Position numbers and translations under genes: made by a program | Shown here: positions 1 to 32,000 of the stretch, one piece after another | Layout: every line of letters starts with the position of its first letter | Numbering within the stretch: position 1 is the stretch's first letter | Notes under the pieces: model-generated | The model's database searches: none | What the model was told of the DNA's origin: nothing | The model's input: the letters and a program-made list of their open reading frames with translations, nothing else | Assembly: GCA_004563595.2 (NCBI GenBank) | Contig: CP042461.1 | Location: forward strand, 180,001-212,000 | Direction: 5' to 3' | Length of the DNA: 32,000 nt | Source: Candidatus Saccharimonadota bacterium | GTDB taxonomy: Bacteria > Patescibacteriota > Gracilibacteria > BD1-5 > UBA6164

Positions 1-705
1 ATGGAAAAAGAAGTGAAAAACCAAGTTTCAAGAATTACAAAAGAAAAAATAGAAAAATTATCACCATCTGAAGTCGAGGATTTATTTGAAGAAAATATTG
101 AAGATACAATTACAACAAAAATAACTCGTTTTTTTGGTGAAGTTACTTTGATTAATATGCCAAGTTCAATTGTAGAGAATATTATCTCTGCAGAGATCAA
201 TTATTATAATATGAGAAAAAATCCAAATTTTGATGGATTAAGCGTGATTCTCTCATATCATAAAGCATTAGATGTAATGATAGAAAGTTTTATTATTAAA
301 TGATTCAGAAAATTTGCGCATAAGAAAAAACAAACAACTTTGAGGCAAAATGATGTATTAGAAAAATCATTGAACTCTGTTGTGAATACGTGATATATAT
401 TGAGTGTATGAAGATTATTTCACGTATTACAGCTTATATCTCATGATGAGAAACTTTTTGATTATGTGGGGTGTTTTAAAGAGTATTTAAGTAAATATAC
501 ATATTTACAAGATGTATTGCTGAGTGATGAATTTATGAAGGTGTTTAGTGATTTGGTAAATTCAGAAATATTAGGGAAAAAAAGGCATGTTTGAAAAACC
601 AATTTTGTAGAGACAAGAAAAGCAAGAGAGTTACTTATCTGAGGCCTTGAAAATAAAAACTGTTTAATTTATATGTTAGCAGAAACTCAAAAATTAGATT
701 TTTAA
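1..705 (+). CDS. hypothetical protein (234 aa if the ATG at 1 is the start; frame is open at the window edge, so the 5' end may lie upstream)
   Basis: Track ORF 1..303 stops at a TGA. Reading TGA as Gly keeps the frame open through 5 in-frame TGA to TAA 703-705. No motif recognised. Confidence 0.6.
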
Positions 706-755
706 ACTATAATATTGAAAGTAATTTATTGAACTTTAAGAAGATTGAATGGAAA

Positions 756-792
756 AGAAGTAATAGCATTACGCTATTACTTCTTTTTTTTG
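756..792. terminator. hairpin terminator between convergent genes; overlaps the 3' end of the minus-strand membrane gene
   Basis: 12 bp perfect stem agaagtaatagc / gctattacttct (756-767, 773-784), loop attac, then a T8 run 785-792. An A-run sits on the other side. Confidence 0.5.
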
Positions 793-1389
793 AACAATTT
801 TAGCAATACCAATATATACCACTAAGATTGTCATTAATGCGAATAAATATATGATAAACGCTGAGCCTACAAATGAATGTTCTTCAATAGCAAGCAGGGC
901 TAAGAGACCTCCAACTGACCAAGAAAGCCATGGAATTATACTTTCCCCTTGTGGATTTTTATATATTTCTCGTAATAGTGGAGTAAATACTATAAAATCA
1001 ACAGAAATAAGAACTATACTAAGAGTTTTTTCTACCCAAGGGATATTTCCATATATTGAACCTTCTATGATAAGATAGCTTATAAATAGATTTATTGCCA
1101 TTAATGAACATACTTTATCAAATCTTCCTATATCTGTTAATTTGGAGCCATTTTTCATCATTAGTAATGCAATAATTAATGGACCCGTAAATAACATGAT
1201 TCCTTGAAATAATTCAATACGATCTGTTTCAGAAAAGACTTTACTCAGCATTACTATGAATCCTATAAGAGTCCAAAGAAGCCAAGTTACTAAATTGATA
1301 TTTTCTGCATCATTTTTGAGTGCTTGATAGTATTTATAGAATCCAAATGCTGTAAAAGCAAGAGACGCTAAAAACAGATAATCATTCAT
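769..1389 (-). CDS. integral membrane protein, 206 aa, multi-pass, family not recognised
   Basis: Intact ORF even under the standard code. Hydrophobic segments throughout (LASLAFTAFGF, WLLWTLIGFIVML, LFTGPLIIALLMM, VGGLLALLAI, FIIYLFALMTILVVYIGI). All 13 Gly are GGN with no TGA (see findings). Confidence 0.75.
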   Translation of the reverse strand: MNDYLFLASLAFTAFGFYKYYQALKNDAENINLVTWLLWTLIGFIVMLSKVFSETDRIELFQGIMLFTGPLIIALLMMKNGSKLTDIGRFDKVCSLMAINLFISYLIIEGSIYGNIPWVEKTLSIVLISVDFIVFTPLLREIYKNPQGESIIPWLSWSVGGLLALLAIEEHSFVGSAFIIYLFALMTILVVYIGIAKIVQKKEVIA

Positions 1390-1517
1390 AGTTTGTTCCT
1401 TTTGTTTTTGTTTGTTGTTTTATAATACCTATTTTTATCTAATTTCAAATTATTTATTTACAATAATTATAATTCATTTAAACTAAAGAATATATTATAA
1501 ATAAATTATTAAAATAC

Positions 1518-2177
1518 ATGTTATATATAGTTTCCACTCCGATTTGAAACCTAGGTGATATCACTTACAGAGCAGTAAGAACATTACAAGAAGTTGATGG
1601 GATTGCTTGTGAAGATACAAGAAAGAGTTCTATTTTGCTGAATCATTATGAGATTAAAAAACCACTTATTAGTTTTCATTCACATTCAGGAAAAGTAAAA
1701 ATTGATAAAATAATTGATCAATTAAAAACAGGGAAAAATATTGCACTCATAAGTGATGCCTGAACTCCTGGAATTTCAGACCCATGATATGCTCTTATAA
1801 AAGAAGCTATTGTTGAGTGAGTAGAAGTAGTGCCAATTCCATGAGTTACAGCGGCTATTACAGCTGTCTCAGCTTCTGGTATGCAATCACACCACTTTTT
1901 ATATCTTTGATTTTTACCGATCAAAAAATGAAGACAAACACTTTTTAAAAAACTTGTAGAAAAAGATCATACGGTTGTTATTTATGAATCTGTCCATAGA
2001 TTTATAAAAACTCTCTGAGATTTAGAAACATATTTTTGAGAAGATCATCATATTGTAGTATGAAGAGAGCTCACAAAAAAATTCGAAGAATTTAAGAGAT
2101 GAACTATCAAAGAAGTGAAGGAATATTATGAAATAACTCCATGAAAAATTAAGTGAGAATTTGTAATTTTATTTTAA
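1518..2177 (+). CDS. rsmI: 16S rRNA (cytidine1402-2'-O)-methyltransferase RsmI, 219 aa
   Basis: With TGA=Gly the protein reads MLYIVSTPIGNLGDITYRAVRTL..ACEDTR..ISDAGTPGISDPG..VVPIPG..LGFLP.KKG.R..YESVHR..GRELTKKFEE. These are the canonical RsmI/tetrapyrrole-methylase motifs. 13 of its 19 Gly are TGA by my count. Confidence 0.93.
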
Positions 2178-2192
2178 ATTTTTAATGAGAAT

Positions 2193-2477
2193 ATGAAGAT
2201 TTGAGCAGGGAAGTTATTCCAATGACGAGAGGACGTAGTTATCAAATCAATACTTTGGAACACTGTTATTGAAGTGTTTAATACGGAAAAAAATATTGAT
2301 GTAACTCCATATCTCATTTCTGTTCGCTTGAATGCAAAGGTGATTTTTGTAAAAACAACAAACCCACTTATTAATACTGAACTTCTTCTGTTGGATCAAA
2401 AAATAAAAAAACTCTTCTCAGAAAAACTGAAAAAAGTTGGGATTGTGTTTTATGATTTTGAAGTAAAGTATATCTAG
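2193..2477 (+). CDS. small DUF721/DciA-like protein, 94 aa (weak call)
   Basis: Track ORF 2274..2477 extends upstream through two TGA to ATG 2193. The pattern W..V(10)..V.P..I....V.FVKT.NP....EL is compatible with DUF721. Confidence 0.45.
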
Positions 2478-2482
2478 AACTA

Positions 2483-3085
2483 TTACCATCTCTTAAAACT
2501 CGGACAAGCCTGGTGAATATTTACAATCGAGAAGCCTTTATGAGTAATGGCTTCTTTTATTATGTCTTTCATTTCAGCAAATTTGATACTATCAGCACGT
2601 TTTGCAAATCTACATCCTGCTTTTTCTGCGATTCAGATGGGATCAAATGGCTCAGAAATATTTCATTCTGGAGTTGTTTTTGTTTTGGCTCATATTGGGG
2701 TAGTTGGGCTTGCTTGACCAGTTGTAAGAGCATAGTTTTCATTATCCATGACAATATATGTAATATCTAAATCTCTTTTACATGCATGAATAAAGTGTCA
2801 CATTCAAATACCATATCAATCACCGTCACCTCAAGTTGCAAGTACTGTAAGGTTTGGATTTGCCATTTTGACTCATGTTGCAAAGGGAAGTGTTCTCCCG
2901 TGAAGAGTTTCAGCAGCATATCAGTCTATGTATTGGCTTGCTTTTCCACTACATCAAACTCATGATACTACTACTCTGTTATGACTCTCTATACCGAGGT
3001 CAGAGAATGCTTTTTTGATAGCTCAGATTATGAGTGTATCTCAACATCATACACACCATTGTATATTATTTAATCAGCTTCTCAT
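2483..3085 (-). CDS. 2-oxoacid:ferredoxin oxidoreductase, beta (TPP-binding) subunit, 200 aa
   Basis: The minus-strand translation reads [101 protein letters not shown]. It is conserved family sequence, with many of the Gly encoded by TGA. Confidence 0.9.
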
Positions 3086-3089
3086 ACTT

Positions 3090-4769
3090 TTATATTAGTT
3101 CATTAAAATCTTCTATATAAAATGGAAATAAGTCATATTTTCTAAGATTACTTATTTTGAGTCACTTTATGTATTTGAGTCAGAATTCTTTTGTGATATA
3201 ATTTTCAAGTTGACCAGAATAATTTGATTCTACAAATATAACTTCTTTTTTATTTTTTATTTCTTCTAAGAGCCTTTCATCAAGAGGTTTGAGTATTGTT
3301 ATAGTTATCAGTCAGAATTCTGAATTGTTTTTTATAAATTCATTGGCTGTGTATGATGTAAAACTCGTTGTAATAATCATTTTTTTTGCTTCAGAATTTA
3401 TAATCTCATATCATGAGATATTTTCTTTTTTGTAAAAATTTTCAAGCTTTTTAAATCTTTTTTGAGTCATAGCAACTTTTACTTTTGGATCTTCACTCGT
3501 TGCTCCATATTCATCATGTTCATAACTACTTGCTATAAAATCACCGTTCTTTGTTCATACATGCACTCTTGGAGATACTCATGTATCTGTGAGTTCATAT
3601 CTTTTGTAATCTTGAGGAGGGTTATTTAGAATCACTCCTCTCTCTATTTCTGGAACATTTAATTTTCAGAGGGTTCCGTTGAGCTCAGAAGATTGTTTAT
3701 CCATGAGTATAATAACCTGAGTCTGATATTTATCAGCAAGGTTCAGTGCCAGTCATCCAAAATAATATGCTTCTTCCAATGTGGATGGGTAGAGTACTAT
3801 ATGGTCAAAATCTCCAAATGTAGGATTCAGAGCAAAATTAAGATCTCATTGTTCAAAAAATGTTGGAGTTCCTGTCGATGGTCATGCTCTTTGAGAAAAA
3901 ACAATTGTAATAGGGAATTCAGCTTGAACTGCAAAACTGACTGCTTCAGTCATCAGGGCAAATCAACCACCTGAAGTTCAAACCATAGATCTTGCTCAAG
4001 TAAAACTTGCTCAAAGGGCAGAATTTATCACTGAAATTTCATCTTCAGCTTGAAGGTAATTTACCTTTTTTGATGCTATTATTTCTGATAAAATAGTAGA
4101 TGCCGGAGTCATAGGGTAGGCACTATAATATTCTAATCAGCATTCGATTGCTCCATGTGCGAGCATTTTATTTCAATATTCTATGTTTTTTGCATCTCAA
4201 ATATTTTTAAGATGTATAGCATAATCAAAATCTATAGTATAACTGTGAGAGATTTTCTTGATAATCTCTTTGTTCTTTTCTACTATATCAGCTCATTTTT
4301 TTCAAAAAACAGCTTGTAATTCATTATTTATTGCTTGATGAGGGATCGATAAGAGTTTCGATAAAATTCAGAGTAAATAGGTATTATCATATTTATCTGT
4401 TATTTTTAAATCTAATATCTGAATATTTTTTGATTCAATAGTTTTATATGTTTCAGTATTTATTTTTTCTCTGAATTTCTGGTTTATAATTATAACTCAA
4501 TTATTTTTTAATGTATGAATATTGTAATCGAGAGATTTGGCATCAAAAGAAAGAATAATATCTACCTTTTTTGAAAGATACTTTCTATTGGGGGCTATGA
4601 AAATATCAAAATAATTTGATCATCATTTTATTCTTGATTCGTACTCAATATCCGTTATGACTTCATATCATAGATTTGCAGAGAGGCTCGCAATAACTTC
4701 GGCTGTTGAATTGATTCAAAGTCACGCAGGTCAAGTAATTTTTATTCCTAGGGGGAATCAGGCCGGCAT
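3090..4769 (-). CDS. 2-oxoacid:ferredoxin oxidoreductase, fused gamma-alpha subunit, 559 aa
   Basis: The N-terminus ITGPAGLGINSTAEVIA..GYEV...EYESRIKGG is gamma-domain-like. It is followed by GN.MLAHGAIECG...[46 protein letters not shown]...QRAGPSTGTPT, the alpha-subunit core. The length is a multiple of 3 from ATG 4769 to TAA 3090. Confidence 0.9.
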
Positions 4770-4785
4770 TATTTTTTGTTAAAAA

Positions 4786-5010
4786 TTATTGACTTTCTCA
4801 TGTTCATGTATTTGTTTCAGTACTTGTTTCTACTGTAACTCATGATTGAGATTGGATTAATTCTTGAATTTGTTCTGGGGTAAGAGTTATTTCAGAATCA
4901 GTATATTGGTTATTTGAAAAGAGAACGAGTAGCCCTGTTCATACGATTCATATCACTATTCCGAAGAGAGCAAAAGTTGCTATTATTTGAGTTATTTTAT
5001 TTTTTTTCAT
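4786..5010 (-). CDS. small membrane-anchored or secreted protein, 74 aa
   Basis: Reads MKKNKITQIIATFALFGIVIGIVGTGLLVLF followed by a Thr/Glu/Gln-rich tail. It is wedged between the 949 aa gene and the oxidoreductase genes on the same strand. Confidence 0.5.
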
Positions 5011-5013
5011 AGT

Positions 5014-7863
5014 TTATTTTATAGGGGTTAAAAAGTTTCAAAGTTCTGAATAATGAAAAATAAAATCAATTATTTTAATATCATTCACGTTAAAATCTAT
5101 AATTTGTCCTTTTTGCATAGTTATTCATATATGTTTGTCACCATAGTTCGTTTTAAATTCAATGGTTTCATTTTCAGGTTTGTAGCTAATGCTTATTTCT
5201 TCCTTACCAAGTGTATTACTAGTGGTATTGATAATATGCTCGATTGCTTCAATATTGTTTAAGATGCTTGATAATGTTTCTTTCAGTGACTCAAGAGGGA
5301 CATCTCATACAATGTATACAGAATTTCATGAAAGTAAATATGTATTTTGTTCTTTTGCCTTTAGATCTAATAGTTTAAAATCTATATCTGAGAAACTATG
5401 AGAAGATGCATATGTATAATCAGAATTGAGGACTCAGCTATATTTTATGGTTTTTCAATTTTTATTAATGTTCATTCAAAACTGAACTCAAGATATATAA
5501 ATATCATAATCAGTACTATTACTTTCCTGAGTCATACGAATATTATTGTATATAATAGAGAAGTAATCATCTATTTTTGTAAAATCTCAGTTGGTTCAGA
5601 GTAACTTGTTTCTTTTAAAATATTTTGTAAATTTATCCTCCGTTCATATATCGGGTTCATTACTACCTCCTATTATGGGCTGCGGTTGTTTCTTAGATTC
5701 TATAATAAAATTATTGAGAAAAAACTTTTTAAAGTCATATTTATCTTTTTCAGAACTCTGAGCTGCTTTGTATTTTTCTTCTAGGGACTCTTTCATATCA
5801 TTCAGATCATAAGATCATTTTTTTTCTTCCCATTCACCTTTTTCATTGATAAATGTAATGGTATTTATTTTATTTCAGTCATATGGATGAAGGAGAAAAG
5901 AAAATGTTTCCTTTCCTATATTTAAATTATTTATTTTATAACATTCATATTCTCAAAAAATATTTCAGGTTGTATCTTCAGTTTCTTCAATCTCAGGATT
6001 TTGACAGTAGTTATAATTTTTTAATTCAATATGTGTATTCATAAGTAAAAGTCATTGGAAGTTTGAGAGAAAAATGAGCGCTTTATCTTTACTGAGTTTT
6101 TCTGCATCAGTTTTCCCATTATCTAGAATAGGGTCGTTCCCTCCAAACCTAGAATCGTATTTTATAGTATATGCCTTATAGTCACTGAGAGCTAGGAAAT
6201 ATTCATCAAATATTTTTTGCAATTCTATATATTCATTTCTGAGAGTTTTTTCGTTATTTTTTTCAGGATCGAGAATATTTTTATTGGTATTATAAAAGGA
6301 TATAAGTTTTATAATATTTTTTTCTAACAGTATATAGTTCTCGTAAGTATTGTTTTGTAAACTTACAGTTTTTAATAATCATTCCTTGGTTCTTTCCTTT
6401 TCAAAGAAATTGTTTCTTATTATATACGTGAAGTTTCGTAAAATTTTAGAATTGATAAGAAGTCAAGTATGTAAAATAGTAAGGTTATTTGTATCATAAT
6501 AGGTTTCGCTAATGTTTACATAATTGTTAAAGAAAAGTATGAGTTCCTTTGCATTTGTATCTTTTAAGTCAGTTATAAGGATTTGTTCCAAGAAGAAGAG
6601 AAGAGAACTATTTGGTTTCTTATTTTCATCTTCATCATACTTTTTTATAAATGTATTGAGCTGGCTATATAAGTTATTTGATTGCTTAAAGTCATATGAC
6701 AAGAAAGTATTTTTGAGAGAGAGGATAGAAGGAGATATTGAGGATGCTTTTTTCTTGTTTAATTGTAAATATAAATGAGAAAAATTTAGGAGATGAGTGT
6801 TATCTTCATTTGTTGTGAATAATACATTTTTATAATAAAAATATATTATTCACAACATTTTTTTATATTCAGCTGTATTATTTTTTTTCAGATCGTTCAT
6901 AGTCTCTGAAATAAAATTGATAGATTCATTTACTTCTTCTTTTTTGTTTATAATTTCATGTAAGCTTTTGAGTATAAGGTTTTCATTATATATTTGTTTT
7001 TTTTCATTATTTAAAAATAATTCATAATATTTTTTTATAAATATTTCTCCTGGAAATGGTGAAAAAATAGCATCAGATAAATATTGTATTTCTTGAGAAC
7101 TTTTTTGGTATTCCAGTAATATATAATGAAAAGTGTCTTTTAAAAAATTATACTCAACCTCGTTAGAAGAAAATGATTGAAGAAAAAGAGGGTTTATATT
7201 GTTTTCTCATGTAATAAGAGGTTCATTAAAATATGTCAGAGGGAAGCTTTGAGAGATTTTGAATAAGTCAGCATTTAGTAAAAATCTATTCCATTTTGGT
7301 TTAATAGTAATATATGTATGAGGGTACAAATCAAGAGATGAAGCTGGAGTATTTGTTTCTGTATTGATAAGTGAAAGTTGTAATTTTGTGTTGATTGAAA
7401 AAATAACAACTTTTTTTGGGTTGAATGAATTCACAAGGAAGATTCATGGTCATGAGTTTTTTATCTGGAATCAACCTCAAGAAATTATGTATTTTTTGTG
7501 TAATTCATTCAAGTGGAGTAAATAGATTCCAGATTTTAATTTTAAATGAGTTATAGCTCAAGTTAATGTTTTTGTATAATCTCAACTGGAGTATATAGTA
7601 TCTGCGAGTGAAAGCTTCTCTGCAAGAATATTTATATTTTTTGATGAAGTTGTAATTTTTTTTAAAGATCAAGTTTGATCTAGAACTTGAAGGTCATAGA
7701 GTCATATCTCTATATCTTGTGAACTTATTTCTTCAATTTTAGAATAGTCTGAGGAAATAAAGCTCAGAGATATAAGACCTGATCAGAGGATGATAACAAT
7801 AATTACAAATATGATTTTTGATAAAAAATTCACTGCTTGATATATTAAAATGTAATAGTACAT
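5014..7863 (-). CDS. large hypothetical protein, 949 aa, N-terminal TM anchor, Asn/Lys/Ile-rich, no recognisable domain
   Basis: A single frame is open from ATG 7863 to TAA 5014 once TGA is read as Gly. Track fragments 6463..6702(-) and 7207..7434(-) are in this same frame. The N-terminus is MYYYILIYQAVNFLSKIIFVIIVIILGSGLISL. Confidence 0.75.
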
Positions 7864-7928
7864 ATTTTAGGTCTCACTCTAACCTTATTTTGTTTTTTGT
7901 AAAGAAACTTTGATATTTTTATTTGAGC

Positions 7929-8993
7929 TTAGTCATATCTGATATTTTTACTTTTATCTTGTTGAAAAATATCTAAAATTTTTGTTATTATTTGTTGATT
8001 TTTAAGCAAAAGTCCAATTTCTCTATTGAAATCAAGACTATAGTTTGAAAAATTAATACTTCATATATAGAGGTATTTATTATCAACTAGAATCATCTTT
8101 GCATGCATTTTTATTTTTTGTAATGGAACTATATCAATTCATCCTTCTTGAAGCCTTTTTATATCATTTATATCATTCTTCCATGAAGATTCTGATATGA
8201 TAGCTGATATCTTGACTCCTTCTCAAGCTTTTTTAAGGAGAAGTTTTTCAAGGTTTTCATCTTTGAAATATTGAAAATATATTTTTATATCTTTTTGAGC
8301 ATTATTGATTAATAAGTGGAGTTTATTTCTTGAATAATTTGGGCTTAAAATAAGATTCGAATCATATATATTCTGTTTTATTCATTTAAAATCTGACTGA
8401 AATATTTCTTCTAAAACAGAGACTATTTTTTTATCTTTTGTAAAAATAAAAAAATCTCTATTGAAGTTAAATGTTGAATAGCTGAGGTTTCAAGTTGAAA
8501 TAATAGCTTCATTATCTATTAATAGAAGTTTTGAATGATTGAGTGAATAATTGCTTCATTTTGACCAAACAACATTTATCTTGTTTTTCTTTAAAAAATC
8601 AAAAGTTTTATTGTTAATATTTGTTGCCTTATATGGATTTTTTTCTAAAATTACTTGGACATTAACACCTCTTTTTTGAGCCTTTTTTAAGCTTTCTTTT
8701 ATTTGTTTTTCTGTGAGAATATAGACTTCAATAAGAACATGATTTTGAGCAGTATCTATTTTATCTAGGATGTAAGTGAGTACTTGAGGGTTAGGGGTAT
8801 GTGATATAGACGTGTTTTTTAGCGTTCTTATATCTGAGAGTTGAAAATTTTGAACATTGGACTCTACTTGTTTATTTTGATTTTGTAACTCTTTGCTATT
8901 TTCATAAAATTTATGATATTCTCATCAAAAAAAATATGAGAATATACTGATAAATAGTACTCAAAAAATTATCAGGAAATATCTTTTGATCAT
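7929..8993 (-). CDS. phospholipase D / cardiolipin synthase-like protein with two HKD motifs, 354 aa, N-terminal TM
   Basis: First HKD motif: NHSKLLLIDNEAIISTGNLS. Second: MHAKMILVDNKYLYIGSINFS. The N-terminus MIKRYFLIIFGVLFISIFSYFF is hydrophobic. Confidence 0.85.
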
Positions 8994-9033
8994 AGGGTTT
9001 TCTATATACTAAATCTTTTAAAGTCTAAAATTA

Positions 9034-10140
9034 TTATCCAAATAGTTTTTCAAATACTCATCAACTATTTACATTTATCTTTTTTTCTTTTGCTATTTCT
9101 TCATAAAAATTTCTTTCTTTTTTTCCAAGTTTTTTTGGTATTTTTATTTCTATATCTATGAATAAATCTCCTTTTGCTTCTGATTCTATATGTTTTACTC
9201 AGTCAGCATTTACTCTTATTCTAGTTCCGTGAGAAGTTCATGGTTTAATATCAAGAATTCTTTTTCAAATAACGGGAATTGATATTTCTTTTTTTGTTCA
9301 AAGTATTGCTTCAATAACGTCAATTTCAACTTTATAATATAGATTTACTCCATCTCTTGTAAGTCATTTCTCTTCAAGGCTAATTTGAAATTTTACAAAT
9401 AAGTCTCAGCTGGCCTTTGTTCATACTCAATCATTTCATTCTCATGTAAGTTTTATGATCATACCATTATCAATTCATGCGGGGATATCAAGCTCAATAT
9501 CTTTTGTGATTTTTGTTCTTTTTATACCATCACATGTCGAACAAGTACTTTCGAAACTTTCTCATGATCAACTACATGTTTTACATGTTCATGCTTGTTG
9601 GATATTTCAAAAAATACTTTGAGTAGTATATGTTACTTTTCAACTTCCATGACAGGTACCACATGATTTTTTTCATTTTCATCATTCCCCATGACAAGTT
9701 TCACATGATTCAAGTTTTGAGAAACTTATTTTTTCTTTTCCTCAATAAATACTTGTTTTTAAGTTGATGACTAGATGATATTCTAGGTCTTCTCATTTGA
9801 ACTCTGTTCTTGCTTTTCATCATCTTCCACCTCAAAATCATCCACCAAAAAATGATTCAAATATATCACCAAGATCTACATCTACTCCCCCTGAAAAACC
9901 ACCTCAAAATGGATTTCCTCATGCAGCAGATCATGTACTGCCATATGTATCATACTGTTGTCTTTTTCCATCGTCAGAAAGAGTAGAGTACGCTTCATTT
10001 ATTTCTTTGAATTTTTTTTCTGCAGTTTTATCCCCATTATTTCTATCAGGATGATACTTCATTGCGAGTTTTCTATATGCTTTTTTTATTTCTTCTTTTG
10101 TTGCTGTTTTATCTAATCATAAAGTATCGTATAGGTTCAT
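9034..10140 (-). CDS. dnaJ: molecular chaperone DnaJ, 368 aa
   Basis: J domain: [32 protein letters not shown]. It is followed by a Gly/Phe region and four zinc-finger repeats (CETCHGEG, CGTCHGSG, CKTCSGSG, CSTCDG). Several of the motif Gly are TGA. Confidence 0.93.
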
Positions 10141-10279
10141 TTTTAGCTATTAGTGGTTAGATATTATAAAATATCAAGAATAAATATTGAGAGGATTTTA
10201 TAGGGTTTTCCTTTTTTGTAAAGAGGGTTTTTGTTGAGATTATATATCATGTAAGTTATTTTATATCAGGATAATCTAA

Positions 10280-10380
10280 AAATACAAGAGTTATTTTCTT
10301 GATTTTTGGCTTATTTTTCAGTATATATAATATACGAAATATAGTTTTGGAATGTTTTAATTGTGTTACTTGGAAAAAAT
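10280..10380 (+). promoter_or_regulatory. upstream element of pilin gene 1; partial copy of the element upstream of pilin genes 3 and 4
   Basis: It shares aaatacaaga ... tttttcagtatat with 14145-14238 and 16531-16636. Exact -35/-10 elements not resolved. Confidence 0.35.
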
Positions 10381-12552
10381 ATGAAAAAAATAATAAAAAA
10401 TAGTTTTTGATTCACGCTTGTAGAATTAATAGTAGTAATTACAATAATTGCGATTTTATGAACAATAGCATTTATATCACTACAGTGATATAGTAAAAAC
10501 GCAAGAGATTCTGTGAGAATCGCAGATGTACAATCTTTGGTAAAAAGTTTAAGTCTATTTGAGATAAAAACTTGAATTTTTCCTGAACCATCAAACTGAA
10601 CTTCTGTAAGTTTTTCGTGATGAGAAATATGGACACAATGAACTATTTGAGATAGTGTAATAGTCAATATTGGTCAATTAAGTAAAAAAGTGCTTGATCC
10701 ATCAACGGAATCTGAATATACATACTCAAGGTTGAACACAAAGAAGGAATACCAAATTGCAGCAGTGATTGAAGGTGATCTATGAATAAACTCATCACCT
10801 CATTTTTCTTCAGTAACTCATGCTGCATGAACAAATCCTTGAATTGCTTATGTGAAATGAAACTATAATTGAATGTTAGCAAAAGTTCAAACATGAGCAG
10901 TAACATATGTGTTAGCTGTTCCAACTATTATATCATGAGATATATCAGTTACTGATATTATTAATTTACAGCAATCAAATAAGCTTGTTTATAATGGAAA
11001 AAATAACCTTCCAGCAAGTTATGAGTCTTCTAAGTTTAAAGTCGATGGGGGATGATTTGTTTTTAATCCTTCAGATATAGTAGTCTATATTTGATCTACA
11101 AGTACTCTAACAGCAGTTGATAATCAACTCAGTTTAATGAGTAATACTCAAAATGTATATAGCGGAACTGACGTGTCAGGCTTAGATAGTCAGATTGATA
11201 AACTCGTTGATATAAGTGTTGATCTGAATAGTCCTACAGATGAAGCAAAAGAGTTTGCGGGTTATATAGTTAAAAATAGTGTAAACCCTGGGGTTGAAAT
11301 AAATATTAGTACTTCTTCTCAAGAATCTGTTATATGTTGAGGATGAGACTATAATAGTGCATATAATGTAAATTTATGATACTTTAATGGAAGAACTATT
11401 CCAAATAGAGCAGCGTTTGTCGCATTAAAACCAGATGGTTCTATTGTTGCTTGGTGAGATGATTCGTATGGATGATCATGAGCACTTGCACCAAGTGGTA
11501 GTGGTTATGAAAAAATATATTCATCTGAAAAAGCATTTGCAGCCTTGAAATCAGATGGAACAATTTCTGTATGGTGAGATGCTGATAATGGTTGAACCGG
11601 AGGTCCGATTGATAACTGATATGTAGATATCTCTTCAACATTAAATGCCTTTGCCGCGTTAAAAGATGATGGAACAATTTCTGTATGGTGACCGTCTTGA
11701 ACGAGTGCTTGAGATCAAGCAAATGCTCCAAGTACATGAGATTATACGAAAATATATGCAGGTAAATATACGTTTTCAGCCTTAAAAGATGATGGGACTG
11801 TATACGCATGGTGAAGTTACGTTACAAATTGACCAGTAGCCGGAGTTTGATATACTTCCATTTCTGCTAGTCAATCAGCCTTTGCAGGATTACATGAAGA
11901 TGGGAGTATATCAACGTGGTGAGAAGGAGGCTATGGTTGAATTTGATGACCTATAGATAATTGATATATATCAATAGCTTCAACACAGAGAGCATTTGCT
12001 GCTTTAAAATCTGATGGGAGCTTATCAGCTTGGTGAGCTGATTCATATGGATGAACAGGAACTTTGGTTGGTCCATTTACTTCTGTTTCTGCAACAGAAA
12101 ATGCATTTGCTGCATTGAAAACAGATGGAAGTATTGAAACATGGTGAGGAAGTGGGAACTGATGAACTGGAGGACCGGTATGAACATGATATACAAAAAT
12201 ATATGCAAATAATTATGGTTTTGCTGCCTTAAAAAATGATGGAACTATATATGCATGGTGAAGTAGTAGTTATGGATGAATATGAGATGTAGCATGAACA
12301 TGATATGTTAAAATATTTGGGAATAATTATGGTTTTGTTGCATTAAGGTCTGATGGAACTGTATATGGATGGGGAAGTGGAGGAAGCGGATATCCTGTAG
12401 ACAGCTGATACATAAATATCATGGCTACAGCAAATGCTTTTGCTGCAATAAAGGATGATGGAAGTATGAGCTTATGGGGATCTCAATATTATTGAGCAAC
12501 AGGAGGGCCCAATGATTCATGATATACCTCACTTAACTGAACGTGCAAGTAA
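10381..12552 (+). CDS. type IV pilin-like protein (A-type N-module) with C-terminal 10-repeat RCC1-like beta-propeller, 723 aa
   Basis: N-terminus MKKIIKNSFG|FTLVELIVVITIIAILGTIAFISLQGYSKNARDS is a prepilin cleavage/methylation motif. The C-terminus has 10 repeats of AFAALKxDGSIxxWG. Track ORF 11137..11340(+) is in frame. Length is a multiple of 3 from ATG to TAA. Confidence 0.88.
11410..12549 (+). repeat. 10 tandem coding repeats of about 38 aa (consensus GY..I.S...AFAALK.DGSI..WG....GG.G)
   Basis: The periodic gcatttgc(t/a)gc..taaaa..gatgg....tggtga is visible directly in the nucleotides. The WG dipeptide is mostly TGG-TGA. Confidence 0.85.
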
Positions 12553-12582
12553 TATTTTATTTTATAGAAACTTGTTTCCTCA

Positions 12583-14145
12583 ATGAAAAAAATAATAAAA
12601 AATAGACTTTGATTTACATTAGTAGAACTTATTGTTGTTATTACCATTTTAGCAATTCTTGGTACTATTGCATTTATAAGTTTGCAATGATATAGTAAGG
12701 ATGCAAGAGATAGTAAAAGAATAAGCGACATAGCTAATATTGAAATATCTTTAGAGTTATTTTCGCTTGCAACATGAAAATATCCACTTCCGGATAATCC
12801 ACAAACTGTTATATATAGTTGATCTATAGTATTATGGAATCAATGAACTGTTTGATGAAATGTAGCAACAAACTTGTCAAAAAATTTGTCAGAAATACCA
12901 TTAGATCCATTATATGGAACTGAGTATGTATATTCAACACTTGAAAATAGAAAAGAATATGAATTAATGAGTGTATATGAGTGAGGTAATATAGGAGGAA
13001 ACTGATTATTAGATAACACGTATGCAGCTACGAGTCCAACAGTAAAAATAGTTGGTACTTATAATGGGCTTTTTATTCATACTTCAAATTATATAATACC
13101 ATCTCCAAGTATTATAACATCAGAAACACTCCCACTTGCGTTTGATGCACAGTCAATACAGTCACAAGTGGTAACAGGATGAACGAATGTACCAAATATA
13201 TGAACAAGCAAAGTACAAGTATCAACAGGGGCATTATCAAATATTACACTGTCAGCTTATATATGAAGTGCAGATGCAAACTCATATAAATATGAATTAT
13301 TATCTCTATATAAAACAATACAATGAGCGTATACAGGTTCAAGTTTAATAGGAAATTGAATATATAAAGCGTTGTTTGATCAAACAAGCAATGATGAAAA
13401 GGTAGTTTTTATAGATTCAGTGTTAAATATTACCAGAAGCTCACCAATAAATATAATTACATGGTCAGAGTTAGACTTAAATTGTGATGCAGATGATATC
13501 CCTATTTGAGATCAAGTATGGGCATGATGTAATTCTACATTATGACTCTGATTAGAATGGGGGCAACTCGACTGAGATTTATGAACAAATAATTATAATT
13601 GAGGATGAAGTTTTTGTTTTAATTATGAATGAGGTGCAGCGACATGTATTAAATGAGATATAACAATGGCATCAAATACAAAAGCAAATACTTGGTATAC
13701 TGGAACAAATTCAAACTGAGATACTGAGTTTGCGAGTATATGGTGAAAATCTTATACATGGGAAAATTCAGGTAGCGCATGTGCTCCGGGCTTTCATGTC
13801 CCAACAGATGCTGAACTAGAAATTCTTGAAACAACACTAAAATGAGGAGTTAATTGTAGAAATTCAACAAATTGAGAATTGTGTGCTTGATTAGGGTGGG
13901 CATGACATAACGCTCAATCTACAACTAATAACATGGCTCAAGCCCTTAAAATTCCTTTATCAGTTAATCGTCTTACGAACTTAATTGATTCTTACAATAG
14001 AGGAAATTATGCACATCTATGGTCCTCAACTGAAGGCTCTAGTGGTACTGCGTATGGGAGATCGCTAAAATGGGATACTACGACAATTAACCGTCTCAAT
14101 TGGAGTACAGATTATGCTTTTAATGTCCGTTGTATACATGATTAA
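12583..14145 (+). CDS. type IV pilin-like protein (B-type N-module) with C-terminal FISUMP (Fibrobacter succinogenes major paralogous) domain, 520 aa
   Basis: N-terminus MKKIIKNRLG|FTLVELIVVITILAILGTIAFISLQGYSKDARDS. The C-terminus reads IGDQVWAGCNS..YTWENSGSACAPGFHVPTDAELEILE..HLWSSTE..AFNVRCIHD*, the TIGR02145-type pattern. I checked every codon and found no in-frame TAA/TAG. It lies 30 nt after gene 1, so it is probably co-transcribed. Confidence 0.85.
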
Positions 14146-14238
14146 AATACAAGATATATCTTCTCTTTTCAGTATATTTCATTTACTTAGTATGTAAAAA
14201 ATAATATTATTTAGTTTATTATAATTCCCTCTCATCTT
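14145..14238 (+). promoter_or_regulatory. conserved upstream element of pilin gene 3
   Basis: Near-identical to 16531-16636: aaatacaagatatatc...ttttcagtatat..catttac.tagtatgtaaaaaa.aatattatttagtttattataa. Confidence 0.4.
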
Positions 14239-16440
14239 ATGAAAAAATTAAAGAAAAACAGATTTTGATTCACCCTTGTAGAATTAATAGTAGTGATTAC
14301 TATCCTTGCTATCTTGTGAACTATCGCATTTATATCACTTCAATGATATAGTAAAAGTGCAAGAGATTCTGTAAGAATATCAGACGTTGAAAATATAGTA
14401 ACAAGTTTGACTCTTTATGAAGTACAAAAATGAGCGTTCCCTGTTCCATCAGATAATGTTGAAGTAACTTATTTGGGATGAGAAGTATGGACTCAATGAA
14501 CTATTGGAGACAGTGTACTTACGAACCTTGCTCAAATAAGTAATAAAATAGTAGATCCTTCAAGTGGATCAGAATATACTTATTCTAGATTGAATACAAA
14601 AAAAGAATACCAGGTAGCTGCGGTATTTGAGTGATGACTTGCTTTTGAAAGTGATAATAACATTCTTTCTTCAGCTCACGCAGCGTGAAATGTAGCATGA
14701 ACAGCGTACGTAAAATGAAACTATAATGGGATGTTAGCAAAAGTAAGTACATGATGAACATTGTATACTCTTGCTGTTCCGACTTTAATATCATGAGATA
14801 TAACAGTGACAAGTCTTACTGCATTACAAGCTGCAAATAAACTTGTGTACAAAGGTACTGCTAATTTGCCGGCAAGTTACGAATCTTCTAATTTTAGAGT
14901 TGAGGGAGGAGGTTTTGTATTTAATCCATCAGATATAGTAGTGTATACATGATCAATGAATACTCTATCAGATATTACAAACAGAGTTCAGTTAGTTGAG
15001 AGCTTACAAAATGTGTATGACGGTACAGATTTAGCAACCTTAAATCCAGATATTCAGACACTTGTGGACACAATAATTAATCCAGGATATGCTTCAGCAG
15101 AAGCAGAATTATTATCGAGTAATATAATTAAAAATAGTATTAATCCTAGTATAAATGTAAGCATAGCATCTGAAGCAACTTTTAGATGTGATGGAGGTGA
15201 TTATAATACAGCATATAATAATTATTGATGATATTATAGTGCATATACTATGCCTAATACAGGAGCTTTTGCAGCACTTAAAAGTGATGGTACTATATTT
15301 GCATGGTGAGATTCAAGTAAATGATGAACATGAGCACCGGTTGACGATTGATATAAAAAAATAGCATCTTCAGCTGAGTCTTTTGCAGCCTTAAAAGATG
15401 ATGGAAGCATTACTGTATGGTGAAATGGAGGTGCTGGATCATGAGCTTTGGCTCCTAGTGAGAGTTGATTCATCAAAATATCTTCAACATCAAACTCTTT
15501 TGCCGCATTAAAGGAAGATGGGACAATTTTTGTATGGTGATTACCATGAGCAAGTGCTGGAGATCAAGCAGAGGCTCCAACCGGTAGTGATTACAAGAAT
15601 ATATATGCGGCAAATTATACTTTTTCAGCTTTAAATAACGATGGAACAGTATATTCATGGTGAAGTTATGTTACTAATGGTCCTGTAGCTGGAGTATGAT
15701 ATACTTCTATATCTTCTAGCTCATCAGCATTTGCTTGATTAAAAAGTGATGGGACTATATTTGCATGGTGAGATGGAGGATATTGATGAATTTGAAATGT
15801 TACATGAACATGATATGTTTCAATTTCTTCAACTACGAGAGCATTTGCAGCCTTAAAAGATGATGGATCAATTTTTACATGGTGAGATGGAAGCTATTGA
15901 TGAACATGAAGTACTTCATGAGCTATATCAGGGACATGATATACTAAAATATTCTCTACACAGTGAGCATTTGCAGCTCTAAAGGATGATGGAAGTATTA
16001 CTGCGTGGTGAACAAGTGGATGGTGATGAGATAATACAGAAGTTCCAAGTTGAACATGATATATAAATATTTATTCGAATTCAAGCGCATTTGCAGCATT
16101 ACATGGTGATAATGAAACTATCTATGGTTGGGGCTTTGCTAGTACAGGGGGAGTATGAGCTGTCGCGGGGAGTTGATATACTAATGTTTATGCTGCTCAT
16201 TATTGATTTGCGGCATTAAAACCTGATGGAACCATAAAAGTATGGTGAAATATGGATTCAAATAAACCATCAGAATCAGAAACATGATTTACAAAAATAA
16301 TGTCAACAGAGAAAGCATTTGTGGCAATGAAGTCTGATGGAAGTATTTATGCTTGGTGAAATAGTGCAGATGGAGGTGATAATAATGATGCACCAAATGA
16401 TATATGATATGTGTCTATTAATTGAGTTTGTAACCAATAG
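14239..16440 (+). CDS. type IV pilin-like protein (A-type N-module) with C-terminal 10-repeat beta-propeller, 733 aa
   Basis: N-terminus MKKLKKNRFG|FTLVELIVVITILAILGTIAFISLQGYSKSARDS, followed by 10 AFAALKxDGSIxxWG repeats. Track ORF 14956..15228(+) is in frame. Confidence 0.88.
15265..16437 (+). repeat. 10 tandem coding repeats of about 38-42 aa (propeller blades) in pilin gene 3
   Basis: Same consensus as 11410-12549. Confidence 0.85.
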
Positions 16441-16456
16441 ATCTATTAAATAATAT

Positions 16457-16491
16457 AAAAAGCTTATAAATTACATATTTATAAGCTTTTT
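16457..16491 (+). terminator. rho-independent terminator after pilin gene 3
   Basis: aaaaagcttataaat / tacat / atttataagcttttt forms a 15 bp stem including A/T extensions, followed by T-rich sequence. Confidence 0.6.
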
Positions 16492-16530
16492 ATTCGCTTC
16501 AGAAAAGGTCTTTATACTATACTTTTTTAA

Positions 16531-16636
16531 AAATACAAGATATATCTTTTTGCTTTTATTGTCTATTTTCAGTATATTCCATTTACCTAGTATGTAAAAA
16601 ACAATATTATTTAGTTTATTATAACCTCTTCCTGTT
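16531..16636 (+). promoter_or_regulatory. conserved upstream element of pilin gene 4
   Basis: Copy of 14145-14238 with a short insertion. It follows the terminator, so gene 4 is probably its own transcription unit. Confidence 0.4.
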
Positions 16637-18811
16637 ATGAAAAAGTTAATGAAAAGAAGTTTTTGATTCACACTTGTAGAATTAATAGTAGTGATTACTA
16701 TTCTTGCTATCTTGTGAACTATAGCATTTATATCACTACAATGATATAGTAAAAATGCAAGAGATTCTGCCAGAATATCGGATATAGAAAATATCGTAAC
16801 TAGTTTCACTCTTTATGAAGTACAGAGATGATCTTTTCCCGTTCCATCAGATGGAGTAGAAATAACTTATTTAGGATGATCAGTATGGACTCAATGAACT
16901 ATTTGAGAAAGTGTTATTACCAATCTTTCTCAAATGAGTAAAAAACCAATAGATCCATTCAGTTCTTCTGAATATACCTATTCAAGACTCAATAGTAAAA
17001 AAGAATATCAAATTGCAGCAGTGTTAGAGTGATGACTTGCTTTTGAGAGTAATAATACTTTTTCTTCAGCACACGCTGCATGAAACTTAGCATGAACAGC
17101 ATATGTAAAATGAAACTATAACGGGATGTTAGCAAAGGTAAATACATGATGAATATTGTATACACTTGCTGTTCCAACTTTAATATCATGAGATATAACA
17201 GTGACAAGTCTTACTGCACTACAAGCTGCAAATAAACTTGTATATAAAGGTGCTGCTAACTTACCAGCAAGTTATGAATCATCAAACTTCAAAGTTGATG
17301 GAGGAGGGTTTGTGTTTAATCCATCAGATATTGTAGTATATACATGATCAATGGGTACATTATCTGATATTACAAATAGAGTTCAATTAGTTGAGGCTTT
17401 AAAAAATGTTTATATAGATACTGACGCCTCGGATTTAAGTCCAGATATTCAAACGCTTACTAGTACAGCTATTAATTCAGAATATGCTACGTCTGAGGCT
17501 GAATTATTAGCAAGTAATATAATTAAAAATAGTATCAACCCTAGTATTGATGTAACTATCGTATCAGAAACAAAATTTTTATGTAACGGAGCTGACCATA
17601 GTACAGCTTATAATGCAAATGGATGATTTTTTAACGTTTCAAATTTCCCGAACACGCAAGCATTTGCTGCTCTAAAGAACGATGGAAGTATCTCTGTTTG
17701 GTGAGATGATTCTTATGGTTGATCATGAGCACTTGCACCAAGTGATAACTGATATATAAAAGTAACTTCGAATGAGACAGCATTTGCTGCTTTAAAGGGA
17801 GATGGGACAATTACTGTATGGTGAAATGCAACGAATGGGTGATCTGGAGGTCCAAGTGGGGGCTGATTTGTAGATGTGTTTTCTTCAAGTGCAGCTTTTG
17901 CAGCTTTAAAAGATGATTGATCGATACAAGTATGGTGAGATGCTGGGCCATGAGTTCAAGAAGTAGCTTTGAGTGATACTGAATATACAAAAATATATTC
18001 ATCTAATTATTCATTTGCTGCTTTAAAAGAAGATGGGACTATATATGCATGGTGAAGTTATCCTGGAATTTGAGATGTTCCTGGGGTATCATATCTATCT
18101 GTTTCTGCAACTACCTCAGCTTTTGCTGGATTAAAATCGGATGGAAGTATTTATTCGTGGGGACTTTCTGGTCACTGATGATCATGAGCACCAGCAGCTA
18201 CTTGATATACATCAATTTCAGCGACTGAAAGAGCTTTTGCAGCATTAAATAGTGATGGAAGTATTTTTGTTTGGTGAGATGATAGTTATTGATGAACATG
18301 AGCTATAGACCCAAGTTGATATACAAATGTATATGCTAATTTTAGAGCTTTTGCGGCAACAAAAACGGATGGAAGTATTACCGTATGGTGAAGTAGTAGT
18401 AATTGATGAAGTTTAGGGTTCTCGGGTACGTGAACAATTAAAATTGCATCAAATCGTTATGCATTTGCTGCTCTAAACAGTAATGGAACTATATATTCTT
18501 GGTGAGCTTGAGGTAATGGATGAATTTGAAGTGTAACGGGAACATGATATGTAGATATATATTCTAGTGATAATGGATTTGCGGCTATGAAATCTGATGG
18601 GAGCATATATAGTTGGTGATGATCATCTTCATCTTGATACCCAGTTGATAGTTGATATACAAAGATATTTTCTACTGCATGAGCTTTTGCTGCAATGAAG
18701 TCAGATGGAAGTATAACAGCTTGGTGATCAAGTTGGTATTGAGGAACATGAGCTGAATGAATTCCCATAGATGATTGATACGTCTCAATTAATTGAGTAT
18801 GTCTTAATTAG
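16637..18811 (+). CDS. type IV pilin-like protein (A-type N-module) with C-terminal 10-repeat beta-propeller, 724 aa
   Basis: N-terminus MKKLMKRSFG|FTLVELIVVITILAILGTIAFISLQGYSKNARDS, followed by 10 repeats. Track ORF 17351..17626(+) is in frame. Confidence 0.88.
17660..18808 (+). repeat. 10 tandem coding repeats (propeller blades) in pilin gene 4
   Basis: Same consensus as 11410-12549. Confidence 0.85.
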
Positions 18812-18825
18812 AATTTATACAAATA

Positions 18826-18861
18826 TAAAAAACTCTTTCGCTTTAAAGCGAAAGAGTTTTT
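18826..18861. terminator. bidirectional terminator between pilin gene 4 and ssb
   Basis: aaaaa-actctttcgc-tttaa-gcgaaagagt-tttttt: a 10 bp perfect stem flanked by an A-run and a T-run. Confidence 0.75.
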
Positions 18862-18884
18862 TATATAGTAATAATACTTTTTGA

Positions 18885-19331
18885 CTAAAATGGAATATCT
18901 TCTACTGAGATTTCTTCTTCTTTTTTTGGAGAAGATTTTTTAACAGCGGGAGTATCATTTCATGTGGATGATGAATTTGATCCAAAAGATTGAGTATCAT
19001 CTCATTTTGAATCTAACATAATCATATTTTCTCATACGATCTCTGTTCTATATCTTTTTGTTCCATCTTGAGCTTCCCAACTTCTTGTTTGAAGTCTTCA
19101 TTCCATGAAAATTTTACTTCATTTTTTGAGGTATTGCCCAGCAATTTCAGCAAGTTTTGCCCATAGTACTATATTGTGAAATTCAACTTGTTCTTGCCTC
19201 ATACCACTTGAGTCTGTCCAGTTTCTATTTGTTGCTACCGAGAAACTCAGAACATTTTGTCCGTTAGGTGTTTGTTTTAATTCTAGGTCTTGAGTGATTC
19301 TCCCAATTACTTGCGCTTTATTTAAGTCCAT
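18885..19331 (-). CDS. ssb: single-stranded DNA-binding protein, 148 aa
   Basis: Track ORF 19119..19331(-) MDLNKAQVIGRITQDLELKQTPNGQNV..FSVATNR.W continues through TGA codons. It ends in an acidic tail with the canonical EDIPF* C-terminus. Confidence 0.92.
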
Positions 19332-19570
19332 ACAAAAAAATTAATGTTAAAAGTAGTGTGGGTACACAAAGATATTGTACATGTTATTTTTATTATGCAA
19401 GTTTTTATATAAAAAAAGTATATATTTAGTATATATTATCTTATGCATTGAATACCATATTAGAATTAATAGTCAAGTAAAACTTCTCTATTTGAGTCTA
19501 TATATTTTTGCACCGAGAATATATATATGATATTATAGAAGGGAAAACAACTATTTTGTAAATAATTATT

Positions 19571-22500
19571 ATGTTGAGAAAAGTTCTATTGAGCATATTG
19601 ATCGGTACTATCTTATTAAATTGAGGGCCTATTGTAAATGCGGCATGAGATGAGCCAAGTTATACAAAACTAACTGTGTTAGATTTACATACCTTCAATG
19701 AATATAGGTATAGAATTACTGATAAGTACTTTAATCTCAGAAACAAGTTTGAGATTGATGGAACTATAAATAGTAAAATTTCTGGAGAGATATTAGACCT
19801 TGCAAGGGAAGGGTACAACTATCTTCCGGATAATTTATCGAATAAAAACTTATATAATAAATTAAAAACATCTATAGAGAGAGGGAAAAAATTTCCAGAT
19901 AATGAATCAAATTATACAGCAATCGTTGTGGCTATTCAAAGCTATTTAGAAAAGGCAGATATTCAAAAAATTCAATGAAAAATTGAAACAGTAACAAAAG
20001 AATGAAATGCCCCTTTTTCTGCTACGTTAAGATGAAGAGTGAGTGATCCATCGGGAACAAAAATAGAGTCATATAACTACGTATGGTGGATTGATGTAGC
20101 ATGAAAGAGAAAAATTATATGAAAAAAGCCATCTATTAACTATATTTTTAAGGAAGAATGAAATTTTTCTGTATTTTTAGATGTTATTTCTAGTCACAAA
20201 AATACAAAATGATACACAGATGTGCTTCCTTTTAGATCAAGAGCTGATATTAAAGTAAAAGAAAAAATTGCATCAGTTATTATCAAAGTTAACTCTGATC
20301 GTTTAAGGCAAAAAGATGAATTAAAATTTACTCCAGACGAAGCAAGGTTTGGTTTACTTTTTGATGCTACCAGTTCAACCCCAGCGTCAGGAGGGAAATT
20401 TACAAATACATCATGGGATTTTTGAAATGGTTTGGAAAGGGAAAATTCATGAGATCCAAAAGTAGAAAGAGTTATATATGCAAAAGAGGGAGAATACACC
20501 GTTATATTGAAACTAAGAACAAATGAGAATAGAACTGCAGAGAGAAAGTTTATAGTTTCTATTCATGATCCTATTGCAACTATTAAAAGTTCTCAAGAAG
20601 ATTGATTCTTATGAGATAAGTTTACTTTTTCTGCAAAACCTTCATGAAATGATGATGATTTGAGCTACTCTTGGGAGATAGTTGATATAGAAAATGATAG
20701 TATTATTTTTAGAAAAACAGGGAGTTTATTTACCTATAGTTTTAAGGATAAGTGAAAATATAATGTTAAACTTAGAGTAACTGAGCCTTCGTGAGAAGAG
20801 GATATTGATACACAGATTATACATATTAATTCTCAAGCCCCGGTTGCTGATTTTAAAAATTCAAAACCATTTCCACATAAACCAAATACAGTTTTACTTG
20901 ATGCAACAAAGAGTTATGATCCAGATTTTTCTGATGATTGAAAGTTACAATTCTCATGGATTATTAATGGAGAAAGAAGAGTTTTAGATAGGCCAAACTT
21001 TAATGGTTCTATCTGATATTATACGTTTGATTCTATATGAGATCAAAGTGTTGTATTAGAGGTAGTTGATCCAGATAAAATACCATCTCAAAAAACAGAA
21101 AAAGTAAGGGTAGATTCTATTTTATCTGTTGATTTATTTGCTTTTCCAAGAGTAACTACTAGGGAAAATACTATTAGATTCGTTGCTCAATCCCCAGAAG
21201 CAAGATTTTATGAATGGGATTTTGGAGATGGAGAAAAAAAATGATCAAAGGAAGCAGAAATATCACACAAATATAAAAAAAGTTGAGTATTTACTGTAAA
21301 AATAAAGGTAATTGATAAAGAGGATAGAGAAAATACATTTCAAAAAAATGTATATATTTGAGAATCAAATAGTCCATTTGCATTTATAAATATTCAAAAC
21401 TGAGTGAGTCAGGAAGTGGCATATAAGCAGTGAGTATGTAATGGTGTATGAGCATATATTGTTGATAGAGTAAACATCACGAGGTTTTCGTGAGAAGAGA
21501 GTATTGATATTACTGGAAAAACTTCATGAATTTCATATTCGTGGAAGCTGTGAAGAGATCAGTATTTTTCATCAAGAGATTTTCCTCAAAAATTTGATGA
21601 ACTTGGTTGTGTTCCGTTGAAATTAACTGTAAAAAGTGATCAAAACTGAAGAACTCATAGTAGAACTGTATGGCTAAAAGTTGAAAATATCAAACCAACG
21701 TTATCATCCGTGAATGTACAAATTACAGATGAATCTACAGATCCTGTGATTGTAAAAGTAAGTGCTTTATGATCAAAAGATCTTGATGGAGTGATTCAAT
21801 CATACTTATGGTATTATTATACAGATATTGATTCTGAACCACAAGATTTTAGAGCAACTAAATCTTCAGCGACTACCTTTGTTTTACCAAAAATAACATG
21901 AAACTATTATTTTGTAGTGGTTATGAAAGATAATAATGAAGCAAGAGTCACCTCAGAAGAAGTAACGGGGTCAAAATATTTTGTAACACTTGCCTGAGAT
22001 AATATAAATACTCCTCTAGTAAAGTTAAGTGTGAATGACTCTTCTGTATCTATTTGAGATGAAGTCGTATTTACAGCAAAAGTTGAGAATATCCTCGGTC
22101 ATGATTTATCAAAAAAAGTAGAATATTCTTGGGACTTGGATGGAGATGGGTTTTATGAAAAAAAAGGTTCTCAAGCTACGATAACTCATAAATTTGAAAT
22201 CTCTTGAGAGTTACATCCAAAAGTAAAAGTAAAATACAAAGGCTTTAGTAGTACAAAAAATCTTACTGTAAATGTATCAAATATATTGAAACCAGATTTT
22301 TGATACATTTCAATTTGAAATAAATTCATTATTTTTGATAAGAGTATTTGAAAATATGATACAATTCAATGGAACTTAGGTGATGAAACAAAAGTTACAG
22401 ATAAGAATGTTTTCACTCATACATATGATGATGGGAAAGCATCTCATATGGTAGAATTAAAAATATCTGATGGGACAAAAGTAAAAACTATACAAATAAA

Positions 22501-25054
22501 AGTAACAAAAAATGTAAAGAATATTATTGAAGCAAAAAAGAAAGGACTTGTTTTATTCTCAAGCTCAGATATTTCTTCTGATGATGAACTTATATTAAAA
22601 AAAGCATCAGAAAAAGTATTTATATATTTAGGAGAGAGTAACCCTGATATATCAAACTATATTGCCGACTTTGATATTGAAAATGACTCAGACTTGAATT
22701 GAGGGAAAGATGATGATGAAGATAACAAGTCAGATGCAAGTTTTCGTTCATGAGACGCAGTTGAGATAAAATTAAATACAAATAAGCATCAAAAAGTTAG
22801 ATTGACTATAAAAGATAATTCATGATCTCTCGTAGAGAGTTATGACTTTATGATTGTGAAAGAATATATTGTAGAAGAAGAGATAGACCTGAGTAGTTTG
22901 AGTTTTGATTGAGTAACTGATGCAGAGTTATTAAAAATAGAAAAATTAAAGAGTTATATTTCTGATTTACCAAAGGGTGATAAACTAAAGGCATTAATGT
23001 ATGTTCAAAAACTTCAGGAAGAGTGGTTTGATGATACTGAAAAAACAAGAGTTATTCTTGAATTTGAATGATATATTTATGAAATAGATGCAAATAATGC
23101 AGAAGAAATAGTAAATGTTCTAGAGTCATTATTAATAGAGTGAGAAGAAGATAGAAGTGAAAGAAATATAACTTTTAATGCATTGAAGAACCTAATCCCT
23201 ACAAATATAAAATGTGGTGACCTAGGTGAAGCAACACCTGAAACTGATTCTAATACATGTTACACAGGATTAATAGAAAAATTAGAAACTATAAAAATAA
23301 ACAATAATATTGATGAGAATAGAGAGATAGCAAAAGGTATACTGAATGTTATCTGAGAAGATACAAGCATGACAGCAAAACAAAAAACTGATTTTAAGGC
23401 AATTTTAACAACGCTTGTATATGGCTGAGTTGATAATATTCCTGAACCAGTAAAGCAGGTTATTCAAGGTCCATGAGATGAAGAATGAAGTGATCTACTA
23501 TGATTATTAAAGTGGATACTTTTAGTTATTCTGTATATTATACTCGGGTTTATATGAATAATATTTGCATATTGGGTATACTATAAACTTATAAATAAAG
23601 ATGATAATGTATGATTTCAAGACTTTATTATAGAGAAAACTTCTTGAAAAAAAATACAAGATCCAGAACCTATGGATGATTCTTTAGATATTTTAAGTGA
23701 TCTATCAACTGATAAAGCGTGAGATGAAGCAGAGGAGTGAATGAAATGATCTGAAGAGGAATGAGAAGAAGAACAAATATGAGTTTCTCAGGTGGAAACG
23801 AAACCTACAGAAGCGAAAATAGTGGAACATAAACAAGAACAAAAAGTAGAAGCTCCAAAATGAGATGTTCCTGATTGGTTAAAAGGGAGTGTTTCTGATG
23901 ATGATTTTAAAAAAGAAGTAACTCAAATGAAAACGAAGATTACAGAAACAAAGTGAGTAGAACAAAAACAAGACCAAAAAATAGAAGTTACAAAGTGAGG
24001 TGTTCCTGATTGGTTAAAGTGAAGTTTTACTGAAGATGATACAATAAAGGATATAAAGAAAAAAGATGAAATTATTAAAACTGATGAGAAAATAAAAACA
24101 ACTCAAGTGGAAACCAAGGTTGTAGAAACAAAATCAGTGGAGCAAAAGCAAGAACAAAAAGTGGAACCTGCAAAATGAGATGTTCCTGATTGGTTAAGAG
24201 GTAGTTTTACTGAAGATGATAAAAGTAAGGATATAAAGAAAAAAAATATTAATAAAGGGAACCAACCAAAAAACAGAGAAGAAAATAAAGGTGAAAAGAC
24301 TATAGTTACTCCTAAAAAGGAGAATGTTTGAACTGATGAAAAGTTAAAAATTTTATCTAATGATGATTTAGATAAAATAACAAAAATAGATGAAGATGAT
24401 AATATTCCTGATTGGTTAAAGGGGAGTTTTGATGAAGAGAAGAAACAAAATGAAATACCTGCTGTAGATAAGAAACAAGAAAAAATAACTGTTGTAAGTA
24501 AAGAAATAGAGAGGAAACCAGAGAAGAAAGTAGATGTAAAAGAAAAAACTTTAAAGAAAGAAGAAAAGAAAGAGCTGAAAAAAGATGAACTTAAAAAAGA
24601 TATACCTAAGAAAACTGAGCAAAAAAAATCTGGTACACCACAAATCACAGTAAAAAAAGATATAACAAAATGAGTAGAAGAGAAAGGAAACATTAAGTCT
24701 GAAAAAGCAGTGATAGCACAGAGTAAAACAATTGTAAAAAAAGAAGAGACAGTGAAAAAAACTCAAATGACAAAAAATATAAAAGAAGAAGCCCTACAGG
24801 AAAAAAGTATAAAAGAAGTGAAACCTAAACCTAAACAGGAGAAAGTTAAGGAGGAAAAATCGAAACTAACTCCAGAAAAAAAAGGAGAAGCGAAACCAGA
24901 ACAAACGACTCCAGTGCTTAAAAAAGAGGAAGAAAAAAAGACAGAAACTAAAAAAGAACTTCTGAATAAAAAAGGTACAGAAAAGAAAAATGGTGAGTTA
25001 TGGGATGATGGTATGAAGATACCAGATTGGTTAAAAACAGAAGATGATAAATAA
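19571..25054 (+). CDS. giant surface protein, 1827 aa: signal peptide, about 8 PKD/Ig-like repeats, one TM helix, Lys/Glu-rich C-terminal tail with PDWLK motifs
   Basis: Signal peptide: MLRKVLLSILIGTILLNGGPIVNAA. PKD-type signatures: WDFGNG, YSWEIVD, FSWIING, YEWDFGDGE, YSWKLG, YSWDLDGDG, IQWNLGDE. The TM helix LLGLLKWILLVILYIILGFIGIIFAYWVYY lies at about 23497-23595. Track ORFs 19676, 20222, 22448 and 24710 (+) are all in this frame. Length is a multiple of 3. Confidence 0.85.
23861..24440 (+). repeat. coding repeats carrying the (G)DVPDWLKGSFxEDD motif; four copies here and a fifth at 25015-25054
   Basis: The string tgagatgttcctgattggttaa recurs at about 23861 and 24176. Variant copies lie at about 23996 and 24411. 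The first three share a preceding VEQKQ(E/D)QK(V/I)E segment. Confidence 0.8.
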
Positions 25055-25082
25055 AAAAAGCCTCAATTTTGAGGCTTTTTTT
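25054..25082. terminator. bidirectional terminator between the PKD gene and the inverted pilin gene
   Basis: aaaaaagcctc-aatttt-gaggctttttt. Confidence 0.7.
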
Positions 25083-25084
25083 AT

Positions 25085-26647
25085 TTATCTAATGTATAAA
25101 GATATTCTTTCTCATGCATAATTCCATACTGGAGATGTATCATTAAAATTAGCGTATAAATTTAAGGTGACATAATCATAATCATAAGCATTTCCATGAT
25201 TATAATATCAAGACCTTCCATTTCAAAATAATTTTTCCTTTGGTATAGAATTTCCAACATTATCTCAAGCTGAAGTCCAATTACTCATGTAATTTATTCA
25301 ATAAAAGTCCCAGTCATCAGATCAAGTAGGAGTATTGTCTCTATTCTCTTGCCAGAGTCAATGGTCATTATACCATCAAGCATCTCTATATATATTGATC
25401 CATTCATATTTTGAATTTATATTTGTAACATCTATTAATCAAGGGGTATATTGAACTCCATTCTCTTGAGCTTGTAGGAGTACATTTGATCAAATTATTA
25501 ATAATAATTCTTTAGTTCCGTCCGTGTAGTCTGTAATAGCTTTTGTGAAATCTGAATCTAAATCAAATCAGCTTCATGTATTACTAGAAATATCTAAAGT
25601 ACCTATTATATTTGTGGAATTATTTCAAATTAATTCCCACCCTCCTCAATTTGTAGTCATATTACAGTATACGCTAAATCAAGTTCAATTATCTTGTGGA
25701 TCAACTGTATATGTTCCATCTCAAGTTGAATCTCAATTGTTTAATATATCTTTACAACTTCATGGAAGTGTTTCTATGACTATCTCATTTGTATTACTTG
25801 GGGTACTATTATTCACTACAACCGAACCAGCAAATGCTATTTTTTCATCATCTGTAGTTTGAGCTAATAGTGTTTTGTAGATTCATTTATTTGCTAAGCT
25901 TGAACCTGTATAAGCTCACTTTAATACTTCATATACAGCCAACTTTTCTACTGTAGATGAGTCTCCATCGATAGATCAATTATATACAGATAATGATAAA
26001 CTGGATAATGCTCCTGTTGATACTGAAATTTTTGCAATTCACATATTTGGAATATTCGTTCCACCATTGGTTACTTGTGATTGTATAGAGTCTGAATCAA
26101 GCACTCATGGTAATGTATCTGCTGTTATAATACTGGGTGTTGGGATTATATAATTGGCTGTTTTGATGAAAAGTCAGTTATATGTTCCATCCATTCTTAC
26201 AGTTGTATTTGTTGCTGCATAGGTGGTATTTAATAGTCCATTACTTGATACATTACTTCATTCATATAAACTCATAAGCTCATATTCTTTTTTATTTTCA
26301 AGAGTAGAATATACATATTCTGTTCCATAGAGTGGATCAGTTGGTATTTTTGATAAATTCCTTGATAGGTTGGTTATAACTTGATTTCAGATCGTTCATT
26401 GATTCCATAGTGTAGATCAACTATATGTAACGTCTTGTGAATTATCTGGAAGTGGATATTTTCATGTTGCCAGAGAGAAAAGCTCCAGTGATATCTTGAT
26501 GTTATTTATATCACTTACTCTCGTACTATCTCTTGCATCTTCAGAGTATCATTGAAGACTTATAAAAGCTATGGTTCATAAAATAGCTAATATTGTAATT
26601 ACTACTATTAACTCAACCAGTGTAAAAGCTTGTTTGTGTGTGTTCAT
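25085..26647 (-). CDS. type IV pilin-like protein (B-type N-module) with C-terminal fibrinogen-like YCxxxxxGGGW domain, 520 aa
   Basis: The minus-strand translation starts MNTHKQA|FTLVELIVVITILAILGTIAFISLQGYSEDARDS. The first 270 aa or so are clearly paralogous to 12583-14145. They are followed by SCKDILNNGDSTGDGTYTVDPQDNGTGFSVYCNMTTNGGGWELI. Length is a multiple of 3. Confidence 0.85.
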
Positions 26648-26854
26648 AATTATCTATTTTAAATATATTATTTTTAGGATTTTTTTCCTATAAGGCTCTA
26701 TTAGCTGTAGATTACTATATTCATAATGAGATCATTTTCCAAAAGTTTTGTAAAATTCAGCTTTCTTATTTAAAAAAAGATGTGTTACTTGTTTTTTGTT
26801 GCTTTTATTTATTTTGAGATATAATACTTCACAAATATATATTTAATCAAACTT

Positions 26855-27562
26855 ATGGTTTCAGATAGAGACGTAAATACTGAAAATAAAAGTGAAGAAA
26901 CAAAAAGTTTTTCTTGAGAAGTAGTGGATTTTTTTAAGGACCTTGTAATCATTCTCATCATAGTTTTTGTTATTAGGACTTTTTTAGTCATGCCTTTTCA
27001 GATTAACGGGAGTTCTATGATGGAGTCTTATTATGATAGAGAATTTATAATTGTTGATAGGTTTTCATATATTACTTCAGATCCACAAAGGTGAGATGTT
27101 GTTGTTTTTAAGCCTCATGTAAGTAAAGATAAAGAATTCTTCTTAAAAAGAATTCTTGGGGTACCAGGAGATCATTTGAAGATTGAAAATGGGGATGTAT
27201 ATTTAAAAAAGAACTGAGAAGGAGATTATATACAGTTAGATGAAGAGTATTTAGCGGATGATAATAAATGATTTACTTTTGTTTGAAGAAATAAAAGTTG
27301 AGAAAAAACTGAGTATATTGTACCAACAGGGAAATACTTTGTTATGTGAGATAATAGAAACAATTCAACTGATTCAAGAGAATGTTTTTCTCGTTGTTCT
27401 TTAGAATGAGCTACTAATTTCGCATTTAAAAATGATCTTACATGAAGGGTTTTAATTGATTTATGATACTTCAACTTCACAACATTTTCTTTTGTACATC
27501 CTACTGATGGAAGAGATACCTTTCCTAGATTTTTAAATTCTCCAAGAAATTATGAGTATTAA
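26855..27562 (+). CDS. lepB: signal peptidase I (S26 family), 235 aa
   Basis: A TM segment is followed by PFQINGSSMMES (catalytic Ser box), RGDVVVFKP, LKRILGVPGD and YFVMGDNRNNSTDSR. Confidence 0.9.
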
Positions 27563-28427
27563 TTGATTCTTTTTGATAGATAAACCGATTGGGATTACCA
27601 GTTTTGATGTGTTGAGAAAGTTAAGAAAGATATTGAATCAAAAGAAAATGTGACACACATGAACTCTTGATCCTTTGGCAACAGGAGCTTTATTAGTCGC
27701 AGTTTGAAATTATACAAAACTTATCCCATATTTTGAAAAAGATATAAAAGAATATGTATTTCAGGTTGCTCTAGATGGAGTAACCGATTCTTTTGATGCA
27801 GAGACGGAGGTTCACTATATCTCAGAGAAACAACAGAGTCATTTTAGGGACCAATTAAAAATTGAGGATATAGATAAGATATTACAAGAAAGATTTAGCT
27901 GAGAGATAGAGCAAGTACCTCCAAAATATTCAGCAATTAAAATGGGATGAAGAAAGGCTCTAGATATGGTGAGAGCAGGAAAAGAGTTTGAAATGAAAAT
28001 AAGAAAAGTTACTATATATGAGATTGAGGTGTTAGAGTTTTCATACCCCTATGTGACTCTCAGAGCGTCTGTTTCGGCCGGAACATATATTAGAAGTATA
28101 GCAAAAGATTTGTGAGACATTATTTGATCGGGAGCATATATCAAAGAGTTGAGAAGAACAAAAATAGGGAGCTTAGATATATGAGTTTCACAGGGTTTAG
28201 AGAATTTTGATATGACAAAAACTCTGAATGAAGAGATACTTTTTTGAAAAGAGAGATTTATAGAGCTTTCAGATGATATTATTACAAAACTCAATCATGG
28301 TCTCACTGTAAGGGGGGATTTTGATTATGAAGATAATACAGATTATTTTCTTAGAAATAAGACATGAATTACAAATATTATTACTTGTGAGAAGCCTTTA
28401 TTAAAGCCTAAAAAAAGAATTTTATAA
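27552..28427 (+). CDS. truB: tRNA pseudouridine(55) synthase TruB, 291 aa; start overlaps the lepB stop by 11 nt
   Basis: Reads MSINGFFLIDKPIGITSFDVLRKLRK...KMGHTGTLDPLATGALLVAVG. GHTG is encoded tga-cac-aca-tga. Also QVPPKYSAIKMGG. Confidence 0.9.
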
Positions 28428-28493
28428 AAAAGGCAAAAAAGATTTGCTTTTCATCGTTTTTCTTATAAAATACACAAGCTTTTTAAAGCATAT

Positions 28494-28569
28494 GGGTTAT
28501 TAGCTCAGTTGGTAGAGCAGCTCCCTTTTAAGGAGAAGGTCCTGGGTTCGAGCCCCGGATGACCCACCA
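28494..28569 (+). tRNA. tRNA-Lys (anticodon UUU), 76 nt with encoded CCA
   Basis: Manual cloverleaf: acceptor gggttat/atgaccc, D-arm gctc-agttggta-gagc, anticodon stem gctcc/ggaga with loop c-t-TTT-a-a. T-arm ctggg-ttcgagc-cccgg, then discriminator a and cca. Confidence 0.88.
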
Positions 28570-28630
28570 TTTACATTAAACAAATAAAAAAGAGTCTTTG
28601 AGTTGCACCTCGAAGGCTCTTTTTTATGGG
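28564..28630 (+). repeat. direct repeat copy 1 (tRNA 3' end plus terminator)
   Basis: ccaccatttacattaaacaaataaaaaagagtctttgagttgcacctcgaaggctcttttttatgg recurs at 29677-29744 with a few substitutions. Confidence 0.75.
28591..28626 (+). terminator. rho-independent terminator after tRNA-Lys
   Basis: agagtctttgag / ttgcac / ctcgaaggctct forms a 12 bp stem with G-U pairs, followed by T6. Confidence 0.7.
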
Positions 28631-28760
28631 TTTAACCTTAGATTTTATCTATTTTGTATAGACTTTATGGTAAAAGAATTTTTAGTTAAGAAATTTAATT
28701 GCATTTTATTATATTTGTATATAATAAGTATATATTATTATTGATTAATAATCAAAAGAT

Positions 28761-29294
28761 ATGAACTGAAGTTTTTTATCATTAGCTAACTTGATTAGTA
28801 AAAAAGATACCACTGTAAAAATGAGTCAATTTGATTTTTGTGAGCCTGCTTTTTTATTATGAATATTATCATTGTATAAATCAGGTATAGTTGAGGTTGA
28901 TTGTAATAATATAGATATTGAAAATTATTTAAATAGAACAGATTTTTTAAAACATATTTGAGTAGATACTCGTAGTATTAATAGACAACATTCAAATAAT
29001 TTAGTTGAGATAACCCCTATTAATAAAAATACTTCATGAGTAGATACAAATAAGATTACAAAAAAAATTGTAAGTAATATATGAATAACATATGAAGTAG
29101 AAAATAAATTTATTTATGGTACATTAGAGTGGATATTTTGGGAATTAATTGATAATAGTATTCAACATTCAAATGCTGATTTTGAAAAAGGGTGATCTTA
29201 TTTTATGGTTCAATCATATCCTAAGAGAGGAGAGTTACATATTTGTATTGTAGATAATTGAATATGAATAAAAGAATCCTTGATCAAGAGTTAG
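28761..29294 (+). CDS. GHKL/histidine-kinase-like ATPase fragment, 177 aa (N box and G1 box present; ends before any G2 box or ATP lid)
   Basis: FWELIDNSIQHSN is N-box-like and HICIVDNGIGIKESL is G1-box-like. The TAG stop comes 10 codons after G1. Confidence 0.55.
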
Positions 29295-29336
29295 ACGATA
29301 AAGAATATGATGATTTATTTGTATAAAAATAAAATT

Positions 29337-29612
29337 ATGAAAACAATAAAATTAATACATTTTTGAAAAAACCTTGTTTCAAGACCTATTGCTAAACAAG
29401 TTTTTCTAGCAGCAGAAGTAAATAAATTCGAAGTTATGTTTGATTGTAAGGGGGTAGAGTTTATGTCATCTTCTTTTGCAGATGAACTCTTTGCAAAATG
29501 AAAAGATAGGTTTTGAAAGAAATTTAAAATAACAAATTTAAATAATCAACCATTATTGGTAGAAATTATAAAGCAATCTTTTATCACTAGGGATAAATTT
29601 ACAGTAGTGTAA
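29337..29612 (+). CDS. STAS-like (DUF4325-type) small protein, 91 aa
   Basis: Reads MKTIKLIHFGKNLVSRPIAKQVF...VMFDCKGVEFMSSSFADELF. This is the pattern of DUF4325 proteins, which commonly sit next to GHKL ATPases. Confidence 0.55.
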
Positions 29613-29676
29613 TTTCTATATTTTATCAATAATATATTGATATCCCCCAATTTCAGTTCTAACATGTTCTACTAAA

Positions 29677-29744
29677 CCTCACCATTACAATAAACAAATA
29701 AAAAAGAGTCTTTCAGTTGCATCTGGAAGGCTCTTTTCTGTGGC
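29677..29744 (+). repeat. direct repeat copy 2 (tRNA-end-like sequence plus terminator hairpin)
   Basis: cctcaccattacaataaacaaataaaaaagagtctttcagttgcatctggaaggctcttttctgtgg. The hairpin is retained through a compensatory G:C to C:G swap. Confidence 0.75.
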
Positions 29745-29802
29745 GAGTTTTGTGAGTAAAATAAGGTTATGTAAATAGGATAATTAATTTAGAATAGGGA
29801 AG

Positions 29803-29845
29803 GGTTTTGAGTTTGGATTTTTTTTGTTAATATAAGTGAAATTAA
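29803..29845 (+). promoter_or_regulatory. promoter-like module, copy 1 (TTGAGT-N17-ATATAAG)
   Basis: ggttttgagtttggattttttttgttaatataagtgaaattaa is paralogous to 30447-30490. Confidence 0.4.
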
Positions 29846-29881
29846 CTATATAAAACCTTTTGACCAATACTTGTTACATTA

Positions 29882-30403
29882 TTGAGTCTTTATTTTTTTA
29901 AAGAAACTTTAGTATTTAAAGAAATAATAGGGATACTTATTTGAATTTCGGTTCCATTACTGTTAATTACAAGTTCAGAAAATAAAAGACAAAAAAATTT
30001 ATATTGATGAATAGTTTTAGTTTTAATAACAGCTATTTTAACTGCTATTAGTTCTTGAATAAGCAAAGAAATAATGCTACAAGAATATAATGTAGCTATC
30101 TATCTTTTTATAGCATCAATTTTTTGATTAGTATTTTCTATCTTTTCATATTATTACTTAAATCATAGAAATAAAAAATATAATCATAAATGAATTTGAA
30201 AATTTTCTATAATAAGTTGAATCTTATATACAGCTTCTTTTATTACTTTTACGTTAGCATTAAAGTGAAATTTAGCAGTAGTATTTACTATAGGGTCATT
30301 TAGTATTCTCATTCCCATTATTCTTTCAATTATTTTTTATAAAGATCATTTTAACATGAAAAAATGACTTGTCATAGCTTTATCTATTATTTCTTTAGGT
30401 TAG
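29882..30403 (+). CDS. EamA/DMT-like small membrane protein, about 173 aa (start uncertain; TTG 29882 is the first plausible start after the frame opens at 29846)
   Basis: The frame is open to TAG 30401-30403 with many TGA=Gly. It is multi-pass hydrophobic, and the C-terminal pattern ALKGNLAVVFTIGSFSILIPIILSIIFYKDHFNMKKGLVIALSIISLG resembles the end of an EamA domain. Confidence 0.45.
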
Positions 30404-30446
30404 GATATAGTCATTTAATCCCTTACTCTCAGTTCTAACCTCAGAC

Positions 30447-30490
30447 GGATTTTGATTTTAGATTTTTTTTGTTAGTATAAGTAGAATTAA
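30447..30490 (+). promoter_or_regulatory. promoter-like module, copy 2 (TTGATT-N17-GTATAAG)
   Basis: ggattttgattttagattttttttgttagtataagtagaattaa. Confidence 0.4.
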
Positions 30491-30506
30491 TTAATAAATA
30501 GTGCAT

Positions 30507-30764
30507 ATGAAAAAATTATATATGGCATATGTCTGAGGAGATTCAAAAGATAGATTGATTGAAGATCATGAAATTATTTTTGTTGTGGCTGAAAATCCTG
30601 CAGATGCTAAAAGAATAGCTAAGGAAAAAACTGTTTTAACATCAGGAGTGCATGTTGATGTTATGTCAGAAATCAAAAATATAGATGGCTATGATATATC
30701 TCTTAATAAATCTGATAATAAAGAAGAGATAGTAAAAGTTTTAGGTTATTACACAGATATTTAA
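30507..30764 (+). CDS. DUF1543-like small protein, 85 aa
   Basis: MKKLYMAYVGGDSKDRLIEDHEIIFVVAENPADAKRIAKEK matches the pattern I remember for the DUF1543 N-terminus (LYM.YLGG....IE.HD..FVV). Track ORF 30555..30764 is in frame. Confidence 0.45.
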
Positions 30765-30784
30765 TATTATTTTTCAAAAAAATC

Positions 30785-31231
30785 ATGGATAAGAATTTTA
30801 AAATTGCTGCAAGATTAATTATCTTAAAAAATGATAAAATTTTGTTATGTGAAATGTGAGATGTATGGTGATTACCAGGGTGACAGGTTGAGTGGTGAGA
30901 AAATATTATTGATACTTTAAAAAGAGAGTCAGTTGAAGAATTATGAATTGAAGCTATTTTTGATGAAGTCGCATTTACACAAGACTATATTGATATAGAT
31001 CAAAATATACATTGTTTAGAATACTTTTGTTTAATAAAAAATGATAATGATTTTAAGCAGGTAGTTAATACATATCATAATTCATCGCATGCTCATGAGT
31101 TGTATGATTTACAATGGTTTGATATGAATAGTATCCCAATTACAATGATGCCACAGAACTTCTTACCTACATTAAATGAAATTATAAATAATAGAATAGA
31201 TTTTAAATTTAGATATATTTCTCAAATATAA
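30785..31231 (+). CDS. Nudix hydrolase, 148 aa
   Basis: Nudix box: GLPGGQVEWGENIIDTLKRESVEELGIE (GX5EX7REUXEEXGU). Three of the box Gly are TGA. Confidence 0.85.
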
Positions 31232-31338
31232 GCATGATAAGGCATTCTGAAATGCTAGAATAATTAGTTGTGTATTATATGTTATAATAGGAGGTGAAAA
31301 AATGCCACGGTTTGAATATATTAATAATAAAAAAATAT

Positions 31339-31830
31339 ATGTGATGAGATAATATTTCTTCAATTGATTTAAAAATTTTACCAAACTTGATTAAAGAAGC
31401 TAAAAAATCAGATAGAAAAAGAATTATGTATTGTCTACATAATTCTGTTGATAGTATGTTGCATACTATGGTTAATGTTATATATAAAGATTCTTATATC
31501 TGCCCACATAAACATTTAGTAGATGATGGGTGCCAAGTTATTAAGAAATGAGAATCATATTTAATATTAGATTGAAAAGGTAAATTATTATTTTTTGATG
31601 ATAACTGAATTATTGAAAAAGTAATAGATATAGATGCAAATAAATGAAGTATGGTATTAGTTCCAGAAGGAGTTTGGCATAGTATTATATCAATTTCTGA
31701 GTATATAGTTATATTTGAAAATAAAACATGACCGTGGGAAGAATGAAAAGATAAAGTATTTCATGATAAATTCCCATTAGAAGGAGAAGATTGAGTGAAT
31801 AAAGTATTAGGTGAATGGTATAGTATATAA
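31339..31830 (+). CDS. WbuC-family cupin-fold protein, 163 aa (start at ATG 31339; GTG 31294 is also in frame)
   Basis: Reads KKSDRKRIMYCLHNS.DSMLHTMVNVIYKDSYICPHKH..., then GESYLILDGKG.LLFFDDNG and VLVPEGVWHSI. This is a cupin pattern typical of the WbuC family. Confidence 0.6.
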
Positions 31831-31839
31831 AAAATAAAT

Positions 31840-32000
31840 ATGAAATTACAAATTTGAGAAAGAATATTTGAAATAGAATTAAATAGTTCGATATTAGCAC
31901 AAAAAATTTTTAATCATCTTCCATTACAACTAGAGGTGAATGGAAGATATTGAGATGAAATATATACGTTAACTGATTTTGGATTTCCTTTAGATGAAAA
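31840..32000 (+). CDS. cyclophilin-like fold protein (PF04126-type), 5' partial; runs off the window
   Basis: MKLQIGERIFEIELNSSILAQKIFNHLPLQLEVNGRYGDEIYTL matches the family pattern (..A.L.....A..I...LP......WGDEIYF). Confidence 0.5.

What the first reader, a model, noticed from the sequence alone, without database searches (positions are those of the whole stretch)
10280..18811. Tandem array of four modular 'pilin-adhesin' genes: prepilin N-terminus fused to large swappable binding domains
Four consecutive plus-strand genes of 723, 520, 733 and 724 aa all start with a textbook type IV prepilin signal. That signal is a short basic leader, then G|FTLVELIVVITI(I/L)AILGTIAFISLQGYSK.ARDS.

Ordinary major pilins are about 130-180 aa. 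These carry a conserved pilin-proximal module of about 270-290 aa plus a C-terminal domain of 230-430 aa predicted to bind ligands: three beta-propellers and one FISUMP domain. A fifth member lies inverted at 25085-26647.

Putting the adhesin on the pilin polypeptide itself, in a multi-allelic array, is not a described architecture for CPR pili as far as I know. Table-25 lineages live as episymbionts or predators, so it would fit a host or prey recognition repertoire. No pilus assembly genes (pilB/C/M/N/O/T or a prepilin peptidase) are in the window.
Basis: partly seen in the sequence, partly recalled or inferred. Interest (0 to 1): 0.9.

Follow-up and report, generated by a model that had tools for sequence, protein, structure and literature searches.

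The report
Cluster of modular adhesin-bearing pilins
Five neighbouring genes in a tiny, probably host-dependent Gracilibacteria bacterium encode type IV pilus subunits that each carry a large binding domain; this is real and tidy, but it belongs to the already described class of 'modular pilins'.

Summary
Read with genetic code 25 (UGA = Gly), the window has four tandem plus-strand genes of 723, 520, 733 and 724 aa and a fifth, inverted gene of 520 aa. All five begin with a canonical prepilin signal (G/A at -1, F at +1, E at +5).

Each protein has a stem of about 300 aa and then a head. The stem is the α1 helix, a four-stranded pilin sheet and a second conserved module that no library names. 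The heads are ten BLIP-II/RCC1-like three-stranded repeats (P1, P3, P4), a FISUMP domain (P2) or a fibrinogen-related GGGWT domain (P5). P2 and P5 share a 69%-identical stem with unrelated heads, so head swapping is real.

The novelty claim fails. Raynaud et al. 2021 defined modular pilins, and their dataset lists pilin-FISUMP (40 proteins), pilin-fibrinogen_C (8) and pilin-RCC1. The window comes from the closed Gracilibacteria genome of Sieber et al. 2019, which noted '15 GspG ... large proteins, on average 528 aa' and reported PilB, PilC, PilD and PilT.

The most likely function is a set of alternative adhesin-carrying pilins, put into type IV pili by machinery encoded elsewhere, for binding to host or prey cells or to surfaces. 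This is a new member of a known kind, of moderate interest.

The parts
10279..10326 (+). Conserved upstream element of P1: AAAATACAAGA at 10279 and TTTTCAGTATAT at 10315, the latter 66 nt before the ATG. It is a candidate promoter or regulatory site.
   Evidence: The same two motifs lie upstream of P3 (14144, 14166) and P4 (16530, 16566). Function is inferred only; the generic sigma-70 scan was uninformative.
10381..12552 (+). P1, a 723-aa modular prepilin: leader MKKIIKNSFG|FTLVE, stem to about residue 318, Cys319, ten 38-aa RCC1/BLIP-II-like repeats, Cys722.
12583..14145 (+). P2, a 520-aa modular prepilin: a stem of the second subtype (T2SSG-positive) to about residue 300, then a Cys-rich FISUMP head (C301 to C517). 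It starts 30 nt after the P1 stop, so it is probably co-transcribed with P1.
14144..14224 (+). Conserved upstream element of P3. It overlaps the P2 stop codon and is 91% identical over 68 nt to the element before P4.
   Evidence: (family D16).
14239..16440 (+). P3, a 733-aa modular prepilin with ten RCC1/BLIP-II-like repeats. It is GenBank QFR38794.1.
16457..16491 (+). Hairpin after P3 (AAAAAGCTTATAAAT...ATTTATAAGCTTTTT), a candidate terminator.
   Evidence: read from the sequence.
16530..16624 (+). Conserved upstream element of P4.
16637..18811 (+). P4, a 724-aa modular prepilin (GenBank QFR38795.1), the one modelled. The model has α1 13-64, a pilin sheet 71-130, a second stem module 154-300, a linker 308-318 and three-strand repeats 342-718.
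18827..18862 (.). Palindromic hairpin between the convergent P4 and ssb genes, a candidate bidirectional terminator.
25053..25082 (.). Hairpin between the end of the giant PKD-domain gene and the end of P5, a candidate bidirectional terminator.
25085..26647 (-). P5, a 520-aa modular prepilin: leader MNTHKQA|FTLVE, a stem 69% identical to that of P2, then a fibrinogen-related (GGGWT / intelectin-like) head at residues 298-520.

Best explanation
The locus is a cluster of paralogous modular type IV pilins from a Gracilibacteria-specific 'long-stem' family.

Proposed mechanism (every step is inferred except the protein anatomy):
1. Each preprotein is inserted into the membrane. The prepilin peptidase PilD cleaves it after the Gly or Ala at -1.
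2. The almost invariant N-terminal helix (FTLVELIVVITILAILGTIAFISLQGYS, with Glu5) lets every paralog enter the same filament core. That filament is built by PilB/PilC and retracted by PilT, all encoded elsewhere in the genome.
3. The roughly 300-aa stem (pilin sheet, a second conserved module, then a flexible linker) holds a C-terminal binding domain away from the filament.
4. The heads differ. P1, P3 and P4 carry ten-repeat BLIP-II/RCC1-like domains, which are probably protein binders. P2 carries a FISUMP domain and P5 a fibrinogen-related lectin-like domain, which are probably glycan binders.
5. Together the heads give the cell several binding specificities for host, prey or particle surfaces.

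By analogy with Streptococcus sanguinis PilB and PilC, the most likely position is as low-abundance or tip-exposed subunits. Their position in the filament has not been determined.
For: Shown here:
- Prepilin signal: N_methyl and TIGR02532 are above cut-off in all five.
- Pilin fold: P2 and P5 pass the T2SSG cut-off. The P4 model (mean pLDDT 82) has α1 plus a four-stranded sheet, then a second module, a linker and a repeat domain.
- Head folds: the P4 head matches BLIP-II (E 1e-13), then UVR8, HERC2 and RCC1. The P5 head matches FIBCD1, intelectin and XEEL lectins.
- Functional genes: the helix is conserved by purifying selection, not by recent gene conversion. The identical-codon fraction is 0.4-0.5, dN/dS is 0.12-0.23 and dS is 0.4 to above 1. 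All copies are full-length, have their own start codons, and three share an upstream motif.
- Head swapping on one stem: P2 against P5. In other Gracilibacteria the same stem carries LamG, fibrinogen_C, FISUMP, β-helix, Gly-rich, LRR and BspA heads. The second stem module occurs in 440 cluster representatives, nearly always at residues 135-310.

From the literature:
- This genome is reported to have PilB, PilC, PilD, two PilT and GspE, and no PilQ (PMC6851277).
- Modular pilins act as adhesins in S. sanguinis (PMC8179133).
- Type IV pili are cited as essential for host adhesion in a Saccharibacterium (cited in PMC11452946).
Against: - Nothing here shows expression, cleavage, polymerisation or ligand binding.
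- No assembly gene is linked to the array.
- My attempt to find this genome's PilB independently failed, because only the best 120 of 8,000 hits are listed. The machinery therefore rests on the published annotation.
- The stem-only homolog modelled poorly (mean pLDDT 51), and the second stem module has no recognisable relative.
- The ligand classes are guesses from distant fold relatives. FISUMP has no known function.
- An invariant helix with Glu5 in every paralog is more typical of major pilins than of tip minor pilins.
Confidence: 0.65

Rival explanations
1. They are interchangeable major subunits rather than minor or tip pilins. Each paralog can build, or co-polymerise into, a filament that carries a binding head on every subunit (a 'bottle-brush' pilus). 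The cell changes or mixes specificities by choosing which paralogs to express, as with Haloferax volcanii PilA1-6.
For: - The polymerisation helix, including Glu5, is nearly identical in all paralogs and under strong purifying selection.
- In H. volcanii, six unlinked pilins with a conserved hydrophobic domain can each serve as the major pilin, with different adhesion (PMC4371748).
- This genome's 15 GspG-like pilins average 528 aa.
- Stem-only family members of about 300-340 aa exist and could form a plain shaft.
- The long stem and linker could give the radial room that the heads need.
Against: - No type IV pilus is known to have 700-aa major subunits.
- The characterised modular pilins are minor subunits.
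- The steric feasibility is my rough estimate only and was not modelled.
- No abundance data exist for these proteins.
Confidence: 0.2
2. The prepilin signal serves only for membrane insertion and anchoring, without long filaments. After cleavage the helix holds the protein in the membrane, or in a short pseudopilus. The stem spans the wall and S-layer to display the head, like the class III signal peptide sugar-binding proteins of Sulfolobus.
For: - Archaeal substrate-binding proteins use prepilin-type signals, and membrane-associated H. volcanii pilins give some adhesion without PilB/PilC (PMC4371748).
- The array is not linked to assembly genes.
- A stem of about 300 aa is a plausible spacer across the wall.
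Against: - The helix is conserved far beyond what a simple membrane anchor needs, and it keeps Glu5.
- The genome is reported to keep a full pilus assembly and retraction set.
Confidence: 0.1
3. They are GspG pseudopilins of a type II secretion system, as the automatic annotation says.
For: - There are weak partial hits to TIGR01710 GspG and Pfam T2SSG.
- Public records, including the genome paper, name such proteins 'type II secretion system protein' or GspG.
Against: - TIGR01710 scores are 31-49 bits against a cut-off of 88.85.
- No secretin was found in the genome, which fits a cell without an outer membrane.
- Pseudopilins of 520-733 aa with lectin-like or propeller-like heads do not fit a periplasmic piston.
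Confidence: 0.03
4. It is a programmed variation system: silent cassettes feeding an expression locus by gene conversion (as in Neisseria pilE/pilS), or DNA inversion that swaps heads (as in the IncI PilV shufflon).
For: - There are several related copies in one place.
- P2 and P5 are inverted relative to each other, with 71-77% identity over about 800 nt.
- PilV adhesin variants set conjugation specificity in plasmid TP114 (PMC9045228, title and abstract as listed).
Against: - Every copy is complete, with its own start codon and leader, and three have their own upstream motif.
- Synonymous divergence is high even in the invariant helix, so there has been no recent conversion.
- No recombinase gene or short crossover repeats are in the window.
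Confidence: 0.02

Closest known systems
Modular type IV pilins (Raynaud et al. 2021, PNAS; S. sanguinis PilB-vWA and PilC-lectin)
   Same: - An N-terminal class III signal and pilin module is fused through a linker to a bulky binding module.
- Their InterPro survey already lists pilin-FISUMP (40 proteins), pilin-fibrinogen_C (8) and pilin-RCC1 combinations, with many CPR examples and one Gracilibacteria representative.
   Different: - Here the carrier is a two-part stem of about 300 aa, with an extra conserved module at residues 135-310, rather than a small pilin module.
- Several paralogs sit together and share an almost identical helix.
- No experiment exists for this family.
Haloferax volcanii adhesion pilins PilA1-PilA6
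   Same: - They are a set of paralogous pilins with a nearly invariant hydrophobic N-terminus and divergent C-terminal parts.
- They are not linked to the assembly genes.
- Different paralogs give different adhesive behaviour.
   Different: They are archaeal and small, with no grafted domains of recognisable fold, and each is shown to act as a major pilin.
PilY1/PilC tip adhesins of type IV pili
   Same: A β-propeller-containing adhesin is presented by a type IV pilus, and its modules are shared with modular pilins (discussion in PMC8179133).
   Different: - PilY1 is not a pilin and is held by a minor-pilin complex.
- No PilY1 domain was detected here. The repeat domain is RCC1/BLIP-II-like and covalently part of the pilin.
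IncI-plasmid PilV shufflon adhesins (R64, TP114)
   Same: Alternative C-terminal adhesin ends on one pilin scaffold determine which partner cell is bound (TP114 paper as listed; the shufflon details are from my own knowledge).
   Different: The shufflon uses one gene plus invertible segments and the Rci recombinase. Here there are separate complete genes and no recombinase.
BLIP-II (β-lactamase inhibitor protein II) and the RCC1-like propellers
   Same: BLIP-II is the best structural match to the P4 head. It has blades of about 40 aa with three strands and uses them for very tight protein binding.
   Different: BLIP-II has seven blades and is a secreted soluble protein. Here there are ten repeats bracketed by two cysteines and fused to a pilin.

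Membership tests
Type IV pilin / class III signal peptide protein | A short basic leader ending in G/A/S at -1, then about 20 hydrophobic residues with F at +1 and E at +5 | tested here: met
   KNSFG|FTLVELIVV... in P1 to P4 and HKQA|FTLVEL in P5. PF07963 scores 28.6-32.1 bits against a cut-off of 21.2, and TIGR02532 scores 22.6-25.0 against 16.3.
Type IV pilin / class III signal peptide protein | A long N-terminal α-helix packed on an antiparallel β-sheet (the pilin fold) | tested here: met
   P4 model: helix 13-64 and strands 71-78, 81-88, 114-118, 124-130, with pLDDT 85-95. PF08334 T2SSG is above cut-off for P2 and P5.
Type IV pilin / class III signal peptide protein | Cleavage and N-methylation by the prepilin peptidase, and polymerisation into a filament | not testable with these tools
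   This needs biochemistry or imaging.
Type IV pilin / class III signal peptide protein | Cognate assembly machinery (PilB, PilC, PilD) in the same genome | tested here: inconclusive
   Sieber et al. 2019 report it for this genome. None is in the window. My bait search did not list this genome's PilB among the best 120 hits.
Modular pilins (Raynaud et al. 2021) | An N-terminal pilin module plus at least one extra domain that is not specific to pilus biology, joined by a linker | tested here: met
   RCC1_2, Fib_succ_major and GGGWT/Fibrinogen_C lie C-terminal to N_methyl. The model has a low-confidence linker at 308-318. The same architectures are in their Dataset S1.
GspG, type II secretion major pseudopilin (TIGR01710 equivalog) | A score above the curated cut-off, a size of about 140 aa, and a secretin-containing T2SS | tested here: not met
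   Scores are 30.6-48.7 bits against a cut-off of 88.85. Lengths are 520-733 aa. No PilQ or secretin is reported for the genome.
RCC1-like / BLIP-II-like β-propeller | Repeated blades that match RCC1 repeat models and a propeller fold | tested here: met
   PF13540 at E 6e-27 to 4e-33. Foldseek finds BLIP-II at 1e-13 and UVR8, HERC2 and RCC1 at 1e-10 to 1e-11.
RCC1-like / BLIP-II-like β-propeller | Seven blades closing one ring | tested here: not met
   There are ten 38-aa repeats in each of P1, P3 and P4. TM-scores are only 0.4-0.59 on the target. I could not inspect the coordinates to see how the ten repeats close.
FISUMP domain (TIGR02145 / PF09603) | A score above the curated cut-off | tested here: met
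   P2 scores 44.8 bits against 41.65 for TIGR02145 and 51.1 against 33.9 for PF09603.
Fibrinogen-related domain / bacterial GGGWT domain (NF040941) | The YCDxxxxGGGW motif region above cut-off, within a full fibrinogen-related domain of about 220 aa | tested here: inconclusive
   NF040941 scores 60.2 bits against a cut-off of 30. PF00147 scores 32.8 against 22 but covers only profile positions 4-48 of 221. PDB hits also cover only the first 50 or so residues. The head length of 222 aa fits a whole domain, but the rest was not modelled.
PilY1/PilC tip adhesin | A PilY1-type C-terminal propeller domain in a non-pilin protein | tested here: not met
   There is no PilY1 hit in Pfam or NCBIfam, and the proteins are themselves pilins.
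pilE/pilS-type antigenic variation or shufflon | Silent partial cassettes or invertible segments, together with a recombinase or signs of recent conversion | tested here: not met
   All copies are complete. Synonymous divergence is high (pS 0.29-0.91 in the helix region). No recombinase is in the window.

The most novel reading that the evidence does not exclude
These pilins of 520-733 aa are alternative major subunits, not rare tip subunits. Gracilibacteria would then build thick 'bottle-brush' type IV pili with a lectin or propeller head on every subunit. They would switch or mix heads, all on one shared filament core, to recognise different host cells. The tandem array would be a host-range repertoire.
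Probability: 0.18. Interest if true: 0.75.

Novelty: new member of a known kind. Interest (0 to 1): 0.36.

Why it matters
Gracilibacteria and their relatives are uncultured or barely cultured, have minimal metabolism and are thought to live off other cells. How they recognise partners is unknown.

This locus gives concrete, testable candidates: five heads of three fold types on a common pilus scaffold. It also shows that the same stem carries at least eight other head types across the lineage. That makes the heads good targets for recombinant binding assays or glycan arrays, and good markers for predicting host range.

It also corrects the public annotation. 'GspG / type II secretion' is not supported. 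Many database copies are mistranslated with Trp at UGA. The biology itself extends an already described principle, modular pilins, rather than revealing a new one.

Tried and rejected
- I worked round this by finding P4 itself in the protein database as P0030, which is 724/724 identical.
- **Stem-only homolog P0007.** The model was too poor to use (mean pLDDT 51), so I ran no fold search on it.
- **Profile of the five stems against PDB sequences.** It found nothing, so the second stem module remains unassigned.
- **FISUMP head.** There is no PDB relative by sequence and no paper in the library.
- **Contig lookup of P0030.** The exact product is not on record.
- **PilB bait search.** This genome's PilB was not in the listed top 120.
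- **Linkage of stem pilins to PilB or PilT in MAG STA_21.** The genes are 5-6 kb apart with unrelated genes between them, so I did not use it as evidence.
- **Sigma-70 promoter scan.** It found fewer sites than the shuffled controls, so it is uninformative in this AT-rich DNA.
- **GTDB scan.** The patterns contain Gly, so genomes that encode Gly mainly as UGA are under-sampled.
- **Gene conversion, silent cassettes or a shufflon.** Rejected.
- **Mobile element or phage origin.** Rejected, because all neighbours are housekeeping genes.
- **Positive selection on the heads.** Not supported by gene-wide dN/dS of 0.28-0.33, although dS is near saturation.


Full report

Yes. Under table 11 the window has only short ORFs. 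When UGA is read as a sense codon, long ORFs appear at the stated coordinates. UGA is the most used glycine codon in these ORFs (450 TGA against 164 GGA) and falls on conserved glycines of the DnaJ Gly-rich linker and CxxCxGxG zinc fingers. The code is therefore 25.

The genes are:
- P1, 10381-12552, 723 aa
- P2, 12583-14145, 520 aa
- P3, 14239-16440, 733 aa
- P4, 16637-18811, 724 aa
- P5, 25085-26647 on the minus strand, 520 aa

All five pass the curated cut-offs of PF07963 and TIGR02532. P1, P3 and P4 match RCC1_2 at E 1e-27 to 1e-33. P2 passes both FISUMP models. P5 passes NF040941 (GGGWT) and touches Fibrinogen_C. No other prepilin-like gene is in the window.

**2. Source**

P0030 from the protein database is identical to P4 at all 724 residues. 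P0029 is P3 with exactly 56 G-to-W differences, which is a table-4 mistranslation. P3 and P4 are GenBank QFR38794.1 and QFR38795.1, on a 1,343,103-bp contig of Candidatus Gracilibacteria bacterium 28_42_T64. That is the closed genome of Sieber et al. 2019 (PMC6851277).

[quoted passage not shown] It also reports GspE, PilB, PilC, PilV, PilW, PilD and two pilT genes, and no PilQ. The genome is thus reported to have type IV filament machinery, and the large pilin-like proteins had been noticed. Their heads and this array were not analysed.

**3. Anatomy**

The five proteins fall into two stem subtypes. P1, P3 and P4 are 59-66% identical along their whole length. P2 and P5 are 69% identical over the first 285 residues or so and unrelated after that.

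The AlphaFold model of P4, built with a 34-sequence alignment, has mean pLDDT 82. It shows:
- helix 13-64
- a four-stranded sheet at 71-130 (pLDDT 85-95)
- a second confidently folded β-plus-helical module at 154-300
- a low-confidence linker at 308-318
- repeated three-strand units at 342-718

P2 and P5 also pass the Pfam T2SSG cut-off at residues 36-141. The pilin fold after the helix is therefore supported.

The P4 head matches BLIP-II best (E 1e-13, target TM 0.57-0.59), and then UVR8, HERC2, RCC1 and ACR4. Each of P1, P3 and P4 has ten 38-aa repeats (114-nt period). Each also has exactly two cysteines, one at the stem-head junction and one three residues from the end.

The P5 head matches the first subdomain of FIBCD1, intelectin and XEEL lectins, and its 222 aa fit a whole fibrinogen-related domain. 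The second stem module matches nothing in Pfam, NCBIfam or PDB sequences.

**4. Are they functional genes or cassettes?**

All copies are complete. Synonymous sites have diverged even in the invariant helix: the identical-codon fraction is 0.4-0.5 for P2/P5 and P1/P2, and pS is 0.29-0.91. dN/dS is 0.12-0.23 in the helix, 0.15-0.21 in the pilin sheet, 0.16-0.42 in the second module and 0.28-0.33 in the heads. These are old paralogs held by purifying selection. The heads change two to five times faster than the core, and there is no sign of recent gene conversion.

P1, P3 and P4 share an upstream motif pair (AAAATACAAGA and TTTTCAGTATAT, the latter 66-73 nt before the ATG). Hairpins follow P3, P4 and P5. 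P2 starts 30 nt after P1. The inferred transcription units are P1-P2, P3, P4 and P5. The window has no recombinase or mobile-element gene, and all neighbours are housekeeping genes.

**5. The family elsewhere**

The P1/P3/P4-type stem recurs in many Gracilibacteria proteins. Their heads include FISUMP, BspA-type and other LRR, GGGWT plus LamG, Gly-rich, β-helix and SBBP domains.

In the MAG STA_21 the same stem carries LamG, fibrinogen_C and β-helix heads. A tandem pair in L016 has an identical first 366 aa and different Gly-rich heads.

The P2/P5-type stem is rarer, with 28 clusters. It includes stem-only proteins of 311-320 aa and versions with GGGWT-like, FISUMP-like (both read from the sequences) and DUF1566 heads.

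The second stem module alone finds 440 representatives at 50% clustering, 115 of them at E <= 1e-10. It almost always lies at residues 135-310, in proteins of about 300 to 1,409 aa.

Other members in the source genome are dispersed, and one examined (P0060/P0079) is a single gene among unrelated genes. Elsewhere the genes are mostly single or paired. The four-gene array is a local expansion and not a general rule.

**6. Comparison with what is known**

Raynaud et al. 2021 defined modular pilins. They showed that S. sanguinis PilB is an adhesin, and they found more than 1,200 such proteins in 264 architectures, with several CPR representatives and one from Gracilibacteria. Their Dataset S1 lists pilin-FISUMP (40 proteins, the fifth commonest), pilin-fibrinogen_C (8) and several pilin-RCC1 combinations. 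The statement that this architecture is undescribed is therefore wrong.

The closest functional analogues are:
- S. sanguinis PilB and PilC
- H. volcanii PilA1-6, which have a conserved hydrophobic domain, are unlinked to the assembly genes, and can each act as the major pilin
- PilY1 tip adhesins
- PilV adhesin variants of IncI plasmids

The 'GspG / type II secretion' label is not supported. TIGR01710 scores are well below cut-off, and no secretin was found in the genome.

**7. Mechanism and confidence**

I am confident (about 0.9) that these are modular type IV pilin-type proteins with exchangeable binding heads.

That they are incorporated into type IV pili and mediate attachment to host, prey or surface ligands is inference (about 0.65). 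It rests on the conserved polymerisation helix, the reported machinery, the fold relatives of the heads and experimental precedents in other bacteria.

Whether they are tip or minor subunits or alternative major subunits is open. The invariant helix with Glu5 and the precedent of H. volcanii keep the major-subunit reading alive (about 0.2). A purely membrane-anchored display role is less likely (about 0.1).

**8. Verdict**

The functional idea is plausible. However, this is a new member, a lineage-specific long-stem subfamily, of an already described kind. Its proteins are already in GenBank and were already remarked on in the genome paper. Interest is moderate.

Noticed in passing
window 19571-25054 (+): A giant 1,827-aa protein lies between the array and P5. 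It has a signal peptide, several PKD domains, a hydrophobic segment near residue 1,330, and a Lys/Glu-rich tail with four copies of a (G)DVPDWLKGSF motif (DNA repeats at 23865-24460). It is probably another surface protein of the same cell-contact toolkit.
   Followed up: partly
P0035, P0047, P0037, P0043, P0049, P0073: The closest non-pilin relatives of the RCC1-like heads are 46-50% identical over the whole head. P0035 and P0047 are named lipoproteins of an uncultured gammaproteobacterium and of a Bathymodiolus thioautotrophic gill symbiont. The other four are unnamed proteins on one 1.5 Mb contig. This hints at exchange of head domains between Gracilibacteria and marine Gammaproteobacteria.
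   Followed up: no
P0029, P0032, P0001-P0006 and others: Many public copies of these proteins are translated with Trp at UGA (table 4). P3 carries 56 G-to-W errors. This lowers apparent identity and hides the N_methyl domain in precomputed annotations.
   Followed up: yes
window P1 C319/C722, P3 C317/C731, P4 C316/C722, P2 C301/C517; homologs P0007, P0016, P0022: A cysteine at the stem-head junction and another near the C-terminus bracket the whole head. Stem-only homologs end in a small Cys...Cys loop. The heads look as if they were inserted into a C-terminal disulfide loop like the D-region of classical pilins. I could not check this in the model coordinates.
   Followed up: partly
L016 9839-13624: Two tandem pilin genes (645 and 605 aa) in another Gracilibacteria MAG have an identical first 366 aa and different Gly-rich heads. 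This looks like a recent duplication in which only the head diverged.
   Followed up: partly
window 12583-12760 versus 26470-26647: Between P2 and P5 the proportion of synonymous differences in the helix region is 0.91, above the 0.75 expected at saturation, although the amino acids are conserved. It may reflect strand-specific codon bias, since P5 is on the opposite strand.
   Followed up: no
window 5014-8993 (-): A 949-aa protein with an N-terminal hydrophobic segment has no Pfam match. It lies next to a two-domain phospholipase D-family protein (PLDc_2) that also has an N-terminal hydrophobic segment. Both are just upstream of the array, beyond dnaJ.
   Followed up: no
window 28761-29612 (+): A gene pair encodes a weak HATPase_c-like protein (177 aa) and a STAS-like DUF4325 protein (101 aa), next to tRNA-Lys (28494-28569). 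Its function is unknown.
   Followed up: no
L008 and L009 (MAG STA_21): A PilT-type ATPase and a PilB/GspE-type ATPase lie 5-6 kb from stem-bearing pilins, separated by unrelated genes. This is loose linkage only.
   Followed up: partly

What the first reader, a model, noticed from the sequence alone, without database searches (positions are those of the whole stretch)
11335..12552. Ten-blade, 38-aa-period RCC1-like repeat domain bracketed by two conserved cysteines, at the C-terminus of three pilins
Each A-type pilin ends with exactly 10 repeats of about 38-42 aa, by my count. The spans are 11335-12552, 15187-16440 and 17582-18811. The repeat consensus is GY..I.S...AFAALK.DGSI..WG....GG.G.

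The motif resembles RCC1/RCC1_2 propeller blades, but the period is shorter than the classical 50-60 aa.

In all three proteins a single Cys sits just before repeat 1 (SVICGGGDY, TFRCDGGDY, KFLCNGADH). Another sits 2-3 residues from the C-terminus (NGTCK*, NGVCNQ*, NGVCLN*). I infer a disulfide that clamps the first and last blades. This would be an enlarged analogue of the C-terminal disulfide loop (D-region) of classical type IV pilins, here enclosing a whole propeller.
Basis: partly seen in the sequence, partly recalled or inferred. Interest (0 to 1): 0.7.

Follow-up and report, generated by a model that had tools for sequence, protein, structure and literature searches.

The report
Ten-blade propeller head on pilins
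Three neighbouring genes of a Gracilibacteria bacterium (which reads TGA as glycine) encode pilus subunits that each carry a large ten-repeat propeller "head", probably locked shut by one disulfide bond and probably used to grip host cells; the head is a widespread ready-made module rather than a pilin invention.

Summary
The window comes from Candidatus Gracilibacteria bacterium 28_42_T64.

Three 723-733 aa proteins (A1, A2, A3) share three parts:
- a prepilin signal (G|FTLVE),
- a Cys-free carrier of about 310 aa,
- a C-terminal array of exactly 10 units of 35-42 aa, bracketed by the only two Cys in each protein.

The repeats belong to the RCC1/BLIP-II superfamily. The short period arises because each blade has three strands, as in BLIP-II, the closest solved structure.

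A confident AlphaFold model (pLDDT 90, pTM 0.89), the sharply conserved count of 10 units, and a conserved extra "strand 1" after unit 10 all point to one Velcro-closed ten-bladed ring. I could not inspect coordinates, so neither the blade count nor the Cys-Cys distance was measured.

The two Cys co-occur strongly across 116 modules (odds ratio 67, p = 2e-14). The 23 modules with both Cys include secreted non-pilin proteins. A disulfide is therefore likely, but it belongs to the propeller module. It is not an enlarged pilin D-region.

Best reading: these are modular type IV pilins that display a binding propeller. This is a new variant of known kinds and of moderate interest.

The parts
10381..12552 (+). 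Gene A1: modular type IV pilin, 723 aa under code 25 (TGA = Gly)
   Evidence: ORF under code 25. Pfam N_methyl 28.6 bits and RCC1_2 112.8 bits. P0001 is the same protein in a code-4 translation.
10381..10473 (+). A1 class III (prepilin) signal and hydrophobic alpha1-N: MKKIIKNSFG|FTLVELIVVITIIAILGTIAF, with Gly at -1, Phe at +1 and Glu at +5
   Evidence: PF07963 N_methyl over residues 6-31, above cutoff. TIGR02532, 22.6 bits against a cutoff of 16.3. The motif is read directly from the sequence.
10381..11334 (+). A1 carrier: a pseudopilin-like (GspG-like) head plus a low-confidence, partly helical stalk, with no Cys. A1, A2, A3, B1 and C all share it.
   Evidence: alignment of the five pilins; partial TIGR01710 match; on the homologous A3 carrier, a long N-terminal helix at residues 13-64 followed by a beta-sheet, with the stalk at pLDDT 30-66.
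11335..11337 (+). A1 N-side Cys (C319), 3 residues before the 'DY' of the N-cap motif C-G-x-D-Y-x-x-A-x-N-x-x-G-G
11338..12480 (+). A1 ten repeat units (aa 320-700, each 35-41 aa). Each unit is a loop, strand 1 (GYxxI), strand 2 (AFAALK) and strand 3 (GSIxxWG). Unit 1 has the N-cap in place of the loop and strand 1.
   Evidence: The strand assignment comes from the A3 models.
12481..12549 (+). A1 C-terminal tail (aa 701-723), a partial 11th unit made of a loop and strand 1 ('GYTSL'). It is the inferred Velcro strand that completes blade 1. The C-side Cys C722 is at 12544-12546.
   Evidence: aligns to unit columns; tail strand at residues 408-411 of the A3 module; the tail is conserved across modules.
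14239..16440 (+). Gene A2: modular pilin, 733 aa. Propeller module at 15187-16440. Cys C317 at 15187-15189 and C731 at 16429-16431.
   Evidence: P0003 is the same protein in a code-4 translation.
16637..18811 (+). Gene A3: modular pilin, 724 aa. Propeller module at 17582-18811. Cys C316 at 17582-17584 and C722 at 18800-18802. This is the protein that was modelled.
   Evidence: Identical to NCBI protein P0002 from Candidatus Gracilibacteria bacterium. Models.
12583..14145 (+). Gene B1: same carrier with a different C-terminal module (FISUMP / Fib_succ_major). Context showing that the modules are interchangeable.
   Evidence: PF09603, 51 bits, and T2SSG, 24.6 bits. TIGR02145..
25085..26647 (-). 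Gene C: same carrier with a fibrinogen-like YCDxxxxGGGW module.
   Evidence: PF00147. NF040941, 60 bits..

Best explanation
A1, A2 and A3 are modular type IV pilins. These are pilin-type subunits made of a carrier with a grafted effector module.

Shown:
- a class III prepilin signal with Gly-1, Phe+1 and Glu+5;
- a Cys-free pseudopilin-like carrier of about 310 aa, shared with two sister pilins that bear other modules;
- a C-terminal module of about 405 aa belonging to the RCC1/BLIP-II superfamily.

The module consists of an N-terminal cap (C-G-x-D-Y-S-S-A-x-N-x-Y-G-G...P-N), ten units of about 38 aa that each form a three-stranded blade as in BLIP-II, and one extra 'strand 1' after unit 10.

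Inferred:
- The ten blades form one closed ring. The C-terminal strand becomes the innermost strand of blade 1, which is a Velcro closure.
- The two Cys form a disulfide that staples the N-cap to the Velcro strand and so locks the ring in an exposed extracellular protein. One Cys lies just before the cap and the other just after the Velcro strand.
- The propeller is a ligand-binding head presented on a type IV filament, most likely as a low-abundance or tip subunit. The three paralogues, together with the FISUMP and fibrinogen-like sister pilins, would give this host-dependent bacterium a repertoire of attachment specificities.

The Cys-stapled ten-unit propeller is a pre-existing, widely distributed module that was grafted onto the pilin carrier.
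For: Code and genes.

Pilin signal: N_methyl and TIGR02532 score above their cutoffs.

Shared carrier with swapped modules. Dozens of Gracilibacteria pilins share the N-terminal ~40% but carry LRR, BspA, LamG, SBBP, InlB, FISUMP or fibrinogen-like modules.

Superfamily: RCC1_2 at 93-113 bits. BLIP-II is the best PDB match by sequence (E 7e-6 for a single sequence, 8e-16 for the profile, aligned unit for unit) and by fold (Foldseek E 2e-13 to 6e-12).

Three strands per unit, unit 1 lacking strand 1, and a tail strand: DSSP.

Single rigid body: module-only model with pLDDT 90.1 and pTM 0.89.

Ten as the closed unit:
- Units per array peak at 10 (77 arrays) and 9 (41), with almost none at 11-13, no peak at 5 or 15, and a few at 18-20.
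- Only 2 of 74 modules continue into a full 11th unit. The tail-strand motif occurs in 46% of tails against 3% of controls.
- There is no unit i / i+5 similarity.
- In idealised geometry, 7 blades of a 10-ring superpose on a 7-ring at rmsd 5.4-7.3 A. The observed value is 6.4-7.5 A. Two 5-rings give at least 8.1 A.

Disulfide:
- Each window protein has exactly two Cys.
- N-Cys and C-Cys co-occur: [[82,4],[7,23]], odds ratio 67, p = 2e-14. Both are absent together in P0008 and in the discoidin-fused forms.
- In the full-length model the two Cys sit in two 4-residue strands (315-318 and 720-723) whose antiparallel register would place C316 opposite C722.

Binding-head idea:
- The modular-pilin concept, including adhesion by a grafted module, is established (PMC8179133).
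- Paralogue variation and all indels concentrate in the inter-blade loops: 37% identical against 55% in strands, p = 8e-4.
- Gracilibacteria and their relatives are host-attached and use type IV pili (PMC11452946, PMC8080830).
Against: - No coordinates could be read. The single ten-bladed ring and the Cys-Cys proximity are inferred, not measured.
- Confidence at the N-side Cys is low (pLDDT below 50 in the full-length model, about 62 in the module model). In the module model that segment is coil.
- The Fisher test treats modules as independent although they are related.
- No pilus assembly genes lie in the window or next to the orthologues. Incorporation into a filament, tip location, and any ligand are untested.
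- Loop-biased variation is typical of any propeller and does not prove binding.
- A2's eighth unit and unit 4 in all three proteins are irregular.
Confidence: 0.6

Rival explanations
1. The ten units fold as two five-bladed propellers, or as another non-ring arrangement, rather than one ten-bladed ring.
For: No coordinates were seen. Known members of the superfamily are seven-bladed, so a jump to ten is large. Units 4 and 5 are irregular in length, at 39-41 and 36 aa.
Against: - pTM is 0.89 for the whole 417 aa, with no pLDDT dip at the unit 5/6 boundary.
- Array sizes show no peak at 5 or 15 units.
- There is only one cap and one tail strand per ten units, and units 2-10 each own three strands.
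- There is no i / i+5 similarity.
- The idealised 5+2 geometry never reached the observed rmsd to BLIP-II.
- Giant-virus predicted proteins match about 405-466 columns at TMq 0.68-0.71, which suggests a shared whole-module fold.
Confidence: 0.1
2. The Cys pair is a pilin-specific adaptation: an enlarged D-region disulfide loop that has come to enclose a propeller.
For: Classical type IV pilins end in a disulfide-bonded loop (established knowledge). Here the pair also lies in the C-terminal part of a pilin.
Against: - The 23 modules with both Cys include non-pilin proteins in which the module directly follows an N-terminal hydrophobic leader, or sits inside other architectures.
- The carrier pilin domain has no Cys and is separated from the module by a stalk of about 130 aa.
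- Pilin-fused orthologues exist with neither Cys, such as P0008.
- The sister pilins B1 and C have module-specific Cys patterns at the same junction.
Confidence: 0.05
3. The proteins are not pilus-tip adhesins. The class III signal would serve only to export and anchor them at the cell surface, in a short pseudopilus or a 'bindosome'-like assembly, as in archaeal sugar-binding proteins with prepilin signals. The propeller would then capture substrates or host-derived molecules.
For: The carrier resembles T2SS pseudopilin GspG rather than a long-pilus major pilin (T2SSG for B1 and C). No pilus machinery is adjacent. A head of about 45 kDa cannot be accommodated at every position of a filament (inference). 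The bindosome precedent rests on my own knowledge and was not checked here.
Against: Modular pilins with bulky modules have been shown to be filament-borne adhesins (PilB of S. sanguinis, PMC8179133). Type IV pili are expressed in Gracilibacteria and are needed for host attachment in related Saccharibacteria.
Confidence: 0.2
4. The propeller acts like BLIP-II as a tight protein inhibitor of a host enzyme, for example a beta-lactamase- or PBP-like cell-wall enzyme, rather than as an adhesin.
For: BLIP-II is the closest solved relative by sequence and by fold.
Against: Identity is only 24-26%, ring size differs, and TMt is about 0.57. The module family is huge (25,171 cluster representatives) and is fused to discoidin domains, kinases, peptidases and giant surface proteins. 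That argues for a generic binding scaffold.
Confidence: 0.05
5. The two Cys are conserved for a reason other than an intramolecular disulfide, such as metal binding, intermolecular cross-links between subunits, or free thiols.
For: The distance was not measured. pLDDT at the N-side Cys is low. A thioredoxin-fold gene lies next to one orthologue, which could mean reduction or isomerisation instead.
Against: The two Cys co-occur strictly, there are exactly two per protein, and both sit at the ring-closure point. These are extracellular proteins.
Confidence: 0.1

Closest known systems
BLIP-II (beta-lactamase inhibitor protein II, Streptomyces exfoliatus; PDB 1JTD, 3QHY, 3QI0)
   Same: Same superfamily (RCC1/BLIP-II). 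The repeat period is the same, about 38-40 aa, and aligns unit for unit (profile E 8e-16). Blades have three strands. It is a secreted bacterial protein. It is the best fold match in the PDB.
   Different: BLIP-II has seven blades and about 270 aa. The module here has ten units and about 405 aa. TMt is only 0.56-0.58 with rmsd 6.4-7.5 A, so ring geometry differs. The N-cap motif, the Cys staple and the pilin fusion are not BLIP-II features as far as these searches show. Identity is 24-26%.
Eukaryotic RCC1-like domains (RCC1, HERC2 RLDs, UVR8)
   Same: Homologous repeats: Pfam RCC1_2 hits, and Foldseek E about 1e-10 to 1e-12. The conserved 'WG' and Gly-rich loop motifs are shared.
   Different: These domains have seven four-stranded blades of 51-68 aa. 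The Pfam whole-domain model WD40_RLD scores 61-78 bits against a cutoff of 150. TM is at most 0.45.
Modular type IV pilins (PilB and PilC of Streptococcus sanguinis; Raynaud et al. 2021, PMC8179133)
   Same: An N-terminal IPR012902 prepilin motif and pilin module, with a grafted non-pilus domain at the C-terminus. That paper's Dataset S1 already lists IPR012902-PF13540/IPR000408 (RCC1) architectures as single entries and shows a Gracilibacteria example of another architecture.
   Different: PilB carries a vWA module joined by a short loop. Here the carrier includes an extra stalk of about 130 aa, and the module is a ten-unit propeller. No function has been tested for any pilin-RCC1 fusion.
D-region disulfide loop of classical type IV pilins
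   Same: A disulfide near the C-terminus of a pilin-type protein.
   Different: The D-region lies inside the pilin globular head. Here the head has no Cys, and the pair brackets a separate module that also exists outside pilins.
Sortilin / Vps10 ten-bladed propeller
   Same: Probably the same blade number. In 2013 sortilin was described as the only known ten-bladed propeller (PMC3797127).
   Different: It belongs to a different lineage (Asp-box, four-stranded blades). It does not appear among the top 50 fold matches.
Hemopexin-type propellers closed by a disulfide between first and last blades
   Same: The principle of locking a propeller ring with a disulfide at the closure point. This rests on my own knowledge and was not tested here.
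   Different: Four blades and an unrelated sequence family.

Membership tests
Type IV pilin / pseudopilin (class III signal peptide proteins) | N-terminal prepilin cleavage/methylation motif: short polar leader ending in Gly, Phe at +1, Glu at +5, and about 20 hydrophobic residues | tested here: met
   PF07963 N_methyl scores 28.6-32.1 bits (cutoff 21.2) in all five pilins. TIGR02532 scores 22.6-25 bits (cutoff 16.3). The sequence reads MKKIIKNSFG|FTLVELIVV....
Type IV pilin / pseudopilin (class III signal peptide proteins) | Processing by a prepilin peptidase and assembly into a filament by a type IV filament machinery | not testable with these tools
   No PilD, PilB, PilC or similar genes lie in the window or beside the orthologues. 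The rest of the genome was not examined.
T2SS major pseudopilin GspG (TIGR01710 equivalog) | Full-length match above the curated cutoff | tested here: not met
   A1 scores 31.4 bits against a cutoff of 88.85, and only residues 10-78 match. B1 and C reach the Pfam T2SSG domain cutoff at 24.6 and 23 bits against 21, so the carrier is GspG-like but not an equivalog.
Modular pilin (sensu Raynaud et al. 2021) | An IPR012902 motif plus an additional domain not specific to type IV pilus biology | tested here: met
   N_methyl plus RCC1_2 in one polypeptide. The definition is quoted. The same architecture class is listed in their Dataset S1.
RCC1/BLIP-II superfamily | RCC1-type repeat sequence signature | tested here: met
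   PF13540 RCC1_2 scores 93-113 bits against a cutoff of 22. The profile matches BLIP-II, HERC2, RCC1 and UVR8 chains.
RCC1-like domain (RLD, seven-bladed) | Seven blades of 51-68 aa, and a whole-domain model match | tested here: not met
   The proteins have ten units of 35-42 aa. PF25390 WD40_RLD scores 61-78 bits against a cutoff of 150.
BLIP-II-type propeller | Three-stranded blades of about 40 aa | tested here: met
   DSSP shows three main strands per unit in two models. The profile aligns unit for unit to BLIP-II.
BLIP-II-type propeller | Seven blades, and beta-lactamase inhibition | tested here: not met
   The unit count is ten. TMt is 0.56-0.58 with rmsd about 7 A. Inhibition is not testable here.
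Classical pilin D-region | A disulfide within the pilin globular domain that delimits its C-terminal loop | tested here: not met
   The carrier (residues 1 to about 315) has no Cys. The Cys pair travels with the propeller module into non-pilin proteins.
Closed (Velcro) beta-propeller with ten blades | A single ring in which a terminal strand completes the first or last blade | tested here: inconclusive
   Supporting evidence: pTM 0.89; unit 1 has two strands and the tail provides a strand in the strand-1 register; the count of ten and the tail are conserved; rough geometry fits.
Intramolecular disulfide staple | The two Cys within bonding distance and oxidised | not testable with these tools
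   Only indirect support is available: co-occurrence with odds ratio 67, p = 2e-14; exactly two Cys per protein; both at the closure blade.

The most novel reading that the evidence does not exclude
The module is a previously undescribed architecture within the RCC1/BLIP-II lineage. It would be a ten-bladed ring of three-stranded blades with a dedicated N-cap, a C-terminal Velcro strand and an optional disulfide lock. Gracilibacteria mount it, alongside FISUMP, fibrinogen-like, LRR, LamG and other heads, on one conserved pilin carrier. This would form a cassette system of interchangeable host-recognition heads that sets the host range of these uncultured episymbionts or predators.
Probability: 0.35. 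Interest if true: 0.6.

Novelty: new variant of a known kind. Interest (0 to 1): 0.4.

Why it matters
Gracilibacteria and their relatives are uncultured, host-dependent bacteria. How they recognise and attach to hosts is largely unknown, and type IV pili are the leading candidates.

This window shows one Cys-free pilin carrier bearing at least three kinds of binding head: a ten-unit propeller (three copies), a FISUMP module and a fibrinogen-like module. That gives concrete, expressible candidates for host-recognition proteins.

Structurally, the propeller extends the BLIP-II type of blade from seven to apparently ten blades, with a conserved cap, Velcro strand and Cys closure. No solved structure matches the whole module, yet the family has more than 25,000 cluster representatives. 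One experimental structure would therefore annotate a very large set of bacterial surface proteins.

The case is also a practical reminder that code-25 genomes are invisible to standard ORF calling. Many database copies of these proteins carry Trp where Gly belongs.

Tried and rejected
- Table-11 ORF calling found nothing over the spans. Code 4 (TGA = Trp) was rejected in favour of code 25 because TGA sits in Gly columns and never in Trp columns. Many database homologues are code-4 mistranslations with W for G, so I excluded W-rich sequences from the modelling alignment.
I used the identical NCBI protein P0002 (= A3) and subsequences of retrieved proteins instead.
- I looked for model coordinates to count blades and measure the Cys-Cys distance. 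None are exposed. I fell back on DSSP strings, pTM, Foldseek statistics and a crude idealised-geometry simulation, which is only suggestive.
- The HMM test for the tail strand was too strict for such short fragments (24 of 74) and my first regex was too loose (71 of 74). I replaced both with a tighter motif and a control set.
- I tested whether the array is a duplicated 5+5 block. There is no i / i+5 signal.
- I tested for recent gene conversion between paralogues. DNA repeats are only 60-87% identical.
- I looked for pilus machinery next to the genes here and in three orthologous loci and found none.
- NCBIfam has no specific family for the module.
- Sortilin-type ten-bladed propellers did not appear among the fold matches.
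- The paralogue loop-versus-strand variation was considered as evidence for binding. I keep it only as weak support, because it is generic to propellers.
Full report
**Checking the observation**

Under the standard bacterial code the three spans contain no long ORF. Direct translation shows one frame running through them, interrupted only by TGA at positions where the repeat consensus expects Gly, for example 'W*' for 'WG'.
- In the A1 frame there are 52 TGA codons against one TAA and one TAG.
- When the 30 repeat units are aligned, TGA-encoded positions fall in columns otherwise dominated by Gly (weighted count 605) and never in Trp columns.
- The window therefore uses genetic code 25.
- A3 is identical to an NCBI protein of Candidatus Gracilibacteria bacterium on a 1.34 Mb contig. 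A neighbour on the same contig is named strain 28_42_T64.

Under code 25 the genes are A1 10381-12552 (723 aa), A2 14239-16440 (733 aa) and A3 16637-18811 (724 aa).
- Each protein has ten WG-anchored units of 35-42 aa.
- Each has exactly two Cys, at the quoted motifs.
- After unit 10 each has a tail that aligns as the first 60% of an eleventh unit.
- The repeats are highly significant: Pfam RCC1_2 scores 93-113 bits, and 27 units are also detectable at DNA level at 105-126 nt spacing.

**What the proteins are**

All three start with a class III prepilin signal (MKK..G|FTLVELIVV, with Glu at +5). It scores above the curated cutoffs of PF07963 and TIGR02532.

Residues 1 to about 310 form a carrier that two further pilins in the window also have. 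B1 (12583-14145) ends in a FISUMP / Fib_succ_major module. C (26647-25085, minus strand) ends in a fibrinogen-like GGGWT module.
- The carrier contains no Cys.
- It is GspG-like but is not a GspG equivalog.
- In the full-length AlphaFold model it shows the long N-terminal helix and beta-sheet of a pilin, followed by a low-confidence, partly helical stalk.

A database search found dozens of Gracilibacteria pilins that share only this carrier and end in LRR, BspA, LamG, SBBP, InlB-repeat, FISUMP or fibrinogen-like modules. This is the 'modular pilin' design described by Raynaud et al. 2021 (PMC8179133). Their Dataset S1 already lists prepilin-RCC1 architectures as single entries without discussing them.

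**What the repeat domain is**

By sequence the closest solved structure is BLIP-II, at E 7e-6 for a single sequence and 8e-16 for a 21-sequence profile. About 250 profile positions align to about 250 BLIP-II residues, so the period is the same. By fold BLIP-II is again the best match, followed by UVR8, the HERC2 RLDs, RCC1 and the CRINKLY4 ectodomain.

Both models show three main strands per unit: GYxxI, AFAALK and GSIxxW. BLIP-II's blades are also three-stranded; that property is from my own knowledge. The 'too short' period is therefore the BLIP-II flavour of the RCC1/BLIP-II superfamily, which is recognised as one lineage in PMC3797127 and PMC9218822.

The whole-domain Pfam model for seven-bladed RLDs is not met, at 61-78 bits against a cutoff of 150.

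**One ring of ten, or two of five?**

1. The module-only model is confident and behaves as one rigid body. Its pLDDT is 90.1 and pTM 0.89, with no dip at the unit 5/6 boundary.
2. Units 2-10 each own three strands. Unit 1 has only strands 2 and 3. The tail provides one strand in the strand-1 register (residues 408-411, 'YVSI'). This is the layout of a Velcro closure that brings the C-terminus back to blade 1.
3. Across 257 homologous proteins with very different architectures, array size peaks sharply at 10 (77 arrays) and 9 (41, mostly one missed unit). Almost none have 11-13, there is no peak at 5 or 15, and a few have 18-20, which are tandem modules.
4. Only 2 of 74 ten-unit modules continue into a full eleventh unit. 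A strict strand-1 motif sits at the expected offset in 46% of tails against 3% of control windows, and most other tails show an equivalent hydrophobic strand.
5. Unit i is no more similar to unit i+5 than to any other unit, while each unit keeps its positional identity between paralogues.
6. All seven BLIP-II blades align to the model, but at rmsd 6.4-7.5 A and TMt 0.56-0.58. In a crude idealised model, seven blades of a ten-blade ring give 5.4-7.3 A. Five-plus-two blades from two five-rings never fell below 8.1 A.
7. No PDB chain exceeds TMq 0.41. Two giant-virus predicted 'RCC1' proteins match 405-466 columns at TMq 0.68-0.71. The whole-module fold is therefore not unique to these pilins.

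I put about 0.8 on a single closed ten-bladed ring.

**The cysteine pair**

In full-length pilin orthologues the pair is usually present: P0004, P0006, P0007, P0012, P0014, P0015, P0017, P0019, P0023 and P0075. In P0008 both Cys are missing together.

I scored 116 modules of 9-11 units for a Cys in a window upstream of the cap and a Cys in a window after the tail strand.
- The table is [[82,4],[7,23]], with odds ratio 67 and Fisher p = 2e-14.
- The sequences are related, so the p-value overstates independence. The modules do, however, come from very different proteins.
- The 23 modules with both Cys include non-pilin proteins. In several the module directly follows an N-terminal hydrophobic leader that I read as a signal peptide (P0016, P0184, P0203, P0207, P0210, P0219, P0248). 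In others it sits inside another architecture (P0153, P0179).
- The discoidin-fused 'lipoproteins' of mussel gill symbionts lack both Cys.

In the full-length model the two Cys lie in two four-residue strands (315-318 and 720-723). Pairing them antiparallel in full register would put C316 opposite C722, but pLDDT there is below 50. In the module model the N-side segment is coil with pLDDT about 62.

A disulfide stapling the N-cap to the Velcro strand is therefore likely, at about 0.75, but it was not measured.

The pair is a property of a propeller sub-family that was grafted onto the carrier.
- The carrier has no Cys.
- A stalk of about 130 aa separates the pilin head from the module.
- The first Cys of B1 and C, which aligns at the same junction, belongs to their own modules. 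In C, 'SCKDIL...YCNMTTNGGGW' is the fibrinogen-like pattern.

**How it most likely works**

Shown: the prepilin signal, the shared carrier, interchangeable C-terminal modules, and a BLIP-II-type ten-unit propeller with cap, tail strand and co-varying Cys pair.

Inferred:
- After cleavage at Gly-1, the hydrophobic N-terminal helix inserts the subunit into a type IV filament.
- The bulky 45 kDa head implies a low-abundance or tip position, as argued for other modular pilins (PMC8179133).
- The propeller is a rigid binding platform whose inter-blade loops vary. Loop positions are 37% identical among the three paralogues against 55% in strands, p = 8e-4, and all indels lie in loops.
- The disulfide protects ring closure outside the cell.

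Gracilibacteria and their Absconditabacteria relatives are host-dependent and are thought to attach through type IV pili and large surface proteins (PMC11452946, PMC8080830). A set of pilins with different heads is therefore a plausible host-recognition repertoire.

The main functional rival is surface anchoring without a long pilus, in a pseudopilus or bindosome-like arrangement. I give it about 0.2, because the carrier is GspG-like and no assembly genes are adjacent here or in three orthologous loci. A BLIP-II-like inhibitor role is possible but unsupported.

**Comparison with what is known, and novelty**

Already known:
- modular pilins, including catalogued prepilin-RCC1 architectures;
- RCC1_2 repeats;
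- BLIP-II's three-stranded blades.

Not described in the papers and structures I could search:
- a ten-unit, apparently ten-bladed BLIP-II-type propeller with a conserved N-cap (C-G-x-D-Y-S-S-A-x-N-x-Y-G-G...P-N), a C-terminal Velcro strand and an optional Cys lock;
- its display, in three paralogues, on a Gracilibacteria pilin carrier that also bears other heads.

The module family itself is very large, with 25,171 cluster representatives at E <= 1e-3.

I rate this a new variant of known kinds. It is of moderate interest (0.4), mainly as a concrete handle on host recognition in uncultured episymbionts and as a target for one informative experimental structure.

Noticed in passing
whole window (e.g. 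10381-12552): The genome uses genetic code 25 (TGA = Gly). Table-11 ORF calling yields about 2,700 aa in ORFs of at least 100 aa, against about 15,300 aa when TGA is read through. Many public database copies of these proteins (JGI, ENA, Logan) were translated with code 4 and carry Trp where Gly belongs, for example P0001 and P0003.
   Followed up: yes
window 12583-14145 (+) and 25085-26647 (-): Two further pilins have the same carrier but different heads: B1 with a FISUMP / Fib_succ_major module and C with a fibrinogen-like YCDxxxxGGGW module. C has Ala rather than Gly at the -1 position of the prepilin site (MNTHKQA|FTLVE).
   Followed up: partly
L001 9016-9918 and L002 4074-5024: In two independent contigs, the gene immediately upstream of the Cys-bracketed pilin-propeller orthologue P0017 encodes a 300-316 aa thioredoxin-fold protein. 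A HisKA / response-regulator pair precedes it. It could be a thiol-disulfide oxidoreductase for the Cys pair. It is not present next to the window genes or in L003.
   Followed up: no
window 19571-25054 (+): An 1,827 aa protein lies between the pilin cluster and pilin C. It has an N-terminal hydrophobic leader (apparently a signal peptide), multiple PKD domains (Pfam 115-117 bits), an apparent transmembrane helix near residue 1290, and a long Lys/Glu-rich tail with a motif repeated several times, 'D(V/I)PDWLKGSF'. It is probably a surface protein. The role of the tail repeats is unknown.
   Followed up: partly
window 14157-14224 and 16557-16624: A 68-nt segment upstream of A2 and A3 is 91% identical, and their carriers are 86-89% identical at DNA level. 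A2 and A3 are therefore the most recent duplicates, and the shared segment is probably a promoter or leader. The equivalent region upstream of A1 is only 60% identical.
   Followed up: no
protein P0100: A truncated Gracilibacteria-type pilin has the same carrier followed by canonical long-period RCC1 repeats ('CWGRNEYGQIGDG') instead of the short BLIP-II-type units. Both flavours of the superfamily have therefore been grafted onto this carrier.
   Followed up: no
proteins P0009-P0035: The closest non-pilin relatives of the propeller (45-49% identity) are discoidin (F5/8 type C)-fused 'putative lipoproteins' of Bathymodiolus mussel gill symbionts and uncultured Gammaproteobacteria. Some have two discoidin-propeller modules in tandem, and they lack the Cys pair. 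This suggests horizontal spread of the module among marine host-associated bacteria.
   Followed up: partly
window 7929-9008 (-) and 5014-7866 (-): Upstream of the pilin cluster lie a membrane-anchored double PLD-domain protein (PLDc_2, 145 bits; possibly a phospholipase or cardiolipin-synthase-like enzyme) and a 950 aa protein that I did not search against any family library. Next to them is DnaJ, read from the sequence (9034-10146, minus strand).
   Followed up: partly
BFVD hits A0A5J6VLF8 and A0A481Z8D7: Predicted structures of giant-virus 'RCC1 repeat' proteins (a Megaviridae environmental sample and Pithovirus LCPAC302) match almost the whole module at TMq 0.68-0.71. Large-ring RCC1-type propellers may therefore also exist in nucleocytoplasmic large DNA viruses.
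   Followed up: no

What the first reader, a model, noticed from the sequence alone, without database searches (positions are those of the whole stretch)
12583..14145. Domain swap on a shared B-type pilin module: FISUMP head here, fibrinogen-like head on the inverted paralogue 25085-26647
The 12583-14145 (+) and 25085-26647 (-) proteins are both exactly 520 aa. Over the first 270 aa or so, roughly two thirds of residues are identical by eye. Examples are SLELFSLATGKYPLPDN, DPLYGTEYVYSTLEN.KEYELMS, GTYNGLFI.T.NYIIP.PSIIT, SIQSQV..GGTN.PN.G and GAYTGSSL.N.GIYK.L. After that they switch to unrelated C-terminal domains.

This one ends in the FISUMP/TIGR02145 pattern: IGDQVWAGCNS ... CAPGFHVPTDAELEILE ... 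HLWSSTE ... VRCIHD.

The two copies are in inverted orientation and flank about 11 kb holding two further pilin genes, ssb and the PKD protein. The B-type and A-type modules differ after the shared prepilin helix, so the locus encodes at least two shaft types and three head types.
Basis: partly seen in the sequence, partly recalled or inferred. Interest (0 to 1): 0.7.

Follow-up and report, generated by a model that had tools for sequence, protein, structure and literature searches.

The report
Modular pilins with swapped adhesin heads
Two genes in a Gracilibacteria genome (where TGA encodes glycine) encode type IV pilins that share one ~280-residue carrier but end in unrelated binding domains; this is a real but already catalogued kind of modular pilin, and nothing suggests the pair works as an inversion switch.

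Summary
Genes 12583-14145(+) and 25085-26647(-) both encode 520-aa proteins. They are 69% identical over residues 1-280 and 68% over 36-280, so the similarity extends well beyond the helix. Beyond residue 300 identity is about 22%.

Protein A passes the curated FISUMP cut-offs. Protein B passes the bacterial GGGW fibrinogen-like cut-off, but only about 46 residues match.

The shared shaft is a large Gracilibacteria pilin family. It ends in a conserved D-x-V-L-N motif followed by a Ser/Thr/Asn-rich linker. Among 48 head-bearing relatives I found 23 unrelated head clusters. Head type is scattered on the shaft tree, and neighbouring paralogues in other genomes show the same pattern.

- The RCC1-bearing pilins share 39-45% identity with A over 200-320 residues, so they do not differ right after the helix.
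- The inverted copies are only 71% identical in DNA, with synonymous sites near saturation and no recombinase found, so an inversion switch is unlikely.

Raynaud et al. 2021 already list pilin-FISUMP, pilin-fibrinogen and pilin-RCC1 architectures. Verdict: a new member of a known kind, and a clear local example of a lineage-wide head-shuffling pattern.

The parts
12583..14145 (+). Gene A: 520-aa modular type IV pilin (carrier shaft + linker + FISUMP head), code 25, 30 TGA=Gly codons, TAA stop
   Evidence: The library protein P0131 equals A except for G->W at exactly the 30 TGA positions.
12583..12612 (+). Class III (prepilin) leader MKKIIKNRLG; Gly -1 is encoded by TGA at 12610-12612; cleavage is expected before Phe11
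   Evidence: Sequence; TIGR02532 24.8 bits (cut-off 16.3); PF07963 29.8 bits (cut-off 21.2).
12613..13428 (+). Shared carrier shaft, aa 11-282: hydrophobic alpha-1 helix (FTLVELIVV..., Glu at +5), GspG-like pilin core (aa 36-141), a beta extension and a C-terminal helical bundle, ending in the conserved D-S-V-L-N motif
   Evidence: PF08334 24.6 bits (cut-off 21); 68-69% identity to B; AlphaFold models of homologues P0005 and P0017 give shaft pLDDT ~85-97; junction alignment.
13429..13479 (+). Variable Ser/Thr/Asn-rich linker, about aa 283-299; the recurrent breakpoint between shaft and head
   Evidence: Junction alignment. Sister pairs elsewhere lose similarity after 282-298 aligned residues.
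13480..14142 (+). FISUMP (TIGR02145 / PF09603) head, aa 300-520, 8 cysteines; the HMM match covers aa 358-520 (nt 13654-14142)
   Evidence: An exhaustive HMMER search with the head-only homologue P0121 gave 4,867 relatives; 47 of the best 150 carry this shaft.
25085..26647 (-). Gene B: 520-aa paralogous modular pilin (same shaft, fibrinogen-like GGGW head), 32 TGA=Gly codons; leader MNTHKQA with Ala at -1
25811..26626 (-). Shaft of B, aa 8-279; the inverted-repeat partner of A's shaft (arms 71-76% complementary)
   Evidence: Inverted repeats I1 and I2.
25088..25759 (-). Head of B, aa 297-520. Only aa 297-342 (nt 25622-25759) match the fibrinogen/intelectin YCDxxxxGGGW subdomain; the remaining ~180 aa have no detectable relatives.
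   Evidence: NF040941 60.2 bits and PF00147 32.8 bits; PDB sequence hits to FIBCD1, intelectin-1 and fibrinogen beta cover the first ~50 aa only; head-only search found nothing.
10381..12552 (+). R1: 724-aa modular pilin with an RCC1-repeat (beta-propeller-like) head. It ends 30 nt before gene A, so the two are probably co-transcribed.
   Evidence: PF13540 112.8 bits and PF07963; 42.6% identity to A over 272 aligned positions; upstream sequence.
14239..16440 (+). R2: 733-aa RCC1-head pilin
   Evidence: 59% identical to R1 and 66% to R3 over the full length.
16637..18811 (+). R3: 724-aa RCC1-head pilin
   Evidence: Its upstream box is 91% identical to that of R2 (repeat family D16).
25046..25089 (.). 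20-bp-stem hairpin between the convergent PKD gene and gene B; a likely bidirectional terminator

Best explanation
Gene A encodes a modular type IV pilin of a Gracilibacteria-type (code 25) bacterium. It has four parts: a short prepilin leader; a ~270-residue carrier ('shaft') made of the polymerisation helix, a GspG-like pilin core, a beta extension and a helical bundle; a flexible Ser/Thr/Asn-rich linker; and a cysteine-rich extracellular FISUMP domain as the ligand-binding head.

The proposed mechanism is as follows. The prepilin peptidase cleaves the leader. The shaft then inserts into the organism's type IV pilus, at the tip or interspersed along it. The head is displayed on the filament, where it binds a surface ligand on a host cell or substrate.

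Gene B is an old paralogue with the same shaft and a different, fibrinogen/intelectin-like head. R1-R3 are more distant paralogues with RCC1-repeat heads. Together they give the cell a repertoire of pilus-borne adhesins.

The 'swap' is an evolutionary event: recombination in the linker after the conserved D-x-V-L-N motif. It has happened many times across the lineage. It is not a programmed rearrangement.

What is shown: gene structure, the genetic code, domain identities, the junction position, the family-wide shuffling of heads, and the old age of the duplication. What is inferred: processing of the leader, assembly into pili, position in the filament, and the adhesin function with its ligands.
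For: Genetic code.

Pilin features: N_methyl and T2SSG HMMs are above their cut-offs, and the G|FTLVE cleavage motif is present. The alpha-1 region matches GspG and pilin structures in the PDB by sequence. AlphaFold models of two homologues give a confident long N-terminal helix plus beta-sheet.

Heads: FISUMP and GGGW HMM scores are above curated cut-offs.

Family-wide shuffling:
- The shaft has 1,809 relatives, named Gracilibacteria where a name exists.
- Of 76 complete-shaft hits, 28 are headless and 48 head-bearing tails fall into 23 BLAST clusters. Profile-profile comparison merges none of them.
- Head types are scattered on the shaft tree.
- Sister shafts that are 68-88% identical over 282-298 aligned residues carry unrelated heads.
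- Adjacent paralogues in other genomes have 65-80% identical shafts and unrelated tails.
- A's head is 41-55% identical to heads that sit on shafts only 35-57% identical to A's, whereas B's shaft is 70% identical.

Junction: a conserved junction motif followed by a variable linker.

Literature: modular pilins function as tip-exposed adhesins (S. sanguinis PilB), and pilin-IPR011871, pilin-IPR002181 and pilin-PF13540 architectures are catalogued (PMC8179133). FISUMP is described as extracytoplasmic and attachment-related, and as a C-type-lectin-class ligand binder (PMC4704652; PMC5758913). Gracilibacteria express type IV pili (PMC11452946).
Against: No pilus assembly genes (PilB/C/D/M/N/O) lie in the window, so assembly is assumed from the literature on the lineage.

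The head folds could not be modelled: pLDDT was below 50. Foldseek gave no significant PDB match even for the confident shafts.

A 520-aa subunit is bulky for a filament, and there is no evidence on whether it sits at the tip or along the body.

The shaft tree is a neighbour-joining tree without bootstrap support. Most database sequences are mistranslated, with W at TGA positions, which blurs identities by a few points.

No expression data were examined.
Confidence: 0.7

Rival explanations
1. Programmed inversion switch. Recombination between the inverted A and B shaft copies flips the 12-kb segment. This exchanges which promoter and 5' shaft drives the FISUMP head and which drives the fibrinogen-like head, giving phase or antigenic variation in the manner of a shufflon.
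For: The two shafts are inverted repeats of about 810 nt flanking the segment. The geometry would produce in-frame chimeric genes. Gene A appears co-transcribed with R1, while B has its own upstream region.
Against: The arms are only 71-76% identical, and the longest exact run is 23 nt. Synonymous codon identity is 58% against 46% expected, and only 20-40% in the helix that is 100% identical at protein level, so there has been no recent exchange. No recombinase/invertase domain was found among the window ORFs scanned, and there are no short conserved boundary repeats. In other genomes the same shaft/head pairs are tandem direct repeats, where recombination would delete rather than invert.
Confidence: 0.03
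2. The proteins are type II secretion pseudopilins (GspG/GspH-like) that belong to a secretion piston rather than a surface pilus.
For: The best NCBIfam hit is TIGR01710 GspG (48.7 bits), and many database relatives are named 'type II secretion system protein'.
Against: The TIGR01710 score is far below its cut-off of 88.85 bits. Pseudopilins do not carry 230-460-residue C-terminal binding domains. From general knowledge, not tested here, candidate phyla radiation (CPR) bacteria lack the outer membrane that a type II secretion system spans. The 'T2SS' names are generic automatic annotation.
Confidence: 0.04
3. The head-bearing proteins are major subunits, so every subunit along the filament carries a head and the pilus is densely decorated.
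For: All five pilin genes in the window carry heads, and no small pilin lies in the window. The shaft is shared with 28 headless family members that could co-polymerise. The linker is long enough to let a head project sideways.
Against: By analogy with S. sanguinis PilB, modular pilins are modelled at the tip and are low-abundance (PMC8179133). Five different bulky heads in one filament body would be sterically demanding. Headless family members are the more natural candidates for the major pilin. Nothing here tests stoichiometry.
Confidence: 0.13
4. The prepilin-type N-terminus serves only as a membrane anchor or export signal. The proteins would then be cell-surface adhesins or binding proteins that are not polymerised into pili, like the class III signal-peptide sugar-binding proteins of Sulfolobus (recalled from memory).
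For: Nothing in the window shows assembly into a filament. The proteins are large, and a signal peptidase I gene and a giant PKD surface protein sit next to them.
Against: The conserved ~270-residue shaft has a complete pilin core under strong purifying selection across 1,809 relatives. That is hard to explain if only the first ~30 residues matter. The Glu at +5 and the alpha-1 helix are strictly conserved.
Confidence: 0.1

Closest known systems
Modular type IV pilins, e.g. Streptococcus sanguinis PilB (pilin + vWA) and PilC (pilin + lectin); Raynaud et al. 2021, PMC8179133
   Same: An N-terminal pilin module is joined by a short linker to a C-terminal non-pilus binding module. Their InterPro survey lists IPR012902-IPR011871 (40 proteins, 5th most frequent), IPR012902-IPR002181 (8 proteins) and PF13540 combinations. 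From memory, IPR011871 is FISUMP and IPR002181 is the fibrinogen C-terminal domain. A Gracilibacteria protein is among their 15 representative proteins.
   Different: The carrier here is about 270 residues (pilin core plus beta extension plus helical bundle), not a small pilin module. It is one conserved lineage-specific family with a fixed D-x-V-L-N junction, recruiting at least 23 head clusters, often in tandem arrays of 2-5 genes. No function has been tested for these proteins.
FISUMP / TIGR02145 / PF09603 proteins of Fibrobacter and Bacteroidota
   Same: The HMM score is above the cut-off, the domain is cysteine-rich, and an extracytoplasmic location is inferred.
   Different: The classical members are lipoproteins or giant multi-copy proteins (8 lipobox and many 1,000-7,786-aa proteins among the relatives). 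Here the domain is a single C-terminal copy on a pilin, with a ~40-residue insertion after the IGDQVW motif.
Fibrinogen-related domains and X-type lectins (FIBCD1, ficolins, intelectins)
   Same: B's head starts with the C...YCxMxTxGGGW subdomain; the best PDB sequence hits are FIBCD1 (E = 7e-7) and intelectin-1 (E = 4e-6).
   Different: Only ~50 residues align. The ligand-binding P subdomain and the Ca2+ site are not detectable, and the rest of the head varies even among GGGW-head pilins.
Pilin C-terminal switching systems (R64 shufflon PilV; from memory)
   Same: A constant pilin N-terminal part is combined with alternative C-terminal adhesin parts, and inverted repeats are present.
   Different: There is no recombinase and no short sfx-like repeats. 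Each head is attached to its own complete, separately diverged shaft gene.

Membership tests
Type IV pilin (class III signal peptide protein) | Short basic leader, Gly/Ala at -1, Phe at +1, Glu at +5, and about 20 hydrophobic residues | tested here: met
   A has MKKIIKNRLG|FTLVELIVVITILAIL and B has MNTHKQA|FTLVEL. TIGR02532 scores 24.8 and 25.0 bits (cut-off 16.3); PF07963 scores 29.8 and 29.7 bits (cut-off 21.2).
Type IV pilin (class III signal peptide protein) | Long alpha-1 helix packed on an antiparallel beta-sheet globular domain | tested here: inconclusive
   PF08334 T2SSG scores 24.6 bits (cut-off 21). Models of homologues show a helix then a beta-sheet with pLDDT 85-97. Foldseek against the PDB gave no significant match; the best was C. 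difficile PilA1 at E = 0.65. The window's own proteins could not be submitted for modelling.
Type IV pilin (class III signal peptide protein) | Prepilin peptidase and pilus assembly machinery present in the genome; incorporation into filaments | not testable with these tools
   None of these genes is in the 32-kb window, and the rest of the 493-kb source contig could not be reached. The literature reports type IV pili expressed in Gracilibacteria.
Modular pilin (sensu Raynaud et al. 2021) | An N-terminal IPR012902 pilin module plus an additional domain not specific to pilus biology, joined by a linker | tested here: met
   The architecture is listed in their Dataset S1.
Modular pilin (sensu Raynaud et al. 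2021) | The extra module has a direct role in a pilus-mediated function such as adhesion | not testable with these tools
   This needs binding assays or genetics.
FISUMP domain (TIGR02145 / PF09603) | Score at or above the curated cut-off | tested here: met
   TIGR02145 44.8 bits against 41.65; PF09603 51.1 bits against 33.9.
FISUMP domain (TIGR02145 / PF09603) | C-type-lectin-class fold, as assumed in the diversity-generating retroelement (DGR) literature | tested here: inconclusive
   The head of the surrogate model has pLDDT 26-59, and the head has no PDB sequence relative.
GspG, T2SS major pseudopilin (TIGR01710) | Equivalog score at or above 88.85 bits | tested here: not met
   48.7 bits for A and 46.1 bits for B.
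Fibrinogen-related domain (PF00147) for paralogue B | A full ~220-residue domain with A, B and P subdomains | tested here: not met
   Only profile positions 4-48 of 221 align, and PDB hits cover ~50 residues. The short bacterial GGGW model NF040941 is met at 60.2 bits against 30.
Shufflon / invertible pilin switch | An adjacent site-specific recombinase and short conserved inverted repeats at the segment borders | tested here: not met
   No recombinase domain was found in the scanned ORFs. The only inverted repeats are the diverged shafts themselves.
DGR target protein | A template repeat matching the 3' end of the head gene, plus a reverse transcriptase gene | tested here: not met
   No second copy of either head's DNA exists in the window, and no YxDD-motif ORF was found.

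The most novel reading that the evidence does not exclude
Gracilibacteria may use one standardised ~270-residue carrier pilin, with a fixed D-x-V-L-N junction and linker, as a plug-in display platform. Binding heads would be exchanged between paralogues and between genomes, much as phages exchange receptor-binding proteins. Shafts would stay similar within a genome because they must fit the same filament. On this reading, the head repertoire (FISUMP, GGGW, RCC1, TLDc, Lcl_C and many unannotated types) would be a main determinant of which hosts or surfaces these episymbionts can attach to.
Probability: 0.3. Interest if true: 0.6.

Novelty: new member of a known kind. Interest (0 to 1): 0.35.

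Why it matters
Gracilibacteria and their relatives are uncultivated, host-dependent bacteria, and how they recognise partners is unknown. A family of pilus subunits with one conserved carrier and dozens of interchangeable binding heads is a concrete, testable candidate for the recognition machinery. It also gives a list of heads to express and screen against host surfaces.

There is a practical point too. Most database copies of these proteins are mistranslated, with Trp or a stop at every TGA. That hides the family from word-based searches and degrades structure prediction, and even this window's own protein A is stored that way.

The principle of modular pilins, and these particular domain combinations, have already been published.

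Tried and rejected
The surrogate homologues P0005 and P0017 gave confident shafts but unusable heads. Both PDB fold searches were non-significant.

2. Word-indexed homologue searches with the heads alone found 2 hits (FISUMP head) and 0 hits (fibrinogen-like head). This is probably due to high divergence and W/G mistranslation.

3. The first GTDB scan, with A-specific peptides, found nothing; the alignment-based retry worked. Both metagenome scans, by protein and by an exact 32-mer at the junction, found nothing. Strain-level head variation and inversion isomers therefore could not be examined.

Only the TGA-free gene at 769-1389 could be looked up. It identified the source contig but reaches only to window position ~11.4 kb.

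5. A diversity-generating retroelement (DGR) or silent-cassette explanation for head diversity is rejected: the window has no second copy of head DNA.

6. Recent gene conversion as the cause of shaft similarity is rejected, because synonymous sites are near saturation.

7. Merging head clusters by profile-profile comparison produced no merges at probability >= 90. The power is limited because the profiles are shallow.

8. A literature search for bacterial fibrinogen-like GGGW domains returned nothing relevant.
Full report
GENETIC CODE AND GENE MODELS

With the standard bacterial code the two reading frames named in the finding are interrupted by 30 and 32 stop codons. All of them are TGA, and both frames end in TAA. 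The window has 29.5% G+C, and almost every long ORF appears only when TGA is read through.

TGA encodes glycine here, not tryptophan. The evidence is:
- TGA occupies the Gly positions of the CxxCxGxG zinc-finger motifs of DnaJ and of the GDG thiamine-pyrophosphate motif of the 2-oxoacid:ferredoxin oxidoreductase beta subunit.
- In alignments of paralogues within the window, TGA faces Gly 53 times and Trp never.
- TGA is the commonest glycine codon: 450 TGA against 338 GGN.
- The Gly at position -1 of the prepilin cleavage site of four pilin genes is a TGA.

This is genetic code 25, used by Gracilibacteria and Absconditabacteria. All named relatives found later are Gracilibacteria or 'Patescibacteria' metagenome-assembled genomes. 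The source contig is JGI 3300030037, Ga0239576_1000025, 493 kb.

THE OBSERVATION

Read with code 25, genes 12583-14145(+) ('A') and 25085-26647(-) ('B') each encode 520 residues.

Identity between A and B:
- 193/280 (69%) over residues 1-280.
- 167/245 (68%) over residues 36-280, which excludes the hydrophobic helix.
- 25% over residues 281-300.
- 22% beyond residue 300, which is the noise level of a forced global alignment.

BLASTP aligns only residues 7-290 (68.7%, E = 2e-126) and finds nothing in the C-terminal halves.

Domain assignments:
- A scores 44.8 bits on TIGR02145 (cut-off 41.65) and 51.1 bits on PF09603 (cut-off 33.9).
- B scores 60.2 bits on NF040941, the bacterial YCDxxxxGGGW fibrinogen-like model (cut-off 30), and 32.8 bits on PF00147 (cut-off 22).
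- Both carry the N-terminal methylation motif and the T2SSG pilin-core domain above their cut-offs.

The two genes are in inverted orientation, 10.9 kb apart. Between them lie two RCC1-repeat pilins (R2, R3), ssb and an 1,827-residue PKD-domain protein. A third RCC1 pilin (R1) ends 30 nt upstream of A.

The identical length of 520 aa is coincidental: the leaders differ by three residues, and relatives range from about 260 to 590 residues.

ANATOMY OF PROTEIN A

- Residues 1-10 form a class III leader, MKKIIKNRLG, followed by FTLVELIVV... with Glu at +5.
- Residues 11-282 form the shared 'shaft'. AlphaFold models of two database homologues (P0005 and P0017, 46% and 43% identical to A and B) place three elements here with pLDDT mostly 85-97: a long N-terminal helix, a beta-sheet, and a C-terminal helical bundle.
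- The shaft ends in a conserved D-x-[IV]-V-L-[NG] motif, D278-S-V-L-N282 in A.
- A variable Ser/Thr/Asn-rich stretch of about 10-25 residues follows, and the head begins near its first cysteine.
- The FISUMP head spans residues ~300-520 and has eight cysteines, which fits an extracellular disulfide-bonded domain.

In B only the first ~46 residues of the head match anything. They resemble the N-terminal subdomain of fibrinogen-related domains and intelectins: FIBCD1 at E = 7e-7 and intelectin-1 at E = 4e-6. The remaining ~180 residues have no detectable relatives.

IS THE SWAP SPECIAL TO THIS LOCUS? NO.

The shaft alone retrieves 1,809 proteins. Among the 76 best hits with a complete shaft, 28 have no head. 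The other 48 have tails of at least 80 residues that fall into 23 BLAST clusters, and none of these merge in profile-profile comparison. Pfam recognises only a few of the heads: FISUMP, fibrinogen-like, TLDc, Lcl_C/DUF1566 and RCC1.

On a neighbour-joining tree of shafts, FISUMP heads appear in at least three places and GGGW heads in at least five. Close sister shafts carry unrelated heads, and similarity stops at the same place each time:
- P0047 / P0050: 87% over 282 aligned residues.
- P0009 / P0016: 88% over 296.
- P0041 / P0043: 77% over 292.
- P0058 / P0069: 74% over 292.
- P0007 / P0017: 68% over 298.

In GTDB genomes the family occurs in many Gracilibacteria, with several loci per genome and tandem arrays of up to five genes. 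Adjacent paralogues there have 65-80% identical shafts and unrelated tails.

After correcting for the W/G mistranslation of database entries, A's shaft is at most 57% identical to the shaft of any FISUMP-bearing relative, but 70% identical to B's shaft. A's head, by contrast, is 41-55% identical to heads that sit on shafts only 35-57% identical to A's. Head and shaft histories are therefore decoupled. The junction after the VLN motif is a recurrent recombination point on an evolutionary time scale.

An exhaustive HMMER search with a head-only FISUMP homologue found 4,867 relatives. Of the best 150, 47 cluster representatives carry this shaft, 8 have lipoprotein signals, and many are giant multi-FISUMP proteins. 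One of the hits, P0131, is protein A itself, stored with Trp at all 30 TGA positions.

First, the 'A-type' RCC1 pilins do not diverge from A and B right after the helix. They are 39-45% identical to A over 200-320 residues, so they share the whole pilin core. The locus holds two subtypes of one carrier family rather than two unrelated shafts.

Second, the inverted arrangement invites the idea of an invertible switch, but the sequence does not support one:
- The arms are 71-76% identical, with a longest exact run of 23 nt.
- Third codon positions are 58% identical.
- Among codon pairs that encode the same amino acid, 58% are identical against 46% expected from codon usage alone. In the helix that is 100% identical at protein level, only 20-40% of codons match.
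- The duplication is therefore old, and the similarity is kept by purifying selection, not by ongoing exchange.
- No recombinase domain, short boundary repeat, silent head cassette or diversity-generating retroelement (DGR) template repeat was found in the window.

I could not test inversion directly. Other assemblies of this region could not be reached.

MECHANISM

The best-supported reading is that A, B and R1-R3 are modular type IV pilins in the sense of Raynaud et al. 2021 (PMC8179133). In that model a pilin module carries the protein into the filament, and a grafted module is displayed for binding.

The FISUMP domain is described as extracytoplasmic and attachment-related in Fibrobacteres (PMC4704652). 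It is grouped with DUF1566 and DUF823 as C-type-lectin-class ligand-binding domains of surface proteins (PMC5758913). Fibrinogen-related and intelectin domains are glycan binders (general knowledge). Gracilibacteria are host-dependent and express type IV pili (PMC11452946). Their relative Vampirococcus has a rich pilus repertoire and PKD-bearing giant surface proteins thought to mediate host attachment (PMC8080830).

The likely function is therefore a repertoire of pilus-borne adhesins. Leader processing, assembly into pili, position in the filament and the ligands are all inferred, not shown.

Rivals are listed separately with their probabilities: an inversion switch, T2SS pseudopilins, heads on every major subunit, and surface anchoring without polymerisation.

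NOVELTY

Raynaud et al.'s Dataset S1 already lists IPR012902-IPR011871 (40 proteins, the fifth most frequent modular pilin architecture), IPR012902-IPR002181 (8 proteins) and several PF13540 combinations. A Gracilibacteria protein is one of their 15 representatives. That IPR011871 is the FISUMP entry and IPR002181 the fibrinogen C-terminal entry is from my own knowledge of InterPro.

The domain combinations are thus known. What this analysis adds:
- The carrier is a single large, lineage-specific ~270-residue module with a fixed junction.
- It has recruited at least 23 head clusters, most of them unannotated.
- Shafts are more alike within a genome than between genomes.
- Most public copies of these proteins are mistranslated.

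I rate this a new member of a known kind, of moderate interest.

LIMITS

- The shaft tree has no support values.
- The head clusters rest on shallow alignments of partly mistranslated sequences.
- The head folds are unresolved.
- The pilin fold of the shaft is supported by HMMs and model topology but not by a significant structural match.
- No expression or assembly data were available.

Noticed in passing
window 19571-25054 (+): An 1,827-aa surface protein with a signal peptide, at least 4 PKD domains and a predicted transmembrane segment near residue ~1290. Its long Lys/Glu-rich tail carries about 5 copies of a 'vPDWLKGSFxEDD' motif (DNA repeats at 23767-24460); the last copy sits at the very C-terminus (KIPDWLKTEDDK). 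The motif's function is unknown.
   Followed up: partly
window 12610-12612 and the equivalent codons of R1, R2 and R3; 26627-26629 in B: The Gly at -1 of the prepilin cleavage site is encoded by the reassigned TGA codon in A, R1, R2 and R3. B, like most family members (84 Ala against 30 Gly among database hits), has Ala at -1.
   Followed up: yes
window 14157-14224, 16557-16624 and 10315-10342: The regions upstream of R2 and R3 are 91% identical over 68 nt. They share a 'TTTTCAGTATAT' box with the region upstream of R1, which may be a common promoter or regulatory element. Gene A lacks the box and starts 30 nt after R1's stop codon.
   Followed up: partly
window 25046-25089: A perfect-looking 20-bp-stem hairpin lies between the convergent PKD gene and gene B and overlaps both stop codons. 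It is likely a bidirectional terminator.
   Followed up: no
database proteins P0002, P0005, P0017, P0131 and others: Most public relatives, including the stored copy of this window's protein A (P0131), are translated with code 4, so Trp sits at every TGA and makes up 7-9% of residues. This lowers apparent identities, breaks word-based searches, and probably degraded the head structure models.
   Followed up: yes
window 28761-29294 and 29307-29612 (+): An adjacent gene pair: a 177-aa HATPase_c-like protein with a weak hit to the N-terminus of DrmA in PADLOC, and a 101-aa STAS-like DUF4325 protein. Their function is unknown.
   Followed up: partly
window 5014-7863 (-): A 949-aa protein with an N-terminal hydrophobic segment and no Pfam match.
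   Followed up: no
loci L058, L067, L074, L077, L032 (GTDB Gracilibacteria genomes): Tandem arrays of 4-5 consecutive pilin genes that share only the first ~130-200 residues of the shaft (the pilin core) and carry different extensions. This suggests a second, more upstream shuffling boundary at the end of the pilin core.
   Followed up: no
window 769-1389 (-): The only gene in the window with no TGA codon at all: a 206-aa multi-pass membrane protein with no Pfam hit. It has 13 Gly residues, all encoded by GGN.
   Followed up: no

What the first reader, a model, noticed from the sequence alone, without database searches (positions are those of the whole stretch)
25085..25759. Fibrinogen-like YCxxxxxGGGW domain at the tip of a bacterial pilin
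Residues about 297-340 of the minus-strand pilin read SCKDILNNGDSTGDGTYTVDPQDNGTGFSVYCNMTTNGGGWELI. This matches, almost position for position, the signature that opens animal fibrinogen-related domains: C..I...G...SG.Y.I.P......F.VYCDM.T.GGGWTV.

The remaining 180 aa or so are Trp/Tyr/Asn/Asp-rich and do not obviously follow the eukaryotic B/P subdomains. That fits the bacterial 'fibrinogen-like YCDxxxxGGGW' family better than a true full FReD. FReDs are carbohydrate and acetyl-group lectins. One fused to a pilin in an obligate episymbiont suggests glycan-targeted attachment.
Basis: partly seen in the sequence, partly recalled or inferred. Interest (0 to 1): 0.65.

Follow-up and report, generated by a model that had tools for sequence, protein, structure and literature searches.

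The report
Fibrinogen-like binding head on a pilin

Summary
The minus-strand ORF 25085..26647 then encodes a 520-aa prepilin. Residues 297-340 match NCBIfam NF040941 (60.2 bits, cutoff 30) and Pfam PF00147 (32.8 bits, cutoff 22; profile positions 4-48 only).

The rest of the head (341-520) has no sequence match to animal fibrinogen-related domains (FReDs). It does belong to a small bacterial and phage subfamily with shared motifs: GT.E.RW, ENGT, FGNG.SGYY..G..YD and a terminal aromatic-hydrophobic-Arg. An AlphaFold2 model built on 56 relatives (pLDDT 82, pTM 0.84) finds only FReD-superfamily structures in the PDB (intelectin-1, fibrinogen, FIBCD1, ficolins; probability 1.0, TM 0.38-0.49).

Some subfamily members look like phage tail-fibre proteins. 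The window holds five modular pilins with three head types. The target shares 68% identity with its FISUMP-headed paralogue up to about residue 280-295.

Best reading: an adhesin head on a type IV pilin that binds a partner cell's surface, probably a glycan. The binding itself is inferred.

The pilin-plus-fibrinogen-C architecture is already listed in a 2021 survey and recurs in other Gracilibacteria. Verdict: a new member of a known kind.

The parts
25085..26647 (-). Whole gene: 520-aa modular prepilin, read with genetic code 25 (32 TGA = Gly codons, stop TAA)
   Evidence: The exact protein is in NCBI nr (P0003). A code-4 mistranslation of it is in JGI/IMG (P0002).
26627..26647 (-). Short class III leader MNTHKQA, with Ala rather than Gly at position -1 before FTLVE
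   Evidence: Read directly from the sequence. The four other pilins in the window have G|FTLVE. Several Gracilibacteria relatives also have A|FTLVE.
26564..26638 (-). Prepilin N-terminal cleavage/methylation motif and hydrophobic alpha-1 helix (residues 4-28; F8, E12)
   Evidence: PF07963 at 29.7 bits (gathering score 21.2). TIGR02532 at 25 bits (cutoff 16.3).
26267..26551 (-). GspG/PulG-like pilin globular part (residues 33-127)
   Evidence: PF08334 T2SSG at 23 bits (gathering score 21). TIGR01710 at 46 bits, below its equivalog cutoff of 88.85.
25778..26266 (-). Carrier or stalk region (residues 128-290) with no family hit, shared with the FISUMP-headed paralogue
   Evidence: Residues 1-290 are 68% identical to the pilin at 12583-14145, and identity collapses at about residue 280-295. 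820 database proteins match the carrier at E<=1e-10; every named hit among the 120 listed is from Gracilibacteria.
25088..25777 (-). C-terminal head (residues 291-520): divergent fibrinogen/intelectin-like domain
   Evidence: AlphaFold2 model on alignment A2: pLDDT 82.3, pTM 0.84. The top 50 Foldseek PDB matches are all FReD superfamily. Full-length relatives are P0045, P0093, P0139, P0158, P0159, P0160, P0099, P0106 and P0118.
25628..25759 (-). A-subdomain signature (residues 297-340): SCKDIL...YCNMTTNGGGWELI, with the protein's only two cysteines (C298, C328) at the canonical FReD disulfide positions
   Evidence: NF040941 at 60.2 bits; PF00147 profile positions 4-48. Cysteine positions.
25172..25228 (-). 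Subfamily signature FGNGRSGYYNHGNAYDYDY (residues 474-492); a candidate ligand or metal loop (inference)
   Evidence: G475, N476, G477, S479, Y481, Y482 and Y488 are invariant in the 7-sequence alignment A1. Model confidence rises again over this stretch.
25088..25105 (-). C-terminal strand ISLYIR ending the protein
   Evidence: Of 204 fetched proteins (nearly all bacterial or phage) whose last GGGW-type motif lies 120-240 residues from the C-terminus, 178 end within three residues of a hydrophobic-hydrophobic-basic triplet, mostly aromatic-hydrophobic-Arg/Lys; animal FReDs end ...MKLRP and intelectins ...LLFYR. It is modelled as strand E229-233 at pLDDT ~97.
25046..25089 (.). Hairpin GCCTCAAAATTGAGGC flanked by A and T runs, between the convergent 1827-aa gene and the pilin gene; probably a bidirectional terminator
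   Evidence: 2 terminator-like sites found against 0.4 expected in shuffles.
12583..14145 (+). Paralogous pilin on the same carrier with a different head (FISUMP / Fib_succ_major)
   Evidence: PF09603 at 51 bits; TIGR02145 at 44.8 bits. 68% carrier identity.
10381..12552 (+). Modular pilin with an RCC1-repeat (beta-propeller) head
   Evidence: PF13540 at 112.8 bits in 7 stretches.
14239..16440 (+). Modular pilin with an RCC1-repeat head
   Evidence: Sequence. Precomputed Pfam RCC1_2 hit, faint. Its carrier is 64-83% identical to those of the other two RCC1 pilins.
16637..18811 (+). Modular pilin with an RCC1-repeat head
   Evidence: Sequence. Precomputed Pfam RCC1_2 hit, faint. Carrier identity.

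Best explanation
The gene encodes a modular type IV pilin of a Gracilibacterium (genetic code 25).

Anatomy, from N- to C-terminus:
- A short leader and the FTLVE hydrophobic helix, which direct processing by prepilin peptidase and insertion into a type IV filament.
- A GspG-like pilin body plus a lineage-specific stalk of ~160 aa, which act as the carrier.
- A ~225-aa head grafted onto the carrier. It is a divergent but complete member of the fibrinogen-related/intelectin fold superfamily, in the bacterial 'YCDxxxxGGGW' branch.

The head keeps the disulfide-bonded A subdomain, the GGGW strand, a central sheet and the C-terminal strand. The ligand-side (P-like) region is replaced by a subfamily-specific, Trp/Tyr/Asn/Asp-rich region with an invariant FGNG.SGYY..G..YD loop.

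Most likely function: a receptor-binding adhesin displayed on the pilus that binds a surface structure on another cell (host or prey), probably a glycan. The four other modular pilins nearby (RCC1 and FISUMP heads) would offer alternative specificities.

Shown here: the reading frame and genetic code, pilin membership, family membership of the motif, the existence of the subfamily, the fold class, and head swapping on a shared carrier.

Inferred: incorporation into a pilus, tip position, the adhesin role and the glycan ligand.
For: Code and ORF.

Pilin signatures: PF07963, PF08334 and TIGR02532.

Head motif: NF040941 at 60.2 bits and PF00147 at 32.8 bits.

Full-length subfamily: nine relatives at 29-36% identity, giving 189-335 bits against the A1 profile.

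Fold: the AlphaFold2 model has pLDDT 82.3 and pTM 0.84. The top 50 of 120 significant Foldseek PDB hits are all FReD superfamily; intelectin-1 is best at E 5e-6 with TM 0.47.

Receptor-binding context:
- The N-termini of subfamily members P0099 and P0159 hit PHROG tail-fibre and tail-spike families.
- P0160 lies between a tail-fibre gene and baseplate/virion-structural genes.
- Viral fold matches are cyanophage fibrinogen-C and tail-fibre-like proteins.

Modularity: the carrier is 68% identical to the FISUMP pilin, with a sharp break at residue ~280-295. Homologous carriers elsewhere bear FISUMP, Laminin_G_3, DUF1566, TLD, RCC1 and GGGW heads.

Pilus context elsewhere: P0178, a pilin-Fibrinogen_C fusion, sits in a complete type IV pilus operon beside pilin-Laminin_G_3 fusions.

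Long residence in this genome: 19 of 28 Gly codons in the head are TGA, against 58% in neighbouring genes.

Published background:
- Modular pilins present adhesive or lectin modules on type IV pili (PMC8179133, PMC9934059).
- Type IV pili are reported as needed for host association in Saccharibacteria (cited in PMC11452946; see also PMC11623550).
- The source genome has PilB, PilC, PilD and PilT and 15 large GspG-like proteins (PMC6851277).
Against: No ligand, pilus incorporation or expression data exist for this protein.

The putative ligand-side region (residues ~427-486) is the least confident part of the model (pLDDT 51-74) and cannot be aligned to the Ca2+ or acetyl sites of FReDs or to the diol site of intelectin.

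TM-scores to solved FReDs are only 0.38-0.49.

FReDs can also bind proteins (fibrin knobs, Tie2, integrins), so a glycan ligand is not guaranteed.

Ficolins, intelectins and phage fibre tips work as trimers. A pilin-borne head would be monomeric unless several copies cluster.

Position -1 of the leader is Ala rather than the canonical Gly.

No pilus machinery gene lies in the window.
Confidence: 0.6

Rival explanations
1. The head binds a protein rather than a carbohydrate, for example a surface protein, S-layer or pilus of the partner cell. This is how fibrinogen, angiopoietin and tenascin FReDs work.
For: The FReD superfamily includes many protein-binding members among the structural matches: fibrinogen beta/gamma, angiopoietin, tenascin and FGL1. 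The canonical sugar-site residues cannot be identified. The sibling heads (RCC1 propellers) are typical protein-interaction modules.
Against: The best structural matches are lectins: intelectin-1, XEEL and FIBCD1. The head is Trp/Tyr/Asn/Asp-rich, as sugar-binding sites often are. Relatives sit on phage fibres, which often target surface polysaccharides (general knowledge).
Confidence: 0.2
2. The pilin N-terminus serves only as an export signal and membrane anchor, or as a pseudopilus module. The head would then be displayed on the cell surface, or released, without being part of an extended retractile pilus.
For: The pilin body scores best against GspG-type (pseudopilin) models. The genome paper annotated 15 such large proteins as GspG. 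A bulky 225-aa head plus a 160-aa stalk would be hard to pack in a filament body (PMC8179133 discusses steric clashes). The leader has Ala at -1.
Against: GspG and type IV pilin models cross-hit routinely, and no hit reaches the equivalog cutoff (46 bits against 88.85). CPR cells lack an outer membrane, so a classical type II secretion system makes little sense. The related P0178 fusion lies in a pilus operon with PilB-, PilT-, PilC- and PilD-type genes.
Confidence: 0.12
3. The head is a recently captured phage receptor-binding module, or prophage remnant, with no role in the bacterium's own biology.
For: Subfamily members occur in phage-like tail modules. Cyanophage proteins are the viral fold matches.
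Against: - The head is fused in frame to a lineage-typical pilin carrier.
- It uses TGA = Gly at 19 of 28 glycine codons, like the rest of the genome, including invariant G475.
- Its GC content (29%) matches the genome's.
- Its neighbours are housekeeping genes, not phage genes.
- The best relatives are only 29-36% identical.
Confidence: 0.05

Closest known systems
Bacterial 'fibrinogen-like YCDxxxxGGGW domain-containing protein' (NCBIfam NF040941, GGGWT_bact)
   Same: The 46-residue signature matches end to end at 60.2 bits. Both cysteines are conserved. The domain is ~200-250 aa and ends in aromatic-hydrophobic-Arg, as in 178 of the 204 examined proteins with a C-terminal GGGW domain.
   Different: The NCBIfam model covers only the first 46 residues. 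The remaining ~180 aa define a narrower subfamily (GT.E.RW, ENGT, FGNG.SGYY..G..YD) with no full-length Pfam or NCBIfam model. Here the domain is grafted onto a pilin. Most family members are secreted proteins or giant multi-domain proteins with 2-15 tandem copies.
Animal fibrinogen-related domains (PF00147: fibrinogen beta/gamma, ficolins, FIBCD1, tachylectin 5A, angiopoietins)
   Same: - The same A-subdomain signature and disulfide.
- The same overall size (223 aa against 221).
- Foldseek probability 1.0.
- A C-terminal strand ending in a basic residue.
   Different: Sequence similarity stops at profile position ~48-57. TM-scores are only 0.38-0.47. The GFG, EFWLGN and NDND...GGWW motifs, the P-domain disulfide and the Ca2+ site are not recognisable.
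Intelectins / X-type lectins (human ITLN1, Xenopus XEEL)
   Same: These are the best structural matches (E 5e-6, TM 0.47-0.49) and among the best profile matches. hhalign reaches 90 columns at probability 98.1. Intelectins likewise combine an FReD-like start with a divergent remainder and end in ...FYR.
   Different: Intelectins are ~280 aa with extra disulfides and a defined Ca2+/exocyclic-diol site. None of those residues can be aligned here.
Modular type IV pilins (Streptococcus sanguinis PilB with a vWA head, PilC with a ConA-like lectin head; the survey in Raynaud et al. 2021, PMC8179133)
   Same: The design is the same: a class III signal peptide and pilin module followed by a functional head that is not specific to pilus biology. 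The architectures IPR012902-IPR002181 (8 proteins) and IPR012902-IPR013545-IPR002181 (2 proteins) are already listed in that paper's Dataset S1, as are FISUMP and RCC1 heads. That IPR002181 denotes the fibrinogen C-terminal domain is from my own knowledge.
   Different: The listed pilin-fibrinogen fusions were never analysed. Here there is a long extra stalk, a code-25 host and a distinct head subfamily shared with phage fibre-like proteins.
Phage tail-fibre / receptor-binding proteins with fibrinogen-C-like tips (cyanophage S-CAM8, P-SSM4, metaG-MbCM1; metagenomic P0099, P0159, P0160)
   Same: P0099, P0159 and P0160 carry the same head subfamily (189-280 bits against the A1 profile). In P0099 and P0159 (374-377 aa) it follows an N-terminal fibre-like part that hits PHROG tail-fibre and tail-spike families; P0160 (274 aa) consists almost entirely of the head and lies within a phage tail gene module.
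   Different: The carrier is a pilin rather than a trimeric fibre shaft. Identity is only ~30%.

Membership tests
NCBIfam NF040941 (GGGWT_bact, fibrinogen-like YCDxxxxGGGW domain) | HMM score above the curated cutoff (30 bits) with full model coverage | tested here: met
   60.2 bits, E 1.4e-16, residues 297-340 matching model positions 1-46 of 46.
NCBIfam NF040941 (GGGWT_bact, fibrinogen-like YCDxxxxGGGW domain) | The YC(D/N)xxxxGGGW motif plus an upstream Cys (disulfide pair) | tested here: met
   The sequence reads S-C298-KDIL...VY-C328-NMTTNGGGW. These are the protein's only two cysteines. The disulfide itself is inferred.
Pfam PF00147 Fibrinogen_C (full fibrinogen-related domain) | Score above the gathering threshold | tested here: met
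   32.8 bits against a gathering score of 22.
Pfam PF00147 Fibrinogen_C (full fibrinogen-related domain) | Sequence match across the A, B and P subdomains (about 220 profile positions) | tested here: not met
   - Only profile positions 4-48 of 221 align.
- hhalign against animal FReDs aligns 57 columns.
- The subfamily profile reaches position 120 on FIBCD1 and 143 on fibrinogen gamma at best.
Pfam PF00147 Fibrinogen_C (full fibrinogen-related domain) | FReD three-dimensional fold | tested here: inconclusive
   The predicted model (pLDDT 82, pTM 0.84) retrieves only FReD-superfamily chains at probability 1.0. However, TM-scores are 0.38-0.49 and rmsd is 7-12 A. The core is shared, the P-like region is uncertain (pLDDT 51-74), and this is a prediction rather than a solved structure.
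Pfam PF00147 Fibrinogen_C (full fibrinogen-related domain) | P-subdomain Ca2+ site and acetyl/ligand pocket residues | not testable with these tools
Intelectin / X-type lectin | Intelectin-specific region with the Ca2+-coordinated exocyclic-diol site and its disulfides | tested here: not met
   hhalign aligns only 90 columns, with low confidence beyond ~55. The head has no cysteines beyond the A-subdomain pair and is ~50 aa shorter.
Type IV pilin / type IV filament subunit | Class III signal peptide: short basic leader, [G/A] at -1, F+1, E+5, and a ~20-residue hydrophobic helix | tested here: met
   The N-terminus reads MNTHKQA|FTLVELIVVITILAILGTIAF. PF07963 scores 29.7 bits (gathering score 21.2) and TIGR02532 scores 25 bits (cutoff 16.3). 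Position -1 is Ala, which is atypical but shared with close relatives.
Type IV pilin / type IV filament subunit | A cognate prepilin peptidase and assembly ATPase/platform in the genome | not tested
   None lies in the window. The genome paper reports PilD, PilB, PilC, PilT and GspE (PMC6851277). Assigning the window to that genome rests on the matching 1,343,103-bp contig length and the organism name on P0357.
Type IV pilin / type IV filament subunit | Incorporation into a filament | not testable with these tools
   This requires biochemistry or microscopy.
Modular pilin (sensu Raynaud et al. 2021) | A pilin module followed by an independent domain that is also found outside pilins | tested here: met
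   The head subfamily occurs without a pilin in Bacteroidota-like, phage-like and giant proteins. The same carrier bears a FISUMP head in the paralogue, with the break at residue ~280-295.

The most novel reading that the evidence does not exclude
Gracilibacteria may use their many large pilins as an interchangeable set of receptor-binding heads, drawn from the same domain pool that phages use for tail-fibre tips. This FGNG.SGYY fibrinogen-like head would be one of them. Pilus-mediated host or prey range would then be set and diversified by head swapping on a conserved carrier, analogous to phage tail-fibre cassette exchange.
Probability: 0.25. Interest if true: 0.65.

Novelty: new member of a known kind. 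Interest (0 to 1): 0.4.

Why it matters
How CPR bacteria recognise the cells they depend on is largely unknown. Gracilibacteria have no cultivated representative with a known host. This protein gives a concrete, expressible candidate for partner recognition: a ~225-aa head that could be tested on glycan arrays or against community members.

The finding also shows that a conserved pilin carrier bears several swapped heads in this lineage.

There is a practical lesson as well. In databases where these genomes were translated with code 4 (TGA = Trp), the GGGW signature becomes WGGW and similar, and the Pfam fibrinogen hit disappears. Such heads are therefore under-counted in CPR surveys.

Tried and rejected
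1. Table-11 ORF calling and translation: the gene is invisible or broken.

2. First homologue search with the head. The word-indexed search found only P0001, matching the motif alone. The GTDB genome scan found only a Bacteroidetes motif hit, L001. The metagenome scan found nothing. The head looked like an orphan until the exhaustive HMMER search.

This was solved by retrieving the exact database entry P0003.

4. Single-sequence AlphaFold2 of the full protein was useless (pLDDT 30) and was not used for any inference.

5. Sequence-level extension of FReD or intelectin homology into the B/P region:
   - Pfam: failed.
   - PDB phmmer and profile search: failed for nearly all chains; the profile reached position 120 on FIBCD1 and 143 on fibrinogen gamma.
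   - hhalign against small animal FReD and intelectin alignments: failed beyond ~60-90 columns.

6. Recent eukaryote-to-bacterium transfer: rejected. The nearest relatives are all bacterial or phage, 2084 representative clusters match, and animal FReDs match only the motif at about 50 bits.

7. Recent phage capture: rejected on codon usage and GC content.

8. Literature search for the YCDxxxxGGGW family: no paper found.

9. PF26696 (PTL_trimer) is listed in the precomputed annotation for some relatives, but it could not be reproduced with the local Pfam copy and was not pursued.
Full report
**1. The observation**

With the standard bacterial code, nothing is called on the minus strand at 25085-26647, and the frame carries 32 in-frame TGA codons. 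Reading TGA as glycine (table 25) gives one 520-aa ORF ending in TAA. It also restores full-length genes across the whole window: DnaJ, TruB, signal peptidase I and 2-oxoacid:ferredoxin oxidoreductase subunits.

TGA = Gly, rather than Trp, is supported within the gene itself. The first G of GGGW, and G475, which is invariant in the subfamily alignment, are both TGA.

The finding's coordinates correspond to residue 297 through the stop codon.

**2.

- NCBIfam NF040941 (GGGWT_bact) matches residues 297-340 end to end at 60.2 bits (cutoff 30; E 1.4e-16).
- Pfam PF00147 matches residues 297-342 at 32.8 bits (gathering score 22), but only profile positions 4-48 of 221.
- The N-terminus hits PF07963, TIGR02532 and the GspG-type pilin body PF08334.
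- phmmer against PDB sequences finds FIBCD1, intelectins, fibrinogen beta/gamma, tenascin, ficolins and angiopoietins, all over the motif only.

The protein has exactly two cysteines, C298 and C328. They sit at the positions of the FReD A-subdomain disulfide.

**3. The remaining 180 residues**

Early searches made the head look like an orphan. An exhaustive HMMER search of 1.84 billion cluster representatives gave 2084 hits at E<=1e-3.

Most hits match only the motif. Many are giant proteins with 2-15 copies spaced ~200-250 aa apart, so they hold tandem arrays of whole domains.

Nine proteins match over the full head: P0045, P0093, P0158, P0139, P0099, P0159, P0160, P0106 and P0118. They are 29-36% identical and score 189-335 bits against the subfamily profile.

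They share these motifs:
- GT(K/R)E.RW
- ENGT
- Y.D.GW.N.H
- (L/F)FGNG.SGYY..G..YD.D
- a terminal ...QLWVR (the target has ...ISLYIR)

I then examined 204 fetched proteins, nearly all bacterial or phage, whose last GGGW-type motif lies 120-240 residues from the C-terminus. Of these, 178 end within three residues of a hydrophobic-hydrophobic-basic triplet, mostly aromatic-hydrophobic-Arg/Lys. Animal FReDs end ...MKLRP and intelectins ...LLFYR.

From Cys298 to Arg520 is 223 aa, essentially the length of the Pfam FReD model (221). The head is therefore a complete but divergent domain, not a motif followed by unrelated sequence.

**4. Fold**

The single-sequence model was useless (pLDDT 30).

With a 56-sequence alignment of bacterial GGGW domains (A2), the head model reaches mean pLDDT 82.3 and pTM 0.84. 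Confidence is lower (51-74) for fragment residues 141-200, which are protein residues ~427-486.

Foldseek against the PDB gives 120 hits at E<=1e-3. The top 50 are all FReD superfamily: intelectin-1 (E 5e-6, TM 0.47), XEEL (TM 0.47-0.49), fibrinogen beta/gamma, FIBCD1, FGL1, tenascin, MFAP4, ficolins, tachylectin 5A and angiopoietin.

TM-scores of 0.38-0.49 mean that the core is shared and the rest has diverged.

Profile methods agree that sequence homology fades after the first B strand:
- The subfamily profile reaches position 120 on FIBCD1 and 143 on fibrinogen gamma.
- hhalign aligns 57 columns to animal FReDs (probability 98.6) and 90 to intelectins (probability 98.1).

**5. Context and what it suggests about function**

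*Source organism.* The window is identical to JGI contig 3300030037 Ga0239576_1000025 over the 11,389 bases compared. The exact protein is also in NCBI nr on a 1,343,103-bp contig. A homologous pilin on a contig of the same length is named 'Candidatus Gracilibacteria bacterium 28_42_T64'.

That is the closed 1.34-Mb genome of Sieber et al. 2019 (PMC6851277). The paper noted 15 large GspG-like proteins (mean 528 aa), PilB/C/D/T genes and an unknown host. It does not mention fibrinogen-like domains.

*Five modular pilins.* The window holds five modular pilins:
- Three have RCC1-repeat heads.
- One has a FISUMP head.
- One is the target.

The target and the FISUMP pilin are 68% identical over residues 1-~290. 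Identity collapses at ~280-295, which marks the graft point.

*The carrier family.* It has 820 database members at E<=1e-10; every named hit among the 120 listed is from Gracilibacteria. Heads recognisable in the precomputed annotation include FISUMP, Laminin_G_3, DUF1566, TLD and RCC1.

Six of the top 120 carrier homologues carry GGGW heads that are hidden by code-4 mistranslation (for example ...DWGWWTLV). Three of these, retranslated with code 25, hit NF040941 at 63-70 bits. One locus also encodes a 962-aa pilin with two such domains.

*Fusions outside this carrier.* Pilin-GGGW fusions also exist as P0176, P0178 and P0257. P0178 lies in a complete type IV pilus operon next to pilin-Laminin_G_3 fusions.

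*Phage relatives.* The target's head subfamily also occurs in phage-like proteins:
- The N-termini of P0099 and P0159 hit PHROG tail-fibre and tail-spike families.
- P0160 sits between a tail-fibre gene and baseplate/virion-structural genes.
- Viral fold matches are cyanophage fibrinogen-C and tail-fibre-like proteins.

These occurrences all point to a receptor-binding role at the end of a filamentous carrier.

**6. Mechanism proposed**

The steps below are inferred unless marked otherwise:
1. The prepilin peptidase cleaves after Ala7 and methylates Phe8.
2. The alpha-1 helix inserts the subunit into a type IV filament. Because of the bulky stalk and head, this is probably at or near the tip, as argued for other modular pilins (PMC8179133).
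3. The FReD/intelectin-like head binds a surface ligand on another cell, most likely a glycan.
4. PilT-driven retraction (PilT is reported in the genome) would then pull the cells together.

Weak points:
- The ligand is unknown.
- The putative binding region is the least confident part of the model.
- FReDs can bind proteins.
- The related lectins and phage fibre tips are trimeric.
- Position -1 is Ala, although this is shared with relatives.

**7. Origin**

Nothing supports recent transfer from eukaryotes. The closest relatives are bacterial or phage, and animal FReDs match only the motif at about 50 bits.

Recent capture from a standard-code donor is also unlikely. In the head, 19 of 28 glycine codons are TGA, against 58% in neighbouring genes, and its GC content is 29%.

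**8. Novelty**

The architecture is already catalogued. Dataset S1 of Raynaud et al. 2021 lists IPR012902-IPR002181 (8 proteins) and IPR012902-IPR013545-IPR002181 (2 proteins), without analysing them. That IPR002181 is the fibrinogen C-terminal domain entry is from my own knowledge.

NCBI's NF040941 would name this protein. No paper in the searchable library mentions the YCDxxxxGGGW family, so the family is functionally uncharacterised.

Three points add modestly to what is known:
- a delimited head subfamily shared with phage fibre-like proteins;
- clear head swapping on a Gracilibacteria carrier;
- the code-4 artefact that hides these domains.

Verdict: the finding is real and was correctly interpreted. 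It is a new member of a known kind and of moderate interest.

Noticed in passing
window 1-32000 (all genes): The whole window uses genetic code 25 (TGA = Gly). About 58% of glycine codons in 13 neighbouring genes are TGA. Table-11 ORF lists for this window are largely spurious antisense or out-of-frame ORFs.
   Followed up: yes
window 25085-26647, and database entry P0002: JGI/IMG holds this gene translated with TGA = Trp (code 4). In that form the Pfam fibrinogen hit is lost and only N_methyl remains. Six related Gracilibacteria pilins have their GGGW heads hidden in the same way.
   Followed up: yes
window 19571-25054 (+): A 1827-aa predicted surface protein lies convergent with the pilin. 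It has a signal peptide and weak PKD-domain hits, followed by a predicted transmembrane segment near residue 1340. Its Lys/Glu-rich C-terminal tail holds five copies of a (V/I)PDWLK(G) motif.
   Followed up: partly
window 10381-12552, 14239-16440, 16637-18811 (+): Three tandem pilins of 723-733 aa have RCC1-repeat (beta-propeller) heads. Their carriers are 64-83% identical to each other and about 40% identical to the target's carrier.
   Followed up: partly
window 12583-14145 (+): A 520-aa pilin has a FISUMP (Fibrobacter succinogenes major paralogous domain) head on a carrier 68% identical to the target's. The break in identity marks the domain graft point.
   Followed up: yes
window 26627-26647 (-): The leader peptide ends in Ala (KQA|FTLVE), not the near-universal Gly. 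The other four pilins in the window have Gly, while several Gracilibacteria relatives also have Ala.
   Followed up: partly
window 25046-25089: A 20-bp-stem hairpin with flanking A and T runs overlaps the stop codons of the two convergent genes. It is a probable bidirectional terminator.
   Followed up: partly
L011 6911-9799: A 962-aa Gracilibacteria pilin from a sediment metagenome carries two tandem GGGW-type domains plus a Cys-rich spacer. It lies directly upstream of a second pilin-GGGW gene.
   Followed up: partly
L006 543-12396: A metagenome scaffold holds a complete type IV pilus operon (PilB-, PilT-, PilC- and PilD-type genes). Within it are one pilin-Fibrinogen_C fusion and two pilin-Laminin_G_3 fusions, interrupted by an AbiEii/AAA defence-like pair.
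   Followed up: no
window 5014-7863 (-) and 28761-29612 (+): A 949-aa Asn/Lys-rich protein has no family hit. Separately, a pair of small genes (177 aa and 101 aa, the latter a weak DUF4325 hit) lies downstream of tRNA-Lys (28494-28569). Their functions are unknown.
   Followed up: no
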